Origin: a phage | DNA: 64,000 bases | Direction: 5' to 3' (one strand) | Sequence record: OZ413489.1 | Shown here: one piece after another, positions 1 to 64,000 of the stretch | Numbering within the stretch: the stretch's first letter is position 1 | How the letters are laid out: each line of letters starts with the position of its first letter | Translations under genes and position numbers: made by a program | The notes under the pieces: generated by a model | The model's input: only the letters and a program-made list of their open reading frames with translations | The model's database searches: none | Told to the model about the DNA's origin: nothing

Positions 1-1
1 A

Positions 2-400
2 ATGATTTCAGGTTTAACATGGCTGAGTAGGTATAGAGGGATCATAAAAGGTTTAGTTTTTGCAGCGGCTATAGGTACAGCTTATCTTGGGGCCGTGTAT
101 TGGTTTAACTCTAAGCTTAATGAAGCCTACCAAGAAGGTGTGTTAGCAACAGAGTTGAAGTGGGAACGGATCCTTGATCAGCAACAAAAGCAGGCCGACA
201 AAATTAAAATGGGCCACGCAGAGGAGGTTAAAAACCTTGAAAAATCCCTTTCTGATCTACAGGATAAATTAAATATAGCTGAGAGGGCAGGTAGAGAAAA
301 GCAGATTATCTACCTCCAATCGCCTGAAGGTAAGAAGTCAACACTTCCTGATCAGCTTATAGATATTTATAATGAGAGTATCAATCAGGAGGATCGATGA
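2..400 (+). CDS. i-spanin (Rz-like inner-membrane spanin)
   Basis: 132-aa ORF; N-terminal TM segment GIIKGLVFAAAIGTAYLGAVYWF then charged coiled-coil-like region; stop overlaps next start (ATGA). ATG at 2 may be the true start but upstream is outside the window. Confidence 0.45.
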   Translation: MISGLTWLSRYRGIIKGLVFAAAIGTAYLGAVYWFNSKLNEAYQEGVLATELKWERILDQQQKQADKIKMGHAEEVKNLEKSLSDLQDKLNIAERAGREKQIIYLQSPEGKKSTLPDQLIDIYNESINQEDR

Positions 401-684
401 GAGTTGCCACACTGTTTATTGCGTGCTTGTTATTATGTGGGTGTGCAACCAGCGTTGAGAGAGAATACAAGATTGACCCTCCGGATGTAGGAAGGTTGAT
501 TGTTAAACCCCCAGAAGGTGCCATGAAACCACCTGCTAAAGCTATGCCTTTGAAGAAAGGTGCGCCAGATGCAGTGAATTCTGGCATTATGAGGGATAAT
601 AATCTGTCTTGTAGCAATGATAGAGCTAAATTGATCATTTTGCAAGACTATATTAGAACACTTTTTCCAAAGGAGAGAGGTTAA
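397..684 (+). CDS. o-spanin (Rz1-like outer-membrane lipoprotein)
   Basis: 95 aa; signal peptide with lipobox-like LLLCGC; Pro-rich mature part; AGGAGG 5 nt upstream; stop overlaps terminase start (TAATG). Confidence 0.5.
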   Translation: MRVATLFIACLLLCGCATSVEREYKIDPPDVGRLIVKPPEGAMKPPAKAMPLKKGAPDAVNSGIMRDNNLSCSNDRAKLIILQDYIRTLFPKERG

Positions 685-1109
685 TGTCTAAGATTTACGG
701 ACCGTGTTCTGAAAAGCAGAAGATGATCCTAGAAAACGATGCAGATATTTTGGTAATCGGCGGTGCCGCAGGGTCTGGCAAGTCGTTCCTCTTGCAATTG
801 ATGCCACTTAAAATTATTGATGACCCCCACAGCTCTGTGGTTATGTTCCGAAGAACAACCCCACAGTTGGAAGGTGAGGGTGGATTATGGCCTAAAGCAG
901 TAGCTATTTATAGTGATCTGCCTGAAAACATTAAGCCAAAGTTTAGAGAGAAGGATCATAAGTTCATTTTTCCACGGTTTGATCCGAACACTGGCAAGTG
1001 GGATAGAAGCAAAAAGGGAGCTGTTGTAAAATACTGCCACATGGAGTATGTACAAGATAAGCTTAACCATCAGGGGCTTGAGTACACCATGGTTTGCTTC
1101 GATGAGGGT
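684..1109 (+). CDS. terL: terminase large subunit, exon 1 (ATPase N-terminal part)
   Basis: Walker A GGAAGSGKS and Walker B-like MVCFDE; frame closes with UAA at 1110-1112, which is the first codon of a group I intron. Confidence 0.8.
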
Positions 1110-1428
1110 TAATTTGTAGCTCTCGTAAAACCTCCCTAATTGCGGGGAAATCTTTATTATTGACACCACCAACCTGTCATGGTAACATGACAGAGGCTTC
1201 GAAGAGAGATCGAAGGTATGGTAACAGTGTGTTAATTTAGATAATCCGCAGCGAAGCATCCGAGAGGATGAACGTTCAACGACTAGTCGAAAGACGTAGA
1301 ATCAAGCGATTCGAAACGGGAGGGTAAGCGGTTGTTGTCGCTTATAAGATATAGTCTGGTCTGCATGGAGACATGCAGCTGCCTGAAAATGGCGGGGCAA
1401 GACTAGCGACCTTGCCCGAACATAAACG
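1110..1428 (+). ncRNA. group I intron 1 (ORF-less, self-splicing type)
   Basis: Core elements in order: P AATTGCGGGGAAA 1138-1150, Q AATCCGCAGC 1243-1252, R GTTCAACGACTAGTC 1274-1288, S AAGATATAGTC 1347-1356; GNRA-capped P9 hairpin 1361-1378; 7-bp P1 between exon 1103-1109 (UGAGGGU) and guide GCUCUCG 1119-1125 with U1109/G1119 wobble; 3' end at G1428 chosen by frame and by tail GAACAUAAACG shared with intron 2; alternative 3' sites 1443, 1446, 1449, 1461. Confidence 0.7.
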
Positions 1429-1745
1429 ACACAATTCGAATGGGAGCAGATAGACTATCTGATGTCTCGTCTGCGATCTCAGTCAAAGTATCCATCAAGA
1501 ATGGTTATCAGCTGTAACCCAGATTCAGAACACATGCTTGCCAAACTGGTTAGATGGTGGTTGGACGATGAAGGGTATCCAGATCCGGAGAAATGCGGTA
1601 AGAAAAGATATTTTATCCGACGCGACGGTGAATTTATCTGGGGAGACTCTAAAGAAGAGTTGATAGAGAAATACACCACGGTTAACGGACTGGGTGTGGA
1701 GATCAAGCCAAGACCGTTGTCATTCTCGTTCATAGGCGCAACCAT
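1429..1745 (+). CDS. terL: terminase large subunit, exon 2
   Basis: In frame with exon 1 when joined at 1109/1429; gives ...VCFDEG/TQFEWEQIDYLMSRLRSQSKYPSRMVISCNPD..., with DE-to-P spacing matching T4-type terminases (recollection); ends in a split codon AU at 1745. Confidence 0.6.
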
Positions 1746-2013
1746 TAAATAATAGTGGCTTCGTGCAGAAATGCACGTCGAATAACTTCGTTAATTGCTG
1801 GAAAATCCGATTGCTAAACGGACAATCAGCAGCCAAGCCTGAATATTCAGGAAGGTTCAACGACTATCCCGAGAGGGAGTAGGGCGCAAGCTTATGGCGC
1901 TCGAAAAGCGAAGCACCCTGAAAGGGGTGGTGATATAGTCTACTCTGCATGGTAACATGCAGCAGCACGTAATGGTGCGGAGGGTGGTGTTGCGACCACC
2001 TTTGAATATAAGG
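1746..2013 (+). ncRNA. group I intron 2 (ORF-less, paralogous to intron 1)
   Basis: P AATTGCTGGAAA 1793-1804, Q AATCAGCAGC 1824-1833, R GTTCAACGACTA 1855-1866, S GATATAGTC 1932-1940; GAAA-capped hairpin 1762-1777; P9 hairpin 1945-1962 (GUAA loop); 4-bp P1 exon CCAU 1742-1745 with GUGG 1755-1758; 3' end G2013 after tail GAAUAUAAGG; alternative 3' site G2031. Confidence 0.65.
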
Positions 2014-2818
2014 ATTCGATAATCCTGTCTGTTTGAGAGACAACCCAGAATACCTTGCTTTCCTTGAAGGTCTGCCGGAACTGGAAAAAGCTCAGCTTCT
2101 TCATGGTAACTGGTTTGCAAAGCCTGAGGGTGCAAACTATTTTCAAAGATCTTTCCTTCGTGATGCCGATAGAGTACCCCTTGGATCAGTATCTTGCAGG
2201 GCATGGGATAAGGCAGGAACCGAGAGAACTTCCGGTAATAAATTTCCTGACTTTACCGCCAGTATTAAGGTAAGTAAAGATAGCGACGGCTTTTATTACC
2301 TGTCCGGTGATTATTGTCCTGAGAACGTGGATGACGGGAGGTATTCCACAGGTCTGGAAGGCAAGTTCTGTAAAAAGGCTGGTGAACGAGATGTGATCAT
2401 CAGGAAACAGGCGCAGTTCGATGGTGATGATTGCATAATCGTCTTCTCTGTGGACCCAGGTCAGGCAGGTAAGAGTGAGTTCTTAACCTCATCCAGATCC
2501 TTGCTCGCCGAAGGGTTCAGGGTTGAAGAAGACCCAATGCCTTCCAACAAATCTAAACTGACAAGGTTCTCACCTTTTGCCAATCTTGCACAACAAGGAA
2601 TGGTGAGGATTGTAAAATCCAGTTTCCATCCTGATACTCTGGAAGCATTTCTGACTGAACTTGAAAAATTCAACGGGGAAAGATCAACATTTAACAGAAA
2701 AGACGACTGGGCCGACTGTGTAGCTTCTGCGATTAATTTCCTAGAGAAAGAGGAGGTAGCACTTCCTTGTGTGATTCCATCAATCTCATCACCTTCTATG
2801 TTCAAGCGTTTTATCTAA
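2014..2818 (+). CDS. terL: terminase large subunit, exon 3 (C-terminal nuclease-domain region)
   Basis: Joined 1745/2014 the codon AU+A reads Ile and continues FDNPVCLRDNPEYLAFLEGL...; spliced product about 515 aa; stop 2816-2818. Confidence 0.6.
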
Positions 2819-2821
2819 GTG

Positions 2822-2850
2822 TTGCCAATCTTAATTAGATGTGGTACAAT
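2822..2850 (+). promoter_or_regulatory. sigma70-like promoter, TTGCCA-17-TGgTACAAT
   Basis: -35 2822-2827, 17-nt spacer, TG-extended -10 2845-2850; upstream of portal gene. Confidence 0.45.
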
Positions 2851-2867
2851 AAAGTAATTGGAGATAC

Positions 2868-2896
2868 TAGCCCTCTGACGAGGGCTATTTTGTTAT
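2868..2896 (+). promoter_or_regulatory. 5' leader stem-loop (terminator-like) upstream of portal gene
   Basis: TAGCCCTC-TGAC-GAGGGCTA then TTTTGTTAT, between promoter and GTG start of portal. Confidence 0.35.
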
Positions 2897-2918
2897 ACTG
2901 TTTTGAGGGGTAAAGCTT

Positions 2919-4475
2919 GTGTCCAAAAAGAACCGCAGGAAACACAACGCCACAGCCAAAACTGTGAATAAATCTGGGAACGCAGGCGCACCAACTCATA
3001 ATGTTCGTATGAGTGAGATCGGTTCTGGCGCACTTTCCCAAATTATGGCAGAATCGCAATCTATGATGGTTGAGGAATTGCGTTGGCCTCAGCTGATTGC
3101 CACAGTGGAGACTATGAAATGTGATTCCACAGTTGCTACTGCCTTAGATACAAAATATGTTTTCATCACGAAAGCATTCAATGATTTTAAGATCCTTTAT
3201 AATGTTAAAAGTGAAGACTCTAAGAAAGCTGCCGAGCTTATAGAGTATTCTTTGCGTAATTTGGCAAACCAACAAACTCTTCGAGATATTGCAAGAAGCG
3301 CAGCTACCTTTAACGAGTATGGTTTTTCACTGTTTGAGAAAGTATACCGCAGAGAGAAAGAAGGTAAATATGCCGGGATGCTTCTTATCGATAAAATTGC
3401 ATTCCGACCTCAGGCCAGCCTGTCCAGATCAGAGCCGTTTGTTTTTGATAAGAATAGCAGAACACTGACAGGTATTTATCAGTCACCTAATGCATTTCTA
3501 AACACTCAGAATGCACGCTGGGCTGGACCTCTTGCTGCAATGCCTTCAAAAAGCTTTAATGAGCCTGAAATTTTCATCCCTGCTAAAAAGCTTATGCTCA
3601 TGACCCTGTCAGGAACAGAATCTAACCCTGCAGGTGTGTCACCGATGATAGGTTGCTACAGATCTTTCCGTGAGAAAGTTCTGATTGAAAACCTTGAGGT
3701 TGTTGGCTGTTCCAAAGACCTTGGTGGTGTGCTTGAGCTGAAAATTCCTTCCAATATTTTGAACAAGGCCAGCATTGACCCGAATTCAATGGAAGGGAGA
3801 ATGGTTGCAGATCTTATGCTTGACGCAGCAAACGCCCATAGTGGTGAGCAAAGTTTCTTTATACTTCCGTCTGATAGAGATAAGTCTGGTAAAGAGCTTT
3901 ACTCCATGACCCTGAAGGGGGTTGACGGTATGGGTAAGCAGTATTCCACTAAAGATTTGATTGATGCCCGTAAGAAGGCGATTCTTGACCGTTTCGGTGC
4001 TGGCTTTATTAACCTCGGTAACGATAACGTTGGATCCTTCTCTCTGTCTGAGTCAAAACAGTCTATCCATGGTCATTTTGTTCAGCGTGATATAGATATT
4101 ATCACTGAAGCCTTCAATAAGGATCTTATTCCACAGCTTCTGGCATTGAATGGTATCATCCTTGAAGATGATGATATGCCTAAACTGAAACCTGGTCTGA
4201 TTGAAGAAGTGGATATGGAGAGCTTCTCCAAGTTTGTCCAGAGGATCGGTGCTGTAGGTTACTTGCCAAAAACTCCTGCAGTAATTAATAAGATTCTTGA
4301 AGTAGGCGGGTTTGATGAAAGATTTGACGAGGACATGGATCAGGAAGAGCTGATGAAGCTCTTGGGCCAGGACATCAGTAGAGCTGGTGATGGAATGGCT
4401 GCAGGATCCACTGGCAACGGCACTTCTAAGATATCATCAACCAGAGATAATTCCATATCCAACATGGAAAATTAA
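2919..4475 (+). CDS. portal protein
   Basis: 518 aa, GTG start with GAGGGG RBS; immediately after terminase; size and position typical of portal. Confidence 0.65.
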   Translation: MSKKNRRKHNATAKTVNKSGNAGAPTHNVRMSEIGSGALSQIMAESQSMMVEELRWPQLIATVETMKCDSTVATALDTKYVFITKAFNDFKILYNVKSEDSKKAAELIEYSLRNLANQQTLRDIARSAATFNEYGFSLFEKVYRREKEGKYAGMLLIDKIAFRPQASLSRSEPFVFDKNSRTLTGIYQSPNAFLNTQNARWAGPLAAMPSKSFNEPEIFIPAKKLMLMTLSGTESNPAGVSPMIGCYRSFREKVLIENLEVVGCSKDLGGVLELKIPSNILNKASIDPNSMEGRMVADLMLDAANAHSGEQSFFILPSDRDKSGKELYSMTLKGVDGMGKQYSTKDLIDARKKAILDRFGAGFINLGNDNVGSFSLSESKQSIHGHFVQRDIDIITEAFNKDLIPQLLALNGIILEDDDMPKLKPGLIEEVDMESFSKFVQRIGAVGYLPKTPAVINKILEVGGFDERFDEDMDQEELMKLLGQDISRAGDGMAAGSTGNGTSKISSTRDNSISNMEN

Positions 4476-4542
4476 AAATTATCAACACAGGTGGTTGCAA
4501 AACCTCCTTTGGCGTGATAAAATAATCCACATGGGGAATAAG

Positions 4543-4962
4543 ATGCCACAGGAAGAAATGATTTCCTACGAAATCATCTACGAGCCTGACACTAAAGATG
4601 CTCACGGTGAGTGGATGAGTAAAGACACCATCAAAAAGGCTAAAGATAACTGGGACGCAGCATACGCTGCAGGCCTAGTTTCTGAAAACCTTTTCCACTT
4701 GACCTCTACAGATGCTTTCACTATTGAAAAGACGTGGATTCAAGAAGAGTTTGATGTTGTAGTAATTGGCACTGAGCAGGTCATCAAGGCTGGCTCTTGG
4801 GTTGCTAAAGTTAAATACAATAATCCTGAATTATGGGAAGCTAAGAAGGCTGGCATTGTTGGTGGCCTAAGCATTCAGGCAACAGGTAATGTTGATGAAG
4901 AAACTGGTGAAATTACCAACGTAAACTTCGGGATCAGTGTTGTAGAAGAGGGCAATGAATAA
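4543..4962 (+). CDS. head morphogenesis protein (function unknown)
   Basis: Track ORF 4387-4962 overlaps portal; ATG 4543 with GGGGA RBS chosen as start (139 aa); lies between portal and scaffold. Confidence 0.4.
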   Translation: MPQEEMISYEIIYEPDTKDAHGEWMSKDTIKKAKDNWDAAYAAGLVSENLFHLTSTDAFTIEKTWIQEEFDVVVIGTEQVIKAGSWVAKVKYNNPELWEAKKAGIVGGLSIQATGNVDEETGEITNVNFGISVVEEGNE

Positions 4963-5939
4963 TGTCTGAAAAAACGATTACTATTAAAGAGAAGGGGATT
5001 GCCCTGTGCCATAAGGCGCAAGGCTATAGCGCTAACAACAGACCTGTATCTCTTTTGATGAAGAGTGATCTTAAGCCTGAGCAGTTAACAGACGATATTG
5101 TTAAGGCACTTCGCCAAGTTACTGTGGAGCTTAGCTTTGAAGAATACCTGCGTCGTTTCTTCGATATGTGGTATGATGATGCTAAAGCACTTGCACACAT
5201 GCTTGGTTTTGAGATTGAAGAGGAGGCTTGGGCTAAAGAGCATCCTGATTGGGAATGGGCGCAAGCTGACGCAGAGTCTTGTATTGCATGGCTGGAAGAG
5301 CGTTGTGATAACGTGACCATTCATAAGGCTGCAAAAGAAGGCAAGCAGCTTAGTGTGGTAGATCAGTACAGCCTGTTAAAAACACAACAGATTTTTGAAC
5401 AAGTAACCGCTGATCTCTTCGATAAAGAAGGGAACCTGATCAAGGCGGTACAGGAACCTGCTGAGGTGGATAAAACTACCGAGGTGGATGATGTTGCAAA
5501 ATCCGCAAATACCGAGGAGAATCCGGTGGACGTAACCAAAACTAAAGAGTATCTGGATCTGCTGAAGCAAGTAGAAGAGCTGAAAGCAACCCAGAGTAAA
5601 GCTGAAGAAATCATCAAGGCCCAGGTTGAAGTTGAAAAAGCTAAAATGCTGACTAAGGCTCAAGCTTTAAGCTTTGTTGGTGAAGAAGATCACGCAACCC
5701 TGGTTGACTTCATGCTGGAAAAAGCTAACGAACCTATCGTAGCTATGCTGGAGAAAGCTCAAGCAAAAATTGAAGAGCTGGAAGCAGAGGTGCATAAAAC
5801 TAAAGAAGAGTTTGCCACCACTGAACATGGTAATGATGGCGAACCTGTTGTGGATGATATTGCGAAATCCGCAGAAGAAATTCTTGCTGAAAACGTTGCA
5901 AAAGCACTTGCTCGTGCACGTGCAGAATCTAACAAATAA
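4962..5939 (+). CDS. capsid scaffolding protein
   Basis: 325 aa, acidic, Ala/Glu/Lys-rich coiled-coil character with internal repeats; just upstream of major capsid gene; TAATG coupling. Confidence 0.55.
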   Translation: MSEKTITIKEKGIALCHKAQGYSANNRPVSLLMKSDLKPEQLTDDIVKALRQVTVELSFEEYLRRFFDMWYDDAKALAHMLGFEIEEEAWAKEHPDWEWAQADAESCIAWLEERCDNVTIHKAAKEGKQLSVVDQYSLLKTQQIFEQVTADLFDKEGNLIKAVQEPAEVDKTTEVDDVAKSANTEENPVDVTKTKEYLDLLKQVEELKATQSKAEEIIKAQVEVEKAKMLTKAQALSFVGEEDHATLVDFMLEKANEPIVAMLEKAQAKIEELEAEVHKTKEEFATTEHGNDGEPVVDDIAKSAEEILAENVAKALARARAESNK

Positions 5940-5959
5940 GACATTAACGGGGGAAATAA

Positions 5960-6349
5960 ATGATTACCGCTCAATATTCTGATATCGTGCTCGGCAAAGT
6001 TGATTCTAGCGATGCTGGCTACAATTTTAAAGAGATGGAAATTACACTGACAGAGCACCACCATGCGGGTACTGTTGTAACAAAAACTGGCACTATCGCT
6101 AACGATGATGGCTCAGACGTTTATGGTGTTCTTGTAGACCGAGCTTTGGTAAAAGATGCAGGAAAAGTTCATCTTGCTGAGCCTCTGCAAACAGGTCAGA
6201 AATATAAACTAGTTGTCGCAGTTCACGGTGTTACCTTTGCAAAAGATAAGCTGCTGGGGTCTAACGGTGAAGCAGCTAAGCAGGCTGTTCTTGAAAAGCT
6301 GGAAGCTCTGGGTAACAAAGTTCACGTCCAGACTCTTGGTGAAGAGTAA
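5960..6349 (+). CDS. small head protein (possible decoration or auxiliary capsid protein)
   Basis: 129 aa; GGGGGAAATAAATG RBS; between scaffold and major capsid genes. Confidence 0.35.
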   Translation: MITAQYSDIVLGKVDSSDAGYNFKEMEITLTEHHHAGTVVTKTGTIANDDGSDVYGVLVDRALVKDAGKVHLAEPLQTGQKYKLVVAVHGVTFAKDKLLGSNGEAAKQAVLEKLEALGNKVHVQTLGEE

Positions 6350-6397
6350 GTCCTAAATTGTTCGGGAAAATATTTAAGTTTTACTTTGGAGAAATAA

Positions 6398-7405
6398 ATG
6401 ATTACTCGTAAAGATGAATTTGGCATTGTTGATTTAGGTGCTACTCTGGACCTTGTTCCACGTCAATTCCGCCTGATTACTGGTATGGATCTGTTCGAAA
6501 CCCGTCTCGGCACCTCAACAATTGCTCAGATTGAGCGTGTTGATGAAGTTGTAACCGACATTCCGGCACGCCGTCGTGGTGGTGAGCGTAACTACGTTGG
6601 TAGTGAACGTGCTCAGGTTAAAAACCTGAACATCCCGTTCTTCCCTCTGGACAAAGGCATCACTGCCGCAGATGTTCAGAACTTCCGTCGTTACTTCACT
6701 CCTGATGCTCCGAAAACTGTTCAGGACGTAGTAACCCGCGTTGTTCGCCGTATCCGTGTTTCTCATGAAGCACTGCGTGAGAAAGCGCTGTTCCAGGCTA
6801 TTCTGGGTAAATCCTATGCACCTGGTGACACCACCTGTCAGTATGATTACTACACTCTGTGGGGTGTGTCTCAGAAGTCTGTTGAGATCGACCCTGCAAA
6901 AGCAGATCAGGATCCTATGGAGGTTCTGGAAGAAGCTCGTCTGCACATCGCACTGCAAGCTGGTGATAACGCAGCTGGCTATCGCATTGTAGCTCTGTGC
7001 TCACCGGAGTTCTTCAGTGCTGTTACTCATCACCCGCTGGTAGAACTGGCATACACCTATTACGGCTCTGCTCAGGAACCTCTGCGTCGCCGTCTGGGTG
7101 CTGGCGGTCAAGACAGCGTATACCGTGTGTTTGAGCATAAAGGTATCACCTTTATCGAAGATATCTCTGGCAATATTCCTAAGAAAGAAGCTCGCATTCT
7201 GCCGATGGGTATTGATCAGATGTTCCAGCTGCACTTTGCTCCGGCAGACGATGTTAACGAAGCAAACACTCCAGCACAGGAACTGTACATGTGGTATAAA
7301 CACTCTGCATACCTGCGTGAAGAGAAGATTGAATCTGAAACTTCCATGCTGGCAGTTAACACCCGTCCAGAGCTGGTTGTTAAAGCAACTCTGAAAGGTG
7401 AATAA
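6398..7405 (+). CDS. major capsid protein
   Basis: 335 aa; GGAGA RBS; biased codon use typical of a highly expressed gene; followed by a strong intrinsic terminator; position after scaffold. Confidence 0.6.
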   Translation: MITRKDEFGIVDLGATLDLVPRQFRLITGMDLFETRLGTSTIAQIERVDEVVTDIPARRRGGERNYVGSERAQVKNLNIPFFPLDKGITAADVQNFRRYFTPDAPKTVQDVVTRVVRRIRVSHEALREKALFQAILGKSYAPGDTTCQYDYYTLWGVSQKSVEIDPAKADQDPMEVLEEARLHIALQAGDNAAGYRIVALCSPEFFSAVTHHPLVELAYTYYGSAQEPLRRRLGAGGQDSVYRVFEHKGITFIEDISGNIPKKEARILPMGIDQMFQLHFAPADDVNEANTPAQELYMWYKHSAYLREEKIESETSMLAVNTRPELVVKATLKGE

Positions 7406-7429
7406 TCACTAAGGTGATTCATCCCATAT

Positions 7430-7462
7430 GGGGAGGGGGTTCTCCCCCTCCCCTTTTTATTT
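7430..7462 (+). terminator. rho-independent terminator
   Basis: GGGGAGGGGG-TTCT-CCCCCTCCCC then TTTTTATTTATT. Confidence 0.75.
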
Positions 7463-7486
7463 ATTAGGGTTTAACAGGAGTGTCCC

Positions 7487-8332
7487 GTGAAGAGAGCCGT
7501 ATATCCAGTTGAGTATGATCCTCTATTAAGAGTTTTCAACAATCAGTTAAGTTTTTATCAATTTTTAGCACAATATAATCCAGAAATCAATGTTGGTTTA
7601 TCAGCCCTGCTGCCACCAACAGAGTTCGTTATTGGCAGTGTTCACTATCCATGCAGAACGATTGTAGACTTCTTCGAGAAGATTGCAAAACACACAGGCC
7701 TGCCAATTGATACTGGTATTTCAACTATCCGTATGGGTGTTATTCTTCTGTTCTTCACAGAGAACCTTGATGAAAGCACTTTAACACTGCAAAGCGGGGA
7801 TGTCAATATTACACTCACTCCGTCAGTGTTTAAAGAGGTAGATGCTGCTTTCAAAGTTTCCGTGGCAGAGGGCCATCTGTGGGACCCTGAAGGTATGCCT
7901 AAAAAAGTGACCATAAACGATGAGCAATGCAACATTGTTTATGAAGAAGATACCCAAACTTTCACCATCGAGTGGCCTAAGAAACGTTCTCAGGTTGTAA
8001 ATCTTGGGCTGGTTTCTACAGTAGCTCCACTGCCTGAACCAGAGCCGGAGCCACCTGTAGGTCCTACTGAACCAGGTGGTGGCGGTGAAGAATCCCCAGA
8101 TCCGGCTGCACCGGGAGGCACTGAGCAGGATCCTGAACAGGCACAAGAATCAAGATCTTCTCGCAGTGATGTTGATGCCATACTGCAGCAGGCCGCAGCT
8201 CTTAACAACGAAGATGACAAAAGTGGTTCAAAAGATGCACTCCAAACCTTCGCCAAAGAGCACGGTGTTATCTTAAGTAAGGCAAAAACTTTCCAAAATA
8301 TGATGAAAGATTTTGAGGCTGCACTGGCATAA
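7487..8332 (+). CDS. virion protein with Pro/Glu-rich linker (function unknown)
   Basis: 281 aa; GTG start with AGGAG RBS; low-complexity PLPEPEPEPPVGPTEPGGGGEESPDPAAPGG segment. Confidence 0.4.
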   Translation: MKRAVYPVEYDPLLRVFNNQLSFYQFLAQYNPEINVGLSALLPPTEFVIGSVHYPCRTIVDFFEKIAKHTGLPIDTGISTIRMGVILLFFTENLDESTLTLQSGDVNITLTPSVFKEVDAAFKVSVAEGHLWDPEGMPKKVTINDEQCNIVYEEDTQTFTIEWPKKRSQVVNLGLVSTVAPLPEPEPEPPVGPTEPGGGGEESPDPAAPGGTEQDPEQAQESRSSRSDVDAILQQAAALNNEDDKSGSKDALQTFAKEHGVILSKAKTFQNMMKDFEAALA

Positions 8333-8342
8333 TTTTGTTAAG

Positions 8343-8377
8343 GCCCCTTCCAAATCAGGAATGGGGCTTTATTTTTA
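8343..8377 (+). terminator. rho-independent terminator
   Basis: GCCCCTTCC...GGAATGGGGC stem then TTTATTTTT. Confidence 0.6.
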
Positions 8378-8391
8378 CGAGGTATTTTCAA

Positions 8392-9012
8392 ATGGCATGG
8401 TATGAAGATGAAGAGATTATCCAGTCACCGCCTAACCATGATGGTGTAGTCGATACCCCAGAAGAACCACCAAAAGAAGATCCTGTACCTCCGGAACCTG
8501 ATCCAGACCAACCTCTTATTAATATTATGAGGTTGTTGCTTGGCAATGTTGATGAGGAAACCCTCCCTGATGAGGTAATTAAAACATTCCTTGACATGGA
8601 GAAGTTGAAACTAAATTATCCGGCAGATCCTGATAAGCTACCTCTACTTAAGTACAATGTGCTTGTGCAGCTGGTGCGGTGGCTGATGATGCAGGAAGTG
8701 TCCAGCGGTAATGCAAGTATAACTTCCCGTCTGGAAAAAATAGGTGATGAGACCATAGAGATTCGTGGTGGATCTTCCTACGCCCAATGGAAGGATTTCC
8801 TTGATTGGCTGCTGGCACACCCAGACTATGTAGATTCTGAGCTAGATGCTTACAGCAGAATGATTATCATTGGTGGTGTTCGTGTAGACGAAGGAATTCG
8901 GGTTAAATTTAATGAAAACAGCAACGGACCGTTCGATGTCCAGGGGATTACACCTATCAGCGGTCTAAATAACCAACCTCCTCGCCACCCAAGACGCAAA
9001 CGCAGTTTTTAA
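8392..9012 (+). CDS. hypothetical structural protein
   Basis: Track ORF 8335-9012 trimmed to in-frame ATG 8392 (MAWYEDEE...) because the upstream part overlaps the terminator; Pro-rich acidic N-terminus. Confidence 0.4.
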   Translation: MAWYEDEEIIQSPPNHDGVVDTPEEPPKEDPVPPEPDPDQPLINIMRLLLGNVDEETLPDEVIKTFLDMEKLKLNYPADPDKLPLLKYNVLVQLVRWLMMQEVSSGNASITSRLEKIGDETIEIRGGSSYAQWKDFLDWLLAHPDYVDSELDAYSRMIIIGGVRVDEGIRVKFNENSNGPFDVQGITPISGLNNQPPRHPRRKRSF

Positions 9013-9018
9013 AAATTG

Positions 9019-9047
9019 TTGCTTTTGATGTATCTTTGTGGTAAAAT
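9019..9047 (+). promoter_or_regulatory. sigma70-like promoter, TTGCTT-17-TGgTAAAAT
   Basis: -35 9019-9024, -10 9042-9047 preceded by TGG. Confidence 0.45.
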
Positions 9048-9065
9048 ACATTAGTGAGGGATATA

Positions 9066-9530
9066 ATGCTAAAGGTTAAATGTCAAACAAGGTTCAACCT
9101 AAAGCGTTTAGATCGCTTCTACAAAGAACTTGTGAGACTTGAAAGTAAAACAATAACCTACGGCTTTTATGACGAACCTCACCCGTCAGGCTTAAATATG
9201 GCAACATTGGCAGCCATTCACAACTTCGGTTGGAACGGGCTGCCTGTTCGCAATTTCATGGAGACAGCTTTTGCATTTCACAGCACTCAACTACAGACCT
9301 TGACAGAAAAATTGTTGAGAGCTATGGCTAGAGGATCAAGTGCAGAGGCTATTCTTAAGCAGATGGGGGACACAGGGGCCAAAGCTATCCAGTTTGTTAT
9401 TGAGGCTGGTCAGTTTAGTAACCCTACTGTTAGTGAGCAGTGGGCACAAGAGAAGGGCTTCAACGAGGCTATGCGGCATTACGATGTGCTGCTGGAATCT
9501 GCAACCTTTAAAATTGGACAGCAAAAATAA
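9066..9530 (+). CDS. hypothetical head-tail joining region protein
   Basis: Track ORF 9054-9530; ATG 9066 with GAGGGA RBS preferred; 154 aa. Confidence 0.4.
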   Translation: MLKVKCQTRFNLKRLDRFYKELVRLESKTITYGFYDEPHPSGLNMATLAAIHNFGWNGLPVRNFMETAFAFHSTQLQTLTEKLLRAMARGSSAEAILKQMGDTGAKAIQFVIEAGQFSNPTVSEQWAQEKGFNEAMRHYDVLLESATFKIGQQK

Positions 9531-9539
9531 GGGGGTTGA

Positions 9540-9965
9540 GTGGCAGCAGGTTATAAGCTGATAGGAAAGAACAGGCTAATACCCCGTAAAACATTCAAAG
9601 GTCGCCACAGAGTGTATAACAAAACAGTTGGTGGTCCTTTTGCTAACGAGGGGTTAGAATTTGAGTATGAAGAGTTTGATGTCTTAGAGTGTGTTGTGCA
9701 GCCGTTGACAGGAAGGGCAGCTAAAGATTACTCCTCTCAAATAAATCCAGAAGGTGACAGACAGTACGAGGCTTTTACAGTCTACTCCTCAACCAAGTTG
9801 TATAGTCCAGATGAAGGAACATATGCAATGGCTGATCAAATTCAGCTGCCTGACATCCGTGGTGACTTGAAATGGTTTACCGTTTTAAAATGCGATGCAT
9901 ATGTTACCTCTGGTGGTGGGAGATATAGATTTTTTGTGGTAGAAGAGCCTGAAGGAGAAGACTGA
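9540..9965 (+). CDS. hypothetical head-tail joining region protein
   Basis: 141 aa; GTG start with GGGGG RBS. Confidence 0.4.
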   Translation: MAAGYKLIGKNRLIPRKTFKGRHRVYNKTVGGPFANEGLEFEYEEFDVLECVVQPLTGRAAKDYSSQINPEGDRQYEAFTVYSSTKLYSPDEGTYAMADQIQLPDIRGDLKWFTVLKCDAYVTSGGGRYRFFVVEEPEGED

Positions 9966-10516
9966 TGGAAGCTTTCGAAAAAGTTTTTTCTGATCTTGAA
10001 ACAACCATTGCTAAGCTTGTCAAGGTTGCCACAGGAAGAACTGTAGTTTTGGCAGAAAGCTCTACCATACCGAAGCCGGAAGGTGAGTTTGTGCTTTTAC
10101 AAACCTTGGCGATCAATCCAACCACTTGGGAAGATAATGAGTTTCAAGACGCGGAGGGTAATGCCTACGTCACCCACAGTTACACTGTTACTTATCTGTT
10201 AACAGCTTATCGTGGCAGGGCATATGCTGCACTTAGCAGAGTATTGCAAGCAATAAACCTTCCGATGTTTTATGACAAGTATTTCCCTCTGGGATCGTGC
10301 TTTGCCTACTCTAACAATTCAACAATCTCACCTCAAAGAGTGCCGTTGAATAAGCAGACGTATGAAAATAGAGCCACTGTGATGCTGACATTTAACGTAA
10401 GGTTTGTTGAAACAGACATTGGGGCTTTTGAGGATCTTCAGGGAATTAAGGCTGAAATAACCACACACTTTCCTTCACCCAATTCTGGTAAAGCGGTTAC
10501 AGACAGTGGTCAGTAA
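9965..10516 (+). CDS. hypothetical head-tail joining region protein
   Basis: 183 aa; ATG overlaps upstream stop (TGATG). Confidence 0.4.
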   Translation: MEAFEKVFSDLETTIAKLVKVATGRTVVLAESSTIPKPEGEFVLLQTLAINPTTWEDNEFQDAEGNAYVTHSYTVTYLLTAYRGRAYAALSRVLQAINLPMFYDKYFPLGSCFAYSNNSTISPQRVPLNKQTYENRATVMLTFNVRFVETDIGAFEDLQGIKAEITTHFPSPNSGKAVTDSGQ

Positions 10517-10588
10517 TCGTTATAATTGTGTAGTGTAATGATTACACTGCGTGTTTGATATCCGTGCACAGATATTAAGAGGAAACAA

Positions 10589-11965
10589 ATGCCATATTTA
10601 GATAAAGTGGTAGATGTTACAGTTAACCTCGGAACCCAGCCTATTGACACTGTAGGTTTCGAAACTCCCCTGTTCATCGCTATCCACAACAACTTTACTG
10701 AGCGAGCTCGCGTATACGCTGAGCTGGATCAGATGGTGGAAGATGGTTTCGCACAAGGCTCTGCAGCGTATGAGTTTGCAGCAAAAGCTTTTGGTGGTGT
10801 ATTCCCTCCACAATACGTTATGATCGGCAGACAGGCCAAAGAAAAGACCACTGTAGATTTTAAAGGTATTGCTGCCGCAGCTGATACCGATGTCGTAATG
10901 ACTATTGCAAAAGGTAGCTACAATACTTCTTTGATAGTGCCTATCTCTGGTGGAACAGGTGCAACTCAGATTGCAGAGTCAATGAAGACTAAAATTGAAG
11001 CAGATGATAGCTTGAACGATATCACTGTAGAGGCTGCTGAAGGTGTTCTCACCATCACGGGTGATTGTACTGTTGGTTATCATACTGGCAACTATACAAT
11101 CAAAAATATCGCCAATGCTGAAAAACCTTCTACAGTAGTTGATAAGATCAATGCTGAGCGTGACAATTGGTACTTCCTGTGCCATGAAGACCACACCGAC
11201 ATTGAAGCATGTGCTAAGTGGGCTCAGGCTAACTACAAGCTGCATGTCTACTCTACTGCAGAAGATGTGACTGGTAAAGATAATAACATCGCCACCAAAC
11301 TGATGGCTGCACAATATGACAGTGTTGGCATGTACGATCCTCGTGCTGATAAAGATTTTCCAGAGGGTGGTATCGTAGGCGCTATGGCATCCAACGATCC
11401 GTCTTACGGTGACAGCTTGCACTTAAAACAGATGCCGGGTGTGATTGCACCATCTCTGACTTTAACTCAGCGTATGGCGATTTGGGAAAACCACGTTAAC
11501 TTCTACAGGATGATTAACGGTGTCGGTGCTTTCTGGGAAGGCAAGTGTGCTTCAGGTCAGTATGCAGACGCTATTCGTTTTGCACACTGGATCAAGTTCA
11601 GATCTGAAGAATCCATGTTTGGGTACATGCATCGTCGCTCCAATATGGGTTTAAGCATGAAGATGTCTGATGATGATCTTCCGGTTATCAAGTCTGTCCT
11701 GATGAACAACCCAATCAACACTGGCATTAAGAATGGTGCGATCCTGACAGGTTTCGACGAAGACAATAATGTATTCTACGACCCGATCATCACAGTTCCT
11801 AAACGTGCAGAAATCCCAACCAATCAGTTGGCTGCTCGTGTTCTGGAAGGTGTGAAAGTAGAACTGGTGTATAACAACGCCCTGCACTTCGTTCGTATCC
11901 GGATCAATGTCCTTCTGGACAAAGTTGGTTCTAAATCCACCAATGCTGTTGCAATGACTGAATAA
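10589..11965 (+). CDS. tail sheath protein (by gene order and size)
   Basis: 458 aa; AAGAGGA RBS; directly precedes a 157-aa tube-sized gene, the frameshifted chaperone and the tape measure. Confidence 0.5.
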   Translation: MPYLDKVVDVTVNLGTQPIDTVGFETPLFIAIHNNFTERARVYAELDQMVEDGFAQGSAAYEFAAKAFGGVFPPQYVMIGRQAKEKTTVDFKGIAAAADTDVVMTIAKGSYNTSLIVPISGGTGATQIAESMKTKIEADDSLNDITVEAAEGVLTITGDCTVGYHTGNYTIKNIANAEKPSTVVDKINAERDNWYFLCHEDHTDIEACAKWAQANYKLHVYSTAEDVTGKDNNIATKLMAAQYDSVGMYDPRADKDFPEGGIVGAMASNDPSYGDSLHLKQMPGVIAPSLTLTQRMAIWENHVNFYRMINGVGAFWEGKCASGQYADAIRFAHWIKFRSEESMFGYMHRRSNMGLSMKMSDDDLPVIKSVLMNNPINTGIKNGAILTGFDEDNNVFYDPIITVPKRAEIPTNQLAARVLEGVKVELVYNNALHFVRIRINVLLDKVGSKSTNAVAMTE

Positions 11966-11975
11966 GGAAGCCTAG

Positions 11976-12449
11976 ATGGAAACTCAAATTTTAACTCCTT
12001 ATGCGTATGACCCTAAAAAGGTCAAACTGTATCTGATGCAGCAGCGTGTCACTGGCTTCGCTGCTGACACCAAGATTGTTGTTTCAAGAAACGAAGACAA
12101 CATTTACCCTCACGTCGGTGTGGATGGTGAAATGTCTGCGGCTCTGTCTCGTAACCAATCTGGTGTTATGACCGTGTCTTTGCAGAACACTTCTGTATGG
12201 AACGCTTACCTTTCTGACTGGCAGAAACAGGCATCGATTACTGGTCTGGTATTCTTCCCAGTTCTGCTGGAAGGTAGCCAGGGTCCTGGTATTTCCACAA
12301 TTGGTTGGATCCAGAAACAGCCTGACCTGACTTACGGAACCGAAGTAGGTCAACTGGACTGGGATATCGGTATTCTGGATGCATGGCTCAACCGTGATAA
12401 CATCACTGGTGCTCTTACTGGCCTCGCAGGTCTTGCAGGTATTATCTAA
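11976..12449 (+). CDS. tail tube protein (by gene order and size)
   Basis: 157 aa; AAGGAAG RBS; followed by terminator, promoter and chaperone. Confidence 0.5.
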   Translation: METQILTPYAYDPKKVKLYLMQQRVTGFAADTKIVVSRNEDNIYPHVGVDGEMSAALSRNQSGVMTVSLQNTSVWNAYLSDWQKQASITGLVFFPVLLEGSQGPGISTIGWIQKQPDLTYGTEVGQLDWDIGILDAWLNRDNITGALTGLAGLAGII

Positions 12450-12467
12450 GGGCACACTTTAGCATAA

Positions 12468-12496
12468 GCCTCACCTTCGGGTGGGGCTTTTTGCTT
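12468..12496 (+). terminator. rho-independent terminator
   Basis: GCCTCACC-TTCG-GGTGGGGC then TTTTTGCTTTT. Confidence 0.7.
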
Positions 12497-12539
12497 TTAT
12501 GGTTTTGACACACGTTCTTGAATTGCTTGGAAGGTTAAA

Positions 12540-12568
12540 TTGACAATGCACCATAATCATGGTAAAAT
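12540..12568 (+). promoter_or_regulatory. sigma70-like promoter, TTGACA-17-TGgTAAAAT
   Basis: -35 12540-12545, -10 12563-12568 preceded by TGG. Confidence 0.5.
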
Positions 12569-12611
12569 ACACAAATATGGTGCACAACATGACTAATAAG
12601 GATGCTATAAA

Positions 12612-13085
12612 ATGGCTATAAACTTTAGACCTACAACAGAGATTGATTTAGCAGGGCACAACTTTGTGATCACCCACTGGGGACCGATGAAAGCAATGAA
12701 AAACATGCCTAAAATCGGTAAGATTGTGGCTGTCCCGCTAGGTGCTATCGGTGGATCTATTATCTCAGGCGGTCAGAACATGGCAGAGGTCCTTCCTACA
12801 GCTCTGGCTTACCTGTTCCAAGAACTTGATGATAACTCTATCGAAGAGTTATTTAAAATTTTGTTCGAAGATATTACCGTAGATGGTGTGGATAAGCTTA
12901 ACCCGGATGTTGTGTTTGCAGGGCATCTGCTGGAGATGATTAAGCTGGCAGGTAAGGTTCTGGAGGTTAACTACGGCTGTTTTTTCACACAAGACGGTTT
13001 AGGAAGCCTTCTGGAGATGTTACAGCAGATGGGTATGATTCAGCAGGTGAACAACCTGGATCAGACTCCGGAAGAGCAGGAATAA
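12612..13085 (+). CDS. tail assembly chaperone (G-like, frame 0 product)
   Basis: 157 aa between tube and tape measure genes; contains slippery heptamer. Confidence 0.5.
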   Translation: MAINFRPTTEIDLAGHNFVITHWGPMKAMKNMPKIGKIVAVPLGAIGGSIISGGQNMAEVLPTALAYLFQELDDNSIEELFKILFEDITVDGVDKLNPDVVFAGHLLEMIKLAGKVLEVNYGCFFTQDGLGSLLEMLQQMGMIQQVNNLDQTPEEQE

Positions 13086-13345
13086 GCAAGGTTGTTGTGA
13101 GGGCCAGTGAGTGGGCAGCCAAGAACAGTTCACTCAACTGGTTCGACTTTCTTTGGTGTAGAGTGCTCAAGAATTTCAAAGGGGAAAATTTTGAATCGCT
13201 AAATCTTGCAGATATGGCGTATTTCCTGAAGCTCTGTGAGTATCTTGATATCGAAGAATTCCTAGATACCGTCCAAAACAGGGAAATGGAGCGGGAGCAG
13301 AAGGCTGCCGCAGCTGCTGCGAAAGCTAAGCGCAGGAGAGGATAA
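12971..13345 (+). CDS. -1 frame extension of tail assembly chaperone (GT-like fusion by frameshift)
   Basis: -1 frame open 12971-13345 (track ORF 13097-13345 is its downstream part); predicted fusion about 244 aa. Confidence 0.4.
   Translation, partial: LRLFFHTRRFRKPSGDVTADGYDSAGEQPGSDSGRAGISKVVVRASEWAAKNSSLNWFDFLWCRVLKNFKGENFESLNLADMAYFLKLCEYLDIEEFLDTVQNREMEREQKAAAAAAKAKRRRG
12980..12986 (+). promoter_or_regulatory. candidate -1 ribosomal frameshift slippery site T TTT TTC
   Basis: X XXY YYZ heptamer in frame 0 (codons TGT TTT TTC); -1 frame is open from 12971 to 13345. Confidence 0.45.
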
Positions 13346-13350
13346 TCTAA

Positions 13351-13388
13351 GGGCCGGATTCCTTTTCTGGGATCTGGCCCTTTTTATT
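13351..13388 (+). terminator. rho-independent terminator
   Basis: 12-bp stem GGGCCGGATTCC/GGGATCTGGCCC then TTTTTATT. Confidence 0.7.
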
Positions 13389-13399
13389 ATGAGGAAACC

Positions 13400-15736
13400 A
13401 TGGCTACAAACAAAATAGTTGCCACAACAGTCAACAAGATTGGCTTTGAGATAGAGAACTCCTCCTACAAAAAAGCTGTAGAGAAAATTCGCAGTATTGG
13501 GAGGGAGTTCAGGAAACTGGGCGAGGATTTTAACTCAGCCAACCCCATGAGTAGATGGCAGGCGGTAGCTGTTAAAACCCAGCAGACAATGCAGCGGGTT
13601 GCCAGACAGCAATCTCAGGCAAATGCTAAACTGCACAGAGAGAGCGTAGCACAGGCCAAGAAAGAGGCTGCAGTAAGGGCTGCAATAGAACGTAGGGAGA
13701 ATGCGAGACGTAAACAAGCTGTAGGTAATCTTACCGCTAAAAATCCAGAAATGGCTAGGATGCGTAAGTTCTACCAGCAGCAAGCTAAAGAGGCCAAAAA
13801 GGCTGCCAAATCTGCACCAGTGTCTTACGGTGGTTATAAGGCACCTAAGGCAAGAGTTTTGGCTAATGCCAAATCTTTCAAATATATCCCAGGTAACCCT
13901 AATATGGGTGGTGTGGCTTCCGACCCTAACCTTGTGAAAGCTCAGACAGCCGCTATGAATCGTTATCATAGACAGCTAAGAAGAGACAGTAAAGCTGGTA
14001 TGGATAATAGGCTTATGTCGGATCGTGAGGCAAGGAGAACCCACCTCTACAACTCCGCGATAAGACTTTCTGCCAAGTATGGGGCCGGATTCCGTGGAAG
14101 CTTGCCAGGATACTCAGAGTTAGAGTCCAGGTTTGCTCGCGGGGAGATGAAGAAGTCAACCTTTAACGCCCACCTGTCAGCGCTGCAGTCTGGGTTTAAA
14201 AGCGCCACCAGCCAAACGCTTACACTAGGCGATGCCATGAGAGACTTACGTAGATCTGTTATTAATGCAACAGCTGCGTATACAGCTTTTTCTGGATTTG
14301 CTGCGGTTAACAGATCCGGTCACATGATGGAGGGGGCAAGTGCTGCTCTTACTGCTGTCACTGGAGATCCAAACAAAGCCAACAGTGAGGTTGCGTTTGT
14401 CCAGCAAGAGGCTATGCGTCTTGGTTTTGATCTCAAATCTGGTCTTCAAGGTTACGCCCAGATGTCGGTAAACGCCAAAAACCAGATGACAAATCAGGAA
14501 GTGCATGAGCTGTTTTCTGCATACTCCCAGTATGCTGCTGCTTATGGTGCCGATGAGGTAAAATACCAGCGCGGTATTATGGCTATCCAACAGATGCTTG
14601 GCAAGGGACAAGTAATGTCCGAAGAACTGAAGCAACAACTTGCTGAAGCATTGCCTGGTGCATACGAACCTTTTATCAAGGCCACCAAAGAGGCTTTTGG
14701 TCTTTCTGAACTCTCCATGGATCAGTTCATGGACATGATGAAGAAAGGTGAGGTTAAAACAGCCAAGATCATGAAGTATGTGGCTAAGTACATGAACGAG
14801 GCATCTGCAGCTGGTTATGAAAGAATGCAGAAGTCTAACGTGCTGGCAGAAAACAGACTGAAAACCTTCATCGAACTGACTCGTCAGAAACTGTTCACCC
14901 GTTGGTCTGACGAACTAACAGAGTTCTATTATACACTAATCCGCACTGGTGAGACTCTGCAATTTGTGTGGGATGCCTCTGGTGATTTTGTTAGCGGGTT
15001 TGTGAGAGGCCTTAACTGGGTAGTTGGTGAACTAAACAACACTATAGTCAAGATCCGCATGTTTTTCCTTGAATGGGGGATTAAATGGGGATTCATAACA
15101 GCTAAGACGAAGGAATATTCTGAAGAGCTTCATGACACCTTTAGCTATGCTAAATGGGCAGGGTTTGCTGCTGCCATCATGCTGGTAGTCAACGCCCTAA
15201 CAAAAGGTTTTGTCATGGCATCCATGCTTGTAAAAACCTTTAAATTCCTTAACTCTCTAAGGGGTGCAGCTGGAGCAGCGGGTGCCGCTACTACAGAAGG
15301 ATCTGGTGGTGGAGCTCCGGCAGGAAAAGGTGGGGGTGGCCTCAAGACACCTGGTGGCAAAGTTGGTCTGCTCGGTAAGCTGGGCATTATCGGTACAATA
15401 CTAAGCGCCGGGGAATTATTTAATGACCGTTACAACCCACTAAGTGAAAGAAATCAGCAGCTAGGTACTATCAGCGATATGATTCGCAAAGATATCATAT
15501 CGGGAGGTAACGGGTTTGTTAATCCTTTGGACACCTTACCTGGCGGGACTCTTCCGTTGCCGGGTGGCCCTGGTTTTGCTTCTCAATTAAGAACTATGGA
15601 AATGCTACCTTTAGAGATCAGTGATGGGAAAATCACGATTTCAATAGATGAGGGTGAGTTTAACAAAATATTTGATGCAAAACTTGAGTGGGAGAACAAT
15701 AAAGATATCAACTTCATGTCTACCGACCTTTGGTAA
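13400..15736 (+). CDS. tail tape measure protein
   Basis: 778 aa; helical Ala/Gln/Lys-rich N-terminal part, Gly-rich tract GAAGAAGAATTEGSGGGAPAGKGGGG; after chaperone pair. Confidence 0.65.
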   Translation: MATNKIVATTVNKIGFEIENSSYKKAVEKIRSIGREFRKLGEDFNSANPMSRWQAVAVKTQQTMQRVARQQSQANAKLHRESVAQAKKEAAVRAAIERRENARRKQAVGNLTAKNPEMARMRKFYQQQAKEAKKAAKSAPVSYGGYKAPKARVLANAKSFKYIPGNPNMGGVASDPNLVKAQTAAMNRYHRQLRRDSKAGMDNRLMSDREARRTHLYNSAIRLSAKYGAGFRGSLPGYSELESRFARGEMKKSTFNAHLSALQSGFKSATSQTLTLGDAMRDLRRSVINATAAYTAFSGFAAVNRSGHMMEGASAALTAVTGDPNKANSEVAFVQQEAMRLGFDLKSGLQGYAQMSVNAKNQMTNQEVHELFSAYSQYAAAYGADEVKYQRGIMAIQQMLGKGQVMSEELKQQLAEALPGAYEPFIKATKEAFGLSELSMDQFMDMMKKGEVKTAKIMKYVAKYMNEASAAGYERMQKSNVLAENRLKTFIELTRQKLFTRWSDELTEFYYTLIRTGETLQFVWDASGDFVSGFVRGLNWVVGELNNTIVKIRMFFLEWGIKWGFITAKTKEYSEELHDTFSYAKWAGFAAAIMLVVNALTKGFVMASMLVKTFKFLNSLRGAAGAAGAATTEGSGGGAPAGKGGGGLKTPGGKVGLLGKLGIIGTILSAGELFNDRYNPLSERNQQLGTISDMIRKDIISGGNGFVNPLDTLPGGTLPLPGGPGFASQLRTMEMLPLEISDGKITISIDEGEFNKIFDAKLEWENNKDINFMSTDLW

Positions 15737-15748
15737 TAAACTGTGCAA

Positions 15749-15773
15749 GGGGGCTCCGGCCCCCTTTATTTTA
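15749..15773 (+). terminator. rho-independent terminator
   Basis: GGGGGC-TCCG-GCCCCC then TTTATTTTA. Confidence 0.7.
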
Positions 15774-15779
15774 TCGGTG

Positions 15780-15808
15780 TTGTAAAAACGGCTATTTTAT
15801 GATACAAT
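15780..15808 (+). promoter_or_regulatory. sigma70-like promoter, TTGTAA-17-TGaTACAAT
   Basis: -35 15780-15785, -10 15803-15808 preceded by TGA. Confidence 0.45.
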
Positions 15809-15841
15809 ATCTAGATGGTATCGGAGTGTCCTGGAGAGGTT

Positions 15842-16726
15842 ATGCCAAGCAATATAGTTGATGAAAAAGACCTGTACAAGCCTCAAGAGGTTAAATCTCC
15901 AAAGGCTGAAAAGGCAGAGCAGCAAACTGAAAGCGATGTAAAGTACACTATGTTTGTCAGCGGTCTTAACTATGGCGGTCGCAATACGGAGATGAAGGGT
16001 AAAAACTTTACTAACGATCTTGCCATTATCTTCGATCAGGTTGAGAATTACTCTTTCAAACATTCTGTTGATAAGACTGGGTTTGCGGTGGAAGATAAAT
16101 CTACCCTGTCAGACCACGCCGTAATTAAAGATGGTGTATTTTCTTTTACTGGTAGGGTAAATACATCCCCACACATAATCTATGAGCAAAACTACATTGA
16201 TAGGAATACTGACTCTAAAAACCCTGCAGCATCTATGCGACCAGGCGCTGCATTGGAGGCTTTGACTGAGATTATCAATAAGCGACAGTTGGTTTCTTTG
16301 GTTACCGAGGAGAGACTTCTTGAGAACTACATCATAACCAGTCTTTCTGCCAACAAGTCTGTTGGTGAAGGCGCTGCAATGGTGTTTGATGTAGAACTTA
16401 CAGAGTTCCGCACATTCTACTTGAATAAGGTTGTTAATGCAACTGTATACAGCAATCCTAAGAAAGTAGGCAAGACCCAACAAAAAGGCGCTGTCAACGA
16501 CTGTAAGAATGGTAGTAACGTAGGTAACAAGAGGGACACAGGAGCATTCGCAGACACTGCATCCACAAACGCTGCAGAGGAGTGGCAGCCATACAAATCT
16601 ATGATGTGGACAGATGAAAACGGTGTTACCCAATCGGCTGCGGATTGGTATTATCAGGAATATGGAAGACCTTCTACCATAGTCCCATCTGAGCAGGGAA
16701 ACTACAACAAAGTTAACGGGAAATAA
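15842..16726 (+). CDS. tail or baseplate-associated protein (unknown)
   Basis: Track ORF 15815-16726; ATG 15842 with GGAGAGG RBS preferred (294 aa); first gene after tape measure. Confidence 0.4.
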   Translation: MPSNIVDEKDLYKPQEVKSPKAEKAEQQTESDVKYTMFVSGLNYGGRNTEMKGKNFTNDLAIIFDQVENYSFKHSVDKTGFAVEDKSTLSDHAVIKDGVFSFTGRVNTSPHIIYEQNYIDRNTDSKNPAASMRPGAALEALTEIINKRQLVSLVTEERLLENYIITSLSANKSVGEGAAMVFDVELTEFRTFYLNKVVNATVYSNPKKVGKTQQKGAVNDCKNGSNVGNKRDTGAFADTASTNAAEEWQPYKSMMWTDENGVTQSAADWYYQEYGRPSTIVPSEQGNYNKVNGK

Positions 16727-16738
16727 GGGGAGCGTATA

Positions 16739-17119
16739 ATGGAGCTTAAAGATTGGTGCATAATCACCTTTGTGTGGGACATTGACGGCTTTCCTGACCA
16801 AACCATGCGTGTTGTTTTAGACAATGAAACGTATGAAATGCGTATGCAATGGAATGAGAGGGATGAGTCCTGGTGGTTATCTCTTGGTCCAGTAGGTGAT
16901 AGCCCTTTAGTAACCAGAAAAGTAACAGCTTGTCAAGATATTTTAGACGGGCTGCATTACAGAGATGATTTACCGAAAGGAAGACTGATGGTGCTGTCGT
17001 TTAAAGACGATCAATATTGGGGTAGAGTTGGAAGATATAACCTTGGGGCGAGATCTGAGCTACAACTTGTATACGGCACCCCGGTTGATCTTTACAAGGA
17101 ACAGCAAGGGTTAGAATAA
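16739..17119 (+). CDS. small tail protein (unknown)
   Basis: 126 aa; AAGGGGA RBS. Confidence 0.35.
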   Translation: MELKDWCIITFVWDIDGFPDQTMRVVLDNETYEMRMQWNERDESWWLSLGPVGDSPLVTRKVTACQDILDGLHYRDDLPKGRLMVLSFKDDQYWGRVGRYNLGARSELQLVYGTPVDLYKEQQGLE

Positions 17120-18123
17120 TGGCAGAGTACAGACGTAGAACATGGCGATTATTGTTTGGTCGTCCTGTAGAACATGGCGGCAAATCAAAAACCAATATCC
17201 CAAAATCTGTTGAAAAGAAAGGGGAGAGTGATTCCGGAGTTTATGAAGTTAGCTCGGACACTGGTGCTGCCAATATAGAGTTTGACATACAAAAGGACAA
17301 TACCAAAGAGCCAAACAAAGGTTATGTGACAGTTTACAACCTGTCTGACGATACAGTTAACTATCTGGACATGCATCAGGCTGATGCCCTTGCAGTTATG
17401 TTTGAAGCTGGCTATGATGATGAGAACCAGTTAATATTCTCCGGAACTGTGGAGTTTGTTGAAGACAGATGGGAAGGTCCGACCAGAAAAACTAAGTTCA
17501 TCTTCGGGGATGGCACTGAGAACATCATTAAGTGCCAAAGCACAAGATCTTATCAGAAAGGCACACCTCTGAACTCTGTGCTTAATGACCTGCTGAAGGA
17601 TATGAACTTGCCAAAAGGTAGGGTTGTTGGTTTTGGAAACCAGACTTTGCAATACTCTATGGCTTTCTCTGGAAACACTGCAGAGAACCTCCGCAGGTTT
17701 GCAAGGCTGACCAACTCCACATTTAGCGTTCAGGATGGGGCTTTGTATTGGACCAAGGTTGGAAAAAGGTTCAAAGACTCTGTGTTTGAAATAAGTGCAG
17801 AGTCTGGGATGCACGGATCTCCTACCCCTAAAAACCCAGAACCTGCTAAAAAACGAAAAGCTAAAGCTGCTGCCAAAGGTGGTTCGACATCTAAAAAGAA
17901 AAAGAAAAACCCGAGAGAGGATGTTGGCCTTACTGTAACCACATGCCTTAACGGAGCTATCCTCCCAGAGTCCACTATTTATCTTAAAAGCAAGCAATAT
18001 ACAGGCTTCTATAAGGTGATTACGGTGCATCATAAGGGCACCATAGAAGGTGGTGATTACACTACAGAGCTTGGCCTTGGGGAAACAGTGGGTGGAGTTG
18101 TTGACAAAACTGAGGAGGTATAA
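17119..18123 (+). CDS. baseplate hub-like protein (by position) with Lys-rich linker
   Basis: 334 aa; precedes spike-like gene; low-complexity PAKKRKAKAAAKGGSTSKKKKKNPRE segment. Confidence 0.35.
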   Translation: MAEYRRRTWRLLFGRPVEHGGKSKTNIPKSVEKKGESDSGVYEVSSDTGAANIEFDIQKDNTKEPNKGYVTVYNLSDDTVNYLDMHQADALAVMFEAGYDDENQLIFSGTVEFVEDRWEGPTRKTKFIFGDGTENIIKCQSTRSYQKGTPLNSVLNDLLKDMNLPKGRVVGFGNQTLQYSMAFSGNTAENLRRFARLTNSTFSVQDGALYWTKVGKRFKDSVFEISAESGMHGSPTPKNPEPAKKRKAKAAAKGGSTSKKKKKNPREDVGLTVTTCLNGAILPESTIYLKSKQYTGFYKVITVHHKGTIEGGDYTTELGLGETVGGVVDKTEEV

Positions 18124-18800
18124 TGGCAATAAATAGGAAAGATGCTGCTGTAAGATCCTTTATAGAAAAAATAATGAGGGACTACCACACCAGTATCAGG
18201 GCCAGAGTTGTCAGTGTAGACTACAGTATCCCTTCTGCAGCCGTGCAGCCAATTGCTGAAACCACGTTTGATGACGGGGATGTAGAGAGATACCCTCTTA
18301 TCTATGACGTTCCAATTCAGGTGATGTCTGCAAACAGCGGAAAGGCAAGGTTAACACTCCCTATTAAGGCTGGAGATGTTGTAGGATTGCAGTTTTCAGA
18401 GAGAAATGAAAACAATAACGACGATCAACAAACTCACGGTCTGTTTCCGGGGTGGGCAATAACCTCTGTTCATTCAGACTCAAACGCTTTACAGATCGAT
18501 CCTGATAACGTAGAGTTATGGAATGATAGGGTTTATTTTAAACTGACACCTTCTGGAGATTTTGAGCTTCAAACACCCGGTGGGACATTACGGTGCGACA
18601 GCAGCGGGGAGTTTTCTTTCACTAACGGGGCTGCCAATTTGCGAGCTGCTGTGGATGGGAATATCAGAATGAATGGTGCTACAATAGACCCATCTGGTAG
18701 AATTATAACTGCTGCTGGCGTGGATTTGGATTCATTCTATGCAGAATATAAAGGTCATACCCACTCTTGCCCTGATGGCGAGACAAGTGGACCACACTAA
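18123..18800 (+). CDS. baseplate spike protein (gpV-like)
   Basis: 225 aa; His- and Cys-containing C-terminal tip motif (HTHSCPDGETSGPH); position after hub-like gene. Confidence 0.4.
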   Translation: MAINRKDAAVRSFIEKIMRDYHTSIRARVVSVDYSIPSAAVQPIAETTFDDGDVERYPLIYDVPIQVMSANSGKARLTLPIKAGDVVGLQFSERNENNNDDQQTHGLFPGWAITSVHSDSNALQIDPDNVELWNDRVYFKLTPSGDFELQTPGGTLRCDSSGEFSFTNGAANLRAAVDGNIRMNGATIDPSGRIITAAGVDLDSFYAEYKGHTHSCPDGETSGPH

Positions 18801-18812
18801 TAGAGGGCTTTA

Positions 18813-19529
18813 ATGGCTACGCTTTATAGTGATATATTGATGGACCCACAGACAGGCGATTTGGCGATAGACAAAGGTCTTGAGTTGATAGATTCAAACC
18901 AGGTAAGTCTGCGCCAGCGCTTGTGGATGAGGTTTAATACGTGGAAGGGGAGCTGGTACTTTGACGAACTGTTTGGCTTCCCTTATATGGACTTTCTCAG
19001 TAAGAAGGTCATGAAGACTGTTCTTGATAACAAGATCATGGAAGTGGCAAGACAAGAGCCGGATGTGCTAAACATCATAAACTTCCAGTCTACCATGGAC
19101 CGAAGATCGAGAACATACCAAGCGTTCTTTGAGGTTGTTACCAAAGAGAACGAGATTGTAAGGCTGGCTTTCGTAGGTCTTGATCAGTTCACCTACCCAC
19201 AACCTGATTCTGGGACAACCTCTCTCTGTGATGATGAGGGTTGGATTAAGTGGGCTAATAAACTGTACTATCTGATCAACTTCAGATTGCCTAGAACAGG
19301 AGATGCCACATGGTGGAACCAGTATGCTGGCCCTGAGATGGAAAATCCGATCCCTGTAGGCTCTCTGTTGACTCAGGATAAAGATCTGCTGATGACTGAG
19401 GCAGAACAAACCATTAACCGCAATACCTGGACGCTTGCTCCAGATGAGCGCGAATACTCTGGTGTTATTGCTACCTCCAATGATGAGGCTATTGCCAACC
19501 AGTCTGGTCGTGCTATTGATGTTAACTAA
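18813..19529 (+). CDS. baseplate wedge protein (W/gp25-like, tentative)
   Basis: 238 aa; GAGGG RBS; N-terminal pattern resembling gp25-like wedge proteins (recollection). Confidence 0.35.
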   Translation: MATLYSDILMDPQTGDLAIDKGLELIDSNQVSLRQRLWMRFNTWKGSWYFDELFGFPYMDFLSKKVMKTVLDNKIMEVARQEPDVLNIINFQSTMDRRSRTYQAFFEVVTKENEIVRLAFVGLDQFTYPQPDSGTTSLCDDEGWIKWANKLYYLINFRLPRTGDATWWNQYAGPEMENPIPVGSLLTQDKDLLMTEAEQTINRNTWTLAPDEREYSGVIATSNDEAIANQSGRAIDVN

Positions 19530-19538
19530 GGAGAAATC

Positions 19539-20207
19539 ATGGCTGTAGCTTATCCTACAATACCAATTCCAGATCTTGAAGATGCAGAAACAGTCCTGAG
19601 TGATGACTTCTTGGTTGTCAACCAGACTGATGGGACAAGAAAGGCTAAGATTGATGATGTTGTCAACGATCTCAGCATTACTAAAATAGTCTATTTCACA
19701 GAGGGTGGTTATCTTAAGAGCAAGAAGGACTTTGCTTATGATCCAGAAACTAAGCGCTACTACACGTGGAACGGGGATTATCCTAAAATAATCCTCCCAG
19801 ACTCCACTGTAGAGGGTGCTGGGGGTGTGTCTGCAAATGCCTGGTCTGTTTTTGGTGAGCTTGCTGCAACTTCTTCTGGCAGAATAGTTGATTACGGATC
19901 TATCGGTGGTCAGCTTGATATGGATCTTGAAGTTGCGGATACCTTTAAGGTTCGACTAACTTCAAATACCACAATCTCTTTTGAAAATCAAACAGAAGGT
20001 CTTGAAGGGGTGGCGAGAACTATAACCGTATGCATTACTCAGACCTCTGGCGGCAACAAAGTCTATTGGCCTGGTAATGTTAAATGGTCCTACGGAAGAG
20101 ATCCTATCCTAACATTTACAGCTGGTGCAACAGACATTTTCAAGTTGGAAACCTACGACAACGGGTTAACTTGGTACGGGGCACTGATTATCGCAGGAGC
20201 TATCTAA
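19539..20207 (+). CDS. tail fibre N-terminal anchor-like protein
   Basis: 222 aa; N-terminus (DDFLVVNQTDGTRKAKIDDVV) is paralogous to the N-terminus of the 1479-aa fibre (DDYLVVQQPDLTRRVKIGDVV). Confidence 0.4.
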   Translation: MAVAYPTIPIPDLEDAETVLSDDFLVVNQTDGTRKAKIDDVVNDLSITKIVYFTEGGYLKSKKDFAYDPETKRYYTWNGDYPKIILPDSTVEGAGGVSANAWSVFGELAATSSGRIVDYGSIGGQLDMDLEVADTFKVRLTSNTTISFENQTEGLEGVARTITVCITQTSGGNKVYWPGNVKWSYGRDPILTFTAGATDIFKLETYDNGLTWYGALIIAGAI

Positions 20208-20208
20208 G

Positions 20209-22806
20209 ATGCGTATTCAACATAACATTGATAACGTATTTCAGATGATTGAGGGGCACAGGAAGTGCCTCGATAACAACACAGGTATTACCAACACCCC
20301 TACACAAAATAAGCTAGTAAACCCTGATGGTCTTATAGCTGCAGGGTGGGCAGGTAATAAGATAAATAATGATTGGGCAATGCATGAGTCCCAAGCTGTG
20401 TTGATTCTGGGATACATTGAAGCATACAGGGCATCGAAAAGCGATTTCTATCTGGGTAGGGCAAAAGATGCTTGGGAAGCTTACAATAGCCATCTTCTGG
20501 GTGCATATGCAGTAGAAAGTAAAATGCAAAGATTGTCCCACTACCCCCTATCCACAGATGGGGTTCCATCACATGGTGGGTTTAAAGATGTGGTGGTGTC
20601 TTTTACCAACGGTAGAGGAAAAATCCCAGCTGGATCTCCGACATGGGGAGAATACCTTGACAAGGCATTCCAAGCGTATAACGGTGTGTTAGGAAGAAAC
20701 ACTGTAGACTCTGATGTTTACGGTGGCACAGATGCTAACCCAGATTGGACAACATCCGGATTAAGTTGGTGGGTTGAGTGGTACATAGCATGGGATGGTA
20801 ACCGCTATTGGGCTAACGGTAGCATAGCCGACAGTGGTCATACGTCTGTAGAGTTCGGCACAATCCAATTACAAGATAAGGGTGTTACAGGCAGCCACAA
20901 GGTGACCTATTGTGTAAGATTACCTCAAGAGCAGGGCGGATCGGTGATACCTGCAGGATCCCCTGTAATTGTAAATCCTATAAACGTGGTTGCAGATAAT
21001 CAGGCCCCAGAGTTGGACGGGGAAGAAATGTGGTGTGACGCTTGTTATCAACTCTACACCTTGACAGGTGAGGAAAAGTATTACACCGCGTTTAAACAGT
21101 CTTACAACAAATTGCTTAATTTCAGTGATATAAACGCCTACGACAAACTGTTTAGGAAGACCACGTTGATTAAGGCACCGTTTACAGATGGTACTTGCCT
21201 TGTTGCAGGAACAGTTCCTGCCATGAGCAGGGACAGTGACGGGTATATCAATTTTAGAATGAACGCACGCCAGCCTTGCGAAATAATTCAAAAAGGGACT
21301 ACATACAAAATAGGCAGAGATGCTGAAATTGTTATGAATTTCGGAGGAGAAGGGGTTCTGTTCCAGCCACATTTCATCCTTAATGATGGCAACAATAACA
21401 AAAAACAGTACAGGATAGGGGTTCCTTTTGGAGGGGCAGAGGTAACAGAAATAGTTGCCAAGGTTACTGATTTCGTAGAGGTAGTTGGTAAAGACGGTAA
21501 TCCGTATCTCTTACCTAAAGAGGAAAACATTGTCGTAAGCGGTGGCGCTAGTGTTAGTATGCAGTATGATACCGACATTTACAACCACTCTGACAACTTC
21601 ACCCGTTGTAATATAGCAAGAGGTAAAGTAACTTTCAATTTTGGGAGAGAGATTTCTTTAAACTCAGTAACTTATCGATCAGATGATGAGATGGTAAGGG
21701 TCAAATTTCTTGACAAAGATAGGTGGTTATGGTATGCTGATCTATATGCCACTAATGGACAATGGATAACAGAAACTCTTACTCTAGGAGATTTCAAACT
21801 AGATCCGACACAACCTCATCACACCGAAGAAGAGATTAAACCTTTCTTTGCTAATCCTAAGGGGCTCACCTCTGTAGATTTCAGCCTAAGCGACAGGCAG
21901 ATAGGTAATGGCTTGTTTGATCTGTACTGCGTAAACACGCTGCCGCAGTTCTATATTGCAGATAGGGATGCTTATCTAATATGGTTTAGCGTATGGATGG
22001 CAAGCAAGACAGAATCAACCGCTAAGGTTGGTGATTGCTATGTCAGAAACTACAAGCAAGGTGCATACAGGCACACACCAGGTGTGTTCCCTGCCGGAAA
22101 GGTGATAGATAAGGAAAACTATCTCTTAGAGGAAAAGCCAAATTGGCCCTACCCTGGCATGCAATACCCAGCAGTATACTGCATGGGTGCAGAAAACATA
22201 GATCGCCATAGATTGTCAAATACAATAGGCTTTCTGTATGACGCTCAAGTCTGGTATAACAATACATTTAAGACAGAGGGTCCAGTTGCCTCACGTTATG
22301 TATGGCAGAGAGGTAATGAAGGGTTGACTGGTTGGTGGGAGATGGTAGATAACTCTAAGCTCCAGTCAAGATCTTTTGTTGCTGCGTGCCGCACAATATA
22401 TGAGCTCAAGAAACATAAAGAACCTGTTGATGAAAGACTGTTCCTGTTCTGCCAGAAATGGGCATGGTTCCTCAACAGATTCCAGTCATCTCATTCAGGA
22501 AATCTACCTACAGACTTTAACACCTCTGGGGGATATTCTTATCAGGACAGAGGAGACAGGATGTGGGTGGTAGGTGAATGGCTTGCAGGCTGCTGCTGGC
22601 TAGGTCTGTGCGGGTATTCAGAGACAATACCTCAAATAGACATTGTTGTAGAAGCCTGTATGAAGCTACTGCAAAAGCACCACTTCATCAATGGGGATAA
22701 TGTTTTAAACGGCTGCTGGGCAGTTTCTGATCCGGTGGGCTATCACTCTGGCGAAATCCTTCGCGGTCTGGGCCTTTATGCTCAATACCGTGGATTGTAC
22801 CTTTAA
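20209..22806 (+). CDS. large tail-associated protein, possible glycan-degrading enzyme
   Basis: 865 aa; Trp/Tyr-rich with enzyme-like composition; sits right after the fibre-anchor-like gene; function inferred only. Confidence 0.3.
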   Translation: MRIQHNIDNVFQMIEGHRKCLDNNTGITNTPTQNKLVNPDGLIAAGWAGNKINNDWAMHESQAVLILGYIEAYRASKSDFYLGRAKDAWEAYNSHLLGAYAVESKMQRLSHYPLSTDGVPSHGGFKDVVVSFTNGRGKIPAGSPTWGEYLDKAFQAYNGVLGRNTVDSDVYGGTDANPDWTTSGLSWWVEWYIAWDGNRYWANGSIADSGHTSVEFGTIQLQDKGVTGSHKVTYCVRLPQEQGGSVIPAGSPVIVNPINVVADNQAPELDGEEMWCDACYQLYTLTGEEKYYTAFKQSYNKLLNFSDINAYDKLFRKTTLIKAPFTDGTCLVAGTVPAMSRDSDGYINFRMNARQPCEIIQKGTTYKIGRDAEIVMNFGGEGVLFQPHFILNDGNNNKKQYRIGVPFGGAEVTEIVAKVTDFVEVVGKDGNPYLLPKEENIVVSGGASVSMQYDTDIYNHSDNFTRCNIARGKVTFNFGREISLNSVTYRSDDEMVRVKFLDKDRWLWYADLYATNGQWITETLTLGDFKLDPTQPHHTEEEIKPFFANPKGLTSVDFSLSDRQIGNGLFDLYCVNTLPQFYIADRDAYLIWFSVWMASKTESTAKVGDCYVRNYKQGAYRHTPGVFPAGKVIDKENYLLEEKPNWPYPGMQYPAVYCMGAENIDRHRLSNTIGFLYDAQVWYNNTFKTEGPVASRYVWQRGNEGLTGWWEMVDNSKLQSRSFVAACRTIYELKKHKEPVDERLFLFCQKWAWFLNRFQSSHSGNLPTDFNTSGGYSYQDRGDRMWVVGEWLAGCCWLGLCGYSETIPQIDIVVEACMKLLQKHHFINGDNVLNGCWAVSDPVGYHSGEILRGLGLYAQYRGLYL

Positions 22807-22810
22807 CATA

Positions 22811-22830
22811 GGGGGCTGTTTGCCCCCTTT
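22811..22830 (+). terminator. weak terminator-like hairpin
   Basis: GGGGGC-TGTT-TGCCCCC followed by only TTT. Confidence 0.3.
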
Positions 22831-22841
22831 CAGGAGAAAGA

Positions 22842-25800
22842 ATGGCTGATATTAAAGTTGTCAGAATTGAATCTCTTCCTGCCACTACCGCAGTGACAGA
22901 GGATGATTACCTGGTTGTTCAACAACCAGACCTGACCCGTCGTGTAAAAATTGGCGATGTTGTCCATGTGGATGGGACTGTTTCTCATGTAATCTCCTTT
23001 AAGGAAGGTGGTAAGTTAAACGGCCCAATGGATTTTGCCTACTTCGAAGAGGAAGACCTCTACCTGCGTTGGAAAGGCGAATTTCCACACACTGTTCCTG
23101 CACTATCTTCACCGTACGCTGATGGTGGGATTACTGACGCTGCATGGATGGTATATACAGATCCGTCCTTAAGGGAGGAGCTGGAATCTACCATTGGCGC
23201 ATCTATGATCATGACAGCCGAAGGGCAGTCTGTCCAGGATGTAATGGATGTTACTGTTCAGACAGCTAACGATGCTAAAGCACTTGCACAGCGTGTAGAT
23301 TTTGGTACGGTGCACACTGTAGGTGATGTTATTCACCTTGATAACTTTGTGGGTCCTGCAGTTATTGAAGAGGGAAGAACTACCAACTACCCTTCTGTAG
23401 CAGCTGGTGAAAAATTTCTGAACGGTGTGGTATCTCGTCGTGATACTACAACTGTTGATGGTATTTTCCGTGGCGCTACCACCGGAGCCATGTACACCAT
23501 TGCAGTAACCAACGGTGTAGCAACAACGAAAAGAATAGCACTTCGTGATGAATTTAAACGCCTAGAGGCAAACAACCCAACAAGAACAGTTATCCGTGCT
23601 GGAGATGATTTAAATACGGCAGGGTACTTGCAGCTTGATGCAACAGGCCGTTGGGGTATGTGGAACCAACAAACAGCTTCGTGGCAACCTCTTGCTATAG
23701 AGCAAGGCGGCACAGGGGCTAGAGATGCCGCTGGAGTCCGTATCAATATCGGTGCTTTCTATAAGCAACGTGCAGCCCTTGAGCCAAATTTCAATATCAA
23801 TAACTTGACTGGTAATCAGGATGGTGTATACTACCAGCCAATGACTGCTTATGCAACTGAGGCAAATGGTTACCCTGCAGGTTCTGGTGCTGGTCACTTG
23901 ATTGTTTGGCAGAACAATGCTAACGGAGGTACAGGTTGTCGTCAGGAATACTATCCATTCTCTAACGTAGATGTTTGGTATTTGAGAACCTATCAGGCCA
24001 ACACAAATCAGTGGACTGCATGGCAGCCGATGGTCAGACCTCGTAACGATGATACCTTTAGATCGCACATCGGTCTCGGGTCTAGAAATACCCCTACCTT
24101 CGGGCACCTTTACCTGTCTCAAAGCACTTCTGAGGTTAAGTTGCCATCAGGTATTCTCCATGGGGATAAATACGGCGCTGACGGTGCCCTTGAGCATGGG
24201 TATAGGATCTACTCTGAGGTAAGAAACGACAATAAGGCTTGGCTGACAATCCACCTGCACAAAGGTGCAAAAGGATCTGAAACTCATAAATATTTAGGTT
24301 TCCGCGAAGACGGCGTATTAGACTGCCCTAAATATATGCAGGTTGGGGATCTTACTGGTCAGCTGACAAACTGGGGACTTGGAGAATGGATTCGTAGTTC
24401 AGGAGCAGAAAGAGGCTTCTGGGGGTCCAAGAAAGCCGCCAAGATGGTTATCTGGGATGGTGGGATGGACGAATCCGGTAACGGCACTCTGGAATGGGGT
24501 GTTTATAACAACCGGAAGGCCAAGTGGGAACCTCTACCTCAAGCCGCAGGTGGCACTGGGGCTACAACTTTAGCAGATGCTCAGAATCTGTTCAAAGTTC
24601 CTGTAGCGGCAGGCGTAAAAGACTTCTTAATACTGCCAAGAACTGCAGGAATGGAAGATGGGAAATACTACCCAATCATCGTTAGAACAGATCCGTATTA
24701 CGCCCCTTCGACAGGTACAGATATTACCATAGTCACCAGGTCTTCATCTGGAAATGACCCTATGAACTGTGCCACCCTGCAGTGTCACTATAGAACTGGC
24801 GGCTGGACGGACAGGGGAGACTCTTTCTACGGGGTAGTAAATTTCTACCAGAATGAAAAAGCACTTCTTGGGATGATTGCTCCAACAAGGGGTAAACAAG
24901 AGTATGTTGCTTTCTATGTGGAGGCTCGTGCTTTCCCTGTCAGCATATACGCAAGTAGAAATGTTGTCGAAGTGTTTACCAGAGAGCAAGATTACCAGGT
25001 TGGGACTGTAACAGACAATCAGAATGGGGTTAAGTTCGTTGCACCTCTTCAGTCAGCAGATTTGAATCTTGCTATTCTTGGAGATAACAACACCAATACC
25101 AGACCTATTGTCGACTTCAAAGGTACTTCAGGGTTCTACACTGGGGGCGGCACACAGTGGCACTATATAGGCACTGCTGAACGCTATGCTGTGATGAGCA
25201 AAATGAATATGCCAAAAGTCGAGCTATGGGCAGACGGTCTTGACTATTTGTGCTACGGCAGTCCTAGAAAGGCGTTATTCTCTAATGCAGGATTCCAGTG
25301 TGCATCCGATGGGACAGAGGATCTGACTAACGGTACGTTTACCTCTAAATGCGGTAATGGTGCTGGTCTCAAAGGTCAGGCAGAGTTCAGATCTACTCCA
25401 GAGGCTGGTCAAGTTATTGTTCGTGATGTTGTAGGTTCTGCTCACAGATTCTACAACTTCAACAAAGATGGCACTTTCTCAGCTCCTGGTGGTTTTGTAT
25501 GCCACACAGGTGCAGACTGGAACAACCAGTTCGGGAATAACAACCCTTCTAAAATAATGGCTGGTAACGTCAACGGACCTGAAGGTTCCATGGTTGTAGC
25601 AGGGTTGTCGGTTGGTTTTTCTGGAAACTACGCTTTCCAGATGGCAGGTCGTTTAGACCAGCTGTATACTCGTTCCATAGAGCAGGGAAACCACAGAGCG
25701 TGGAACAAAGTTATTCAGCACCGTGGTCAAGGGTTGGGAACTAATGACCTTAACGACTACAAGGCAGATCGTGAAGGGATTTACCATCAAGAGGCAAATG

Positions 25801-27281
25801 CCAACGCCACAGCGGAAAGAAATTACCCACCAGGACAGCAGATGGCTGGTACGCTGATCGTTCTTAGAAACTCCGCTAACGAAGGAACAGGTTGTATCCA
25901 GATATATAAAATGTATCTTGGTGGAACATGGGAAAGGTATTACAATAACCTTGGCAGCGGAATGGCTTGGAGTCCTTGGAAGAGAACAAGCTTCCCAGAA
26001 AACACAACTGCTCCAGTTATGCCTGACTTGTGGTTGCCTTTAACCTCTAACCTAAAACCTGCATTGGGTGAAGGTGAGATGGTCTTCTCCAGACCTTCCA
26101 CAGCAACCTATTTCACTAAGCGGGGTGTTATGGCTGTTGCACAAGCAAACCAACCACGTTTTGAAAGAGATGGGTTGCTTATCGAGGGGCAAAGGACAAA
26201 CCTCATGCTCAACAGTGAGGACCCAAGCAAGTGGGGTGCACAGCAAGCGATTACTGTCGGTAGCACTGTAACAAATACTAACGGCACAAAAGGTGCAAGA
26301 TTTACAGTAAACACCGCATCCGGTGTAGAAACAACAGCGTTAAACCTTGCCACTGTTCCAGCCACTAGGGGTGCCGATGTGACAGGTGCTGAGAAATTCT
26401 GTACTGGGTCTATTATTGCAAGGGGAGGTAAAGCGAACCAGAGATTACGTGTAAGATTCGACATGTATGACGGATCCACCACAGTATTCCAAGGTGACGC
26501 TTATGTTAACCTGTCAACACTTGAAGTTAAAACAACAGGGGATGCAGCTGGGAGAATTAAAGTAAAAGCTGAGAGATGGCAAACAGCCGGACCTGCTTGG
26601 GTAAGGATTGCCGCTACGTTTGAGGCAGCGGCCTCTGACAAGAATATCGGTTGCCAGTTCCAGATTGCCCCGCCGGAGAGTTCTCAACATGCCGTAGGGG
26701 ATTGGGTTGACGTTGCAATACCTCAGTTTGAGTTGGGATCTTGTGAGTCCTCGTTTATCCCTACAGGGTCTTCACCTGTAACCAGGGCGGCAGATCTTTG
26801 TAAATTCCCAATGACGGATAACCTAGCGCCCAGACCATTCACTATCGCCGCTACGGTTGATGCCAACTGGAGAGGCTGGGGCAAAGCTCCTAACGCAGCC
26901 CCTAGGGTTATTGATACAGAGGGTCATCAATCCGGTGCTTTATTTATCATGGGGTTTGGCTCTGCAACAAATATTGCGGAGGACGGTTATCCATACTGTG
27001 ATATTGGAGGGTCAAACAGACGTGTTTACGAGATGGCTAAAGCCCGTAAATTGAAAATTGGGTTCAGGATAAAAGGGGACGGTAAAACATGCTCTTTTGC
27101 TAACGGATTGGTAAGTACGGAAACACAGTCTTCTTGGGAGTTCCTGGCAGGAGGCGCTTTCCTCCGCATTGGTGGTCAAACGGCGACAGGTGAAAGACAC
27201 CTATTTGGTCATATTAAGGACATAAGAGTTTGGAACTCTGCGTTGACAGATACTCAACTCATGATGGAGAGTGTTGAATAA
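22842..27281 (+). CDS. long tail fibre protein
   Basis: 1479 aa; fibre anchor-like N-terminus; two GGTGA motifs; duplicated about 60-aa module; C-terminal lectin/LamG-like segment (recollection). Confidence 0.5.
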   Translation: MADIKVVRIESLPATTAVTEDDYLVVQQPDLTRRVKIGDVVHVDGTVSHVISFKEGGKLNGPMDFAYFEEEDLYLRWKGEFPHTVPALSSPYADGGITDAAWMVYTDPSLREELESTIGASMIMTAEGQSVQDVMDVTVQTANDAKALAQRVDFGTVHTVGDVIHLDNFVGPAVIEEGRTTNYPSVAAGEKFLNGVVSRRDTTTVDGIFRGATTGAMYTIAVTNGVATTKRIALRDEFKRLEANNPTRTVIRAGDDLNTAGYLQLDATGRWGMWNQQTASWQPLAIEQGGTGARDAAGVRINIGAFYKQRAALEPNFNINNLTGNQDGVYYQPMTAYATEANGYPAGSGAGHLIVWQNNANGGTGCRQEYYPFSNVDVWYLRTYQANTNQWTAWQPMVRPRNDDTFRSHIGLGSRNTPTFGHLYLSQSTSEVKLPSGILHGDKYGADGALEHGYRIYSEVRNDNKAWLTIHLHKGAKGSETHKYLGFREDGVLDCPKYMQVGDLTGQLTNWGLGEWIRSSGAERGFWGSKKAAKMVIWDGGMDESGNGTLEWGVYNNRKAKWEPLPQAAGGTGATTLADAQNLFKVPVAAGVKDFLILPRTAGMEDGKYYPIIVRTDPYYAPSTGTDITIVTRSSSGNDPMNCATLQCHYRTGGWTDRGDSFYGVVNFYQNEKALLGMIAPTRGKQEYVAFYVEARAFPVSIYASRNVVEVFTREQDYQVGTVTDNQNGVKFVAPLQSADLNLAILGDNNTNTRPIVDFKGTSGFYTGGGTQWHYIGTAERYAVMSKMNMPKVELWADGLDYLCYGSPRKALFSNAGFQCASDGTEDLTNGTFTSKCGNGAGLKGQAEFRSTPEAGQVIVRDVVGSAHRFYNFNKDGTFSAPGGFVCHTGADWNNQFGNNNPSKIMAGNVNGPEGSMVVAGLSVGFSGNYAFQMAGRLDQLYTRSIEQGNHRAWNKVIQHRGQGLGTNDLNDYKADREGIYHQEANANATAERNYPPGQQMAGTLIVLRNSANEGTGCIQIYKMYLGGTWERYYNNLGSGMAWSPWKRTSFPENTTAPVMPDLWLPLTSNLKPALGEGEMVFSRPSTATYFTKRGVMAVAQANQPRFERDGLLIEGQRTNLMLNSEDPSKWGAQQAITVGSTVTNTNGTKGARFTVNTASGVETTALNLATVPATRGADVTGAEKFCTGSIIARGGKANQRLRVRFDMYDGSTTVFQGDAYVNLSTLEVKTTGDAAGRIKVKAERWQTAGPAWVRIAATFEAAASDKNIGCQFQIAPPESSQHAVGDWVDVAIPQFELGSCESSFIPTGSSPVTRAADLCKFPMTDNLAPRPFTIAATVDANWRGWGKAPNAAPRVIDTEGHQSGALFIMGFGSATNIAEDGYPYCDIGGSNRRVYEMAKARKLKIGFRIKGDGKTCSFANGLVSTETQSSWEFLAGGAFLRIGGQTATGERHLFGHIKDIRVWNSALTDTQLMMESVE

Positions 27282-27613
27282 TGAATATTTTTACCCTTGG
27301 ATTCACTGACAGGGAGGACTTTAACGGTTTCATGGATGAAATCGGCTTTTATGAGAATGAGGTGTTGCAAAACACCCTTCTTGTAGAGGTTGTCGGGTTC
27401 ATTTACACAGAGACTGGAGACACTTATGAGGCCGAAGATGAGTTTGGCAACATGGTTGTCTACCCAGTTTGCGAGAAAAGTGAATTGTTTTATGTTAACG
27501 TTCTGGCTCTAAACGGGGATGCAGAAAACATCATCTCTAAAAGCGGAAAAGTTGTAGATCCGATAAGGTTGAACATGTTCGACCCATCAGTATCCACCTT
27601 GGAAGCACTTTAA
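27281..27613 (+). CDS. small acidic protein, candidate fibre chaperone
   Basis: 110 aa; start overlaps fibre stop (TAATG). Confidence 0.3.
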   Translation: MNIFTLGFTDREDFNGFMDEIGFYENEVLQNTLLVEVVGFIYTETGDTYEAEDEFGNMVVYPVCEKSELFYVNVLALNGDAENIISKSGKVVDPIRLNMFDPSVSTLEAL

Positions 27614-27620
27614 AGTATTG

Positions 27621-27648
27621 CCCTCGCTTCGGCGGGGGTTTTTTGTTT
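27621..27648 (+). terminator. rho-independent terminator
   Basis: CCCTCGC-TTCG-GCGGGGG then TTTTTTGTTTG. Confidence 0.7.
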
Positions 27649-27651
27649 GTA

Positions 27652-27680
27652 TTGCGTATTAACTTAAAATCTGGTAAAAT
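27652..27680 (+). promoter_or_regulatory. sigma70-like promoter, TTGCGT-17-TGgTAAAAT
   Basis: -35 27652-27657, -10 27675-27680 preceded by TGG. Confidence 0.45.
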
Positions 27681-27711
27681 AACTATCATAATTGTTTAAC
27701 CTGGAGGCATA

Positions 27712-28302
27712 ATGTTTTTATGGGAAAGGCCTAGATACCTTCCAGATATTAGATTAGAGTTGCTGGCAGATATTGTCACGTTTAAAAGTCCGTTTACAGG
27801 TAAAACGCAAAAAGTAACCTATGCCACGCCTAACTGGAAAGGCACTTTGACGGTCTCCAATATCAGCGAGTCACAGTTACTAGAGCTTAAGAGCTTTGTT
27901 GATCAGGTGTATAAAGATGGGAACATCTTTCTTATTAAAACTTACGGTCACTCGGTAACAGCTAACGAGCCAATCGCCCTTGGGCCTACTGGTAACGACG
28001 ATTTTTTGAAGACTGTTGGGTGGGAGCCAAACAGAGACATAGCCAGAGCCGGGGATAAAATATCTGTCAATGATGAATTGAAAGTGGTAACAGCTCCAGT
28101 GCGTAGCGATGGTGTTGGGTCTGCTGTTATAGGCATATCTCCAAGACTTAGAAAACCTATTGCCGCAGGGGACACCATGAAGATAATAACTCAATCTCCG
28201 AAGGGTAGGTTTCATATCAGAGATATTTATAAAATTAAGCAAAAAGTCGATGCTATGCAAAAAGGTGATAATATAGTTATCAACTTCTTTGAGGATTTCT
28301 AA
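27712..28302 (+). CDS. distal tail protein (lambda M / GTA g12-like, tentative)
   Basis: 196 aa; GGAGG RBS; first of four genes ending in a J-like host specificity gene. Confidence 0.3.
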   Translation: MFLWERPRYLPDIRLELLADIVTFKSPFTGKTQKVTYATPNWKGTLTVSNISESQLLELKSFVDQVYKDGNIFLIKTYGHSVTANEPIALGPTGNDDFLKTVGWEPNRDIARAGDKISVNDELKVVTAPVRSDGVGSAVIGISPRLRKPIAAGDTMKIITQSPKGRFHIRDIYKIKQKVDAMQKGDNIVINFFEDF

Positions 28303-28303
28303 G

Positions 28304-28855
28304 ATGATCAGAGCGCCATTAGATAATTTATTTCTTGAAAAGCTGGAGCTTGATGGTGTTGAGATCTTAATTGCTGCAAAGCTGGAGCTACCGACAGGAA
28401 CTGTCAGGGTGTGCTCAGGCACTGGTGTTGTAGTAATTGAGGGGCAACATTTTATAGGGATAGGTGGATCAGCAACATTAACCGCTGTGTCTGAGAAAGA
28501 TGCCACCAACTTCGGATCTGTGGTAGCGACATTGAACGGGTTTGATCCTAAGTATGTGGGTGATCTGCTAAAGACTGAGTATTCTGGTTGTCGTGCCACG
28601 TTGTACATTACCGCTATGGAGAATGGTCTGCCTGTTACAACTAATGGCTTGTTTGACGGCCTTATAACAGATATGGCTATTCAGACAGGTGAGAATAGCG
28701 CTTTGTCCATATCCATCTCTTCCATCTTTAACAGTTGGTTAAGAGGTTTTCCTTATCGGTACACGGAGGAAAGCCACAGCTCAAGAAACGATAATGACAG
28801 ATTTTTTAAATATGTGGATCAGGTGGCGAGCCGCCCGATCATTTGGGAGGTTTAA
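28304..28855 (+). CDS. distal tail protein (lambda L / GTA g13-like, tentative)
   Basis: Track ORF 28289-28855; ATG 28304 with GAGGA RBS (183 aa); assignment by order only. Confidence 0.3.
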   Translation: MIRAPLDNLFLEKLELDGVEILIAAKLELPTGTVRVCSGTGVVVIEGQHFIGIGGSATLTAVSEKDATNFGSVVATLNGFDPKYVGDLLKTEYSGCRATLYITAMENGLPVTTNGLFDGLITDMAIQTGENSALSISISSIFNSWLRGFPYRYTEESHSSRNDNDRFFKYVDQVASRPIIWEV

Positions 28856-29280
28856 TGAGCACACACCCTCGTTTAGTGGATTGGCAAGAAAGATTGTGGA
28901 AAGTGTTTGACGAAGAGGCCACCATACCTTTTGAATGGGGATTCCACGATTGTTGCACCTTTGCAGCTAAGTGTGTTGATGCCCAATACGGAACAGATTT
29001 TCTTTCTAACTTCGAAGGAACGTATAAAACAGAGTTGGAAAGCAAAAGATGGTGCATGCTTCGTTTCAAAACCACACACCTGCCTACTATTTTTGATCTC
29101 TTTATGACTCGGCTGGATACTCCTAAACAGGTTCAGCGTGGAGATATTGTCATTTTCGAAGGTCTGAACGGGCTCACCGCTGGTGTGTTCTGGAACAACC
29201 AGATTTGGGCGAAAGGTGATAAAGGGGTCTTTATGTTCGACATGAAAGATTCTATCGTTGTTGATGTCTGGAGGTATTAA
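28855..29280 (+). CDS. NlpC/P60-like tail peptidase (tentative)
   Basis: Track ORF 28843-29280; ATG 28855 (141 aa); WGFHDCCTF and GDIVIFEG resemble phage NlpC/P60 Cys-His peptidases located before J-like genes. Confidence 0.35.
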   Translation: MSTHPRLVDWQERLWKVFDEEATIPFEWGFHDCCTFAAKCVDAQYGTDFLSNFEGTYKTELESKRWCMLRFKTTHLPTIFDLFMTRLDTPKQVQRGDIVIFEGLNGLTAGVFWNNQIWAKGDKGVFMFDMKDSIVVDVWRY

Positions 29281-32200
29281 TGCCAATTGCAATGATTGAT
29301 AACATCGTTGCTTCTGCAAGATCTTCAAGTTATGACTGGAACGCATCCAAGGCAGCTCTGGCTGACAGCCTGAACACTGTGACCACCAGAACTTTGGATA
29401 AGATTTTTGAGGGCAACAAATCTTACAGAAGTCAGCAAGATAGACAAAAGCTTCTCAGATCTTCTGCTGCACCTTGCTCTGTAGTGTATGGGAAGACACG
29501 CACATCTGGATTGCTTGCGTTTTTGGAGCAGGATAGCGACAGAACCCTCCATTGTGCTATTGTTCTTGCCAATCACCCTCTGGAAGGTATAGAAGATATA
29601 CTCATCGACGGTAATCCTATTTCCTCGTATGGGGATTTGGTATCGTGGGAGCTACATAACGACAGAAAAACATCGGATCCTTTCATGGGTACACACTGCC
29701 CATCGTGGTCACCAGACATGATAGGTAGAGGGATCAGTTGGCTACGTGCCAGCTTCAGGTTTGACCCTAACAAGTTCCCTTTTGGGTTGCCAAACGTTAC
29801 ACTCGTCAAGGTTGGTAAAAAATGCTATGATCCCCGTATCAGTAAAGAGGTGTATACCAATAACGCGGCCTTGGTGATCCTAGACTATTTAAGAACGTAC
29901 CTTAAATGTCCTGACGAAACCATCAACTGGGAGTCCTTCAAGGAGGCTGCCAACATATGCGACGAGGCGGTAAAAAACGCGGACGGAACCAGTGAGCGCC
30001 GTTACACCATTAACGGTGAGTTCGACATGGATGAGGCTCCAGCAAGTATTATGGCAGAAATGCTGAAAGCTTGTGGTGCAGATCTCAGCTATGTAGCTGG
30101 TAAGTATGGACTGCTGGTAGGTGCATACTATGGCCCGGCAACAATGACACTAAGTGAGGATTGTGTCTGCGGTGAGGTTAAGATCTATCCTGAAGCCTCA
30201 TTTGACAAAAGATCTAACACAATAACTGGCAGATTCACTAGTCCGACCAAAGGGTATTCTGAAACAGATTTTCCATCAGTGTTTGTCCCAGAGTGGATAG
30301 AGAAGGATGGAGAAAGAAAGATAATCGATATAGACTATCGCTTTGTTACCAGCCCTTATCAAGCTCAGCGTGTTTCTGCAATATTCTTAAGACGTGCCAG
30401 AGCTGGCAGGATTATTGAAGTCACCTGCAATATGCGAGGTTTTAAATTTAAGCCTGGTCGTTACGTCACAATGGATCTTCCAAGTATTGGTATAGTGGGC
30501 CAAGAAATGAGGGTTCTTGAATGGGAGTTCACCAAAAAGGGCGGTGTCAAGGTAAAACTTCGTCAAGATGCTAAAGAGTGGAATGATGCCACAGGGCAAC
30601 TTCCGGATTCCGGCGATGTAGATATTCCGATATCCCCGTCCGGTGTAGCTCAGCCGCAAAACTTCAGATACTCCGTTCTCCAAGCTGGGGAAGTAACTCA
30701 CGGTGTTTTGGCCTGGGACAACGTTGGGACTTACGCTCAAAATATTGTGCAGGTAAGAAAGAACGGAGAGATTGTTTGGACAGCACAGACAGTTGAGCAG
30801 TTTGTCAGAGTAGAAGGTTTGACAAAAGGGTCATACACAGCAACCGTGGTTGCAACATCTTATAAAGGTGGTGTATCTCCAGAAGCGTATTGTGAGTTTA
30901 ACATTCAGGCACCTGAAGCTCCGGTTTCTGTAGAGGTTAAGCAAGGATACTTTGCTATCACCTTGATTCCGCATAGTAGGGATTTAGCAAGTGTTAGCAC
31001 CCAGTATGACTTTTGGACATCCGGTATGACAAGGTTGCCCGACACCAGTGATGCAACCGTTACTTCAAACGCCACCCGTATGGGTGTTGGTTCAACTTGG
31101 ACATCTGAAGGTCTGCAGAACGATAAGGTTTATTATTGGTATATTCGAACCACAAACGCTTTTGGTAGTTCTCAGTTTGTAGAATGCGCTGCACGCTGCT
31201 ACACCTCTATTGAGGATTTGATGCCTCAGATAGATGCTGAATTTAAAAAGACAGAAACTTATAAAGAGTTGATGAGCACTTTAGATTCATCTATTGAAGA
31301 GGTTGAAAATAGGGTCACAGAACTTAACAGGTACATGGATGGTAGGGTAGATGAGGCATTCCAGCAACTTGGAGACAGAATAGGTGCGGTAGTTACAGAG
31401 ACAACTCAGAAGTTTGAGGATGTCAATGGCAATATCACAGCGCTGGATAGGAAACTTGTTGCTGCACAGAACAAGTTCACCAACGATCTGAACACTGAAA
31501 GTGGAAGATTGGCATCCCTGATTGAGACAACCAATAAAGCAACTACTGATCTTCTGAACAAAAAGACAGAGGCTTTAGATGAGAAATTGGTTGCCGCCAA
31601 AGGTGAGCTGGTAGAGCAGATAGAGGGAGTTGAGAGCGGGTATTTGGCCGGAGATAAAACTCTGGATGGTAAGATCAATACTCAGAGAACAGAACTTGAC
31701 GCAAGCATCTTGAGCACTAACCAGGCCACTGTGGATCTTTTGAACAGGACATCTGAAACTCTGGATCAAAAGATTAGTCAGACAAACGCGACGGTATCTA
31801 AAAACTATACCACCCTTGACGGCAAGATAACTACCGCAAAAACTGACCTCAACACCTTGATTGCCAATACCAACAAGGCCACCACTGACTTGTTGAATCA
31901 GAAAACATCTGCACTGTCAGAGCAGATAACTTCTGCACGTGGGGAGATTTCTACCAACAAGCAAGCGATTGATGCTTTGGATGGAAAACTGACCTCCACA
32001 AAAACAGCGCTGGATGCTACAATTTCCGATACCAATAAAGCCACTGTGGACCTTATCAACGGCACAGCGTCAGCTATTCGTCAAGAACTTGCTGTTGCTA
32101 AGCAGGAGATCATTGATGATGTTGGGGATGTGTCTGAGATCAGGGCTGCAGTAGCTACAACATCTAAGGCTGTAACCGACTTAGAGGGTAAAGTAAATGC

Positions 32201-33119
32201 TCAATGGGGCACAAAAATACAGGTAGACTCCGCAGGGAATAAATATGTTGCAGGTATTCAGTTGGGGATGGAAGGGTCTGGAGGCCAAGTTCAATCCTAC
32301 TTCATGGTTAGCGCAAACAATTTTGCGGTATACAACCCTGGCAATGGAACAGCAACCCTTGCTTTCGCAATCAAGAACAACCAAGCGTTCTTGAAAGACG
32401 CTTTTATAGAGAATGGCACGATCTCCTCTGCCAAGATTGCACAAGAAATTTCGTCAAACAACTACGATGGCAACGGGTACCATAAATACGGTTGGTATAT
32501 TAACAAGAACGGGCACGCCCAATTTATGGATGTGTGGGTGAAAGGCAACATCAACGCCAGTTCTGGTAACTTCACAGGGGCAGTTAACGCCACTAGTGGT
32601 ACCTTCCGTGGGGATGTTTATGCCAATAATGGTAGCTTTAGAGGCACCATAGATGCAACCGGAGGTACCTTCCGTGGTCGTGTAGAAGCTTCTGTTATCC
32701 GCGCTAACCAGTTCGAAGGTGCAATTGTTGCACACAGGACTTACGGAGATTGTGCTCCAGTATATAACTCCCAGCAAAGGGTTTGCCGTTGGAGGTGGAG
32801 ATACGTAGATAACGTTTCAGGTCAGGGTAAGAACGTAACATTCTTCTTTAAACTGAATGGTACTCTTGCCAGCTCCCAACTGAATGCATGGATAGCTGGT
32901 CATCAGATCCTTGCTGGCAAGAAGTATTTTAACGACAACAACGGCATGTGCGCGGTAGGGATAACAGGTCTTGGTGAACAAACTATAGACATTGTTATCG
33001 AGATTTACACACCGTGGTCAACGTCGAGCGTGACAGGTGTCACAATTTCCTGTCCTACTGTGATAGTAAGTCGTTCAAACTCTAGCTTCCAGGGACCTTG
33101 GAACGAGTCTCACGACTAA
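29280..33119 (+). CDS. host specificity / central tail fibre protein (lambda J-like)
   Basis: 1279 aa; N-terminal region resembling J-type tail proteins, FN3-like segment, four tandem coiled-coil repeats, C-terminal Gly-rich beta-helix-like repeats. Confidence 0.5.
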   Translation: MPIAMIDNIVASARSSSYDWNASKAALADSLNTVTTRTLDKIFEGNKSYRSQQDRQKLLRSSAAPCSVVYGKTRTSGLLAFLEQDSDRTLHCAIVLANHPLEGIEDILIDGNPISSYGDLVSWELHNDRKTSDPFMGTHCPSWSPDMIGRGISWLRASFRFDPNKFPFGLPNVTLVKVGKKCYDPRISKEVYTNNAALVILDYLRTYLKCPDETINWESFKEAANICDEAVKNADGTSERRYTINGEFDMDEAPASIMAEMLKACGADLSYVAGKYGLLVGAYYGPATMTLSEDCVCGEVKIYPEASFDKRSNTITGRFTSPTKGYSETDFPSVFVPEWIEKDGERKIIDIDYRFVTSPYQAQRVSAIFLRRARAGRIIEVTCNMRGFKFKPGRYVTMDLPSIGIVGQEMRVLEWEFTKKGGVKVKLRQDAKEWNDATGQLPDSGDVDIPISPSGVAQPQNFRYSVLQAGEVTHGVLAWDNVGTYAQNIVQVRKNGEIVWTAQTVEQFVRVEGLTKGSYTATVVATSYKGGVSPEAYCEFNIQAPEAPVSVEVKQGYFAITLIPHSRDLASVSTQYDFWTSGMTRLPDTSDATVTSNATRMGVGSTWTSEGLQNDKVYYWYIRTTNAFGSSQFVECAARCYTSIEDLMPQIDAEFKKTETYKELMSTLDSSIEEVENRVTELNRYMDGRVDEAFQQLGDRIGAVVTETTQKFEDVNGNITALDRKLVAAQNKFTNDLNTESGRLASLIETTNKATTDLLNKKTEALDEKLVAAKGELVEQIEGVESGYLAGDKTLDGKINTQRTELDASILSTNQATVDLLNRTSETLDQKISQTNATVSKNYTTLDGKITTAKTDLNTLIANTNKATTDLLNQKTSALSEQITSARGEISTNKQAIDALDGKLTSTKTALDATISDTNKATVDLINGTASAIRQELAVAKQEIIDDVGDVSEIRAAVATTSKAVTDLEGKVNAQWGTKIQVDSAGNKYVAGIQLGMEGSGGQVQSYFMVSANNFAVYNPGNGTATLAFAIKNNQAFLKDAFIENGTISSAKIAQEISSNNYDGNGYHKYGWYINKNGHAQFMDVWVKGNINASSGNFTGAVNATSGTFRGDVYANNGSFRGTIDATGGTFRGRVEASVIRANQFEGAIVAHRTYGDCAPVYNSQQRVCRWRWRYVDNVSGQGKNVTFFFKLNGTLASSQLNAWIAGHQILAGKKYFNDNNGMCAVGITGLGEQTIDIVIEIYTPWSTSSVTGVTISCPTVIVSRSNSSFQGPWNESHD
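31520..32100 (+). repeat. tandem 150-190-nt repeat units inside J-like gene
   Basis: Four diverged copies starting near 31530, 31716, 31869 and 32021 (ACCAATAAAGC... / TNKATxDLLN at protein level). Confidence 0.5.
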
Positions 33120-33127
33120 CCTTTAAA

Positions 33128-33153
33128 GCCCCGCTTCGGCGGGGTTTATTTTT
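33128..33153 (+). terminator. rho-independent terminator
   Basis: GCCCCGC-TTCG-GCGGGG then TTTATTTTT. Confidence 0.7.
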
Positions 33154-33162
33154 ATGCTCAGA

Positions 33163-33191
33163 TTGACTATTGTTACAAAATTTGGTAAAAT
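33163..33191 (+). promoter_or_regulatory. sigma70-like promoter, TTGACT-17-TGgTAAAAT
   Basis: -35 33163-33168, -10 33186-33191 preceded by TGG. Confidence 0.5.
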
Positions 33192-33224
33192 ACCTTGTAG
33201 AGATTTTCATACCGGAGGAGTGAC

Positions 33225-34715
33225 GTGGCTAAGTATGGATTGACAGAGGCTGGTTTCGTTATACCAACCCTAAATGACCTAATCGTTGAAACTAAGCAAA
33301 GCCTGATCCGTGCTTTTGGCGAAAACTTCAACGTACAGAGTAACTCCGTTGCAGATAAGCTGACCACTATCTTCAACGAGCGAGAGTATCAACTTATTCT
33401 TATGGCAGCATCTGTATACGCATCACAGACGCTGTATGGGGCAGAAGGTATTTACCTAGATGAGCTTCTTGGAAGACAGGGTATTTACCGAAGAGGCCGT
33501 TCTAAATCATCAGGTACCTGCCAGTTGACAATCAACACAACTGTGCCGTACAATATGATTTATGATTCCAAAACTTATACACTGGATAGTGGCAACTTTG
33601 TTCTTAGCAATGATGTGCAGGTGGCAGGGAATCTTATTGCCCACAGAATAAATGCTCCAGACCTAAGGATTGGTAAATACAACTTTCAAATCACCAACCA
33701 GACAGATGGAAGTATCAAAACAAAAAGTCTGGTTTTAACAGATAAGTCTCTGGACTCTTCTGATCTGCCAAGCTTTTACGGAGAGATTAAGCAGTTCATT
33801 GTCGATAATACAACCCTGTTGAACGACGATTTGATTCAGATCGATATGTTGACAGGAACGTTGTGGATAGGGTACAATTCGAATCTTGATCAAGTTGGAC
33901 TTAATAGTAGGGTAGATTTCAGAGTATCCCCGATTGTAGGGGAAAGAACTATCACACTGGATGTTATCGCTAACGAGGCTGGTGAGCTGTCAAGAGAAGC
34001 AGAAACCGTGACAACAATGTCACCTACTCCTAGTGGATTTATCAAGCTTACCAACCGAGAAAGATTCAATGAGGGCAGGGATGTTGAGAAAGACTCAGAG
34101 TATCGCTTAAGAGCTTCCAGCACAAAACAGTTAACATCTAAGGCTACCCGTCCTGCAATCCTTAGCGCTGTAAGCGAGGTGAAAGGTGTTGAGAAAGTGA
34201 GAGTGTTCTCCAACAACACCGATAAAACTGATGCTAAAGGTATACCTCCTTACAAGTTCCAAGTGGTTGTGTTTGGTGGTGCAACGGAAGACATTTGCCA
34301 AGCACTTTACCAAACTATAGCCTGTACGAACAGGACTTATGGTAATATTTTCTACGATGTCACTACATCTGATGGTCAAACTGAAAGAATTTATTACTCC
34401 AAGGCAAATACCTACCGCCTAGATGTAAGAATTACCTACTCCGGTGCCGCACTTTCCACAACCGAAAAAGATGCCATTGTAGAGGCTCTTTTGCAGGTTG
34501 TTAACGGACTGGATGTTGCAGATACGTTGTATAATATCCAATTGGTCGGCGCTGCATCTGCTGCTGTATCAATAGGCAGATTTAATAGACTGGTAATTCA
34601 AGTTAAACCAGTAGGAGCTTCTGATGAAGCTTACACTACAAACGATATTGTTGCGAACATGACCGAGGTGTTTGACCTCGACGAAAGTAATATAACTTTC
34701 CAACAAACTATTTAA
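33225..34715 (+). CDS. baseplate J-like protein
   Basis: 496 aa; GTG start with GGAGGAG RBS; N-terminus (YGLTEAGF...ADKLTTIF...ASQTLYGAEGIYLDELLGRQGIYRRGRSKSSG) matches the Baseplate_J family pattern as recalled. Confidence 0.55.
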   Translation: MAKYGLTEAGFVIPTLNDLIVETKQSLIRAFGENFNVQSNSVADKLTTIFNEREYQLILMAASVYASQTLYGAEGIYLDELLGRQGIYRRGRSKSSGTCQLTINTTVPYNMIYDSKTYTLDSGNFVLSNDVQVAGNLIAHRINAPDLRIGKYNFQITNQTDGSIKTKSLVLTDKSLDSSDLPSFYGEIKQFIVDNTTLLNDDLIQIDMLTGTLWIGYNSNLDQVGLNSRVDFRVSPIVGERTITLDVIANEAGELSREAETVTTMSPTPSGFIKLTNRERFNEGRDVEKDSEYRLRASSTKQLTSKATRPAILSAVSEVKGVEKVRVFSNNTDKTDAKGIPPYKFQVVVFGGATEDICQALYQTIACTNRTYGNIFYDVTTSDGQTERIYYSKANTYRLDVRITYSGAALSTTEKDAIVEALLQVVNGLDVADTLYNIQLVGAASAAVSIGRFNRLVIQVKPVGASDEAYTTNDIVANMTEVFDLDESNITFQQTI

Positions 34716-34726
34716 GGCGGCGAGAT

Positions 34727-35413
34727 ATGGCAGAGATTAAGTCGGATGTTAACCACATCCACACTCTGCCAGATTTTGTTCAGGGAGGTCTTGACTACCT
34801 GCCTGGAGATTTTCTGGCTGAGAAGGTTAATTTGGTCACATTCTTAACCGTGTACCTTAAAAGGTTGGAGGATGTTGATAAGATGCTGGTAGGTTTGGCT
34901 GAAGGAAGATTGCTTAACAATGCCAGCGGAAGATACCTTGACGAAGTTGGTAATCAACTTGGTATTCTTAGGAATGGACTTTCAGATGCTGATTTTCGTG
35001 CCACACTAATTATTCAGCAGGCCGCAGCATCAAGGGGCGGGACTCGCGAAGATGTCATCTCCACCTTGCGACAATTGTTCGGAAGAAACAATTTCGATAC
35101 GTGGAAAGGAGACAACTTCAGGTTTGACATAAATATTAGAAAAACTTGCTTTGACATATTGCAGTCTATCGATCAGATCTTAGATATGCTACCATTGCCT
35201 TGTCATTTGCGTCTTACAGAATCGCAAGGGCAAGCTTTTGGTTTTGAAGGGGACCATACAGCTCTTGGCTTCGGATCAGTGTGGGAAGAAAACCAATTCG
35301 GAGTTGGTGGGCTGGCTACTTTGCTGTATGTTCCTGACGTAAGACCTGATTGGGACACCACAACCATTTATTGTGAAAGTATTACAGTAAACGCAACTAG
35401 ACAGGAGGGTTAA
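34727..35413 (+). CDS. baseplate protein (gpI-like, tentative)
   Basis: 228 aa; follows J-like gene as in P2/Mu-type baseplate modules. Confidence 0.4.
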   Translation: MAEIKSDVNHIHTLPDFVQGGLDYLPGDFLAEKVNLVTFLTVYLKRLEDVDKMLVGLAEGRLLNNASGRYLDEVGNQLGILRNGLSDADFRATLIIQQAAASRGGTREDVISTLRQLFGRNNFDTWKGDNFRFDINIRKTCFDILQSIDQILDMLPLPCHLRLTESQGQAFGFEGDHTALGFGSVWEENQFGVGGLATLLYVPDVRPDWDTTTIYCESITVNATRQEG

Positions 35414-37485
35414 TGGCAACAGCTATTTTTAAACCTTACCGTGATTACTCTACAATGGCTGCACGGTTTCATTACCGCACAGTTCAGGATACTGCAGTTC
35501 CTGGTAGGGATTATAATCATGTTGAGGGTGATGTAACTATCCCAATTGGGGCAACCAGTATTGAGATCCCAGTGGAAATTGTTGACAAATTACCCAACAG
35601 GTTGCCAAGAAGCTTCTTTATGGAGTTTTCATCAAAATCTCAAGGGGTGATGATTGGAACACAAAGGGCGAAATGTACAATAGTTTCAGATGAGAATCTT
35701 GACAGGATATCTTGGGATACTGTCGAGGAGAGAATGTTTCACCCAAGATATTGGGTTACATCTACCCAGCAGACTGAAAGCACCTGTATTGTTGCAGATA
35801 ATAACTGTTGTATTAACCGTTTAGTGTCAAGAACATATGGAGGTATGGCTGGGTGCATTTGGGAAACAGTTGACAAGTATGACCATTTCGGTATTGGGTT
35901 TGATGATCATTATGAGATGAGAAATACCAAGCTTTGGTTCAGAATGTCAATAACCAACGCCAGCAACTTCTCCACTCCTGAAAAGATGATTATGACTGTA
36001 GACCTTGTTGATGGCACAATCATCTATGTTCCTTTAGCTCAATATGCTGTCAGCATCTCAGAGGATAAGAATGTTGCAGAAATTCATATTGATTTCGAGG
36101 ACTGCGTCGGGATGGACCAGAACAACAATATGATGGGTGTTGATCCTCGACAGGTGAGAAGGATTTTAATACCGCTTATGCCTAAAGATTGGGTAAGCAA
36201 TAGCACAAACCCAAGAACGGAAAATGTAGAGTGTGAGTTGCGCCTAGATCTGCTTCAGCCAGACACAGGCTGGAAAATGATGCAACTTAACAATATTCAG
36301 GTGAAAGAACACGACGTTGGGATCTGCACAGCATATGACGATATGTGGAACGTGTCTCCTTTAAGGGTGTTGAACAATATCAAGCGTCTGGGCTATACCG
36401 GAACCATAAACCATTATGTTGGTATGAGTCATTATTATGACTACACATGGTCAGGAACTCAATGGTCTATAAACAGAACAGGAGCGCTAAACGCTGCAGC
36501 TTATAAATGGCATGATGATTTTATGTACAATGCCAAACGACATAACTTCGACGTTATGCAATCTGTAAGTTTTGAGCTTTTCAGCGATGCCTGCCCGTTG
36601 GAATGGACCCAAAGAGACTGGAACGATAACTACGCTAAAACAGGGTATACACCTTGTAGCTACCTCCTGTCTCCAACCATTGAAGAGGGTATGAATTTCC
36701 TTACTGCAGTATTTAAGAATTTTGCATCAGCCGCTATGAGAAACAACCTGCCAGTGATTATGCAGGTTGGTGAACCGTGGTGGTGGTACAATACCGATAC
36801 TCGTAGACCTTGTATTTATGATTACCCTACAAAGCAGGCGTTTTATGATGAGACAGGTGAGTATGCATTAGATATTGGGACTATTGACGATCCTAAAACT
36901 GGCGGTGTTTACGACAAGTATGTAGCATTTTGTCGTGGTAAGCTTGGCGCTCGTATTGCGGCTATTTCAAAGGCAATAAAGGCACACGCTGCATCAGCTC
37001 AGATGACAGCTCTACTGTTTTTCCCAACCATTATGGAAACCGAGCTTACGCAAAAGCTTAACCTTGCTGACCAATATAAAAAGGAAGCAGGTGCTCTTGA
37101 TTTCTTCTGCACCGAGTGCTACGATTGGGTGATGCAGGGAGGTATTGAAAAGGCAAAAGAGTCTGTAAACATACCTATCGTTAAGTTAGGTTGGCAACCG
37201 TCTGAAATACAATACCTTGCAGGGTTCGTTCCTAGTAAAGAGCTTGCTCCGGTATATGGTTACGACCCAACCAGGAATTACCAAGAATTTTTATGGAGAT
37301 GTATTTGCGGAAACATGGCAACTATAGAGTATAGATATCCTGAGGTAAAACAGTATGTGTGGGCATACCCGCAAGTAATGTCTGACAGCATCACTGTTAC
37401 CGCTAGAGATTCTACCGTGCTTCATATGGGGCAGGTTGCTCTGAAAGGGTATGTAGAAGATGTTGTCCCGCCAGACTTCTCATAA
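35413..37485 (+). CDS. tail-associated protein with Calx-beta-like N-terminus and enzyme-like body
   Basis: 690 aa; GRDYNHVEGDVTIPIGATSIEIPVEIVD resembles a Calx-beta fold; remainder Trp/Tyr-rich. Confidence 0.35.
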   Translation: MATAIFKPYRDYSTMAARFHYRTVQDTAVPGRDYNHVEGDVTIPIGATSIEIPVEIVDKLPNRLPRSFFMEFSSKSQGVMIGTQRAKCTIVSDENLDRISWDTVEERMFHPRYWVTSTQQTESTCIVADNNCCINRLVSRTYGGMAGCIWETVDKYDHFGIGFDDHYEMRNTKLWFRMSITNASNFSTPEKMIMTVDLVDGTIIYVPLAQYAVSISEDKNVAEIHIDFEDCVGMDQNNNMMGVDPRQVRRILIPLMPKDWVSNSTNPRTENVECELRLDLLQPDTGWKMMQLNNIQVKEHDVGICTAYDDMWNVSPLRVLNNIKRLGYTGTINHYVGMSHYYDYTWSGTQWSINRTGALNAAAYKWHDDFMYNAKRHNFDVMQSVSFELFSDACPLEWTQRDWNDNYAKTGYTPCSYLLSPTIEEGMNFLTAVFKNFASAAMRNNLPVIMQVGEPWWWYNTDTRRPCIYDYPTKQAFYDETGEYALDIGTIDDPKTGGVYDKYVAFCRGKLGARIAAISKAIKAHAASAQMTALLFFPTIMETELTQKLNLADQYKKEAGALDFFCTECYDWVMQGGIEKAKESVNIPIVKLGWQPSEIQYLAGFVPSKELAPVYGYDPTRNYQEFLWRCICGNMATIEYRYPEVKQYVWAYPQVMSDSITVTARDSTVLHMGQVALKGYVEDVVPPDFS

Positions 37486-37497
37486 TCAGGAGATAAA

Positions 37498-38538
37498 ATG
37501 TCAAAACCTAGTTTTCCATTAGAGATTTGGGCAGAGGAGGATCAGGTTCTGCCTAACACCCACAGACAGAACAGGCTACGCCCGATTGATGATTTGTGGA
37601 GAAAAGGTTGGGATCTTGGTCAAAAGCCCTCATGTGAAGAACTTAACTATATTTTCAATATGCTCGGGACTTGGGCAAAATACATCGCTGACGAGCAGAT
37701 CCCCGCTCAAGAAGGCCGTTATCTGGTACGTGATAATAACTTGAGTGATCTTTTGAACATTCCTGTTGCCCGTAGAAACCTTGGGATTATTACTAAGGAA
37801 GAGGCAGACGCCAGGTATGTAAAAGTTACAGGTGATACAATGACAGGCCCATTGGGTTTGCAACGTATCAACTTTAAAGCTGCCGAGTCAGATAAGGCTT
37901 GGATAGAGACAACTATTGGCCCAGATAAGACAACTCTCGACTTTGGGTTAAGTGATAATACCGGGTCGTTTGATGATGGTGGTACATCTACAGTGGATGC
38001 GTTCCGTTGGAGATTCCAGCCAACTCAGCCGGATATTAATCCAGAGTTCACTTTGATGTACCTTAACGCGATCACGGCTAACCGTGCGCTGTTGAAAGTG
38101 GTAGGCAATGTTGAAGTTGTCGATAACATGAGGTGCAATAACCTTACTATCAGCAATACAGCGACATTCACCAACTGTAATGTGGCTAGTCAGTTGACGG
38201 CTGGGTCAGTGTATGTTAATGGTGGTGCAAGTTGTGACAGTATGGTTGTAAGAAGCCAGCACTGTGTTGTCGGTAACAGAAATGTGGTTCGCTCTGTGAA
38301 CGGAGTGACGGCTAACGGTAACGGTGATGTAACGATCACTATCCCGCAGACAGGTGTGCAAGACATCAGAATCGGTGCAAGACTTGTTGACGGCGTTTCC
38401 GAATCTCCAATTCGCAACGGCTACGTTGTCACAGGCTGGCATTTCGGTGACAAAAAAGAGATGCGTGGTTCAACCTACTGGGCAGGACCTTTACAAAAAC
38501 TTGTAAACGGTCAATGGATCACTGTTAATTATGCATAG
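37498..38538 (+). CDS. tail fibre protein (P2 H-like C-terminus), copy 1
   Basis: 346 aa; AGGAGA RBS; C-terminus ...LQKLVNGQWITVNYA resembles the P2 H fibre C-terminus (recollection); followed by Tfa gene. Confidence 0.55.
   Translation: MSKPSFPLEIWAEEDQVLPNTHRQNRLRPIDDLWRKGWDLGQKPSCEELNYIFNMLGTWAKYIADEQIPAQEGRYLVRDNNLSDLLNIPVARRNLGIITKEEADARYVKVTGDTMTGPLGLQRINFKAAESDKAWIETTIGPDKTTLDFGLSDNTGSFDDGGTSTVDAFRWRFQPTQPDINPEFTLMYLNAITANRALLKVVGNVEVVDNMRCNNLTISNTATFTNCNVASQLTAGSVYVNGGASCDSMVVRSQHCVVGNRNVVRSVNGVTANGNGDVTITIPQTGVQDIRIGARLVDGVSESPIRNGYVVTGWHFGDKKEMRGSTYWAGPLQKLVNGQWITVNYA
38494..38523 (+). repeat. 30-nt conserved segment at fibre 3' end (copy 1)
   Basis: CAAAAACTTGTAAACGGTCAATGGATCACT; 29/30 identical to 40552-40581. 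Confidence 0.6.
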
Positions 38539-38552
38539 ATCGGAGGACTAGC

Positions 38553-39137
38553 ATGAAAATACTTCAAGAGTTTAAACTTTACCAACCGGGATCTGGCGAA
38601 TACCACTCCAACAAGGAAACCAAGGAGCTGACCCCTCAAGAGGTTGAGGATTACACCGCATACACTGGGTATTTTTTACGTAATGATGATGGCGATTGGT
38701 ATGTGCAGTCACGAACATTACGACAAGAAAATCCGGGTTGTATCTTCCTACTTGTTGACGAGAAGGGAATTCTTAAGACATCTACAGAAGAACCTGATGC
38801 CTTATGGCCTGCTCCAGGTCTTCGTGTGGTTATCGCCAAAAAAGAAGAGGTACCAGAAAACATTATGCTTCACCACGACGCTTTGCGTTTAGTTGGTGAT
38901 GAATTTGTCACAGATAATGAATTCTTTGTTCAACAGGCAGAGGGTGTCATAGAGACAGAACTTGCTTGGGCTACTGCTAGAATTGGTGCCTATCAAGACA
39001 TGATTGACCTTGAATATGATCTTACTGATGACCAGAAACGTAACATCAGAGATTTGAAAATGTACAGGGTAAAACTTCTTGAAATAGATACATCTAAAGC
39101 CCCTGACATTTTCTTCCCGGAGCGACCTACCCTCTAA
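38553..39137 (+). CDS. tail fibre assembly protein (Tfa-like)
   Basis: 194 aa; C-terminal ELAWATARIGAYQDMIDLEYDLTDDQKRNIRDLKMYRVKLLEIDTSKAPDIFFPERP matches the Tfa C-terminal domain pattern. Confidence 0.55.
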   Translation: MKILQEFKLYQPGSGEYHSNKETKELTPQEVEDYTAYTGYFLRNDDGDWYVQSRTLRQENPGCIFLLVDEKGILKTSTEEPDALWPAPGLRVVIAKKEEVPENIMLHHDALRLVGDEFVTDNEFFVQQAEGVIETELAWATARIGAYQDMIDLEYDLTDDQKRNIRDLKMYRVKLLEIDTSKAPDIFFPERPTL

Positions 39138-39148
39138 GAGGAGGTGTT

Positions 39149-39463
39149 GTGGAGTTGGATTTGGCGGCATTGTACGGTATCTGCATGGGTACCGTTGTCC
39201 CGATCTGTGTATGGGCTTTCAACCAGTGGCACACCAAATGGAAAGGCATTTCCAAGAGGTTGGATGAACTGGAGAAAGACCTCATCTTAGTGAAAAACAG
39301 TATGGTTACAAAAGATAAACTTGATTCCGTTATCGAGACCCGGTTAAGCAAGCTAGAGGCCGATATTAACGACCTTAAGCAGGATGTCAGGACAGATGTC
39401 TCCGGCATCCGAGCTGATGTACAAAAGATTTTGCACATGCTCGTAGAGCATAGTAAAAGGTAA
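39149..39463 (+). CDS. small membrane-anchored coiled-coil protein
   Basis: 104 aa; GTG start with AGAGGAGG RBS; hydrophobic N-terminus AALYGICMGTVVPICVWAF then coiled coil. Confidence 0.3.
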   Translation: MELDLAALYGICMGTVVPICVWAFNQWHTKWKGISKRLDELEKDLILVKNSMVTKDKLDSVIETRLSKLEADINDLKQDVRTDVSGIRADVQKILHMLVEHSKR

Positions 39464-39472
39464 ACAAAGGTC

Positions 39473-39505
39473 AGAACGGAAAGGACTCCGTTCTTGCATT
39501 TTGTT
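39473..39505 (+). terminator. rho-independent terminator
   Basis: AGAACGGA-AAGGAC-TCCGTTCT then TGCATTTTGTT. Confidence 0.55.
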
Positions 39506-39522
39506 CTCTAAAGTGTTAAAAT
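39494..39522 (+). promoter_or_regulatory. sigma70-like promoter, TTGCAT-17-TGtTAAAAT
   Basis: -35 39494-39499 (overlaps terminator 3' end), -10 39517-39522 preceded by TGT. Confidence 0.4.
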
Positions 39523-39552
39523 AGTCCTAAGGAATTTTCTCAGGAGAACGTG

Positions 39553-40596
39553 ATGACTAAACCAGTTATCCCTCTTGATATTTGGGCCAATCAGGATGTT
39601 GTGCTTGAAAATACGGGAGAGTTGAATAAATCTCAACCAAAAAAAGAAGAGAGATTGAAAGGTTGGGATATGACACAAAGAGTGGCATGTGAAGTTGTTA
39701 ACTTTGAACTCCACATGCTTTCTGCGTGGTTAAAGCATTTAACAGAAGATGTTGTCCCAGGATGGGATAATAGATTCTTAAGGGTCACTAATAATCTAGC
39801 AGACGTTCCAGACAAAGCTGCTGCACGTCAAGTTCTCAATGTATACTCGCCTGAAGAAATGGACGATCTGTATGTTGACAAGTCTGGAGACATAATGACT
39901 CAGACTCAAACTTTAGGCCTTCAAAGAATCGAGTTTGCATCTGCGTCAACAGACAATGCGGCAATATATACCACCATAACTCCAGACAAGACGACGATGG
40001 ATTTCTGGATTATGGACAACATCGGTGGTGCTGACGGCACAGACCTTGATGATCCTTCTCACCAAATAGACGGGTTCCGTTGGAGATTTCAACCTTCTGG
40101 TGGGCAGCCTGTGTTTTCGGCTATGAAGCTCAATGCTATAACTGCCAACCGTGCAAGACTGGCCATCCAAGGAAATCTTGAATGCAACGATGCAAAAAGT
40201 TCCTCTGCAAATGCCAATGCGGTCACGATACCAAGAGCCACTGTTAACGGACAACAATCCTGCGGAATCGCTCAAATAGGTGGAAGAGTTGATTGTAACG
40301 ATGAAACAGTCAGGGGTCAATATGCAACAGTTGGTGGAAGAAACGTGGTCCGCAGGGTAAATGGTAACGGCGCAGACAGTAGTGGTAACCTTACTATCCC
40401 TATGCCCAGCAGAGGGGTTGATGATGTAAGGATAGCAAACCGTTTCAAAACCACCTACAGAGAGTCAAGAGTCTACCCTGGACATGTGATGTGCTCTGGT
40501 AACTACGCTTATAAACACCCTTATCAAGGTGATTACTGGACAGGTGCTATCCAAAAACTTGTAAATGGTCAATGGATCACTATATCTTATGCTTAA
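39553..40596 (+). CDS. tail fibre protein (P2 H-like C-terminus), copy 2
   Basis: Track ORF 39550; ATG 39553 with AGGAGA RBS; 347 aa; diverged paralogue of 37498-38538 with shared FRWRFQP and ...QKLVNGQWITISYA. Confidence 0.55.
   Translation: MTKPVIPLDIWANQDVVLENTGELNKSQPKKEERLKGWDMTQRVACEVVNFELHMLSAWLKHLTEDVVPGWDNRFLRVTNNLADVPDKAAARQVLNVYSPEEMDDLYVDKSGDIMTQTQTLGLQRIEFASASTDNAAIYTTITPDKTTMDFWIMDNIGGADGTDLDDPSHQIDGFRWRFQPSGGQPVFSAMKLNAITANRARLAIQGNLECNDAKSSSANANAVTIPRATVNGQQSCGIAQIGGRVDCNDETVRGQYATVGGRNVVRRVNGNGADSSGNLTIPMPSRGVDDVRIANRFKTTYRESRVYPGHVMCSGNYAYKHPYQGDYWTGAIQKLVNGQWITISYA
40552..40581 (+). repeat. 30-nt conserved segment at fibre 3' end (copy 2)
   Basis: CAAAAACTTGTAAATGGTCAATGGATCACT. 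Confidence 0.6.
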
Positions 40597-40607
40597 AAAG
40601 AGGGTAA

Positions 40608-40874
40608 ATGAAACTAACTCAGTTTTTATGGGGACTGGTTGCGGCATCTGATGACCCTACGAAAGTGTCCCAAACTAAGCTATGGTCGAACATAGGCATG
40701 GCGGTGATGACTGGGGTGTTTATTCATATGGGGTATAATGATACGCTTCCTGAATGGTATGCGTGGATATACGCGCCTTCAGTAGCTTGCCCCCAGCTTA
40801 TTAGCAAATTCATCTCGCTCCGGTGGGGTTGCCAGCACCCTGACCACGTTAAAAACGAAGAGCAAAAAGCTTAA
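40608..40874 (+). CDS. small membrane protein
   Basis: 88 aa; AGAGGG RBS; hydrophobic segments IGMAVMTGVFIHMGY and WYAWIYAPSVA. Confidence 0.3.
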   Translation: MKLTQFLWGLVAASDDPTKVSQTKLWSNIGMAVMTGVFIHMGYNDTLPEWYAWIYAPSVACPQLISKFISLRWGCQHPDHVKNEEQKA

Positions 40875-40883
40875 GGAGAAATC

Positions 40884-42629
40884 ATGGCGCAAGACATGAC
40901 AAGCTTTGAGCAGGCGGTAGATCAAGTAATTGTTGATTCTGAACGTTTGCACCTGATTGTCAACGGTAACGCTGTGGATGAAGTTGTCGTAGAGGATGGG
41001 ACCACCATCCCTACGGTACGAAAAGCCATGCTTGACACCCTTTATTTTAAAACGCCACCGATCCCTTGGGCGTATGGTGCATCCACAACAGTTTTTAACC
41101 AGCTGTACGAGTTTAAAGGGGACACAGGCCCTCAGTGGTGGTACGCTCCCGCAGCATCAAAATCTAACCCGGTTAGAATGCCAGCAGATCCTTCACAATC
41201 TCCAAACTGGAGATTATATACCGATTCTGCAGTAATGGCAAAATACTACGCAAAACTTAACAGTCCGAGGTTCGAAGGTGACCCGCGAGTACCTACGCCT
41301 CCAATGGACGACAAATCCGAGTCTATAGCAAACACAGAGTTTGTTGTTGACTATGTGGATAGCATATTTGAAGCCATGGAGGGAATGAAAGTTACTGTAG
41401 GGTCTTTGGTGGTAAAAGGTCTTACAGAACTTGCTAACACTATAGTTGGTGGCACACTCACCTTACATGGGCCTGTTAATGGAGCAGATTCTACTGCACG
41501 CTTCAGGAACCTAATCCTCACGGCAAATACTTCTACACTTACTTTTGCGTGGAGTGATCCTAAGCATGCAGACTGGAGAAGCACAGAGCTGCAACCTCAT
41601 GAAGTGTCCACCCACAGGGTTATAGCTGACACTATAACTTCTGGGAAACCAGTGGCTAATAATAACGATGTGCATTTTGATGGTCTAGGTAATAACTTTT
41701 TTGACTACGTGTACATTCGTGGTAATGCCATGAAGGCAGCAACCGAACCGACATTGCAGGTAGATGGAACCACCAGGGTTAAGAACCTTGAGGTGACAGG
41801 CACTGTTACAGGGATAACCTACTCTGTCGATGGCACCATGATTTACCCTAGCTATATTGAAAGCACGGGGGACGCATTAATAAATGGTGATTTAGAAGTT
41901 GGCGGATCTGTAGTTATTCGAGGTACAGCCTCTATCCAAAACATAGCTCTGAATACCCTAAGAGTCAATGAGCGTGCAACTTTTGAAGGGGAAGGGCTTA
42001 CAGCCAACAAAGGTGTAATTACCGAGCTGACAACCACTACTTTAACTGCAACAACTGCAAACTCTGAAAACTGCAACGTTACCAGAAACTTGCAGGTAAA
42101 TGGAGATGTTAGTTTAAACGCAGCAGGGACGGGCACCACCTACCTTCACAACCTTGAAATATCCGGCACAGTGACTGGGTGGCTGCCAGACTTCTCTAAT
42201 GTCAACTTTGTTTGTAATGGCATTAACTCCAGTGGCAAGATAACCACCTCTCAAGAAATTGAGGCGGGTAAAACCATTACTGCCCCTACTTTCCACGCAG
42301 GAAAGGTAGATTTTGATTTAGAGGAGGTTGACGCGTCCAGTGGGACATGGACACCTAACGGGCAGGCCAGTATGTATGTTGTCCACGCGAAAGGGGATTT
42401 TACAATAGGACAATGGCCTGGTACATCAGCGGAAGATAAACCTTATCCATTCACTGCGGTTATCTATGTCATTCAGGATGCTGTAGGTCACAACGTGACT
42501 TTGCACGATAAGTATGCTATCCTGTCGGCAACGCCTGTTATTAATAACAAGGCTAATAGTGTTACCTTGCTGCAATTAACATATTGTGGTGTTGGTGATA
42601 TCGTAGACGTAGTAATTGCACAACGTTAA
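40884..42629 (+). CDS. tail fibre or spike protein
   Basis: 581 aa; AAGGAG RBS; Thr/Gly/Val-rich beta-helix-like repeats. Confidence 0.4.
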   Translation: MAQDMTSFEQAVDQVIVDSERLHLIVNGNAVDEVVVEDGTTIPTVRKAMLDTLYFKTPPIPWAYGASTTVFNQLYEFKGDTGPQWWYAPAASKSNPVRMPADPSQSPNWRLYTDSAVMAKYYAKLNSPRFEGDPRVPTPPMDDKSESIANTEFVVDYVDSIFEAMEGMKVTVGSLVVKGLTELANTIVGGTLTLHGPVNGADSTARFRNLILTANTSTLTFAWSDPKHADWRSTELQPHEVSTHRVIADTITSGKPVANNNDVHFDGLGNNFFDYVYIRGNAMKAATEPTLQVDGTTRVKNLEVTGTVTGITYSVDGTMIYPSYIESTGDALINGDLEVGGSVVIRGTASIQNIALNTLRVNERATFEGEGLTANKGVITELTTTTLTATTANSENCNVTRNLQVNGDVSLNAAGTGTTYLHNLEISGTVTGWLPDFSNVNFVCNGINSSGKITTSQEIEAGKTITAPTFHAGKVDFDLEEVDASSGTWTPNGQASMYVVHAKGDFTIGQWPGTSAEDKPYPFTAVIYVIQDAVGHNVTLHDKYAILSATPVINNKANSVTLLQLTYCGVGDIVDVVIAQR

Positions 42630-42638
42630 TATATATCT

Positions 42639-42669
42639 AACCGCTCCTGACGGGGCGGTTTTCTTATCT
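42639..42669 (+). terminator. rho-independent terminator immediately upstream of giant gene
   Basis: AACCGCTCC-TGAC-GGGGCGGTT then TTCTTATCT; only about 10 nt before RBS of 42680. Confidence 0.55.
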
Positions 42670-42679
42670 GGAGAACACA

Positions 42680-45600
42680 ATGCTTCCAATCCCTTTGCTA
42701 AAACTTGGTCGTCATTTCCTCGATAAGAGGGGTGGAATTAAGGAACTTGCTGTTCTGTCATACCCAATAGACAACAGTGATGGTACAAGCAACACAGTAT
42801 CCTATGTAAATAGCTTAGCTATACTTTTTGATGATGGTCAGCTTAATATTACTGGCTATAATAGGTTCGGAGAGTGTCGGACTGGAGATCTTGATACAAT
42901 AAACTATCCTAATGAGGCAGCTTGGAACGTAGACCATGTTTGGAGAGCTGACCGTGCATTTGTAATCCGCACATTCGATAATAAATTTTTCTATATTGGT
43001 TGCACAGCTGGTCTTATCGGATCGGAGGCAGCAGGTGGAAACGATGTTTGTGTCAGAGAGTGGACACCTTTGCCGGAACAGATCGTAACAGGGTTGCATT
43101 TGGACACCCATCCTGAGAGACTTGTTGAAGTAATGGGTGGCGTAAACAATACAGTGTGGGTAATTGCTGCACCAGAGGCTGATGGTATGCTTCACCTGTA
43201 CGGCTCTGGCAATAATACTTACGGCTCTCTTCATGTTGACAAAAGTCAACACGCTACTCCAGTTAAGATCGGTGAAACATCTGAAAGTCCAGAGACAGGT
43301 CCTTGGAAAAATCCAAGAATTAATTGTGAAGTTCATGACAACTCGGTTATTTTTGGTGGTCCTAACGGATTCTGGATTGCAGGTTACGATTTCTTAAGAA
43401 ATAACAGCAAAAACACACTAGTTTATCCAGCCGAGCATGTGACTCTTGACCAGTTTAAAGGCATCCCGGTGGGCGAGACATGGAAAGGGTTCATGTGTGG
43501 ACCTAATGGTGCAATTATAGCCACAGAAAGGATGCACAAACCTGATGACCAACAGCTTGTTAACGTATTCTACGGGCAAGACGTCTGGGGAGATGACACA
43601 TGGCGTTCCTTAAATATCACCTACACCCATGAGGTGATAATGGCTCGTGGATACGGCACAAGTGGCATTTTCTTCAATAATGGCACTAAACAGTATCGTG
43701 GATTCTCTCGCAACTTGTGTAATGATATTGGTGCACAATCTGCAAACAATAGCCCTAGGGCTAATTTTATCCACTATCAGGCTCTTGCTACAGCTAAATA
43801 TGTTGAGCAACGCCTGCCAGTTAGCTGGACAGAGAGTGTTTATTTCCAAGGCATCCACAGGGAAGGTTTCTTAGGAACCTTTACTGTTGTTAATGGCAAA
43901 CTTTGGTGGTCAGGCATCCCAAGGGGGAGTTTTGCAGGATCTAACAACCTCTTTGGCGGCAGACTTAACAGCCAAGGGTTCACAGAGATTCCGGAGAATT
44001 GGTATAAAAATGTCCCGGTAGATAGCTGGGGTATCGAAGACATCTTTGATGTCAATGGTGTGAGCAATGTTAGCAACATTTACATCGGAGATACTGTCAA
44101 GATGAAATTGAAACCTCAGCCGGAGGGTGCTACGTTCATTATTGACAAGATTGAGTTGGTAAATGCTGCAGGCACTGTTGTTACAGATGCAAACTATCAG
44201 TTCTCCACTAACTGGAACCATGGTGGTGCTAACGAAGTTGTGGTCACCCAGTATAACCGTAACATCAACAGACGTGGTTTGTATTCTATCAAGATCACCT
44301 ACCATGACAAGCATGGCACTGGAAGAACCTGTACGACAAGGACTTTGAACTGGAACACTATAGTTCCTGCGTATCCGTCCAACGGCAAGTGGCATACCGT
44401 TGGTAGAAACAAGCAGTTCCATGTTAACGATACTGTATACTTTGGGCTGAATGGGACCCAGCCTGCAGTAGAAGGGGATACATCGTATATGGTCAGACTC
44501 CACAGAATGGATGCTGGATCAGTCACTTATGATGTGACCCAAGAGATCTACGATCAAAGACGCGCCACGTATGACAATATTGTGAAAACACAAGCCTTGT
44601 GGAAGTTCAATCCTAATGGCAAGGGTGGTAAAATGTTGCAGGTTAATGAGCAGAACGGAACGTCGTTGACTGTTCACGAACACCCAGACCCTTGGCCTGA
44701 TCCTGGAAAACCTCACCCGGGAGCTCGTACACTGAAAATTGTCAGCCATGATGCAGGGTATTTCGGAATACGCTGGGAAGCTACAGTAAGATATGTCGAC
44801 GGGACAACAAACAACATAGGGATTACACTTGGCGGCACTAGTGAAGATAACTCGCTGAAAATTGCCTACACGCCTAGAGGTATCTCTATTGATAATATGG
44901 ATGTTGTTCGCAATGGTTACGGCGATGTGAATGTCAAAGTTACTCTTGGCGAACATCTTGGTGGGGAAAGGATCATCATGTATGCCTTTGATCATGATCC
45001 ACGCACCAATGGAACTTATGCAAATCAGGCATGGAGTTACCTGATAAATGCACCTGAGCCGAATACTAAAGAGTTCTACTATGGTATGAAGCGAGATGTG
45101 TGCAAGAAAACAGGAACACATGACTGGATTGCTATCTGCGTTAAAGATGAGCGCACAGCTTGGGATGAGCCTGTTAACAGATGGTTCATAGGTATTCCTA
45201 CCAGAAGTGATAAGTATGTCGCAGAATATATTGTATGCATGGGCGGTACCAACCTAAACATGTGTTGGAACGAAGATGTAAACAAATACTCTGATTATGA
45301 CTATATGAGGGATTACTCTTGTAATTTGTGGTTTAACCAAACTACAGGTTACCCTCCGCGTCAGGCAAGGGTAAATCCTGCAATCTTTACAGATACGCAG
45401 GTTTTCTTGACAAAACAGGCCAACGAGGTTCAGACCTTCAAGAATAACTATGACCCTAACAAGTGGTTCTACAACTGTTACGGCGCATTTTTCTGGGGAC
45501 CTGGTGAGTTACCTGGTGGAGGATCTTGCTTGAATGAGGCAACTTACGCCAGTGACTACATCATGGGGCAGGTCAAGAAGTATAAGATAATCCCCGGTCC

Positions 45601-48316
45601 TGAGACTCTGGGCAATGCCGTTGACCCTTATATCATCATGACTGCACTGAGATCAAACATGGACGGGACATCCATGTCTATGCAAATTCCGGTAACAAAC
45701 GGGTACAAACGTGTTGTGATGATCATTAAGTGCGATCTGATCGGGAAGCAAGTTCTTGCAGAAAACGGGACATCCACACATCCTTTTGAGATCGCTCTGC
45801 ACTATCAGTTTGCTGACTCACCTTTTGCAGGGGATAAGAGAATATCTGATACAGACGCACAGCGTTGTAAGAAAGTATTGTTGGGTGCAGGTTGGTGGTG
45901 GTATGAGTTTGATTTAACAGACAAATTCACCGACACGTCTAAAGTTGTAACAGGACTTCGTCTAGACCTTGGCGAGAACATGCACAAAGCTGTTTGTGAT
46001 GGCACCTATGGTGACCCTACAATATACCTAAAATATGTTTCTTTTGAGCATCCGGAAGATGTTGTCTACGGTCCAAAACTGAGATTGTTTGGCAGCTGGA
46101 TTGCAAAAGATAGGGTAGGCATGGGTAAGAAGGTAAGAGGGCTCTTGGTTGATGCAGGAACAGAAGACATGCTGGTTAATGCAGTGTGGCCTGAATTACC
46201 TGGGACTCAGTGGGACAACTCAGCCAAATCTATAAACTGGTTTAACATTCATAGGGCCATGTGGACCACTAACTGCTACTTGTGGAGAGAGCTTAACGAT
46301 CAGGCCTTTGGATTCAGCGATGGTAGAAGGATGGCGATCATTTGCTGGACAACACTGCAAAGATGTTATGACCATGACTATGAGATTGGGGGCAGGGCAT
46401 GGAAAAATATCAGGGATAGAATCATAACCAATTTTGCAGACGACAACGGTGGTGGAGCACATAACTTTGGCACAAGCCGACTCATCCATTTGAACGGATC
46501 CTCAGCCTACAAGAAAGAAGGTTACTCTGGGTCTATGATCGAGTGGGGTCTGGTGAAAGATGCTCGCGTATTGATGGGCCAGCAACTTGCTGCCGCAATA
46601 GGTCCCAGCGCAGTGCAGTCGGTTAAACCAGCGTGGTTCGATATTCCATTGTGGTCACCCGGAACACCGGGAACTGCTGCAATCAACCCTACCACTGGGG
46701 ATCTAGAAATCTCCTGGGAGGACTTGAAGCAGGTCGGTGGTTGGGACAAAACAGGGTACCAGGTTCAGTGGTGGAGAGCTGATGGATCTTTAGCTGCTGA
46801 TGAGTTTGTTAAGGACAATTTCTACACTATGTCCTCTGCAAAAGCACAGCAATTATTTGGTCAGGCAACTCCGTCAACGATCACCATGTCTATGTGCTGT
46901 AAAGACAACAGGACTGGAGCTTTGGGGCCAAGGGTTGCTAAAGTTTTCTCAGGTATTAAATGGAATCTACCTGTCCAAAGTATTTCATGGAAGCAAATAG
47001 GTGATAACAAGCTGCTGGTTACCCCTGCCTGTCAGTTCAACGCAACTCTTAACGTTGATCCTGCTGTTGCGGCAAACTCAGCTAAAGCTTCTGACTTCTC
47101 TGTGTCTAACACTGCTATGGCAGATGTGAGGAAGATTGACACGCTGAACGCCAGAATTACCTGTAAAAACACTTATGGCACATTCCAGATCATCAACAAC
47201 TTCACAGATGCTGATTCTAAGGTAGTGAGGACAGCAAGCCAGACTTTGAGTTTAGGAACTCTGGCCTATGCGGCCCTGATCACTGAACAGTCGGCAACAC
47301 TCCAAGGAGGTGGTGTAGGCAAGTCCATTACAACACCTGTGTGGAAGCCAAATGAGTGGGTTGTGTTTGATTTGACTGTGGACTTCTCCAGCGATAATAA
47401 CTGGACATGGGTAAGGAATTGTTTGTCACAGTTGATGGGCGGTCCAAGCTCCGTTAGTGATAGTCACGACTCTACTGACCCGAGTGTGTTCCAGGTAGGT
47501 AAAACTCACCCAGAGACTGGAGAAACGTTGCCTGACAGGAAGTATGCTTTGGTTTGCATCTCTTACGGGAAGGCAGATGTCACCTTCTCAGGGACACACA
47601 CTTATAACGGAACCTACAACTTCTCAAGGAAGTATAGTCTCAAAGCAGGGAACATTATAGACGAGGTTGGTGTGCTGTATAATCCGGGCAACGGCATAGG
47701 GATTGTTGGTGGTAAACTGCAGATGCAGGAACCTTCTATTACCCCTTCCAACGTATCCGGGATTAGAAAGACTTGGGAAAGTAGTAATACCAACATTGCA
47801 ACAGTGGATGCCACCACAGGACTGGTAACATTTAAAGCTACTGGGAATGTCACCATAAAGTTTGTAGTTACAGATGATGCAGGGCGCAAAACGTCTTCAA
47901 CATCTTTTACTGTCAAACAGATGGCACCACAGTGGAGAATGTGGATAGGTACAGCAACAAACGGGGCATACCCTAATCCGGCAGGTACTTCTGGTATGAA
48001 GACTTTCTCTACAAGCAAACCGATGGAGTACGGCAGCGGTCCTAAGGTAGGGCAGATGGTGTACTTTGGTGCGTATATTCCTGAAATTATAGGGCTTCCG
48101 AGAAGTCAGCTTCAGTTGCTGTTTGGGGCTGGTGTTGACGATCTTGCCACTTTCGGGTATAGCGACAACATCGAGGCTGCAAGGAGTTCAGGATGGGTAG
48201 GGTTCAGAATGGAGTCTGGAAAGGAAGGCAGGATTCTAGGGACAGCCTCTATAGGTGTTATGTTCCCTGGTGACCAGCAGTATCGTCTAGAAGCCTACGC
48301 AACCTTTTCTCGTTAA
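42680..48316 (+). CDS. giant virion-associated protein with C-terminal Ig-like domain
   Basis: 1878 aa; GGAGA RBS; Big_2-like segment (TWESSNTNIATVDATTGLVTFKATGNVTIKFVVTDDAGRKTSSTSFTV); last gene of the plus-strand operon. Confidence 0.4.
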   Translation: MLPIPLLKLGRHFLDKRGGIKELAVLSYPIDNSDGTSNTVSYVNSLAILFDDGQLNITGYNRFGECRTGDLDTINYPNEAAWNVDHVWRADRAFVIRTFDNKFFYIGCTAGLIGSEAAGGNDVCVREWTPLPEQIVTGLHLDTHPERLVEVMGGVNNTVWVIAAPEADGMLHLYGSGNNTYGSLHVDKSQHATPVKIGETSESPETGPWKNPRINCEVHDNSVIFGGPNGFWIAGYDFLRNNSKNTLVYPAEHVTLDQFKGIPVGETWKGFMCGPNGAIIATERMHKPDDQQLVNVFYGQDVWGDDTWRSLNITYTHEVIMARGYGTSGIFFNNGTKQYRGFSRNLCNDIGAQSANNSPRANFIHYQALATAKYVEQRLPVSWTESVYFQGIHREGFLGTFTVVNGKLWWSGIPRGSFAGSNNLFGGRLNSQGFTEIPENWYKNVPVDSWGIEDIFDVNGVSNVSNIYIGDTVKMKLKPQPEGATFIIDKIELVNAAGTVVTDANYQFSTNWNHGGANEVVVTQYNRNINRRGLYSIKITYHDKHGTGRTCTTRTLNWNTIVPAYPSNGKWHTVGRNKQFHVNDTVYFGLNGTQPAVEGDTSYMVRLHRMDAGSVTYDVTQEIYDQRRATYDNIVKTQALWKFNPNGKGGKMLQVNEQNGTSLTVHEHPDPWPDPGKPHPGARTLKIVSHDAGYFGIRWEATVRYVDGTTNNIGITLGGTSEDNSLKIAYTPRGISIDNMDVVRNGYGDVNVKVTLGEHLGGERIIMYAFDHDPRTNGTYANQAWSYLINAPEPNTKEFYYGMKRDVCKKTGTHDWIAICVKDERTAWDEPVNRWFIGIPTRSDKYVAEYIVCMGGTNLNMCWNEDVNKYSDYDYMRDYSCNLWFNQTTGYPPRQARVNPAIFTDTQVFLTKQANEVQTFKNNYDPNKWFYNCYGAFFWGPGELPGGGSCLNEATYASDYIMGQVKKYKIIPGPETLGNAVDPYIIMTALRSNMDGTSMSMQIPVTNGYKRVVMIIKCDLIGKQVLAENGTSTHPFEIALHYQFADSPFAGDKRISDTDAQRCKKVLLGAGWWWYEFDLTDKFTDTSKVVTGLRLDLGENMHKAVCDGTYGDPTIYLKYVSFEHPEDVVYGPKLRLFGSWIAKDRVGMGKKVRGLLVDAGTEDMLVNAVWPELPGTQWDNSAKSINWFNIHRAMWTTNCYLWRELNDQAFGFSDGRRMAIICWTTLQRCYDHDYEIGGRAWKNIRDRIITNFADDNGGGAHNFGTSRLIHLNGSSAYKKEGYSGSMIEWGLVKDARVLMGQQLAAAIGPSAVQSVKPAWFDIPLWSPGTPGTAAINPTTGDLEISWEDLKQVGGWDKTGYQVQWWRADGSLAADEFVKDNFYTMSSAKAQQLFGQATPSTITMSMCCKDNRTGALGPRVAKVFSGIKWNLPVQSISWKQIGDNKLLVTPACQFNATLNVDPAVAANSAKASDFSVSNTAMADVRKIDTLNARITCKNTYGTFQIINNFTDADSKVVRTASQTLSLGTLAYAALITEQSATLQGGGVGKSITTPVWKPNEWVVFDLTVDFSSDNNWTWVRNCLSQLMGGPSSVSDSHDSTDPSVFQVGKTHPETGETLPDRKYALVCISYGKADVTFSGTHTYNGTYNFSRKYSLKAGNIIDEVGVLYNPGNGIGIVGGKLQMQEPSITPSNVSGIRKTWESSNTNIATVDATTGLVTFKATGNVTIKFVVTDDAGRKTSSTSFTVKQMAPQWRMWIGTATNGAYPNPAGTSGMKTFSTSKPMEYGSGPKVGQMVYFGAYIPEIIGLPRSQLQLLFGAGVDDLATFGYSDNIEAARSSGWVGFRMESGKEGRILGTASIGVMFPGDQQYRLEAYATFSR

Positions 48317-48325
48317 CAAGGGGGT

Positions 48326-48359
48326 AAATAAAAAGGGGCCAAACGGCCCCTTTCTTTTT
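48326..48359. terminator. bidirectional rho-independent terminator
   Basis: A-run, GGGGCC-AAAC-GGCCCC, T-run; between convergent genes. Confidence 0.75.
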
Positions 48360-48363
48360 ATAG

Positions 48364-48564
48364 TTAGTAATACTCCCAACATGCCCCATCTTCAGACGGC
48401 TTGACGCGCTTACCTTTATGGTCAACATAGGTATAGCCACAACCTTCACAAATAACAGGTGCTGCATAACCTTCCTTCCACTGCTTCTCCGTGATCAATC
48501 CTTTCAGATCTCCGCAGTCACGACCAAACAACTCTTCAGAACAGTCTTTACAAAAATCAGCCAT
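48364..48564 (-). CDS. small Cys-rich zinc-ribbon-like protein
   Basis: 66 aa; CxxC...C...CxGC pattern (CKDC, CEGCG). Confidence 0.35.
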   Translation of the reverse strand: MADFCKDCSEELFGRDCGDLKGLITEKQWKEGYAAPVICEGCGYTYVDHKGKRVKPSEDGACWEYY

Positions 48565-48633
48565 CTCTATCAGTCTCCATATTTAACCAATCTATATTAC
48601 ATATTGCCGAAGAAACAGTATTTCATTTCATTA

Positions 48634-48852
48634 TCACAGATCTCCAACAACTTCCCAAATACCCCAGTGAGCATCTATATCCTTGATAAAGTATCTTTCT
48701 CCACGGTTTGTCCACACACCTATCCCAACTTTACCATCTATCCCATTGTATACATCTGCCTCATACTCTTTGCCCGGTGTAAAGTGTACACCCATCATAA
48801 GGGCTGTTATTCCATTAGGATTTTTAAATTTAACAAATTTTACTTTGCTCAT
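48634..48852 (-). CDS. hypothetical protein
   Basis: 72 aa ORF, compact spacing with neighbours. Confidence 0.3.
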   Translation of the reverse strand: MSKVKFVKFKNPNGITALMMGVHFTPGKEYEADVYNGIDGKVGIGVWTNRGERYFIKDIDAHWGIWEVVGDL

Positions 48853-48853
48853 A

Positions 48854-49183
48854 TTACTTAATCCTTGCAGTTACAGTAGCGCTATACCCCATGTAGTTAT
48901 GAGACATAAAGAATGTAAGCCCTTTAAGTTCAGGATTCTTTCTAAGAAATCGTTTCAATTTTCGAATGCAATTAACACCATGATCATAGTTTGAGAAATT
49001 AAATTTAATACCCTGCTCCATCATAGTGCACACTTCTTCATGGGTATGCCATTGTCTATCGTGGTCACAAAACCAGTAACCAATACCTTCTTTTTCTTGG
49101 ATATGCAATCCCCAAAATACTTTATGCATTGGATATTTTGGTTTTCTACCATGATAATGTAGTTTAATATTCACATGTGCCAT
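48854..49183 (-). CDS. hypothetical His/Cys-rich protein
   Basis: 109 aa; GGAG RBS 9 nt upstream of ATG; candidate promoter upstream. Confidence 0.35.
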   Translation of the reverse strand: MAHVNIKLHYHGRKPKYPMHKVFWGLHIQEKEGIGYWFCDHDRQWHTHEEVCTMMEQGIKFNFSNYDHGVNCIRKLKRFLRKNPELKGLTFFMSHNYMGYSATVTARIK

Positions 49184-49216
49184 TTTTTGTTACTCCGTTC
49201 TGTATCTGTGATAATG

Positions 49217-49246
49217 AGAATAGCAAACTGGGGTGTGTGCTGTCAA
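49217..49246 (-). promoter_or_regulatory. sigma70-like promoter on minus strand, TTGACA-18-TATTCT
   Basis: Reverse complement of 49241-49246 is TTGACA; of 49217-49222 is TATTCT. Confidence 0.35.
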
Positions 49247-49324
49247 CAACATTTTTAAGCGTTTTGGGGAAGTTTTTTGAAAGGTGGGTGTAATCACAAG
49301 AGAGGGTGGAGTTATTGAAGGCAC

Positions 49325-49342
49325 AGGCCTCTTTTGAGGCCT
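49325..49342. other. perfect palindrome AGGCCTC-TTTT-GAGGCCT (hairpin without U tract)
   Basis: Lies between two minus-strand genes; no flanking T-run on either strand. Confidence 0.3.
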
Positions 49343-49351
49343 TAAAGTCGA

Positions 49352-49732
49352 TTATGACACTTTGACGTAGCGCTCTGACAGAGCTGGAAAGCCAAAAGCA
49401 GTACCTATACTACCGTATGCTACCCACCATTGAAGTTCATCGTGACACCATTTTCCGATCAGGAAGGTGCTGGGGTAGCGGGTCAGTATTTTGGCATAAG
49501 CTTTAGGGTCTGCATCTTCTGGGATAATGATACTTGGAACATCTTTGTTATGGCCACAGCAGCAGTTTAGAGTTTTCAATCCTGCCGCCCATAGACTCAT
49601 GATAGGCTTAGCCATGCACTTATCAAGGCACACACGTTTTTTGCCGTCACGGAGCTTTTTAGGCACATCAACGATAACATTTTGATGCTTGGCACCTTTC
49701 ACTTTCCAATTATAGGATTTACACTTGCACAT
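49352..49732 (-). CDS. hypothetical Cys-rich protein
   Basis: 126 aa; GGAGA RBS; Cys clusters CKCK, CLDKC, CCCGHNK. Confidence 0.35.
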   Translation of the reverse strand: MCKCKSYNWKVKGAKHQNVIVDVPKKLRDGKKRVCLDKCMAKPIMSLWAAGLKTLNCCCGHNKDVPSIIIPEDADPKAYAKILTRYPSTFLIGKWCHDELQWWVAYGSIGTAFGFPALSERYVKVS

Positions 49733-49762
49733 TTAATCAGTCTCCATCTAGAAAGCAATACT

Positions 49763-49933
49763 TTACTTAAAATCTTTGTCACCTATTACGATTGCACGAA
49801 TCCACTCATTGTGATGTTCAATGGCGGTAAGGTGTAACATAATGCAGTGATTGTCATTACCAAACACGGTGCGGTAAGCTTTAGCAGCACCATGATATAA
49901 CTTCCACATCAGGTAATGATATCTTCGCCTCAT
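49763..49933 (-). CDS. unannotated small ORF (56 aa), translationally coupled
   Basis: Not in the supplied track (under 60 aa); ATG overlaps stop of upstream HAD gene (ATGA); MRRRYHYLMWKLYHGAAKAYRTVFGNDNHCIMLHLTAIEHHNEWIRAIVIGDKDFK. Confidence 0.25.
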   Translation of the reverse strand: MRRRYHYLMWKLYHGAAKAYRTVFGNDNHCIMLHLTAIEHHNEWIRAIVIGDKDFK

Positions 49934-50409
49934 GGCTCTTTCTCCGGTTCAGGATCTGGGTAATCTTCAATAATAAAGGGCCATCCGTTCCGCTTAGCCT
50001 CAGACTTGTACTCAATCTCCTTCATTGCAAACTCTAACTGATTTTTAGCCGGAATACATGCCGGAGAATCATCAACCCAGATATCTGGGTAGATATCAAA
50101 CTGCGCCAGGTAGGCTGCCTTCTGAACACCGCCAGTATAAAACACACCAACATCGAGCTCCTTGCGCCAATACTCAATGTCCACATTGTCTTGAGTAATG
50201 AATCGGAAAGTCACAAGGTATACTGTCCACCCCTCCTTCTTCAGGTCCCTGATCAGGCGGGAGAAGATGAAAGGGCTCGCATTAAACGTTCCATCAAAGT
50301 CAATGGCAATGATGTGCGTGCCGTGGCGAGTCTCATATGGATTGCTTGTGGTAAGATTGCTGTAGTTAAAAGGGACCTCTTCCCCGCAGTAGCTGTAGTC
50401 CATATTCAC
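49930..50409 (-). CDS. HAD-superfamily phosphatase-like protein
   Basis: 159 aa; motif I IAIDFDGT (DxDGT) and acidic motif WVDDS. Confidence 0.45.
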   Translation of the reverse strand: MNMDYSYCGEEVPFNYSNLTTSNPYETRHGTHIIAIDFDGTFNASPFIFSRLIRDLKKEGWTVYLVTFRFITQDNVDIEYWRKELDVGVFYTGGVQKAAYLAQFDIYPDIWVDDSPACIPAKNQLEFAMKEIEYKSEAKRNGWPFIIEDYPDPEPEKEP

Positions 50410-50681
50410 ACCTTCTCGTTGATAAATTTACGGGCGGTTTGGTGAGTTGTTTCTGCTGTCTTCAGAATAATATTAATTTTATCGTCAAGATCATTCATCT
50501 CAGCAGTTAATTCAGGAATCTCTCCGGCATGCATAGTGAAATCATACATAGACATGCCAAGAATCTCATTGATTCGGCGGTTGCATTCTGCAGCACGCTG
50601 GTTCATTTTCCAAGCTAACACCAGAGCCTCTTGCGTAGCCTCCAGTGCAAAGTCTAATACGTCAGCTTCTTCTTTCGTCAT
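50406..50681 (-). CDS. hypothetical helical protein
   Basis: 91 aa; start overlaps downstream gene. Confidence 0.3.
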   Translation of the reverse strand: MTKEEADVLDFALEATQEALVLAWKMNQRAAECNRRINEILGMSMYDFTMHAGEIPELTAEMNDLDDKINIILKTAETTHQTARKFINEKV

Positions 50682-50736
50682 CTCAGTCTCTCTTGTTGTA
50701 TTGTTGGTAGGTGCATGAACACCTTATATCTCACTT

Positions 50737-51303
50737 TTATTCAAACTGCAATAGTAAGTCCACCACCGCGCTAGGTCTGTCAACAAATTCCCCAGGTCCA
50801 CATGCCCACAGAGGGTATCCGTCTACATACCGCCAAATCCAACCTGCGGTGTGGAGTTCGAGCAGGGCAGTGCCGTCCTTACTGTCAACCACTCTTTCCC
50901 ACAGTGTCGGGCAGCGAAGCTTGAGGATCGGATCCCCTCCCTTATACCCATCCATGTAGATACCCATTGCAAAGTTCAGCATCATCTTTTTGTGCACTGA
51001 TCTTTTACTGAGGGTACTCATCACTTCCTCTTTGTGAATGTTTGTAAGCTTCTCCTTGGCTACCCGCAGATCGTTGCAACCATTGTTCAGCAGATCTTCC
51101 AGACACTTGATCCGAAGGTCGTGAATGTCTTTGTCGTGTACCGTTGGCACAGGGTCGTAGCGGTATAGCACTGTTGATACAAGGTTGCTCGGGTGTGGGT
51201 CTGACAGCAACCCATAACCCCAATACTCTTCTGTATCTGAAAGGACAAGACACCCAATGTCTCTGTCAAGCTTTCCTGTGTTGTAAGCCACATTGACCGC
51301 CAT
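50737..51303 (-). CDS. hypothetical protein
   Basis: 188 aa ORF in minus-strand operon. Confidence 0.35.
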   Translation of the reverse strand: MAVNVAYNTGKLDRDIGCLVLSDTEEYWGYGLLSDPHPSNLVSTVLYRYDPVPTVHDKDIHDLRIKCLEDLLNNGCNDLRVAKEKLTNIHKEEVMSTLSKRSVHKKMMLNFAMGIYMDGYKGGDPILKLRCPTLWERVVDSKDGTALLELHTAGWIWRYVDGYPLWACGPGEFVDRPSAVVDLLLQFE

Positions 51304-51305
51304 GA

Positions 51306-51551
51306 CTATAGCTCCACTAGCAAAGTGCTTTCAAAGTGCCGTTCATGCAAACCGTTGTAAGGGACCACTTCTACAACGCCATCACGGACATATGGGGCCA
51401 TCATGGTGGTATAATCTCCAAACGGGTTGGTATTGTCACTAACCACAACCACCTTCTGCCCTTCCTTGGCAGAGTGCCAAATAGATCTGCACTTCATCAG
51501 GTGTTCGAGAGCTCCAGGTAAAATTTTGTTACGTTCTTTACGGGTCTTCAT
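51306..51551 (-). CDS. hypothetical protein
   Basis: 81 aa; overlaps neighbours by a few nt. Confidence 0.3.
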   Translation of the reverse strand: MKTRKERNKILPGALEHLMKCRSIWHSAKEGQKVVVVSDNTNPFGDYTTMMAPYVRDGVVEVVPYNGLHERHFESTLLVEL

Positions 51552-51997
51552 AACAGATATAGCTCCTTATGAAAGTGGTCTTTTAATTTCTCACTGAGAA
51601 ACTTCTTGATACCTTCCTCTAAAGTGTTTTCGATGTAGTCCAGCTTAACTGCTTCGATGGACATATCATAGATTGCCAGCTCTAAGCTGTCAAGTCCCAT
51701 CATAGCATGAACCATAAGATTTTCATCTTCAGATACATTCAGGGGACTTCCTATAACATCTGGAGGCAGAATAGTTTCCCAATTATTCTGGGTGGTAGTT
51801 CTCCCGCCATCTACTTTACGGCGCAGTTCGAATGTGTTCTTAGTGTAGAACACTTCATAAGAAACGATACGACTGTCACTCTCATAATAAACGAAGTTCA
51901 GGTAGGAGCCTAGCCGCAGTCGGCAAACTTCCACCCCAAACCATTGTTTCTTATAAGAATTCAGGCTAATGCTGTCGCATTCACGTTTGCTCAACAC
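51548..51997 (-). CDS. hypothetical protein
   Basis: 149 aa. Confidence 0.35.
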   Translation of the reverse strand: MLSKRECDSISLNSYKKQWFGVEVCRLRLGSYLNFVYYESDSRIVSYEVFYTKNTFELRRKVDGGRTTTQNNWETILPPDVIGSPLNVSEDENLMVHAMMGLDSLELAIYDMSIEAVKLDYIENTLEEGIKKFLSEKLKDHFHKELYLL

Positions 51998-52013
51998 GGC
52001 TATCTCCTTTTTG

Positions 52014-52247
52014 TTAATCTTCGTAAATCAGGATTTCTGCTTTAGGTTTTCGTGCTTTCAGATCCAGCTCTATCCAATGCACCATGGCTGTTTCAAGAAA
52101 AACAGCCTGGATGCATCCGTCCTCAGCGTGCCCTACCAACATAACAAGATCTTCACCTTCGTCATCTGCATCACGAACATACAGAATCTCTCCAGATTCA
52201 AAGTCTTTCACAACCTGATTGCTGGATAATTTACGAATTTTTGCCAT
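52014..52247 (-). CDS. small protein, paralogue family member 3
   Basis: 77 aa; KDFESGEILYV...GEDLVMLVGHAEDGCIQAVFLET aligns with 52249-52512 product. Confidence 0.4.
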   Translation of the reverse strand: MAKIRKLSSNQVVKDFESGEILYVRDADDEGEDLVMLVGHAEDGCIQAVFLETAMVHWIELDLKARKPKAEILIYED

Positions 52248-52248
52248 A

Positions 52249-52512
52249 TCAGAAACCCTCTAAAAAGCTCTTGTAGAAAACAATCTCAGTATCCACACCA
52301 GTCACAATCTTGTCGTTCCTGATTTCATCAGTAAGATAGGTGTCAAAACGCAGAACCTGTGTGGTATTGTCGCACATCCACTCAGCTGTGACCATGGCGA
52401 AAATCTTAGCATCCTCATTATCTGGTGTAAATGTTACCACCTCACCACATTTAAATTTTTCGATAGGTTGCGTGTTAGCTTTCGGTTCTGCAATAGTGAT
52501 TTTCGTGGTCAT
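52249..52512 (-). CDS. small protein, paralogue family member 2
   Basis: 87 aa; EKFKCGEVVTF...AKIFAMVTAEWMCDNTTQVLRFDT. Confidence 0.4.
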   Translation of the reverse strand: MTTKITIAEPKANTQPIEKFKCGEVVTFTPDNEDAKIFAMVTAEWMCDNTTQVLRFDTYLTDEIRNDKIVTGVDTEIVFYKSFLEGF

Positions 52513-52769
52513 TACTCTTCCTCCATAGTTTCACCAAATACTTCGATACGAGCATCGAGCTCTGTTGCTTTCAGCTCCCCAACAAAATCTTTTAGTTCTT
52601 TCTCGTCCAGATCGTAAGCCCACACACAAGAAGAACATGCAGATTTCACAATCAGCAGCGTAGATACACGGCCTGACTCTGTGATCATGCTCACAATGGT
52701 TCCCACAGGGAACGTGTTGATAGCTTTTTTAACTGGGCGTTCAGATTTGATTACTACTTCTGTTGCCAT
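52512..52769 (-). CDS. small protein, paralogue family member 1
   Basis: 85 aa; similar length and N-terminal pattern (MATEVVIKSERP / MTTKITIAEPKA). Confidence 0.4.
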   Translation of the reverse strand: MATEVVIKSERPVKKAINTFPVGTIVSMITESGRVSTLLIVKSACSSCVWAYDLDEKELKDFVGELKATELDARIEVFGETMEEE

Positions 52770-52784
52770 AAATAACGTCCTCTC

Positions 52785-54266
52785 TTACTTAGCGTACTCG
52801 ATTAATTCCACAGTTTTCCCAAAGCTCGGGATATAATTTTTATTATACCCTTCGGTGAGAACCCATAAAGTATCGTACTTTTTCCACTTGTTGTCAACAG
52901 CCTTTTGTTCAAAGTTATGCTCAAAGTATAGGTCGGTCAGGACGATGACATCTTTTGCATTTGGTATGTTGGCATCCAGATACTCGAACACGCAAGCAGC
53001 TGTTGTGCCCCATGTTGAGTGGACCTCATAGTTAATCATCTCATCGATGTTACCGCGAGTGTATACTTTAACCTCTCCAACCTCCGTTGACCAACAGAAC
53101 ATAGTAACCTTAAACTCTTTATACAAATTGCACAACCCGGTGATCTCATTGAACATTTTCTTTAAAGTTCTTTGTGAGATCGACCCAGAAACGTCTAAAG
53201 CCACTACAATATCTATAGTGTTTTCCGGATTACGACCAGGAACAATAACGTGTTGATTCTTGTTTATAGCTCCAACTTTTCGCATTGTGGTGGTCAAAGA
53301 CCCAGATCGGCGACCAGGTTTTCTGTAGGTTAACTCAGCCTTTCTTTTAGATAACATACGTTGCTTAATAATATCTATATAATTGATTACAGGCTTGCCT
53401 CTGTTTTTGACAAACTCGCGCACCGCCTCGGGGCAACGACCTCCTGAAGCTTGCATTGCTGCTTCCAACATGTCACCAGAGTCCTGCATGGCCTGATCTT
53501 TGTCAGATTGACTGATTACTGGTTGCGGCTGATCATACCCCATAGCCTTTCCAAGATCATCACTAGTGCCACCGTTCCCGCTCATGTGATCATCGGTTTG
53601 TCGTTTATCTCCTTGGGAGTTCTCACCTTTACCGTTCTTACTTTTACCGTTATTCTGATCTCTTTGCTTATCAAGAACTGCATAGACGTTCTCAGCAATC
53701 CATCCATGAAACCTCATGTCGCAGTAGCAATTAGCTAAGAAGCCAAAAGGCTTACCTTTTACGAACTCAGTGCTTTTCCCCTTCGGGAAGAAAACACAAG
53801 GAGGCTTACTAAAGTCAACCACAAGACCTGTGTTGATAACGTGATCACAAGCAATATTGAACAGTTCCGGCTCAAAGCTTTTACCACGGACCAGATGATC
53901 ACAGATAATATGCCCCACCTCATGTGACAGAAGAAAGGCCACCTCTTTCACAGATTTTGGGGAATAGAAAACCTCAGCCATCTCAAACTGCTTGTCAGTC
54001 AGAGATGCTTTAAGAATGGTTTTACGCTCATCCGCCAACCCCATAATGAACTCAGGGCTGTAGTAGATGCGTTTATGGTCGGTTGCCATGGTGGAGCACC
54101 ATGTGTGGTTTTCTACGAACTGCAACCCTGACAGTAGTGTGCCATAAAACGGCAGCTTTTCAAGGAGATACATACGTGCAGCCTGCAACATTCTCAGGGC
54201 ATCATCTTTCTGTGAGGCAATGATTTCTGAACTTCTGCTATCCATTAAAACTCCAGAAGGGGCCAT
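52785..54266 (-). CDS. VWA-domain protein with N-terminal HExxH metallopeptidase-like domain (DUF2201-like)
   Basis: 493 aa; LSHEVGHIICDH zinc-binding-like motif; Gly/Asp/Ser-rich linker; C-terminal VWA MIDAS motif IVVALDVSGS. Confidence 0.55.
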   Translation of the reverse strand: MAPSGVLMDSRSSEIIASQKDDALRMLQAARMYLLEKLPFYGTLLSGLQFVENHTWCSTMATDHKRIYYSPEFIMGLADERKTILKASLTDKQFEMAEVFYSPKSVKEVAFLLSHEVGHIICDHLVRGKSFEPELFNIACDHVINTGLVVDFSKPPCVFFPKGKSTEFVKGKPFGFLANCYCDMRFHGWIAENVYAVLDKQRDQNNGKSKNGKGENSQGDKRQTDDHMSGNGGTSDDLGKAMGYDQPQPVISQSDKDQAMQDSGDMLEAAMQASGGRCPEAVREFVKNRGKPVINYIDIIKQRMLSKRKAELTYRKPGRRSGSLTTTMRKVGAINKNQHVIVPGRNPENTIDIVVALDVSGSISQRTLKKMFNEITGLCNLYKEFKVTMFCWSTEVGEVKVYTRGNIDEMINYEVHSTWGTTAACVFEYLDANIPNAKDVIVLTDLYFEHNFEQKAVDNKWKKYDTLWVLTEGYNKNYIPSFGKTVELIEYAK

Positions 54267-54273
54267 TGGCCCC
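54259..54273. promoter_or_regulatory. palindrome GGGGCC-ATT-GGCCCC spanning start codon of 52785-54266 gene
   Basis: Perfect 6-bp inverted repeat; ATG (complement of 54264-54266) and G-rich RBS lie inside the stem. Confidence 0.35.
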
Positions 54274-54278
54274 TGTCA

Positions 54279-55319
54279 TTATTTAACGTGTTTGAAAATA
54301 CCTGCCAACTCGGTCATTGTCATGCGGGTGGTCTTCATAAGATCTGTCATAGCTTTCTCCATAATTGGAGATACTACCATAAAGTTTCCTTTAGTGAAAC
54401 CTTTATTCCAGTCGGTCACCAACAGTGGTTTAAGTCCAGCTCTGAGACGTTCACCAGTTAAAGCACAGCATTTGCGAATATACGAACTCTTAAATTGGCT
54501 GAACGACAGATCAACTTTCATACCTGCATCGTAGAACGTTTGACAATAGAAAGTGTAAGCCTTAGCAATCTCAACATCATCAGGCAGTGCAGGAACCTCT
54601 TCTGCAATCCCCTCTTCGACCTCCTGAGGCTCTTTTTCCTCTTCAGAGTTCTGTTCTTCAACTTCTTCTGTCACAGTCTCGTTCACGATGTCTGAAATGT
54701 GTTTGTTGGCTGCACGATCAGCCATGAAATTTTTAAAGTCCTGCATTGGTGACATATCTTCTTCCTCTTCGTCAAATAGTGCTAGTTTATCTTCTTCTGT
54801 CCCGTATTGCAAGATGAAATCTTCAAAAGTATAATAACCTTTCAATTTCTCCATACGCTCTTCGCTCAGGTGGAGCATCATCTGCTGGACAATTTTTCGA
54901 TCAGTTTTGTCTTTAATCAGGATTGCAGTCTTTTTATCTACCAGACAGTCTTTCAGAGCATTGCACCTCAACCCTACCACACAACAATTGTCAATTGCGT
55001 AAGGACCTTCATCATCTATACGCTCCAAAGATGGGTAGAAAGGATTCCCCAGCCCGTTTTCATCTGTGTGCATGTCAAAAGGTATAAGGGTATAGTCGCA
55101 TACTCCATCTCCTAAAAGTTTTTTACCAAATAGGAGGTATTCTTCCCATGACAGGTCGAACTCTATATCTCGTTTCCGTGCGTTATTCTGTTTGCGTCTA
55201 TATTTTTTGAGCAAGCGCTCTAACTCTTCTGGTGTATAATATTTTTCAAGATTCATGAGTCGTCTCTCGTGCTCTGTAAGTGAAGAAATCGTATCAATTG
55301 TCTCAACAGATGTCAACAT
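54279..55319 (-). CDS. acidic protein with tandem His-Me-finger (HNH-like) zinc-loop modules
   Basis: Track ORF to 55322 (TTG); ATG at 55319 preferred; SLERIDDEGPYAIDNCCVVGLRCNALK resembles the HNH zinc-binding loop, with a degenerate second copy; long Glu/Asp-rich linker. Confidence 0.35.
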   Translation of the reverse strand: MLTSVETIDTISSLTEHERRLMNLEKYYTPEELERLLKKYRRKQNNARKRDIEFDLSWEEYLLFGKKLLGDGVCDYTLIPFDMHTDENGLGNPFYPSLERIDDEGPYAIDNCCVVGLRCNALKDCLVDKKTAILIKDKTDRKIVQQMMLHLSEERMEKLKGYYTFEDFILQYGTEEDKLALFDEEEEDMSPMQDFKNFMADRAANKHISDIVNETVTEEVEEQNSEEEKEPQEVEEGIAEEVPALPDDVEIAKAYTFYCQTFYDAGMKVDLSFSQFKSSYIRKCCALTGERLRAGLKPLLVTDWNKGFTKGNFMVVSPIMEKAMTDLMKTTRMTMTELAGIFKHVK

Positions 55320-55329
55320 CAAAAACGTG

Positions 55330-55358
55330 TTGACTTTACTCTAACTCTACAATATAGT
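55330..55358 (+). promoter_or_regulatory. sigma70-like promoter, TTGACT-17-TATAGT
   Basis: -35 55330-55335, -10 55353-55358; in divergent intergenic region upstream of 55399. Confidence 0.5.
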
Positions 55359-55398
55359 GCACCCATTCGAAAGAAAACTAACATAGGAGCACTTACTT

Positions 55399-56298
55399 AT
55401 GGCAAATCTTAACAGTTTTAGTACGCGGTGGAAACAGGACATAACAACCAATCTTTCAGCTGGGGACATCCTTTCTGCAATTTACGAGGCTTTAGATGAT
55501 AAAGCTACTTCAAAAGCGGTTTGTACCAACCCGCTAATTCCTGTAGTGATGAAGGTTATTGAGCGTAGATTGGTATCTGGGTCTGATAAGTGGACATATT
55601 TAGATAATGAAGGACACACCTATTCCAATGGGTACGTCGATATAAAAGTAGAATACGCGGTATCATACCGCCGGAGCGGTTCTGTAACTTTCAACTTCTC
55701 TGGAGGTTTTCGATCTCTGGCTACCTCACCTTTTGTTTCCTCAGAGGAGAAGTATGAGCTGCCATTTCTTTGGATGATGGCTAACGCGACAGGAAAAACC
55801 CCCGTTAGCATCCGAGTAAAATACAACTACAACGGATCTAGTAAGATCTATGCCGAAAGTGTCTCAGCAAGTTTTTATTTTGTGATGGGGGATGGAATCC
55901 TCAAACATATAAAGATGTGCGATATGCATGATGTTATAAATGAAGTGACTGATAAGAATGTTCTAGTGAAAGACCTCAACAATTTTTATACACCCGGAGA
56001 CTATTACGTCAGCCGTCCACTGTGCATCTTTAATGCCGCACACCCTCTAGGTGAGTATTTGATCGCCAATAGCGATATTGCCAATAACCGCTTCGAGGTA
56101 GCAAGAGTTCAGAATGAGGTATTGACATCTTGCAAGAGCGGTGATAAGTTTACCGAAGAAGAGATGGGTGTTTTAGAAATGATGGGATATAAGTGTAGCC
56201 TTTGGGTAGATGAGGTGTTTAATGATTGCATCTATGGACAGGATATTTACCCATTAAAGAAGTATACTGATACAAGTTTAATTTATGCAAGGGTTTGA
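55399..56298 (+). CDS. hypothetical protein
   Basis: 299 aa; first gene of plus-strand early operon. Confidence 0.4.
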   Translation: MANLNSFSTRWKQDITTNLSAGDILSAIYEALDDKATSKAVCTNPLIPVVMKVIERRLVSGSDKWTYLDNEGHTYSNGYVDIKVEYAVSYRRSGSVTFNFSGGFRSLATSPFVSSEEKYELPFLWMMANATGKTPVSIRVKYNYNGSSKIYAESVSASFYFVMGDGILKHIKMCDMHDVINEVTDKNVLVKDLNNFYTPGDYYVSRPLCIFNAAHPLGEYLIANSDIANNRFEVARVQNEVLTSCKSGDKFTEEEMGVLEMMGYKCSLWVDEVFNDCIYGQDIYPLKKYTDTSLIYARV

Positions 56299-56300
56299 CT

Positions 56301-56573
56301 ATGATGAAGGCATGTGGTAATGTATATTACGTCGGTGAACATGTTCAGGCAGACAGTGTGTGGAAATCTATTAAGTCCACCACTGACGATGCCTTTCTGA
56401 GTGGACTATGTTTCCCCAATCCGGGAGACATCCTCCCTCATCCTGGAGATTTTGTTGTCAACAAGATGGACGGTTATACCGTGTGCCTGATGGTTGAAAA
56501 AATCTTTTTAGACACTAGACACAATCACCGTCTTGTGTTAAAATTTCAAGAATGTAAAATGACAATTGCCTAA
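56301..56573 (+). CDS. hypothetical protein
   Basis: Track ORF 56295 (TTG); ATG 56301 preferred; 90 aa. Confidence 0.3.
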   Translation: MMKACGNVYYVGEHVQADSVWKSIKSTTDDAFLSGLCFPNPGDILPHPGDFVVNKMDGYTVCLMVEKIFLDTRHNHRLVLKFQECKMTIA

Positions 56574-56586
56574 GGAGACCTTACCG

Positions 56587-56943
56587 ATGTCTAAAGTTAC
56601 TTATCGTGCAGCTATTTACTGCAATGAACACCCAATCAACAATGATGGTCACTGCCTTTTTAAAGAAAATCAGTTGGGATGTATTGTCCTCCCTGATGAA
56701 GGGAAAGGTTATCTGATTGCATTGACAGGGTTTGAACCTGAAGCTCTGGAAGCCAATCTGGACTACCTGGTAGAAGAGGGTGCTGCAGACCTGGTTGCCA
56801 ATGGCTTCTCCATAAGCCTTGACGAAGTGGAGCGCTTCATGGGCAATTACCGTGTAGTGCGTGAGTTTACTATCGAGGTGGAAACTCCAGAGTGGGGTAG
56901 CCATGAAACTAATGCCGAAGAAAAAGAAGAGGAGGTAGAATAA
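56587..56943 (+). CDS. hypothetical acidic protein
   Basis: Track ORF 56566 (TTG); ATG 56587 with AAGGAGA RBS preferred; 118 aa. Confidence 0.35.
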   Translation: MSKVTYRAAIYCNEHPINNDGHCLFKENQLGCIVLPDEGKGYLIALTGFEPEALEANLDYLVEEGAADLVANGFSISLDEVERFMGNYRVVREFTIEVETPEWGSHETNAEEKEEEVE

Positions 56944-57200
56944 TGAAAGTGCAGATCTTGACTAATGCCGAGAAGATGTTTATTGAAGATACACCTTTTG
57001 AAGCTGGTGAGCTCCAGTTCATTTATTTTGTTGACTTAGATAAGGTGTTCCCTGCACTGAATCTTGGTCTGGATGAAGTTCCTCATAAGGTTTTGTGCCA
57101 AGTTGTTCGTGCATTAGCGGCAGATGGGGAGTTCCACACCCTTGAAGATGTCCAGACCTACGGGTATCTTGAACTACAACGAGAAGAAGAGGTGGACTGA
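56943..57200 (+). CDS. hypothetical protein
   Basis: 85 aa; TAATG coupling. Confidence 0.3.
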   Translation: MKVQILTNAEKMFIEDTPFEAGELQFIYFVDLDKVFPALNLGLDEVPHKVLCQVVRALAADGEFHTLEDVQTYGYLELQREEEVD

Positions 57201-57202
57201 TA

Positions 57203-57583
57203 ATGGCCCGGTGGAAGACAACAGTTGACCTTCATGATCAGTGGTTAGGACGCATCACTGAAGACGGGAAGCTAGTGGAGTGGGACAATAAGCATGTTAG
57301 CGAGTTGGCAAGTATTGTGGCTGGCAAGTTACGCTCCAAGTTCCCTGAACAACTGGATCCTGATAGTTCAAAGTTCGATCCTGAGTTGGAGGATGTTGTA
57401 TACTACTTCGACACCGTTGATGACTACGACGCGTGGTTTGCAGCACGGGAGCTTTACCCACAAGGCTCTGCTATGCGTCAGATGGAAGAAGATTATCCTC
57501 CGTGTGAGCAATTCAATAGTGCAATGACTTGCCTCTATGATTGGGCAGATAAGAACCTTGTCTGGATTCGGACTGCATTTTAG
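57203..57583 (+). CDS. hypothetical protein
   Basis: 126 aa. Confidence 0.3.
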   Translation: MARWKTTVDLHDQWLGRITEDGKLVEWDNKHVSELASIVAGKLRSKFPEQLDPDSSKFDPELEDVVYYFDTVDDYDAWFAARELYPQGSAMRQMEEDYPPCEQFNSAMTCLYDWADKNLVWIRTAF

Positions 57584-57627
57584 TGGGCAGGAATGGCGGC
57601 AAGGATGCTGCTTAAGGAGTAGTAGAG

Positions 57628-57897
57628 ATGTTATACCAGCAATATGAACTTCGTGCAGAAAAAGAGTTAAATTTTGACAAAGATATTCACAGATATTATT
57701 ATGGGAAAGTTAGAGGGCAAGCAAGAAAGTGTACTCCAACACTCTTTTATGCCAGCAGACGACTAGCGCCAGAAGAGGCAACAGCAGAAAGGGTTGCGTA
57801 CAACTGGAGAGTCACGTATGATATTGACAGATCCGATGTGATATCTGTTTTGGAAAACTTTGAAAACACTTACACACAAGTAGAGGACTTTTACTAA
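57628..57897 (+). CDS. hypothetical protein
   Basis: 89 aa; AAGGAG RBS. Confidence 0.35.
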   Translation: MLYQQYELRAEKELNFDKDIHRYYYGKVRGQARKCTPTLFYASRRLAPEEATAERVAYNWRVTYDIDRSDVISVLENFENTYTQVEDFY

Positions 57898-59081
57898 TGT
57901 CAAGAAACGTATTCGAAAGTGGTCAAATCACTGTCCGTGAGTTGCCAGCTATTATTCAGTTTGCCCAACGTCATAGCCGATCTGTCCTAATTTTGGGACC
58001 AATGGGTGTGGGTAAAAGTCAGGTGATGAAGCAGATCGCTGATAATATGTTCGGTGAGCGAGATGACAACCTTGTTGACGTGCGACTGTCAGATAAAGAT
58101 CCTGCCGACTTATCTGGGCTACCTATCCCTGTAGAGGCGGATGGAACTACACGTACAGTGTTTGCAATTCCAGAATTTTGGCCTGCGGATCCTGACTGGA
58201 GCGGAATTATCTTTCTGGATGAGCTCACTCATGCAGATAACTACCTGCAAAAGGTTGCAATGCAAATTATGCTTGACCACAAGTGCGGTACCTATGCATT
58301 CCCTAAGGGTTCTGTTTTTGTGGCTGCTGGTAACCGTTCTACAGATGGTGCGGTTCTTTCGGCGCTCGAAGCCCCTCTGGCTAACCGTTTTATCATTGTA
58401 GAGGTTACAAGCAATGCAGAGGTGTTTATTGAGGACTACGCATTCCTTAATGGGGTGCACTCCTCTGTAATTGGATATCTGAAAAGAGTTCCATCAGCTA
58501 TCGATAATTATGAGGCCATGGCTGAGATTAATTGTCCATCTTTTGCCACACCGCGATCTTGGGTTGCTGCATCTGATATCTTGCACGATTTTGACAGCGG
58601 TATTATTTCTGACGCTATGGCCCGTGTTCTTCTGCAAGGTGCTATTGGTCACACTGCAGCGGTAGAGATCTGGACATACCACACCAAGAAACGCAATTTA
58701 CCTGAAATCGGTCGGATTATGGCAGGTGGTTGCAAAGAATACGTAGGTCCTAAGCAGCCAGACATTTTGTGGATTCTTGGATCTGAAGGTTGTATCGCTA
58801 TTCGTAATATGATGGAAAATGCAAGTATCTCAGACGAAGATCTTGTCAGCTGCGTGGCAAACTTCCTCGATTTCCTTTGGGAAAACTTCAAGGACGAGAA
58901 CCGAGATTTTGTATTCTCAGTCTTTATGGCGATGATGAAACCTAATGCCTTAGGAAATGCCTTGCTTATCGGCAAAGGGCGTGACAAGATTGTTGCTCAG
59001 CTGATCAAAGCATACCCAAACCTGATGAAGATTGTAAAAGAGTTTGGTGAAGAGTTTAGCGCCATTTTGGCTAAAGCTTAA
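57897..59081 (+). CDS. AAA+ ATPase (MoxR/CobS-like, AAA_5 type)
   Basis: 394 aa; Walker A GPMGVGKS, Walker B IIFLDE, sensor-like AAGN. Confidence 0.6.
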   Translation: MSRNVFESGQITVRELPAIIQFAQRHSRSVLILGPMGVGKSQVMKQIADNMFGERDDNLVDVRLSDKDPADLSGLPIPVEADGTTRTVFAIPEFWPADPDWSGIIFLDELTHADNYLQKVAMQIMLDHKCGTYAFPKGSVFVAAGNRSTDGAVLSALEAPLANRFIIVEVTSNAEVFIEDYAFLNGVHSSVIGYLKRVPSAIDNYEAMAEINCPSFATPRSWVAASDILHDFDSGIISDAMARVLLQGAIGHTAAVEIWTYHTKKRNLPEIGRIMAGGCKEYVGPKQPDILWILGSEGCIAIRNMMENASISDEDLVSCVANFLDFLWENFKDENRDFVFSVFMAMMKPNALGNALLIGKGRDKIVAQLIKAYPNLMKIVKEFGEEFSAILAKA

Positions 59082-59090
59082 GGGGGTTGT

Positions 59091-59471
59091 ATGGCTAAAG
59101 TAGGTAAGCGGGGAAACTGCCTGGTGGTATTGACCGAGGAGCCGGAGAAGGAGTACGAATGCAGCTCCACTTGCGTGATCGATATCCGAGAAAAAGATGT
59201 AGATGAAATCTGGTTTAAAATATTGGACGCTTGCGACAGCAGTGATTATTTCTTCATCTATGTCAACGATAAGGCTGGGTTCTTCCATGACGACGGAGAG
59301 TTGCCGTATGAAATCTATGAACTTGTAGAGGCTTGCCATCGTGGAGATGCGGAGTTGTTTGGCTTACGGCTGAAAAGCGGTAAATTCTTCTATCAAGATG
59401 AGTGCATGAATCTTCATAACTTTGTAGAGGGAACTTGCAACGATGGAGAGATTTTGGCACACTATGATTAA
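59091..59471 (+). CDS. hypothetical protein
   Basis: 126 aa; followed by terminator. Confidence 0.35.
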   Translation: MAKVGKRGNCLVVLTEEPEKEYECSSTCVIDIREKDVDEIWFKILDACDSSDYFFIYVNDKAGFFHDDGELPYEIYELVEACHRGDAELFGLRLKSGKFFYQDECMNLHNFVEGTCNDGEILAHYD

Positions 59472-59484
59472 TTTCTAAGACCTC

Positions 59485-59511
59485 CCCCGCTTCGGCGGGG
59501 ATTTTCTATTT
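59485..59511 (+). terminator. rho-independent terminator
   Basis: CCCCGC-TTCG-GCGGGG then ATTTTCTATTT. Confidence 0.65.
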
Positions 59512-59520
59512 GGAGTTATT

Positions 59521-60021
59521 GTGAAAATTAAGATCTTTGCTATTATTTTGAGCGCATTTTTATCGCTGCCTGTTGTTGCAGCACCAAAACAAAAAGTATA
59601 CCATACTTGCAAGCCATCAGATACTAAGGAAAACATTCTAGCATGCAATATCTACAGGGAAGCTAGAGGGGATGGCACGATGGGTATGCTGGCATCTGGG
59701 TTTGCCACCCTAAACAGGAAATCTCACCCCAAATACCCAGACACCATAAGAAAGATTGTCTACCAACCTAACCAGTTTTCGTGGACAAACCACGGCAAAA
59801 CTTTTAAGGTGACAGAAAAAGATTCATGGGATCACGCTAAAAGTCTTGCAAAGATGCTTCTAAAGGTCTATAATAACAACCATGTTGCATACATGGCTAT
59901 GGACATAACAGGTGGAGCAACACACTACCATACAACCAAAGTACGACCGAAATGGGCAAAAAAGATGCAGAGGACAGCTCAATTCGGGAGTCATATCTAC
60001 TACAAGGAGCGCAATAAATGA
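59521..60021 (+). CDS. secreted cell wall hydrolase (SleB-like)
   Basis: 166 aa; GTG start with GGAG RBS; cleavable signal peptide MKIKIFAIILSAFLSLPVVAAP; CNIYREARGDGTMGMLASGFATLNRK...YQPNQFSWTN matches the SleB/Hydrolase_2 pattern. Confidence 0.5.
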   Translation: MKIKIFAIILSAFLSLPVVAAPKQKVYHTCKPSDTKENILACNIYREARGDGTMGMLASGFATLNRKSHPKYPDTIRKIVYQPNQFSWTNHGKTFKVTEKDSWDHAKSLAKMLLKVYNNNHVAYMAMDITGGATHYHTTKVRPKWAKKMQRTAQFGSHIYYKERNK

Positions 60022-60563
60022 TTGTAAACAGTAATGAAACTAAAGCAGTACTAACCGGAAATATGGAGGTCACCAGGGGCTCAATTTCTCTGAACAAAGA
60101 GACTTTTGGGCTAATCATTAAAGGGATTTACGAAGATAAGGTGCTGGCAAGCTGCCGTGAACCAATCTTCAATGCTGTGGACTCTCATGTTGAGTCTGGA
60201 CGGGGTGATGTACCGATCATCATTCACTCCCCTACAGACCTTGAACCATACTTCTTTGTGCAGGACGTTGGATTGGGTATGTCAGAAGAGATGGTCCGCA
60301 ACACTTTCATGAACCTCGGGGAGTCAACCAAGCGCAACAGCAACGCTCTGGTAGGTAATAAAGGTGTAGGTTCAAAGGCCCCGTTCAGCATGGTTGACCC
60401 TGCAGATGTGGTTAGTGTGCCATACCAACACAATAGCGCCAAGTGCCGTGCATGCCGCTATGAGATTGTGGTAGCTCCGGAAGCACGCAAAGATGGAGAC
60501 CCTATTGAATATGTAGTTGATCGTGACGGTAACACTATCGACATTCTTTACGAGGAGGCGTAA
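60018..60563 (+). CDS. GHKL-type (Bergerat fold) ATPase domain protein
   Basis: 181 aa; N-box EPIFNAVD, G1 box DVGLGM, G2 box GNKGVGSKAPFS. Confidence 0.45.
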   Translation: MIVNSNETKAVLTGNMEVTRGSISLNKETFGLIIKGIYEDKVLASCREPIFNAVDSHVESGRGDVPIIIHSPTDLEPYFFVQDVGLGMSEEMVRNTFMNLGESTKRNSNALVGNKGVGSKAPFSMVDPADVVSVPYQHNSAKCRACRYEIVVAPEARKDGDPIEYVVDRDGNTIDILYEEA

Positions 60564-61933
60564 TGGAAAAAGGGCAGTATGATGTAGGCACAGATGCTGC
60601 CCTCGTTGCAATCATGAGCGGTGAGAATGTCTTCGTTTCAGGACCTGCAGGTTGTGGGAAGACGTATCTCATCAACATGATCCAGTCGATGTATGGAGAC
60701 TCTTGCATAACGGTTGCCCCGACAGGGGTAGCCGCTTTAAACGTTAATGGAGCAACAGCACACCGAACCTTCGATCTTGCAGCAGGTGTGAGCATGGAGT
60801 CAGACTGGACCGCAATAAGGGCAAAAACAGCAAAGCCTTTGAAAAGCAAGGCATTTACCATCCTAATTATCGATGAAATCTCTATGATCCGTGCTGATAA
60901 GTTTATAGAGATGGATAGGAAACTCCGCTTCCTTCGAAAAAATGACAAACCTTTCGGAGGCATACAGGTCATATTGTTTGGCGATTTTTACCAGGCACCT
61001 CCTGTTGTCTCTTCTATGGAGAAGGAAGCCTACTTCAACTTCTACCATACGGACCTGTGTTGCTATACCGAATCTTGGAAAGAGCTTGACCTCCACAACA
61101 TAGCCCTAATAGATCAGTTCCGACAGGAGTCTATTCGATTTGCCACAATGCTCAACTGTGTTCGTGAGGGTCGTCGCATAAAAGAGGTTGTAGCAGAACT
61201 TAATGCTCGCTGTTACAAAGGAGGTGTACCAACAGATGCTCTCACAATTTGCGCCACCAACAAACAAGCAGAGGAAGTGAACAGAAGGTTCTATGATGCC
61301 ATCAACGCCCCAGAGAAGGTATACACTGGTGAAATGAAGGGTAAGTTTCCCTCCACCCTGCCAGTTGAGCAGGAGATGAAGTTGAAAATTGGCATGAAAG
61401 TTATGATAACCGCCAACGATGTTGACCCGACGCACAAAGTACCTTATTATGTTAACGGAACACGTGCCACAATTGTTAAATTTAAGAACAAGGCGGTGGT
61501 GGTAGAGCTTGAAGATGGAACACAGGTTGACATAGAGCAGAGGTTGTGGGAGAATAACGAGTATAAGCCATCTCAGAGATACAACATTGCAGAAAGGAAG
61601 ATGGAGAAGTTTATAGAGAGGGTAGTGATTGGGTCATACAGGCAACTTCCTCTGAAATCTGGGTATGCCGTAACATCTCATAAAAGTCAAGGACTTACGC
61701 TAGATTGTTACAACCTGGACCTTGGAAAGAACGGAGCTTTCTCTCCTGGGATGACGTATGTTGCTTTGAGTCGGGTTAAGACAATACAAGGAATAAACTT
61801 GTTGCGTCCACTAAGAGAAGTTGACATTATTGTTGACCCGCGAGTCGTAGAGTTTTACAATACAACATTCCCTGACTTAGACAAAATTGTCAGGAAAGAT
61901 TTTGAAACCAGAGCCGAAGAGGGGGACGTATGA
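60563..61933 (+). CDS. SF1B DNA helicase (Dda/Pif1/RecD-like)
   Basis: 456 aa; Walker A GPAGCGKT, Walker B ILIIDEISM, GDFYQAPPV, SHKSQGLTLD. Confidence 0.6.
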   Translation: MEKGQYDVGTDAALVAIMSGENVFVSGPAGCGKTYLINMIQSMYGDSCITVAPTGVAALNVNGATAHRTFDLAAGVSMESDWTAIRAKTAKPLKSKAFTILIIDEISMIRADKFIEMDRKLRFLRKNDKPFGGIQVILFGDFYQAPPVVSSMEKEAYFNFYHTDLCCYTESWKELDLHNIALIDQFRQESIRFATMLNCVREGRRIKEVVAELNARCYKGGVPTDALTICATNKQAEEVNRRFYDAINAPEKVYTGEMKGKFPSTLPVEQEMKLKIGMKVMITANDVDPTHKVPYYVNGTRATIVKFKNKAVVVELEDGTQVDIEQRLWENNEYKPSQRYNIAERKMEKFIERVVIGSYRQLPLKSGYAVTSHKSQGLTLDCYNLDLGKNGAFSPGMTYVALSRVKTIQGINLLRPLREVDIIVDPRVVEFYNTTFPDLDKIVRKDFETRAEEGDV

Positions 61934-62271
61934 GTTTGTGGAGAAATATCGTTAACTACGTGTGCGGCAATCCAACTCCTGAAGAGAAGGATGTTGTGAT
62001 TCACGATTTTACTAAAAGATCTCGTGAAAAAGATCTACTGCTAACAAAGGTGACTGATAAAGATCCTGCAGTAGGGGACTGGGCAGGTTTTGCGTTTACA
62101 TCGGACAAATACACCTTTAACAAAGGTGACTACCTTGTTGTGGATTTTAACGAAGACATTGAGGGTGCTGAACCTTACTATCAAACCCTTATTGTTGCAG
62201 GGTGTGTTGATCTCTCTGCAGGCATGCACAGTTTGATTCTTTTTGAGCTTGACTCTGAAGACCTTGAGTAG
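61930..62271 (+). CDS. hypothetical protein
   Basis: 113 aa; start overlaps helicase stop. Confidence 0.3.
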   Translation: MSLWRNIVNYVCGNPTPEEKDVVIHDFTKRSREKDLLLTKVTDKDPAVGDWAGFAFTSDKYTFNKGDYLVVDFNEDIEGAEPYYQTLIVAGCVDLSAGMHSLILFELDSEDLE

Positions 62272-62331
62272 TAAGATGTGAGTATAAAGGGGAGGCACTC
62301 CTCCCCACAAAAACTAAGGAAGCACTAAACG

Positions 62332-62634
62332 ATGAAACGTTATAAACCATACACTTTTGAAATCGATTTCGAACTTGACGATATGTTTACTGTGGAAGCT
62401 CAGGCAGTAGTTCAGTTGCCAGATCCGGAGTGCCGGGATTCTGATGTTGACTGTTACGGATTTAGACAAATCACCGATGTGCATGTTTACCACAACGGTG
62501 AAGAGGTGGACTTCCACCAACTGCCAAACGATATGCGCCACTCAATTTACAAACGTGCAGCCCGTGAACTAGAGTCCTATCTGGATGCAGCGACGACAGC
62601 AGCTGCATTTGCTGAAGAAGTGGGAGGTTTCTGA
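62332..62634 (+). CDS. hypothetical protein
   Basis: 100 aa; AAGGAAG RBS. Confidence 0.3.
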   Translation: MKRYKPYTFEIDFELDDMFTVEAQAVVQLPDPECRDSDVDCYGFRQITDVHVYHNGEEVDFHQLPNDMRHSIYKRAARELESYLDAATTAAAFAEEVGGF

Positions 62635-63029
62635 TGATTACAGGTGTGAAGATTATCCAATACCACTTAACCAAATTGGAAGATGCTGAAAAAGAGCTTG
62701 CAGAAGTTCTGAATAGTGGATATACTTTACTATCATGCGCCTGCTCAGACACATACGCTGTGTGGACACTTATCCGGAAGGAAGAGCCTGCGTGGATCTT
62801 GGTGCCAAACCCTAAGATCATTAGTGAGGTGGATGACTACGCTCAGGACGGCCTGCCAGAAGGCTGGGAAGTATGGGAAGGTGGTGAAAACCCTGCACCA
62901 GGTAAGTGGGTAAAATACAAACTACGTAGCGGTGCACAGTACGCTGACTACTCTGATGACCTGGACTGGAGTCATTCTTCACCAGGATCATCTGCAAGTT
63001 CATATGATATCGTAGCTTTTCAGGAATAA
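62634..63029 (+). CDS. hypothetical protein
   Basis: 131 aa. Confidence 0.3.
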   Translation: MITGVKIIQYHLTKLEDAEKELAEVLNSGYTLLSCACSDTYAVWTLIRKEEPAWILVPNPKIISEVDDYAQDGLPEGWEVWEGGENPAPGKWVKYKLRSGAQYADYSDDLDWSHSSPGSSASSYDIVAFQE

Positions 63030-63041
63030 GGAGAAGAAGGT

Positions 63042-63524
63042 ATGTCAGATTTTATGTGGAAAGTAGGTTACGCAACCCCTGAAATGTGTGAGGCTTGCTT
63101 TGTTAAAATAGGCCGCGAGGATATCGACAAAGTGATCCTTAAGTTTCGTGATGTGGCTGTAATCGGCAACCGAGTGCTTAAGCACTTAAAGAATCTGAAG
63201 CTCACCAAAAAGAAGTTCTTTGGACTTTTCGAAGAGAAGGTTGATGCTTGGACCCATTGCATTCAGGAAGCTAAATCTCACTACAGTGCCATCGTTACTC
63301 CAGAACGGGTAGCAAAGATGGAAGGATTCATCAACAGCACAGAATTTGAGTGCCTAAAGGCTGCCCTTGATAGCTATCCAAAGTGCCTCAAACACCTTGA
63401 CAAGTATGCAGAAAAGGATGGTGAAATGTATCTCACCCTGGACGCATATTATGAGATGCAAGAAATTTTAAATTTAGATTTGACATTGGTATCCACCGAG
63501 TATACAATAGGTATCCGGGTTTAA
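63042..63524 (+). CDS. hypothetical protein
   Basis: 160 aa; AAGGAGAAGAAGG RBS. Confidence 0.35.
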   Translation: MSDFMWKVGYATPEMCEACFVKIGREDIDKVILKFRDVAVIGNRVLKHLKNLKLTKKKFFGLFEEKVDAWTHCIQEAKSHYSAIVTPERVAKMEGFINSTEFECLKAALDSYPKCLKHLDKYAEKDGEMYLTLDAYYEMQEILNLDLTLVSTEYTIGIRV

Positions 63525-63530
63525 CACTAG

Positions 63531-63557
63531 GCCCTGCCCGAAAGGGTGGGGCTTTTT
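63531..63557 (+). terminator. rho-independent terminator
   Basis: GCCCTGCCC-GAAA-GGGTGGGGC then TTTTTGC. Confidence 0.55.
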
Positions 63558-63575
63558 GCATTAGGAGACAGCAAA

Positions 63576-64000
63576 TTGAAATTTATCTACAAAGAACACT
63601 ACCACAAAGGTGTTGTGTGGAGTCTATTTGACGGGTCTGGTGGTGCAGTCATTGACTGGGCAAAAGCTGGGTACCTGTGCCTGTGCTTTAATGCAGAAGG
63701 TGCTGATCACGGCAGTTATGCAGAGGTTATAACCGATCATCCCAACATTCACTATGTGGATTATTGGATTGACCCATGGTTCCCTCAGGAAACTTTTTGC
63801 ATGTACCCAGCTCCAGACTTTATTCTTGCATTTCCTCCGTGCACGCATTTAGCGGTATCAGGTGCTGCACATTTTAAGAAAAAGCTGGCTAAGGACCCCA
63901 TGATCCAAATTAATGCTGTAAAGGATGCTCGGGTTGCGGAAGAGCTGGGAGAGATTTACGATTGCCCGTGGCATGTAGAGAATCCTGTGGGTGTTATGTC
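63576..64000 (+). CDS. DNA (cytosine-5) methyltransferase, N-terminal part (runs off window)
   Basis: TTG start 7 nt after AGGAGA; open to window end; motif I LFDGSGG and motif IV FPPCTHLAVSG. Confidence 0.55.
   Translation, partial: MKFIYKEHYHKGVVWSLFDGSGGAVIDWAKAGYLCLCFNAEGADHGSYAEVITDHPNIHYVDYWIDPWFPQETFCMYPAPDFILAFPPCTHLAVSGAAHFKKKLAKDPMIQINAVKDARVAEELGEIYDCPWHVENPVGVM

What the first reader, a model, noticed from the sequence alone, without database searches (positions are those of the whole stretch)
12971..13345. Programmed -1 frameshift site in tail assembly chaperone gene
The chaperone ORF contains the slippery heptamer T TTT TTC (12980-12986) in the correct X XXY YYZ phase. The -1 frame is open from 12971 to 13345, 260 nt past the frame-0 stop, predicting a longer fusion product (about 244 aa) alongside the 157-aa protein. 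This is the conserved G/GT-type arrangement between tail tube and tape measure genes.
Basis: partly seen in the sequence, partly recalled or inferred. Interest (0 to 1): 0.45.

Follow-up and report, generated by a model that had tools for sequence, protein, structure and literature searches.

The report
Tail chaperone -1 frameshift site
This is very probably a genuine example of the well-known ribosomal frameshift that lets tailed phages make a short and a long tail-assembly chaperone from one gene; it sits in an rV5-like coliphage where the database records I inspected do not annotate it, so the call is correct but ordinary.

Summary
The 157-aa ORF 12612-13085 is a Pfam Phage_TAC_15 tail assembly chaperone. 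T TTT TTC (12980-12986) is in X XXY YYZ phase, and the -1 frame is open from 12971 to 13345, predicting a 244-aa fusion. The gene lies between the sheath and tube genes and the tape measure gene of an rV5-like Vequintavirus (99.9% identical to phage APECc02).

Comparative evidence strongly supports a programmed -1 ribosomal frameshift. In all 50 loci examined (34 distinct chaperones, 8 clusters sharing under 60% identity):
- the -1 frame runs 224-296 nt past the stop, while the +1 frame closes within 61 nt;
- an in-phase slippery heptamer lies in the overlap, at the end of the chaperone domain;
- the codon before Phe-Phe changes amino acid (Cys, Ser, Pro) but keeps its wobble T.

The extension is under purifying selection only in the -1 frame (pN/pS 0.29). 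In several lineages it has no start codon ahead of its conserved domain.

I found no conserved downstream RNA structure. The upstream GGAGG is not consistently conserved.

The same frameshift was recently proposed for sister clades (Vandenendeviridae, Andersonviridae), at what looks like the same site. This is a new member of a known kind. No experiment confirms it.

The parts
10589..11965 (+). Tail sheath gene (458 aa); context only
   Evidence: phrog_205 tail sheath, E = 7e-118; Pfam DUF3383. Annotated as tail sheath in NC_041869.
11976..12449 (+). Tail tube gene (157 aa); context only
   Evidence: Pfam PF11681 KPP10_Orf10, E = 7e-9; phrog_280. Annotated as tail tube protein in several relatives.
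12466..12499 (+). Terminator-like hairpin plus T run, just after the tube gene
   Evidence: Consensus scan: 10-pair stem with 6 GC pairs, followed by TTTGCTTTTA.
12540..12568 (+). Near-consensus sigma-70 promoter-like site upstream of the chaperone gene
   Evidence: TTGACA-17-TAAAAT with an extended -10 TG, 11 of 12 matches. The equivalent site is annotated as promoter P51 in rV5, NC_011041.
12612..13085 (+). Chaperone ORF G (frame 0, 157 aa), the short and presumably major product
   Evidence: Pfam Phage_TAC_15, E = 2.3e-23, covering residues 15-129; phrog_3840, E = 5e-69. The G-specific tail after the shift site is under purifying selection in the G frame (pN/pS 0.49).
12962..12966 (+). GGAGG, a Shine-Dalgarno-like pentamer 13 nt upstream of the heptamer; a candidate stimulator, not established
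   Evidence: Read from the sequence. A GGAGG or GAGG is present in only about half of the related clusters, and it coincides with the conserved Leu-Glu-Val codons. GAG makes up 50% of Glu codons in this window, so there is no significant enrichment.
12980..12986 (+). Slippery heptamer T TTT TTC in X XXY YYZ phase; the proposed -1 shift site
   Evidence: TTTTTTC is present in phase in 48 of 50 loci. The other two carry C CCT TTT and G GGA AAG. The preceding codon varies (TGT, TCT, AGT, CCT) but always ends in T.
12986..13345 (+). The -1 frame segment (T part): 119 codons plus a TAA stop. Residues 1-35 form a variable Pro/Ser/Gly-rich linker and the rest is a conserved helical domain.
   Evidence: Translation. 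phrog_10409, E = 2e-51. pN/pS is 0.29 in this frame against 1.2-1.4 in the other two. The AlphaFold2 single-sequence model is low confidence: disordered over residues 1-35, then four helices.
13097..13345 (+). The 82-aa ORF starting at GTG, annotated as a separate hypothetical protein in APECc02 RefSeq; judged here to be part of the GT extension
   Evidence: It has only a 4-nt SD-like AGGT or AAGG upstream. The start is not conserved even in the closest diverged relative, and in several lineages no start codon precedes the conserved domain.
13349..13392 (+). Terminator-like hairpin plus T run, between the end of the -1 frame and the tape measure gene
   Evidence: 14-pair stem with 8 GC pairs, then TTTATTATGA. 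The equivalent site is annotated as a Rho-independent terminator in rV5.
13400..15736 (+). Tape measure protein gene (778 aa); context only
   Evidence: Pfam TMP_3, E = 1.5e-18; phrog_5255, E = 0.

Best explanation

**Proposed mechanism.**
- Most ribosomes read frame 0 to the stop at 13083-13085 and make the 157-aa chaperone G.
- A minority slip while tRNA-Phe occupies both the P site (UUU) and the A site (UUC) on U UUU UUC. Both tRNAs slip back one base and re-pair with UUU UUU.
- Translation then continues in the -1 frame to 13345, giving a 244-aa GT protein.
- GT consists of the chaperone domain (residues 1-125), a variable linker of about 35 residues, and a conserved helical domain of about 85 residues.

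**Likely function.** By analogy with lambda gpG/gpGT, both products would coat the tape measure protein. The T domain of the rare long form would recruit the tube protein so that the tail polymerises to the correct length. Neither product ends up in the virion.

**Shown here:** the sequence anatomy, its conservation, and selection on the -1 frame.

**Inferred:** that slippage is ribosomal, how efficient it is, and what the two products bind.
For: **Anatomy is exact**.

**Gene identity and position.** The ORF is Pfam Phage_TAC_15, and the gene order is sheath, tube, chaperone, tape measure.

**Conservation across 50 loci** (34 distinct G proteins, 8 clusters under 60% identity, reaching about 28% identity to the window):
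- The -1 frame always extends 224-296 nt past the G stop. The +1 frame extends only 7-61 nt.
- An in-phase slippery heptamer always lies in the overlap, 54-102 nt before the stop. It is TTTTTTC in 48 loci, C CCT TTT in 1 and G GGA AAG in 1.
- The residue before Phe-Phe varies (Cys TGT, Ser TCT, Ser AGT, Pro CCT) but its third base is always T. The first Phe codon is always TTT. This points to selection on the nucleotides rather than on the amino acids.

**The extension is coding in the -1 frame.** Beyond the G stop, pN/pS is 0.29 in the -1 frame and 1.22 and 1.41 in the other two frames.

**Independent initiation is not available in several lineages.** There is no ATG, GTG or TTG before the conserved T domain in L005 and L040. 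The first candidate start lies after the conserved KNSSLxWYDYL motif in L007, L008, L028 and L036. Candidate starts that precede the domain rarely have a Shine-Dalgarno match: only two weak 4-nt matches in 21 loci, one of them the window's own GTG 13097.

**The heptamer fits E. coli shiftiness rules.** UUN codons, all-pyrimidine ZZN codons and homogeneous X/Z are the more shift-prone classes (PMC4066793 section 17).

**Published precedent in sister clades.** The same -1 frameshift with a conserved GTTTTT motif at the end of the chaperone gene was proposed for Vandenendeviridae and Andersonviridae (PMC12846349). It was annotated in phage Moogle (PMC4319497). In phiPsa397 (genus Otagovirus, which that paper places in Vandenendeviridae) the site appears to match by sequence motif: NYGSVF against NYGCFF here. 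The -1 frame begins with the same RFR(R/K)P motif.
Against: - **No experimental evidence.** I found no mass spectrometry, reporter assay or ribosome profiling for this phage group. The rV5 genome and proteome paper does not mention a frameshift or a chaperone.
- **No stimulatory RNA structure.** The downstream 100 nt folds no better than shuffled sequence (z = -1.3, and the hairpin starts 19 nt after the heptamer). RNAalifold on 19 diverse sequences predicts no pairs. Rfam has no hit.
- **The upstream GGAGG is not consistently conserved**.
- **The shift site is far from the stop.** It lies 96 nt upstream of the G stop, much further than the 26-nt average reported for SEA-PHAGES chaperone frameshift annotations.
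- **An alternative start exists in this genome.** The GTG at 13097 has a weak SD-like AGGT or AAGG, so some independent initiation cannot be excluded.
- **The overlap adds little.** Between the heptamer and the G stop the -1 frame shows no purifying selection of its own (pN/pS 1.5). Support therefore comes from the region beyond the stop.
Confidence: 0.9

Rival explanations
1. There are two separate genes. The -1 frame ORF is translated on its own from the GTG at 13097 (82 aa), as RefSeq annotates for APECc02, or from a CTG at 12977, as annotated for rV5 ORF 50. On this view the heptamer is incidental.
For: - GenBank and RefSeq records annotate it this way.
- A 4-nt SD-like AGGT or AAGG lies 4-5 nt upstream of GTG 13097.
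- None of the 16 annotated records I inspected carries a joined CDS.
- No database protein covers more than 62% of the predicted fusion.
Against: - The start is not conserved. The nearest diverged relative (L018) has TTG with no SD at that position.
- L005 and L040 have no start codon at all before or within the first part of the conserved domain.
- In L007, L008, L028 and L036 the first start falls after the conserved motif.
- Annotated start positions differ arbitrarily between records and cut into the conserved domain.
- A chance heptamer would not be kept in 50 of 50 loci, with an invariant wobble T across Cys, Ser and Pro codons.
- rV5's CTG start at 12977 sits 3 nt upstream of the heptamer and partly overlaps it. 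It looks like an annotator's way of capturing the open frame.
Confidence: 0.05
2. The long product arises by transcriptional slippage. RNA polymerase stutters on the run of six T residues and adds an extra U to a fraction of the mRNAs. Normal translation of those mRNAs then yields GT.
For: - The site is a homopolymeric T6 run.
- Transcriptional slippage on T or A runs is a known way to reach the -1 frame (review PMC5009743).
- No ribosomal stimulator structure was found.
Against: - Relatives keep the arrangement with heptamers that lack a long run: G GGA AAG in Barbavirus and C CCT TTT in KLEP7. These fit tandem tRNA slippage, not polymerase stuttering.
- From general knowledge, efficient bacterial transcriptional slippage usually needs runs of about 8-9 or more.
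- The strict X XXY YYZ phasing of the motif in all 50 loci is needed only for a ribosomal mechanism.
Confidence: 0.04
3. It is coincidence: an in-phase heptamer happens to sit in a region where the neighbouring ORF overlaps, and it has no function.
For: In this window alone the chance of a heptamer falling in the 35-codon overlap is about 9%. In addition, 23 of 98 long ORFs have -1 frame extensions of at least 200 nt, simply because the next gene lies in that frame.
Against: Conservation in 50 of 50 loci across 8 deeply diverged clusters, selection at the nucleotide level on the heptamer, and the absence of independent starts.
Confidence: 0.01

Closest known systems
Lambda gpG/gpGT tail assembly chaperone frameshift, and the conserved G/GT arrangement of long-tailed dsDNA phages (Levin 1993; Xu, Hendrix and Duda 2004, 2013, 2014, as summarised in PMC5009743)
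   Same: - The position is between the tail tube gene and the tape measure gene.
- Two overlapping ORFs, with the second in the -1 frame and lacking a reliable start of its own.
- A canonical X XXY YYZ heptamer in the overlap.
- The short product is presumably the abundant one.
- No strong downstream RNA structure is evident.
   Different: - The chaperone belongs to a different sequence family: Pfam Phage_TAC_15. The T part has no Pfam match.
- The heptamer is U UUU UUC rather than G GGA AAG.
- The shift site is 32 codons before the G stop, not a few codons. G therefore has its own selected 32-residue C-terminal tail that GT lacks.
- The host phage is a contractile-tailed myovirus of about 135 kb.
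Proposed -1 frameshift in the chaperone (TAC-N/TAC-NC) locus of Vandenendeviridae (Pakpunavirus Adele) and Andersonviridae, with a conserved GTTTTT motif (PMC12846349, 2025). [quoted passage not shown]
   Same: - The virion module is related: the tube protein here matches the Pfam KPP10 family, and tblastn with it reaches Otagovirus.
- The shift site appears to match by sequence motif, at the end of the chaperone domain: NYG-x-(F/V)-F. A T run follows a G or C.
- The -1 frame starts with RFR(K/R)P.
- The downstream ORF is likewise routinely annotated as a hypothetical protein.
   Different: - The passages of that paper I read describe frameshift alignments only for Vandenendeviridae and Andersonviridae. 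Its passages naming Vequintavirinae or Stephanstirmvirinae concern phylogeny, synteny and tail fibres.
- In phiPsa397 the motif is G GTT TTT, effectively a U_UUU tetramer. Here it is a full tandem-slippage heptamer.
P2 E/E+E' and Mu tail chaperone frameshifts in myoviruses (recalled from Xu et al. 2004 and Christie et al. 2002; not checked with tools here)
   Same: Contractile-tailed phages with a -1 frameshift in a chaperone gene between the tube and tape measure genes. As I recall, P2 uses a T-rich heptamer.
   Different: No detectable sequence relationship was tested or found here. This comparison rests on recalled knowledge only.

Membership tests
G/GT-type programmed -1 frameshift of phage tail assembly chaperones | The gene lies immediately upstream of the tape measure gene and downstream of the major tail or tube gene | tested here: met
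   The order is sheath 10589-11965, tube 11976-12449, G 12612-13085, T to 13345, tape measure 13400-15736.
G/GT-type programmed -1 frameshift of phage tail assembly chaperones | A second ORF overlaps the 3' end of the first in the -1 frame and extends well past its stop | tested here: met
   The -1 frame is open 12971-13345, with 112 nt of overlap and a 260-nt extension. The extension is 224-296 nt in all 50 loci, against 7-61 nt for the +1 frame.
G/GT-type programmed -1 frameshift of phage tail assembly chaperones | A slippery sequence in the correct phase within the overlap, conserved among relatives | tested here: met
   T TTT TTC at 12980-12986. An in-phase heptamer is present in 50 of 50 loci, and the wobble T of the preceding codon is invariant across Cys, Ser and Pro codons.
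G/GT-type programmed -1 frameshift of phage tail assembly chaperones | The downstream ORF lacks its own conserved translation start | tested here: met
   Several lineages have no start codon before the conserved T domain. Candidate starts upstream of the domain rarely have an SD match: two weak 4-nt matches in 21 loci. In this window only a weak GTG with AGGT is available.
G/GT-type programmed -1 frameshift of phage tail assembly chaperones | The downstream segment is protein-coding in the -1 frame | tested here: met
   pN/pS is 0.29 in the -1 frame against 1.22 and 1.41 in the other frames. phrog_10409, E = 2e-51. A conserved domain appears in the alignment.
G/GT-type programmed -1 frameshift of phage tail assembly chaperones | Both a short and a frameshifted long protein are made, in a fixed ratio with the short form in large excess | not testable with these tools
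   This needs mass spectrometry, western blotting or a reporter assay. No published data were found for rV5-like phages.
G/GT-type programmed -1 frameshift of phage tail assembly chaperones | G binds the tape measure protein and the T domain binds the tube protein; neither is in the virion | not testable with these tools
   Inferred from lambda (PMC5009743). The single-sequence structure model of the T part was too poor (pLDDT 53) for any fold comparison.
Pfam PF21822 Phage_TAC_15 | The sequence scores above the curated gathering threshold | tested here: met
   83.6 bits against a cut-off of 22, E = 2.3e-23. Residues 15-129 match model positions 2-125 of 127. The domain ends at the shift site.
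Frameshift stimulated by downstream RNA structure or by an upstream Shine-Dalgarno-like element (dnaX or IS911 type) | A stable or conserved hairpin or pseudoknot 5-9 nt downstream, and/or a conserved SD-like element 10-14 nt upstream | tested here: not met
   - Downstream: z = -1.3 for 100 nt and +0.23 for 54 nt; RNAalifold predicts 0 pairs in 19 sequences; no Rfam hit.
- Upstream: GGAGG is present 13 nt upstream in the window but absent from about half of the clusters, and the codon choice is not significantly biased.

The most novel reading that the evidence does not exclude
The frameshift may act as a switch between two alternative C-terminal modules rather than as a simple extension. It occurs 18-34 codons before the G stop, exactly at the end of the chaperone domain. 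G therefore carries its own selected, acidic and Gln-rich tail of about 32 residues (pN/pS 0.49), and GT replaces that tail with a linker plus the T domain.

The G/GT pair also appears to sit in its own small transcription unit in this phage, with a near-consensus sigma-70 promoter and flanking terminator-like hairpins. That arrangement could set chaperone dosage independently of the tube and tape measure genes.
Probability: 0.4. Interest if true: 0.3.

Novelty: new member of a known kind. Interest (0 to 1): 0.2.

Why it matters
**Annotation.** All 14 Vequintavirinae, Stephanstirmvirinae and related records I inspected list the downstream segment as a separate hypothetical protein, when they annotate it at all. 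Their start codons are arbitrary: GTG, ATG, TTG and, in rV5, CTG. Recognising the frameshift would give a correct 244-aa GT product and remove a spurious gene. These phages are widely isolated for therapy and biocontrol.

**Evolution.** The result extends a recently proposed conserved shift site (NYG-x-F-F, T run, then RFRxP in the -1 frame) from Vandenendeviridae and Andersonviridae to Vequintavirinae, Stephanstirmvirinae, Barbavirus and Plateaulakevirus. That implies the site is ancient in this whole myovirus lineage.

**Limits.** It does not open a new question. The mechanism and role are the textbook lambda G/GT case.

Tried and rejected
- **Downstream stimulatory RNA structure.** I folded 54 nt and 100 nt after the heptamer in the window, folded 11 relatives, and ran RNAalifold on 19 sequences. 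Nothing was more stable than shuffled sequence in the window, and no conserved pairs were found. Only phiA009 has a notable hairpin (z = -2.2).
- **Rfam.** A scan of 12400-13450 at E <= 1 gave no hits.
- **Upstream SD-like GGAGG as a conserved stimulator.** Rejected as unproven. It is absent from Certrevirus, the Klebsiella group, KLEP7 and phiA009. It coincides with the Leu-Glu-Val codons, and GAG is already 50% of Glu codons.
- **Naturally fused or annotated GT proteins.** I searched 5.8 billion proteins with the 244-aa fusion. All 73 hits are 149-159 aa and cover at most 62% of the query.
- **Solved structures.** A sequence search with the fusion gave no hit at E <= 1.
- **Structure prediction.** The T part alone gave pLDDT 53, so I made no fold search.
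- **Literature.** Searches for a frameshift in rV5, Vequintavirus, PVP-SE1, phAPEC8 or phi92 found nothing specific.
- **Second shift site.** An in-phase U_UUC tetramer within the conserved GGTTTC, 12 nt downstream, exists in many relatives. In this window it is U_UUA, which the published rules class as less shift-prone, and it is absent in phiPsa397. The heptamer therefore remains the best candidate.
- **Heptamer efficiency.** I looked for a specific measured value for U_UUU_UUC in Sharma et al. 2014. Only the general rules were retrievable, because the values are in a figure.

Full report
**1. Where the window comes from**

The region 10500-16000 is 99.9% identical to Escherichia phage APECc02. 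It is 98-99% identical to rV5 and more than 100 other Vequintavirus genomes. The local gene order is:
- tail sheath, 10589-11965;
- tail tube, 11976-12449;
- the 157-aa ORF in question, 12612-13085;
- a short ORF;
- the tape measure gene, 13400-15736.

**2. Checking the observation**

The sequence reads ...AAC TAC GGC TGT TTT TTC ACA... in the frame of the 157-aa ORF. T TTT TTC at 12980-12986 is therefore in X XXY YYZ phase.

- The -1 frame is open from 12971 to the TAA ending at 13345. That is a 112-nt overlap and 260 nt beyond the frame-0 stop.
- The +1 frame closes after 25 nt.
- Slipping at the heptamer gives 125 + 119 = 244 aa.

Within this single window the evidence is only suggestive. 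In-phase heptamers occur at 0.0026 per codon, which gives about a 9% chance of one in the overlap. Many ORFs also have long -1 extensions simply because the next gene uses that frame.

**3. What the proteins are**

The 157-aa ORF is a tail assembly chaperone. It matches Pfam PF21822 Phage_TAC_15 at E = 2.3e-23 and phrog_3840 at E = 5e-69.

The Pfam match covers residues 15-129 and essentially the whole model. The chaperone domain therefore ends at the shift site, residue 125.

The downstream -1 ORF matches only PHROGs of unknown function (phrog_10409, 8811, 16039) and has no Pfam family.

**4. How the databases annotate it**

- APECc02 RefSeq lists an independent 82-aa hypothetical protein starting at GTG 13097.
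- rV5 lists ORF 50 starting at a CTG (window 12977) that lies 3 nt upstream of the heptamer and partly overlaps it.
- Twelve more distant relatives list short hypothetical ORFs with inconsistent starts, or nothing at all.
- None of these 14 records, nor two more distant ones (phiPsa397 and Vibrio PWH3a-P1), contains a joined CDS.
- A search of 5.8 billion proteins with the 244-aa fusion returned only chaperones of 149-159 aa, covering at most 62% of the query.

**5. Comparative test**

I collected 12 diverged GenBank relatives with 28-55% chaperone identity. They come from Seunavirus, Avunavirus, Certrevirus, Phapecoctavirus and other Stephanstirmvirinae, Plateaulakevirus, Barbavirus and others. 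I added 35 IMG/VR loci, giving 50 loci with the window, APECc02 and rV5. These contain 34 distinct chaperones in 8 clusters below 60% identity.

In every locus:
- the -1 frame runs 224-296 nt past the G stop, while the +1 frame runs only 7-61 nt;
- an in-phase slippery heptamer lies in the overlap, 54-102 nt before the stop.

The heptamer is TTTTTTC in 48 loci, C CCT TTT in Pseudaeromonas phage KLEP7, and G GGA AAG (the lambda heptamer) in Rheinheimera Barbavirus.

The heptamer sits at the same alignment position in nearly all loci, the conserved NYG-x-F-F that ends the chaperone domain. In Barbavirus it lies a few codons downstream.

The residue before Phe-Phe varies: Cys TGT, Ser TCT, Ser AGT, Pro CCT. 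Its third base is always T, and the first Phe codon is always TTT, although TTT and TTC are used about equally in this genome. That pattern indicates selection on the RNA sequence, not on the protein.

**6. Is the extension coding, and can it be made independently?**

Beyond the G stop, pooled pairwise comparisons within four groups gave:

| Frame | pN/pS |
|---|---|
| -1 frame | 0.29 |
| Other frame 1 | 1.22 |
| Other frame 2 | 1.41 |

Synonymous sites in the -1 frame are near saturation.

Between the heptamer and the G stop, the G frame is the constrained one (0.49) and the -1 frame is not (1.5). This fits the alignment, in which the first 35 or so residues of the T part form a variable Pro/Ser/Gly-rich linker after a short conserved RFR motif. 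A conserved domain of about 85 residues follows (...KNSSLxWFDYLW...LDIEEF...).

In L005 and L040 there is no ATG, GTG or TTG before or within the first part of that domain. In L007, L008, L028 and L036 the first candidate falls after the conserved motif. Candidate starts that precede the domain rarely carry a Shine-Dalgarno match: two weak 4-nt matches in 21 loci. One of them is this window's GTG 13097, preceded by a 4-nt AGGT or AAGG.

Independent initiation therefore cannot explain why the domain is conserved.

**7. Stimulatory signals**

- **Downstream structure.** The 100 nt after the heptamer fold no better than shuffles (z = -1.3; the hairpin starts 19 nt downstream). The first 54 nt give z = +0.23. 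Eleven relatives show no consistent hairpin. RNAalifold predicts no pairs for 19 sequences, and Rfam finds nothing.
- **Upstream element.** A GGAGG lies 13 nt upstream (12962-12966). From recalled knowledge of dnaX (Larsen et al. 1994, not retrieved here), that spacing is suitable for an SD-like stimulator. However, it coincides with the conserved Leu-Glu-Val codons, it is missing from about half of the clusters, and GAG is already 50% of Glu codons. I treat it as a candidate only.
- **The heptamer itself.** It fits the rules measured in E. coli. UUN codons, all-pyrimidine A-site codons and homogeneous X/Z motifs are the more shift-prone classes (PMC4066793).

**8. Rival explanations**

- **Separate genes.** Contradicted by section 6 and by the conservation of the heptamer.
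- **Transcriptional slippage on the T6 run.** This cannot be excluded for this genome. It fits poorly with relatives that use G GGA AAG or C CCT TTT, and with the strict codon phasing of the motif in all 50 loci.
- **Chance.** Excluded by the comparative data.

**9. Comparison with what is known**

The arrangement is the classical lambda G/GT frameshift. There the two products are needed at about 30:1, both bind the tape measure protein, and the T domain recruits the tube protein. The arrangement is conserved in most long-tailed phages (PMC5009743).

A 2025 paper argued, from 56 alleles, for exactly this kind of -1 frameshift in Vandenendeviridae. It described a conserved GTTTTT motif and found the same motif in 231 Andersonviridae genomes (PMC12846349). 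Phage Moogle was annotated with a chaperone frameshift in 2015 (PMC4319497).

That paper names Vequintavirinae and Stephanstirmvirinae as related clades. In the passages I read, the frameshift analysis covers only Vandenendeviridae and Andersonviridae.

The tube protein here reaches Otagovirus by tblastn. In phiPsa397 the chaperone ends ...EFNYGSVFQ... with ggtttttc at a position that appears to match by sequence motif. Its -1 frame begins ...RFRRP..., which matches ...RFRKP... here.

The window's site is thus a further member of a lineage-wide conserved frameshift.

Differences from lambda:
- a different chaperone family;
- a U-run heptamer;
- a shift site 32 codons before the stop, so that G has its own selected tail.

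**10. Verdict**

It is ordinary biology, a new member of a known kind. Its value is mostly for annotation. Direct protein-level evidence is lacking. Section 'decisive next steps' gives the experiments.

Noticed in passing
window 12466-12499, 12540-12568 and 13349-13392: The chaperone G/GT pair looks like its own small transcription unit. A terminator-like hairpin follows the tube gene, then a near-consensus sigma-70 promoter (TTGACA-17-TAAAAT with TG). A second strong terminator-like hairpin lies between the end of the -1 frame and the tape measure start. rV5's record annotates the promoter (P51) and the second terminator.
   Followed up: partly
L002 (rV5, NC_011041) locus 2978-3346, equivalent to window 12977-13345: rV5 ORF 50 is annotated with a CTG start that lies 3 nt upstream of the slippery heptamer and partly overlaps it. 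The annotators captured the whole open -1 frame without calling a frameshift.
   Followed up: yes
GenBank MG065639-MG065672: About 20 records named 'Campylobacter phage', with host Campylobacter jejuni, are 98-100% identical to rV5-like or phi92-like coliphage sequence in this region. They carry no annotation. They may be mislabelled or contaminant genomes.
   Followed up: no
L012 (Rheinheimera phage Barba16S) 1820-2458: In Barbavirus a reverse-strand gene, annotated as a putative DNA-binding protein, is inserted between the end of the T segment and the tape measure gene. This breaks the usual G-T-tape measure contiguity. This lineage also uses the lambda-type G GGA AAG heptamer.
   Followed up: no
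L003-L010 and others, 9-15 nt after the heptamer (window 12996-13001): A conserved GGTTTC or GGTTTA block follows the heptamer. It encodes Gly-Phe or Gly-Leu in frame 0 and Arg-Phe-Arg in frame -1. In many relatives it forms an in-phase U_UUC tetramer that could be a secondary shift site. In the window it is U_UUA.
   Followed up: partly
L009 (Pseudaeromonas phage KLEP7) 1033-1653: The annotated chaperone is 206 aa, with an N-terminal extension of about 50 residues that is absent from all relatives. The start codon is probably mis-called. No ORF is annotated for the T segment in this record.
   Followed up: no
window minus strand, ORF at reverse-complement coordinates 40255-40614: This is the only other ORF of at least 100 aa in the window with both a -1 extension of at least 200 nt and in-phase heptamers (TTTAAAT, AAATTTT) in the overlap. 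I did not check whether the ORF is a real gene.
   Followed up: no

Follow-up and report, generated by a model that had tools for sequence, protein, structure and literature searches.

A complete, actively maintained set of siphovirus-type tail-tip genes lies in the middle of the baseplate operon of a contractile-tailed phage, beside four other genes that make up a fibre unit. The window that we analysed, a stretch of 64,000 nucleotides (record OZ413489.1), belongs by sequence comparison to Vequintavirus, the rV5-like contractile-tailed myophages of E. coli. The homology of the four genes to the tail-tip set of siphoviruses (lambda/T1/Seurat-type), already suspected in the first-pass annotation, is confirmed here: profiles support it for the J-like protein, predicted folds for the L- and K-like proteins, and synteny with the Seuratvirus SLUR26 for the block. 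The genes are already known, having been sequenced in more than 100 genomes and automatically annotated as 'central tail fiber J'. No paper that we found interprets them as a tail-tip cassette acquired by capture, or asks how a siphovirus-type tip could mount on a contractile tail.

A variable slot in the baseplate operon

The eight genes of 19539-33119, whose predicted coordinates and + strand were borne out, lie between the gene of a sheath initiator (gp25/W-type; 18813..19529, + strand; phrog_4233 and phrog_120) and that of a Baseplate_J-type wedge protein (33225..34715, + strand; Pfam Baseplate_J 4e-9, phrog_6), with a second wedge gene at 34727. These flanks agree with the baseplate setting first proposed. 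The 18813 product is 57% identical to phiTE_233, 71% to PVP-SE1 gp051 and 25% to its phi92-like homologue, and cryo-EM structures identify phi92 gp139 and the phiTE homologues as sheath initiators. The 33225 product shares 60% identity with PVP-SE1 gp047 and 51% with phiTE_234. The phage also keeps its own axial set, namely a hub (17119, phrog_196), a phi92-type spike and a tube initiator in which Pfam recognises a Dit_like domain. Since more than 100 Vequintavirus genomes match the region over its full length at 93-97% identity, we are dealing with a real and conserved gene block.

The comparison with relatives that had been suggested as a check for an indel gave a positive result. Between the sheath initiator and Baseplate_J genes, phiTE and Septuagintavirus W70 hold no gene, Aeromonas 2L372D one, PVP-SE1 three, the phi92-like PaulScherrer six and the Vequintavirus window eight. 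With a gene count at this junction of 0, 1, 3, 6 or 8 depending on the relative, the block can be called an 'insertion' in comparative terms. None of the 110-aa, Dit-, L-, K- and J-like genes was found by tblastn in the loci of phiTE, W70, 2L372D, PVP-SE1 and PaulScherrer. With a threshold of 60% identity, the J-like gene is present in 117 phage records; a 95% threshold for the wedge gene gives the same count, and the four-gene block is found in every one of the ~117 Vequintavirus records. Among the relatives examined, the cassette is confined to Vequintavirus; for other large myophages, its absence is judged from a sample of hit lists and from four retrieved loci. In the cryo-EM structures of phiTE and phi92 the core baseplate is complete without the four-gene module, which is therefore accessory. 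In this group of phages, the junction is probably a hot spot that gathers receptor-binding genes.

The fibre unit

The first four genes (19539-27613) probably constitute a branched-fibre set, with an adaptor, an arm, an exchangeable fibre and a companion of that fibre allele. The putative adaptor (222 aa, rV5 gp43; 19539..20207, + strand) carries a Tail_spike_N domain (Pfam 2e-10; phrog_7760 8e-120) and has homologues in PVP-SE1 (41% identity) and in a phi92-like phage (43% over the C-terminal half), while tblastn found none in phiTE. It is followed by an 865-aa tail protein (rV5 gp42; 20209..22806, + strand; phrog_2871 'tail protein'), 34-35% identical to PVP-SE1 gp049 and PaulScherrer bas60_0025. 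This protein had been labelled 'enzyme-like', a label that we could not support, as it gave zero sequence matches in Pfam, NCBIfam and PDB. Versions of both genes are thus present in PVP-SE1 and phi92-like phages.

The 1479-aa lateral fibre (22842..27281, + strand) consists of a Tail_spike_N anchor, a mosaic shaft and a GTA_spike_fiber/Laminin_G-like distal part; the other fibre allele is 1265-1272 aa long and carries Peptidase_S74. The start of the 110-aa gene (27281..27613, + strand; phrog_1361, unknown function) overlaps the stop of the 1479-aa gene. It occurs only alongside the 1479-aa allele and is missing where the fibre ends in the self-cleaving S74 chaperone domain; its product, translationally coupled to the fibre gene, is probably a fibre assembly factor. 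The dN/dS values of the 222-, 865- and 110-aa genes are 0.018, 0.045 and 0.10, respectively.

Transcription signals bracketing the cassette

The fibre unit ends in an intrinsic terminator (27620..27639, + strand; 8-bp stem with 6 G-C pairs, TTCG loop, T6 tail), followed by a promoter-like site for the four-gene cassette (27652..27681, + strand; TTGCGT, 17 nt, TGGTAAAATA). A second terminator closes the cassette (33126..33147, + strand; 9-bp stem with 6 G-C pairs, TTCG loop, T-rich tail), and a similar promoter-like site precedes the wedge genes (33163..33192, + strand; TTGACT, 17 nt, TGGTAAAATA). Four exact copies of the decamer are present in the window (9039, 12560, 27672 and 33183), all of them intergenic and on the + strand. 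With strong terminators on both sides and its own predicted promoter of the phage's type, 27652-33147 reads as a separate transcription unit.

The four cassette proteins

The first gene of the cassette (27712..28302, + strand) encodes a 196-aa Dit-like protein (phrog_1302 'distal tail protein', 5e-50), 32% identical to the SLUR26 product encoded directly after the tape measure. A 25-sequence profile gave the distal tail protein 8hqz_H as top PDB match at a non-significant E=0.27; position, PHROG label and this match suggest, rather than demonstrate, a Dit fold. The second gene (28304..28855, + strand) encodes a 183-aa tail-tip hub protein of the gpL/DUF2163 (GTA g13 N-domain) type, counted from the ATG (the mechanical ORF begins at a TTG, 28289). 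Its predicted structure shows the gpL/DUF2163 hub fold, and UniRef names some of its homologues DUF2163. The third (28855..29280, + strand; TTG ORF from 28843) encodes a DUF6950 protein of 141 aa counted from the ATG, in the position of gpK/GTA g14. An NlpC/P60-like motif had been noticed in this protein, and its predicted model has indeed the NlpC/P60 fold. In the K-like family the Cys is kept and no His is conserved, so the protein is presumably not a canonical peptidase. Compared with the corresponding siphophage proteins, the Dit-like and L-like products can be aligned over their whole length, and no large indels interrupt the alignments.

The fourth gene (29280..33119, + strand) encodes a 1279-aa lambda-J-like tail-tip/central-fibre protein, rV5 gp37. 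It comprises a hub region (~aa 48-470), Ig/FN3 domains (493-652), a long coiled coil (~650-960), a tail-tip fibre domain (957-1097) and a conserved distal domain (1100-1279). The protein matches Pfam Ig_J, Ig_J_second and Phage_Tail_Tip, NCBIfam lambda_TipJ and the lambda J structure PDB 8iyk (1.6e-28), with no lambda J likeness detectable by sequence in its N-terminal half. Across Vequintavirus the distal domain is at least 93% conserved, and allelic variation confined to the coiled-coil shaft is seen. Regarding its presence in virions, proposed earlier as a check, published mass spectrometry of rV5 lists gp37 (PMC3606486). The table is shallow (19 proteins; sheath 15 spectra, tube 4, gp41 fibre 9), with five spectra and one strong tryptic peptide for gp37, and the three small cassette proteins are not listed in it (PMC3606486). 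Cryo-EM of the Vequintaviruses Bas49 and Bas54 located three fibres only, not the J-like protein (PMC12143355).

Comparison with known tail tips

The 196-, 183-, 141- and 1279-aa genes are colinear with the four post-tape-measure genes of SLUR26, a siphophage of the Queuovirinae (VAY28113-VAY28110; 194, 194, 144 and 1040 aa), with 32, 40, 45 and 54% identity, respectively. The likeness extends to part of the adjoining lateral fibre shaft, residues 523-958 of the 1479-aa fibre being 32% identical to the side tail fibre of SLUR26. Unlike in SLUR26, the cassette lies here between a fibre gene and a contractile-baseplate wedge gene rather than after the tape measure/tube gene, no receptor-binding-protein locus follows J, and the J coiled coil is ~210 residues longer, with a diverged distal domain. 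Pseudomonas and Vibrio siphophages have the same four-gene layout. At IMG/VR DUF6950 loci, a J-like gene was adjacent in 80/80 and an L-like gene also in 79/80; none of these 80 contigs (≤74 kb) carried homologues of the sheath, tube, hub or wedge of this phage.

The block had been likened to M/L/K/J or GTA g12-g15; of the two, the likeness to lambda M-L-K-I-J is the less close. The gpI gene is missing, the 141-aa K-like protein is single-domain (lambda gpK has 199 aa) and has no MPN domain, and the conserved cysteines of gpL able to hold an Fe-S cluster have no counterpart in the L-like protein; for these reasons we place the block nearer to the GTA/JBD30/Seuratvirus type. Within that type, the DUF2163-hub tips (RcGTA, roseophage R4C, Pseudomonas phage JBD30) have a hub of 267-272 aa, compared with only the N-terminal domain (183 aa) here, and the Dit-like and K-like proteins gave no significant sequence-profile match to GTA families.

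The multivalent 'Swiss-army-knife' apparatus of phi92, PVP-SE1 and rV5-like phages shares a common baseplate core and stacks several fibres and tailspikes, encoded within the baseplate operon and downstream of it, on adaptors of the Tail_spike_N type. Published accounts of it cover lateral fibres and depolymerases, and phi92 and PVP-SE1 lack the cassette. We found no description, in the searchable literature, of a complete siphovirus Dit-hub-K-J set within such an apparatus.

A possible accessory tip on a myovirus baseplate

We consider it probable that a captured siphophage tail-tip cassette forms a tip-like complex at the baseplate periphery or on the fibre network, adding an adhesin to the virion. 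The segment 27652-33147 is a self-contained cassette for the complete siphovirus set, in which a lambda-J-like fibre joins a Dit-like protein, a hub of the gpL/DUF2163 type and a K-like protein with the NlpC/P60 fold. Its source may have been a Queuovirinae-like E. coli siphophage, with capture by a Vequintavirus ancestor; this direction is suggested by the fact that every siphophage needs the set while sister genera are without it. The products would assemble in siphovirus style, a Dit-like ring being capped by a trimeric hub (L-like protein plus the N-terminal part of J), with the K-like protein as assembly factor or minor component. We infer both the position of the complex on the virion and its binding target: the particle would form with neither tape measure nor tail tube, attaching to the baseplate periphery or the fibre network, and the lengthened J coiled coil would project the conserved distal domain towards a conserved envelope receptor. 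A siphovirus-style adhesin would thereby join the myovirus's own fibres, in keeping with the earlier idea of several independent receptor-binding devices. Against this reading, the receptors known for Vequintavirus (ECA/NGR, LPS outer core) have been assigned to other fibres, so that no unexplained receptor calls for the cassette.

Alternatively, the parts could have been re-purposed, only the J-like trimer remaining as a structural fibre, while the former hub domain, the Dit-like and the L-like proteins clamp it to a wedge protein or the 865-aa arm, no ring is built and the K-like protein is a non-virion chaperone. A Dit ring usually docks on the tail tube and encloses the C-terminus of the tape measure; here there is neither to bind, and we identified no substitute partner. 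The K-like family without a conserved His also fits this proposal, as does the view of the RBPseg authors, to whom the J-like protein is just an elongated fibre whose N-terminus resembles that of a central fibre. That gp37 alone of the four products was seen in rV5 virions points the same way, although mass spectrometry in which the sheath gives 15 spectra and the tube 4 is too shallow to indicate absence. On the other hand, the full-length alignment of the Dit-like and L-like proteins to their counterparts, together with their dN/dS values (0.022 and 0.006, the lowest of the block), fits conserved multi-partner interfaces. We hold re-purposing to be a rather unlikely explanation, less probable than the peripheral complex.

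We regard as very unlikely an axial position, in which the cassette would build a true central fibre below or surrounding the spike and give the virion a siphovirus-like end. In all solved siphophage tails the axis is where J, gpL-type hubs and Dit rings are found, and the J-like protein is trimeric, as is the spike. Nevertheless, the phage retains its own tube initiator, hub and spike, cryo-EM of cassette-less relatives with the same axial proteins shows a free piercing spike, and a J complex on the axis would block this piercing tip. The spectra of gp37 (5) and of the gp41 fibre (9) are weak evidence that gp37 is not six-fold rarer.

Maintenance of the cassette

All eight genes of the slot are intact in six alleles, with dN/dS values of 0.006-0.10. 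The four cassette genes gave 0.006-0.075 (the upper value for the 1279-aa gene) across six divergent alleles at dS up to 0.8, the L-like and Dit-like genes being the most constrained. The cassette is under strong purifying selection, and it is kept in a divergent lineage in which J is 73% and K 61% identical. A non-functional or selfish leftover of illegitimate recombination with a siphophage, passively carried, might be suggested by the moron-like bracketing of the block by terminators and by the working baseplates of sister genera without it, but this reading is effectively refuted by the intact genes and low dN/dS, the presence in all ~117 Vequintavirus records, the predicted promoter of the phage's own type and the occurrence of the J-like protein in virions.

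A siphophage-type gene block inside a complete contractile baseplate cluster

Over its full length, the region 19539-33119 shows 93–97% identity to more than 100 GenBank genomes of Vequintavirus, a genus of rV5-like E. coli myophages that includes EmilHeitz/Bas49 and APECc02; neither G+C content nor strand skew changes along the region. The eight plus-strand ORFs that the first-pass annotation had placed here proved exact in position; counted from the ATG starts annotated in related records, their products measure 222, 865, 1479, 110, 196, 183, 141 and 1279 aa, in this order. Upstream of them, the tape measure gene (13400-15736) is followed by its own tube initiator (15815-16726, with a Pfam Dit_like domain, 2.5e-22), hub (from 17119), phi92-type spike (18123) and 238-aa sheath initiator (18813-19529), and downstream lie a Baseplate_J wedge protein (33225) and a second wedge protein (34727). 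From tube initiator to second wedge protein, these genes form a complete P2/Mu/phi92-type simple contractile baseplate cluster in one operon, and the phi92 and phiTE cryo-EM structures include models of homologues of the flanking baseplate proteins. Alignments of the sheath initiator end at its residue 204 with the PVP-SE1 protein (205 aa) and at residue 171 with that of phiTE (177 aa), which gives the Vequintavirus protein a C-terminal extension of ~35–65 aa. The phiTE protein contributes to holding the long fibre and, by analogy, the Vequintavirus extension might be a docking site.

Homology to the tail-tip module of siphophages

The last four of the eight genes (27712-33119, hereafter the cassette) encode a Dit-like (196 aa), an L-like (183 aa), a K-like (141 aa, DUF6950) and a J-like protein (1279 aa, rV5 gp37). 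The J-like protein, which is 100% identical to a protein of phage AlexBoehm, has the layout of the lambda J family, with Ig-like/FN3 domains followed by a tail-tip fibre domain. It matched the Pfam families Ig_J_second (1e-30), Phage_Tail_Tip (1e-38) and Ig_J (2.6e-5, under the gathering score), the PHROG family ‘central tail fiber J’ (5e-164) and, in the PDB, the lambda J structure (chain 8iyk_J, 1.6e-28), as well as J-like proteins from T1 and an F-type pyocin. The match to NCBIfam lambda_TipJ reached 4e-45, yet fell far under the ‘exception’-type cut-off of that family, and the one to Pfam Phage-tail_3, which covers the N-terminal hub domains closing the tail tube, was weak (E = 0.1). Beyond Vequintavirus, the closest relatives are Queuovirinae host-specificity proteins (53–55% identity over residues 48-1124), and with the bona fide tip protein of Seuratvirus the identity over residues 48-470 is 50–70%. 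For rV5 gp37, which belongs to COG4733, HHpred matches to the Mu-type hub 3CDD have been published (PMC3606486).

Gene order gives the same picture. In the Queuovirinae siphophage SLUR26 (Seuratvirus), four genes for proteins of 194, 194, 144 and 1040 aa come directly after the tape measure, and to these the cassette products align with 32% (Dit-like, BLASTP 9e-30), 40% (L-like, 2e-47), 45% (K-like, 6e-47) and 54% identity (J-like, 0.0). All four genes are colinear and homologous, with order and orientation kept, as in a Queuovirinae-type module; this module belongs directly 3′ of the tape measure in phages with non-contractile tails, whereas the cassette lies 3′ of the genes for the 1479-aa fibre and the 110-aa protein. 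The four-gene layout is also present in Pseudomonas phage psageK9 and two Vibrio siphophages. We then scanned IMG/VR with the DUF6950 profile and examined the best 80 loci: all lie on contigs of at most 74 kb, a J-like neighbour was present in 80 of 80 and an L-like one also in 79, usually with a tape-measure-sized ORF upstream. None of these 80 loci contained homologues of the window phage's sheath, tube, hub or wedge. Profile, PDB and synteny searches therefore agree with the first-pass annotation, which had likened the block to a siphovirus distal-tail module. The cassette is of the four-gene GTA/JBD30/Seuratvirus type and not of the lambda five-gene type: compared to lambda M-L-K-I-J, it has no gpI gene (only four genes lie between the two terminators that bracket it), and its K-like and L-like proteins lack the MPN/JAB domain and the Fe-S cysteines, respectively.

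Regarding the three small proteins, neither single sequences nor five-sequence profiles gave significant matches to PDB chains, and searches of NCBIfam and, at permissive thresholds, of Pfam returned no GTA or lambda M/L families. Comparison of their profiles with single lambda gpM, gpL and gpK sequences in hhalign was uninformative, since only the K cysteine motif aligned, at a probability of 1.4%. The 196-aa protein has no Pfam match, and it matched phrog_1302 ‘distal tail protein’ (5e-50); its homologues lie directly 3′ of the tape measure in siphophages. The top PDB match of its 25-sequence profile was the distal tail protein 8hqz_H, at a non-significant E-value of 0.27. Position, PHROG label and this match make it a candidate Dit. 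As the native, axial tube initiator already carries Dit_like, the genome would then encode two Dit-type proteins, the other belonging to the captured cassette.

The model of the 183-aa protein has the tube-like beta-sandwich hub fold of gpL and of the DUF2163 (PF09931) tail-tip hub proteins. Single-sequence searches found three near-identical homologues and no others, and more were recovered with alignment queries. In lambda gpL, four cysteines bind a [4Fe-4S] cluster; this feature is absent from the L-like family, which has no cysteine in invariant or near-invariant columns across 39 homologues. The 141-aa protein, for which an NlpC/P60-like motif had been noticed, consists of a single domain whose model has a papain-like NlpC/P60 fold, and its gene occupies the gpK/GTA g14 position. 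Among 40 family members, Cys33 is invariant within F-x-W-G-x-x-D-C and no histidine is. If the motifs correspond as their sequences suggest, the family would carry T, S, C, G or V at the site after R-G-D-x-V where NlpC/P60 enzymes have His.

The insertion site is a lineage-variable slot

The first-pass annotation had described the block as inserted and had proposed looking for an indel among related genomes. This comparison showed that the number of genes between sheath initiator and Baseplate_J wedge (the slot) varies from zero to eight. phiTE (Certrevirus) has none, with only a terminator in their place, and W70 (Septuagintavirus) has none either; Aeromonas phage 2L372D has one, PVP-SE1 (Seunavirus) three, the phi92-like phage PaulScherrer six and Vequintavirus eight. 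By tblastn, the 222- and 865-aa proteins (34–43% identity) and the N-terminal Tail_spike_N anchor of the 1479-aa fibre are common to PVP-SE1 and the phi92-like phage, and the 110-aa gene and the four cassette genes have no counterpart in the slot loci of the compared relatives. In the phage database, 117 records carry the J-like protein at 60% identity or more, and the wedge protein reaches 95% identity or above in 117 records too, which correspond to Vequintavirus in the strict sense. According to the varying gene numbers and these matching counts, adsorption genes occupy this junction in a lineage-dependent manner, and a single genus appears to have the four-gene block.

Fibre genes have also shifted from one side of the wedge genes to the other. 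A 690-aa fibre (35413-37485) with N4 gp65-like domains (NCTSP_N and TIM-barrel_NCTSP), a proposed ECA/NGR-binding protein, is encoded 3′ of the wedge genes in the window, and the gene for its PaulScherrer counterpart (42% identity) is part of the slot.

The cassette is a discrete, expressed and selected unit

Two strong intrinsic terminators, each with a G+C-rich stem, a TTCG loop and a T tail, mark the 5′ (27620-27639) and 3′ (33126-33147) borders of the cassette. Each is followed by a promoter-like site, TTGnnn and, after 17 nt, TGGTAAAATA. The exact decamer occurs at only four sites in the 64 kb (9039, 12560, 27672 and 33183), all of them intergenic, on the plus strand and ahead of structural operons, with TTGnnn 17 nt upstream; allowing one mismatch gives 20 matches versus 5.8 expected by chance. 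This is probably the phage promoter type for structural operons, with an extended -10 element, and the cassette would thus use the phage's own kind of promoter.

All eight slot genes are intact in six Vequintavirus alleles. Mean dN/dS values over these alleles, with dS up to ~0.8, were 0.022 (Dit-like), 0.006 (L-like), 0.056 (K-like) and 0.075 (J-like) for the cassette, and 0.018, 0.045, 0.059 and 0.097 for the 222-, 865-, 1479- and 110-aa proteins, respectively. A divergent lineage (E. coli assembly JZQG01000004 and Logan contigs) retains the cassette, with J 73% and K 61% identical. Presence in virions, on which the first-pass interpretation depended, is documented for the J homologue: rV5 gp37 is among the virion-detected proteins (PMC3606486), with four peptides and five spectra, one of them a strong tryptic match, in Table S5. 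That dataset is shallow, the sheath itself having only 15 spectra. Taken together, the block is a discrete, expressed and selected unit.

According to the text of the rV5 paper, mass spectrometry detected gp42, gp43, gp36, gp45 and further proteins, and the summary line of Table S5 counts 19 loci; in the parts of the table examined, gp37 and gp41 represent the slot region, and gp42, gp43, gp36 and gp45 do not appear. Several of its loci are supported by low-score non-tryptic peptides.

Fibre and J alleles in four combinations

Tail_spike_N (PF18668) was detected in the 222-aa protein (rV5 gp43; 2e-10) and at the N-terminus of the 1479-aa protein (1e-9), and N-terminal matches in the PDB are to phage tail fibre and tail proteins. 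A Tail_spike_N on both fibre and small adaptor resembles the branched systems of CBA120 TSP/phi92 type. The 1479-aa fibre is a mosaic: residues 523-958 resemble a Seuratvirus side tail fibre (32% identity) and residues 1113-1317 carry the NCBIfam GTA_spike_fiber domain. The 865-aa protein (rV5 gp42) has no recognisable domain in Pfam, NCBIfam or the PDB, and its earlier label as enzyme-like finds no support in these searches.

Within the genus, the fibre at 22842-27613 exists as two cassettes, one encoding the 1479-aa protein with the coupled 110-aa gene and the other a 1265–1272-aa protein (rV5 gp41, JZQG01000004) with a C-terminal Peptidase_S74 chaperone domain. The 110-aa gene is missing from the latter, so its product is probably an assembly factor for the 1479-aa allele.

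The J-like proteins of the window and APECc02 are 100% identical over residues 1-600 and 1000-1279, and the APECc02 protein is 80 aa shorter. The coiled-coil shaft (residues ~650-960, window 31230-32160) is the sole diverged part between Vequintavirus alleles, with 44–75% identity in APECc02, which indicates recombination confined to the shaft. It contains a recurring T-N-K-A-T-x-D-L-L-N motif, and no tandem DNA repeats underlie it. Compared to Seuratvirus J, the shaft is ~210 residues longer. Identity in the distal 180 residues is at least 93% throughout the Vequintaviruses, and their similarity to the ends of Queuovirinae J proteins is faint. In siphophages a receptor-binding-protein locus lies 3′ of J, whereas the window has none there. 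The longer shaft and the conserved distal part would fit a fibre reaching past the bulky baseplate to a conserved target.

All four combinations of fibre alleles (1479 + 110 aa or ~1270 aa with S74) and J-shaft alleles (1279 or 1199 aa) were found, with the Dit-like and L-like proteins constant across them, which argues against a direct contact between fibre tip and cassette. Since the fibre gene occupies the tape-measure position, we had considered the 1479-aa fibre as a tape-measure stand-in with its C-terminus plugged into the Dit-like ring, and rejected it on these combinations.

Possible use of the tail-tip set

Our data describe an instance of modular exchange among adsorption devices, in which a whole set of tail-tip genes has passed between tail types. 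We infer that an autonomous tip-like complex would function as an additional adhesin at the periphery of the baseplate. In its fullest form the proposal is tentative: Dit-like ring, L/J hub and J fibre would self-assemble without tape measure or tube and would sit in several copies on the periphery as a second, siphovirus-style irreversible adhesin, binding for example a conserved outer-membrane component, beside the myovirus fibres. If true, this would be a new way both of assembling and of using a tail-tip complex, and a natural whole-machine domain capture between tail types.

The proposal has rivals. The cassette products might be used only as adaptors. Should the complex prove to be a further lateral fibre on recycled adaptors, the case would amount to a tidy modular exchange and no more than that. 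Another rival is axial placement of the tip complex. That the cassette is a passive relic is effectively excluded, pseudogenisation of the slot genes being ruled out by the intact alleles and the dN/dS values.

phi92 and rV5-like phages are well known for their multivalent ‘Swiss-army-knife’ apparatus, and the assignment of genes to fibres in rV5-like phages is an acknowledged open question (PMC8594841, PMC12143355). The BASEL paper is explicit that this correspondence is unclear, and the 2026 phi92 structure leaves fibre II without identification; the J cassette is absent from the slot locus of phi92-like phages. In Bas49 and Bas54, three fibres have been placed by cryo-EM, and the same paper notes just that one Vequintavirinae fibre carries an N-terminal beta-sandwich ‘common in central tail fibers’ (PMC12143355). 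Automated annotations already name the cassette genes ‘central tail fiber J’, ‘tip attachment protein J’ and ‘distal tail protein’. In open-access papers and preprints, these annotations and that one passing remark are all we found on a Vequintavirus J-type module. We came across no description there of the four genes as one captured tail-tip cassette, no discussion of its mounting and no mention of ‘DUF6950’.

Recognising 27712-33119 as one transcription unit with a complete, selected tail-tip set turns four scattered automatic annotations into a single testable object, in rV5-like phages, which belong to the E. coli phages most often isolated and applied in therapy. It raises the questions of whether a Dit/hub/J complex can form when tube and tape measure are missing, where it would dock on a six-fold contractile baseplate and whether it adds a receptor specificity. 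Tests are practical, since BASEL phages Bas47–Bas54 are amenable to genetics and have already been put on cryo-EM grids. For host-range engineering, their outcome would bear on transplanting whole tip modules between tail types.

Elsewhere in the window, which contains no tRNAs, coding strand and GC/AT skew switch to minus for ~7 kb (~48400-55300) and then revert; a gene for an 1878-aa fibre (42680-48316) precedes this stretch. Finally, 18–22 GenBank ‘Campylobacter phage’ records (MG0656xx, host C. jejuni) are 96–97% identical to the E. coli Vequintavirus region 19539-34715, and look either mislabelled or like E. coli phages that accompanied Campylobacter phages during preparation.

Follow-up and report, generated by a model that had tools for sequence, protein, structure and literature searches.

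Three consecutive genes in the phage DNA analysed here (OZ413489.1, 64,000 nucleotides; the window) raise a question of tail architecture: why do a 222-residue protein (19539–20207, + strand) and a 1479-residue fibre (22842–27281, + strand) begin alike, when the 865-residue protein encoded between them (20209–22806, + strand) has no such beginning? The window belongs to a Vequintavirus (rV5-like E. coli phage). The 222-residue protein is a homologue of rV5 gp43, PVP-SE1 gp50/51 and phi92 gp140, the 865-residue protein of rV5 gp42 and phi92 gp141, and the fibre gene is an allele of rV5 gp41. A sequence-only reading had described the two N-termini as a paralogous anchor domain, serving either two receptor-binding devices at one site or the recruitment of the 865-residue protein, taken there to be an enzyme. 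The answer that we favour, at a probability of roughly two in three, is that one attachment module has two uses: the fibre carries its own copy, whereas the 222-residue protein would act as an adaptor that mounts the 865-residue protein, the adaptor's C-terminal half and its partner forming a portable two-gene unit.

The shared N-terminal module is composite

BLASTP aligns residues 8–105 of the 222-residue protein with residues 7–105 of the fibre (38/99 identical, 38%; one gap; 71.6 bits; E=2e-18), and both peptide pairs from which paralogy was first proposed lie inside this alignment. The Smith–Waterman score is 175, whereas 2000 shuffles give 27.6 +/- 4.9 and never exceed 61 (z=30), and reciprocal phmmer searches of the six-frame translation of the whole window recover each copy with the other (E=6e-17 and 2e-18). 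Together with Pfam matches these tests bear out the proposed paralogy. Similarity is confined to this region, the remainders of the two proteins showing none (z=1.4), and no third ORF with the module was found by six-frame phmmer and hmmsearch of the whole window. As DNA, the copies are only ~50% identical and share no long identical stretch. The duplication is therefore old, a repeat or assembly artefact is excluded, and so is a recent duplication or a substrate for recombination.

The term anchor domain needs dividing: the region is indeed shared, yet it is two parts rather than a single domain. In the 222-residue protein an N-segment (aa 1–48; 19539–19682, + strand) precedes a PF18668 (Tail_spike_N) domain (aa ~49–106; 19683–19856, + strand), and BLASTP and Pfam place the same pair in the fibre (N-segment aa 1–48, PF18668 aa ~46–105; 22842–23156, + strand). 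PF18668 scores 41 bits in the small protein (aa 51–105) and 38.4 bits in the fibre (aa 46–103) against a curated gathering threshold of 25, and reaches 60.1 bits in the fibre paralogue of PVP-SE1. Residues 49–106 of both proteins superpose on the N-terminal regions of TSP1, TSP3, TSP4 and gp63.1. The best PDB sequence match for both modules is Sf11 gp13 (E=2.8e-5 for the 222-residue protein and 1.4e-10 for the fibre), with B2 Gp48 and 4qnl as further matches of the fibre module. Directly after the module the fibre has a 'DPSLRxxL' junction motif, common to the fibre paralogues of Seunavirus.

The N-segments of the two proteins are 43% identical and match no Pfam family. Word-index searches for homologues returned few matches (4, 30 and 7 proteins), hence shallow alignments for structure prediction and AF2 models of only medium confidence (pLDDT 64.6 and 66.5); the N-segment of the 222-residue protein has pLDDT <50 as a monomer and appears unstructured, with low-confidence short strands. 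An exhaustive search places the N-segment at the extreme N-terminus in every case. It occurs free of the PF18668 half in the adaptor-type proteins Phapecoctavirus gp129 and phi92 gp140 and in phi92 gp143, and it also opens the gene that follows the sheath-initiator gene in Mydovirus KNP2, where the record has 5.6 kb of consecutive N, so that only the start of that gene is readable. In clustering, the PF18668 half groups by paralogue type, and the N-segment is relatively similar within a phage; with only 48–58 columns (48 in the N-segment itself) this grouping by phage rather than by paralogue is suggestive and statistically not firm.

We propose that the ~105-residue module would be a virion-attachment device used twice in the same baseplate, its first ~48 residues most likely inserting into the baseplate periphery and the PF18668 domain behind them most likely serving as a trimeric neck. 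Precedent for such docking comes from the Shigella siphophage Sf11, in which residues 4–59 of gp13 dock on the adaptor helix of the distal tail protein and a PF18668-type domain follows (PMC12724387). The likeness would lie in the order of parts, a docking extreme N-terminus and immediately beyond it the PF18668-type domain; the Sf11 segment is, however, helical and bundles with the tail-protein helix, and the window N-segment is not detectably homologous to it. TSP1–4 of CBA120 (Ackermannviridae) and gp63.1/gp66 of G7C are alike in having PF18668 and in the sharing of N-terminal domains by several receptor-binding proteins of one virion. There, however, PF18668 lies ~70–160 residues from the N-terminus, after other domains, whereas in the window proteins it comes after the unique 48-residue segment; the window tail is also rV5-type, not Vi01-type or N4-type.

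In CBA120, TSP1 and TSP3 are docked on two other tailspikes, TSP2 and TSP4. By analogy, one of the two window proteins could sit on the baseplate and the other be docked on it, the module then being a connector between fibres. We consider such branching quite unlikely. A T4 gp10-like (XD) branching domain, the mark of a CBA120-type system, was searched for and not detected in any of the three window proteins. The N-segment is always extreme N-terminal and is retained even without PF18668, in phi92 and Phapecoctavirus, and the Phapecoctavirus locus, in the stretch examined, has the adaptor and no second N-segment protein, so that this adaptor must be capable of docking with no partner fibre.

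The C-domain of the probable adaptor and the 865-residue family co-occur and adjoin

The 222-residue protein is nearly identical to bas55_0024 of phage JeffSchatz and belongs to phrog_7760 ('tail fiber protein', E=8e-120). Behind the module it has a C-terminal beta-sandwich (the C-domain, aa ~116–222; 19884–20204, + strand; AF2 pLDDT ~80), a candidate dock for the 865-residue protein. The C-domain matches no Pfam or NCBIfam family, and no PDB entry significantly. In five other phage groups, small proteins encoded directly upstream of gp42-like genes end in a region 34–47% identical to it (E 1e-16 to 1e-29), and at least six PHROGs of small tail-fibre proteins align with it at their C-terminal ends. 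Residues Q168, G171, N173, W177, W183, P189, D199, D207, G209, W212 and G214 are invariant. Two earlier assignments for this protein were not upheld: the 'sialidase domain' of the BASEL annotation, since neither sequence nor fold gave a significant match to a sialidase or to its carbohydrate-binding module, and a P22-type head-binding domain, which HHpred had suggested for rV5 gp43 (PMC3606486) and for which fold similarity to the P22 tailspike domain was not found.

The 865-residue protein (phrog_2871, 'tail protein') begins 1 nt after the stop codon of the 222-residue protein (TAAgATG), and its gene would be translationally coupled to that of the adaptor. Searches of the window detect no N-module in this ORF; the protein has no Pfam or NCBIfam match, and its family no PDB sequence homologue by single sequence or profile. 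The AF2 model (pLDDT 66.5) combines helical hairpins with beta-rich insertions; Foldseek returns weak, low-TM similarity to GH101, GH116, glucuronyl C5-epimerase and CBM-like folds, and a homologue in the T7-like Yersinia phage ISAO8 matches GH76 below threshold (20.9 bits vs 25.9). Recruitment of this protein by an anchored neighbour is well supported by comparative genomics, as set out below, but calling it an enzyme goes beyond what these matches establish.

tblastn finds the adaptor C-domain in 526 phage records and the 865-residue family in 525, with counts that agree closely by host (Salmonella 101/101, Erwinia 33/33, Campylobacter 23/23, Cronobacter 12/12, Vibrio 60/62); only 195 records contain the N-module. 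The two genes adjoin in every locus examined, across at least seven unrelated phage groups. Stop and start codons abut or overlap in Vequintavirus, Seunavirus, Phapecoctavirus, phi92, Rosemountvirus, Kolesnikvirus phiEa21-4 and ISAO8, and match coordinates show the same adjacency in 157-kb Vibrio phages. No fusion of the C-domain to the 865-residue family was seen among the retrieved proteins. While the C-domains are homologous at 34–47% identity, the N-termini of the small proteins differ between most groups: the ISAO8 adaptor begins with PF03906 (Phage_T7_tail), and those of Phapecoctavirus and phi92 have the N-segment only. This near one-to-one co-occurrence, the adjacency and the varied N-termini make the 222-residue protein look like a modular adaptor for the 865-residue protein. 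Two features of adaptor systems are present: a small protein whose N-terminus includes a recognised virion-binding domain (PF18668, or PF03906 in ISAO8) and an anchorless partner encoded beside it. In the mechanism that we favour, the N-module would fix the adaptor to the baseplate and the C-terminal beta-sandwich would hold the 865-residue protein; physical binding between the two is what these genomic patterns lead us to infer. The C-domain and its partner would have moved as a unit among phages of widely differing kinds, most of which differ in the anchor half.

The same data bear on a reading in which the two N-module proteins are independent devices in the same or quasi-equivalent sites, the 222-residue protein being a stubby receptor-binding fibre and the 865-residue protein attached elsewhere. 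Shared use of an attachment module is indeed found, by the adaptor with its 865-residue partner and by the fibre; independence is, in our view, unlikely. It leaves unexplained why the C-domain and the 865-residue family co-occur nearly one-to-one and adjoin strictly across tail types, and how an anchorless protein with a conserved N-terminus joins both myovirus and podovirus tails. The N-terminus of the 865-residue family is highly conserved across morphotypes, which argues against its direct docking on such different tails. A receptor-binding tip should moreover vary, yet over ten residues of the C-domain stay invariant in phages of widely differing hosts. As for the suggestion that the devices share one site, the common attachment module stands, but competition for a single exclusive site does not, because gp43 and gp41 are both virion proteins in rV5, where proteomics detected gp41, gp42 and gp43 alike (PMC3606486).

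Adjacency and co-inheritance would fit a chaperone and its client equally well. Small genes beside fibre genes often encode chaperones, and the 222-residue protein could on that pattern be an assembly chaperone or scaffold for the 865-residue protein, its N-terminal similarity to the fibre being a common trimerisation fold only. Fibre chaperones are, however, usually encoded downstream of their fibres and lack virion-anchor domains, whereas the 222-residue protein carries a particle-binding domain (PF18668, replaced in ISAO8 by the T7 tail-fibre N-domain). With gp43 itself detected in rV5 virions (PMC3606486), a chaperone role is very improbable.

The 1479-residue protein (phrog_6578, 'tail fiber protein') would be a conventional fibre that bears the module itself. 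The module is followed by a long variable distal part, with an NCBIfam GTA_spike_fiber domain (aa 1113–1317) and a weak LamG-like C-terminus; the BASEL study counted the gene among three fibre genes that vary by allele (PMC8594841). A hairpin between the 865-residue and fibre genes was considered as a terminator and rejected (short T-run, z=-1.7). An intrinsic-terminator-like hairpin (27620–27639, + strand; 8-bp stem with six GC pairs, then TTTTTTG) comes after a 110-aa ORF (27281–27613), itself next after the fibre gene.

Candidate docking sites and the phi92 counterpart

Two proteins of the window are candidate docking partners. The gene immediately upstream of the adaptor encodes a 238-aa sheath-initiator homologue (18813–19529, + strand; phiTE sheath initiator 9mjn, E=5e-61; phi92 gp139). 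A C-terminal tail of ~35 aa follows its '...TWWN' motif in those genera whose very next gene encodes an N-segment protein; Certrevirus CR9, which is without the cassette formed by C-domain and 865-residue protein, has no such tail. [quoted passage not shown] The other candidate is a baseplate wedge protein (33228–34712, + strand), identified by phmmer against the PDB as a homologue of phiTE wedge 2 (9cuy_T, E=3e-158) and of phi92 gp145 (E=3e-55), atop whose C-terminal domain phi92 fibre I attaches (PMC13450770). We infer that the docking site is the wedge protein, the sheath-initiator tail or both. In the baseplate models of phiTE (9cuy/9mjn) and phi92 (21vq) none of the three proteins has a matching chain; Certrevirus, the genus of phiTE, is without the cassette altogether.

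The two-use design recurs in other phages. In Seunavirus the small protein and the colanidase fibre have the full module in common; in Erwinia phage phiEa21-4, gp71 and the fibre gp70 share ~160 N-terminal residues (E=9e-15). In phi92, gp140, gp141 and gp143 are direct counterparts of the window proteins: gp140, with N-segment and C-domain, corresponds to the adaptor, gp141 belongs to the 865-residue family and overlaps gp140 by 1 nt at the gene level, and the endosialidase gp143 is the anchored receptor-binding protein, sharing its N-segment with gp140. The phi92 version differs in that gp140 and gp143 are without the PF18668 half, in that the anchored protein is an endosialidase rather than a fibre like the 1479-residue one, and in that a deacetylase fibre gene (gp142) lies between gp141 and gp143.

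This correspondence touches a gap in the phi92 structure of 2026, in which fibres I and II are without atomic models and the assignment of fibre II is described as 'a significant challenge' (PMC13450770). Because phi92 repeats the design of adaptor, partner and anchored receptor-binding protein, gp140–gp141 becomes a candidate for fibre II on sequence grounds. The authors found that predicted gp140 alone misfits the fibre II density, gp140 and gp141 together not having been tried, and in their map fibre II meets fibre I at the latter's base (PMC13450770), as two trimers anchored alike would be expected to do.

A probable adaptor system compared with known ones, and its implications

The design principle, that of anchor- and adaptor-based receptor-binding systems, is known; this pairing has not been described before. 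Among podoviruses, K1E, K1-5 and SP6 use gp37-type adaptors that carry tailspikes, and KP32-type Klebsiella phages an anchor with a second receptor-binding protein (Latka et al. 2019, PMC6872550); the phi92 authors draw the same analogy for their L-shaped fibre I (PMC13450770). As in those systems, a small protein that binds the particle by its N-terminus is predicted here to mount an anchorless enzyme or receptor-binding protein encoded by its neighbour, and the ISAO8 member uses the same T7 tail-fibre N-domain (PF03906) as they do. Three differences set the present unit apart: its candidate partner-binding element is a ~105-residue beta-sandwich, not a T4 gp10-like domain or a short docking peptide; in place of a variable depolymerase its partner belongs to a single conserved family (phrog_2871); and it is found mainly on contractile tails.

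A bolder extension, which we put forward tentatively and hold to be possible though rather doubtful, is that the C-domain and the 865-residue protein are an unrecognised mobile 'plug-in' cassette for host recognition, carried by ~525 phages (myoviruses, podoviruses and jumbo phages) on varying anchors. In rV5- and phi92-like phages this cassette would be fibre II, occupying the same socket as the variable fibre by virtue of the shared 48-residue N-segment. For these phages the analysis offers a concrete assignment, in which rV5 gp43 and phi92 gp140 would adapt gp42 and gp141, and the pair would share its kind of anchor with the variable fibre, gp41 or gp143. The first ~48 residues are the likely minimal anchor and may be usable to graft foreign receptor-binding proteins onto such phages. 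More broadly, the putative adaptor and its partner constitute a conserved unit in ~1% of sequenced phages, for which there is as yet neither a solved structure nor a curated family.

A composite N-terminal module in two neighbouring genes

The 222-aa protein (19539–20207; rV5 gp43, labelled 'sialidase domain protein' in BASEL) and the 1479-aa fibre (22842–27281; an allele of rV5 gp41) had been read from sequence as paralogous at their N-termini, with pairwise alignment as the suggested check. This is correct and highly significant: BLASTP aligns residues 8–105 of the former with 7–105 of the latter (38% identity, one gap, E = 2e-18), and in a shuffle test z is 30 when the first 110 residues are compared, versus 1.4 for the remainders of the two proteins. 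Searching all six frames of the whole window with phmmer and hmmsearch finds no copy of the module outside these two ORFs. As DNA the copies are only ~50% identical, which marks them as long-diverged paralogues, not as a repeat. The similarity as such had been recorded before: the GenBank note on the PVP-SE1 fibre already reads 'similar to rV5 gp043 at N-terminus'.

The module is composite. In both proteins residues ~49–106 exceed the curated threshold of Pfam PF18668 (Tail_spike_N), and this part matches the PDB sequences of Sf11 gp13, Shigella B2 Gp48, CBA120 TSP1/3/4 and G7C gp63.1 (4qnl); residues 1–48, hereafter the N-segment, match no Pfam family and are predicted to be disordered in a monomer model. 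An exhaustive profile search (1.84 billion representatives) places the whole module at the extreme N-terminus of ~20 representatives (214–1599 aa), the PF18668 half alone at internal positions in hundreds of fibre/spike proteins, and the N-segment alone at N-termini only. A weak module match (25–28% identity, with insertions) occurs in a 285-aa protein of the Klebsiella Mydovirus K45PH128C2 (locus L005, 11810–12664), whose gene sits among early/non-structural genes and is annotated 'putative quorum-sensing-regulated virulence factor'.

The window derives from a Vequintavirus (rV5-like coliphage), its bases 19000–27500 being 97.8% identical to APECc02 and 97.6% to BASEL phage JeffSchatz (Bas55). 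Some 20 GenBank 'Campylobacter phage' records (MG0656xx, host Campylobacter jejuni) are 96–100% identical to the E. coli rV5-like phages here, and further ones match Phapecoctavirus; probably their hosts are mislabelled, or the phages are contaminants. The baseplate/fibre block runs from a sheath-initiator homologue (18813–19529) through the 222-aa, 865-aa (20209–22806; rV5 gp42) and fibre genes to a 110-aa ORF (27281–27613; phrog_1361, unknown function), which overlaps the fibre stop codon by 1 nt and is followed by a terminator-like site of canonical type (27620–27639). The 110-aa product, encoded downstream of the fibre, could be a fibre chaperone or distal accessory protein. A GC-rich hairpin between the 865-aa and fibre genes (22810–22828; GGGGGCUGUUUGCCCCC, then UUU) does not score as a terminator (z = -1.7). 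The fibre itself carries an apparent internal repeat (aa ~257–399 and ~962–1048), both regions ending in a '...NxANxGTGC...' motif and matching tail-fibre PHROGs, an NCBIfam GTA_spike_fiber ('phage head spike fiber') domain (aa 1113–1317) and a weakly LamG-like C-terminus. Between the fibre and wedge genes of this myovirus lies a lambda-like tail-tip set (27712–33119) encoding 196-aa, 188-aa, 145-aa (DUF6950) and 1279-aa proteins; the last (rV5 gp37) has three domains known from tip attachment protein J (Ig_J, Ig_J_second, Phage_Tail_Tip). Seunavirus, Phapecoctavirus, phi92 and Certrevirus have no such set at this position.

The 222-aa protein and its proposed 865-aa partner

Members of the 865-aa family occur in 525 records from diverse phages (Vequintavirinae, Phapecoctavirus, Justusliebigvirus, Rosemountvirus, Erwinia phiEa21-4-like, jumbo, T7-like Yersinia ISAO8 and Vibrio phages), and wherever a locus was inspected, the gene is adjoined at its 5' end by one for a small 'tail fiber protein'. 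These small proteins end in ~105 residues homologous to aa ~116–222 of the 222-aa protein (34–47% identity, E = 1e-16 to 1e-29); over ten positions are invariant. PHROG matches place this C-domain at the C-terminus of at least six families of small tail-fibre proteins. Their N-termini are unlike one another between most phage groups: the T7 tail-fibre N-domain PF03906 in ISAO8, only the N-segment in Phapecoctavirus and phi92, an unrelated sequence in Rosemountvirus, and in phiEa21-4 a sequence of its own. By tblastn, the C-domain alone occurs in 526 records, whose breakdown by host is nearly the one seen for the 865-aa family; only 195 records have the N-module. The two genes lie 1 nt apart in the window (TAAgATG) and overlap by 1 nt in phi92 (gp140/gp141), and virions of rV5 contain gp41, gp42 and gp43 alike (PMC3606486). 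Together, this co-occurrence, adjacency, N-terminal variety and virion presence are the signature of a modular adaptor, whose N-half would be matched to the tail and whose C-half to a conserved, anchorless partner.

One option had been an anchor that recruits the 865-aa 'enzyme'; its adaptor part is well supported by comparison of genomes (526 versus 525 records, abutting genes). For the 865-aa protein, Pfam, NCBIfam and PDB sequences yield no homologue, profile searches included. Its AF2 model (pLDDT 66.5) has helical hairpins broken by beta-rich insertions, with weak, low TM-score likeness to GH101, GH116, glucuronyl C5-epimerase and CBM-like folds. 'Enzyme' is a plausible but putative label.

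Seunavirus (PVP-SE1, 4MG, EspYZU15) carries the same cassette 3' of the sheath initiator (224-aa protein, 929-aa gp42-like protein and 712-aa colanidase-type fibre, the module again starting the fibre). phi92 runs gp139 (sheath initiator), gp140 (157 aa), gp141 (958 aa, gp42-like), gp142 and gp143 (endosialidase); gp140 and gp143 have the N-segment in common (39% identity over 38 aa; profile E = 2.5e-9) and both lack PF18668. Certrevirus (CR9; the genus of phiTE) has no cassette and a shorter sheath initiator. The Felix O1-like Erwinia phage phiEa21-4 (locus L008, 2978–5230) is an independent case of the design: over the N-terminal ~160 residues, adaptor gp71 matches gp70, the 502-aa fibre next to it (31% identity, E = 9e-15), and this N-terminus was not picked up by the profile of the window's N-segment.

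A candidate docking site

The other option raised was two receptor-binding devices docking to the same site. A single exclusive site is excluded because both module proteins are present in rV5 virions (PMC3606486). The PF18668 half groups by paralogue type across genera (53–55% identity between small-protein orthologues versus 34–43% between the paralogues within a phage). N-segments within a phage are as alike as cross-genus orthologues (43%; 54–60% in Seunavirus), in alignments too short for firmness, which hints that the two may co-evolve with a common partner.

The Sf11 tailspike docks via residues 4–59, with a PF18668-type domain just distal (PMC12724387); phi92 fibre I sits atop the C-domain of wedge gp145, and fibre II meets the base of fibre I (PMC13450770). 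That paper is inconsistent on wedge stoichiometry (one gp145 plus two gp146 in the text; gp145-i, gp145-o and gp146 in the legend), the legend fitting phiTE, where the gp145-like wedge 2 protein is present twice. The window encodes homologues of the wedge (E = 3e-158) and the sheath initiator (E = 5e-61). A C-terminal tail of the latter (~35 aa, within aa ~186–238), common to Seunavirus, Mydovirus and Phapecoctavirus, is confined to genera in which the next gene downstream encodes an N-segment protein, and is absent from Certrevirus CR9; another 33 aa are found in Vequintavirus alone. The tail is a possible N-segment docking site. From these precedents, homologues and the tail's distribution, we propose that the N-segment would insert where wedge joins sheath initiator, and that the adaptor–partner complex and the variable fibre would emerge side by side. 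The pair gp140–gp141 is a further candidate for fibre II; gp141 is missing from the phi92 authors' candidate list (PMC13450770).

Relation to known receptor-binding systems

Anchor/adaptor receptor-binding systems are a known class, and the design falls within it, alongside the K1-5/SP6 gp37 adaptor, the branched spikes of CBA120 and G7C, and Klebsiella anchor-branch systems (PMC6872550). PF18668 as a curated family is already known, as is the N-terminal similarity, from a GenBank record. The searchable literature yielded no account of a C-domain/865-aa family pairing conserved across morphotypes, no recognition of the 48-residue N-segment as a constant element and no statement of what follows for the assignment of fibres in phi92 and rV5.
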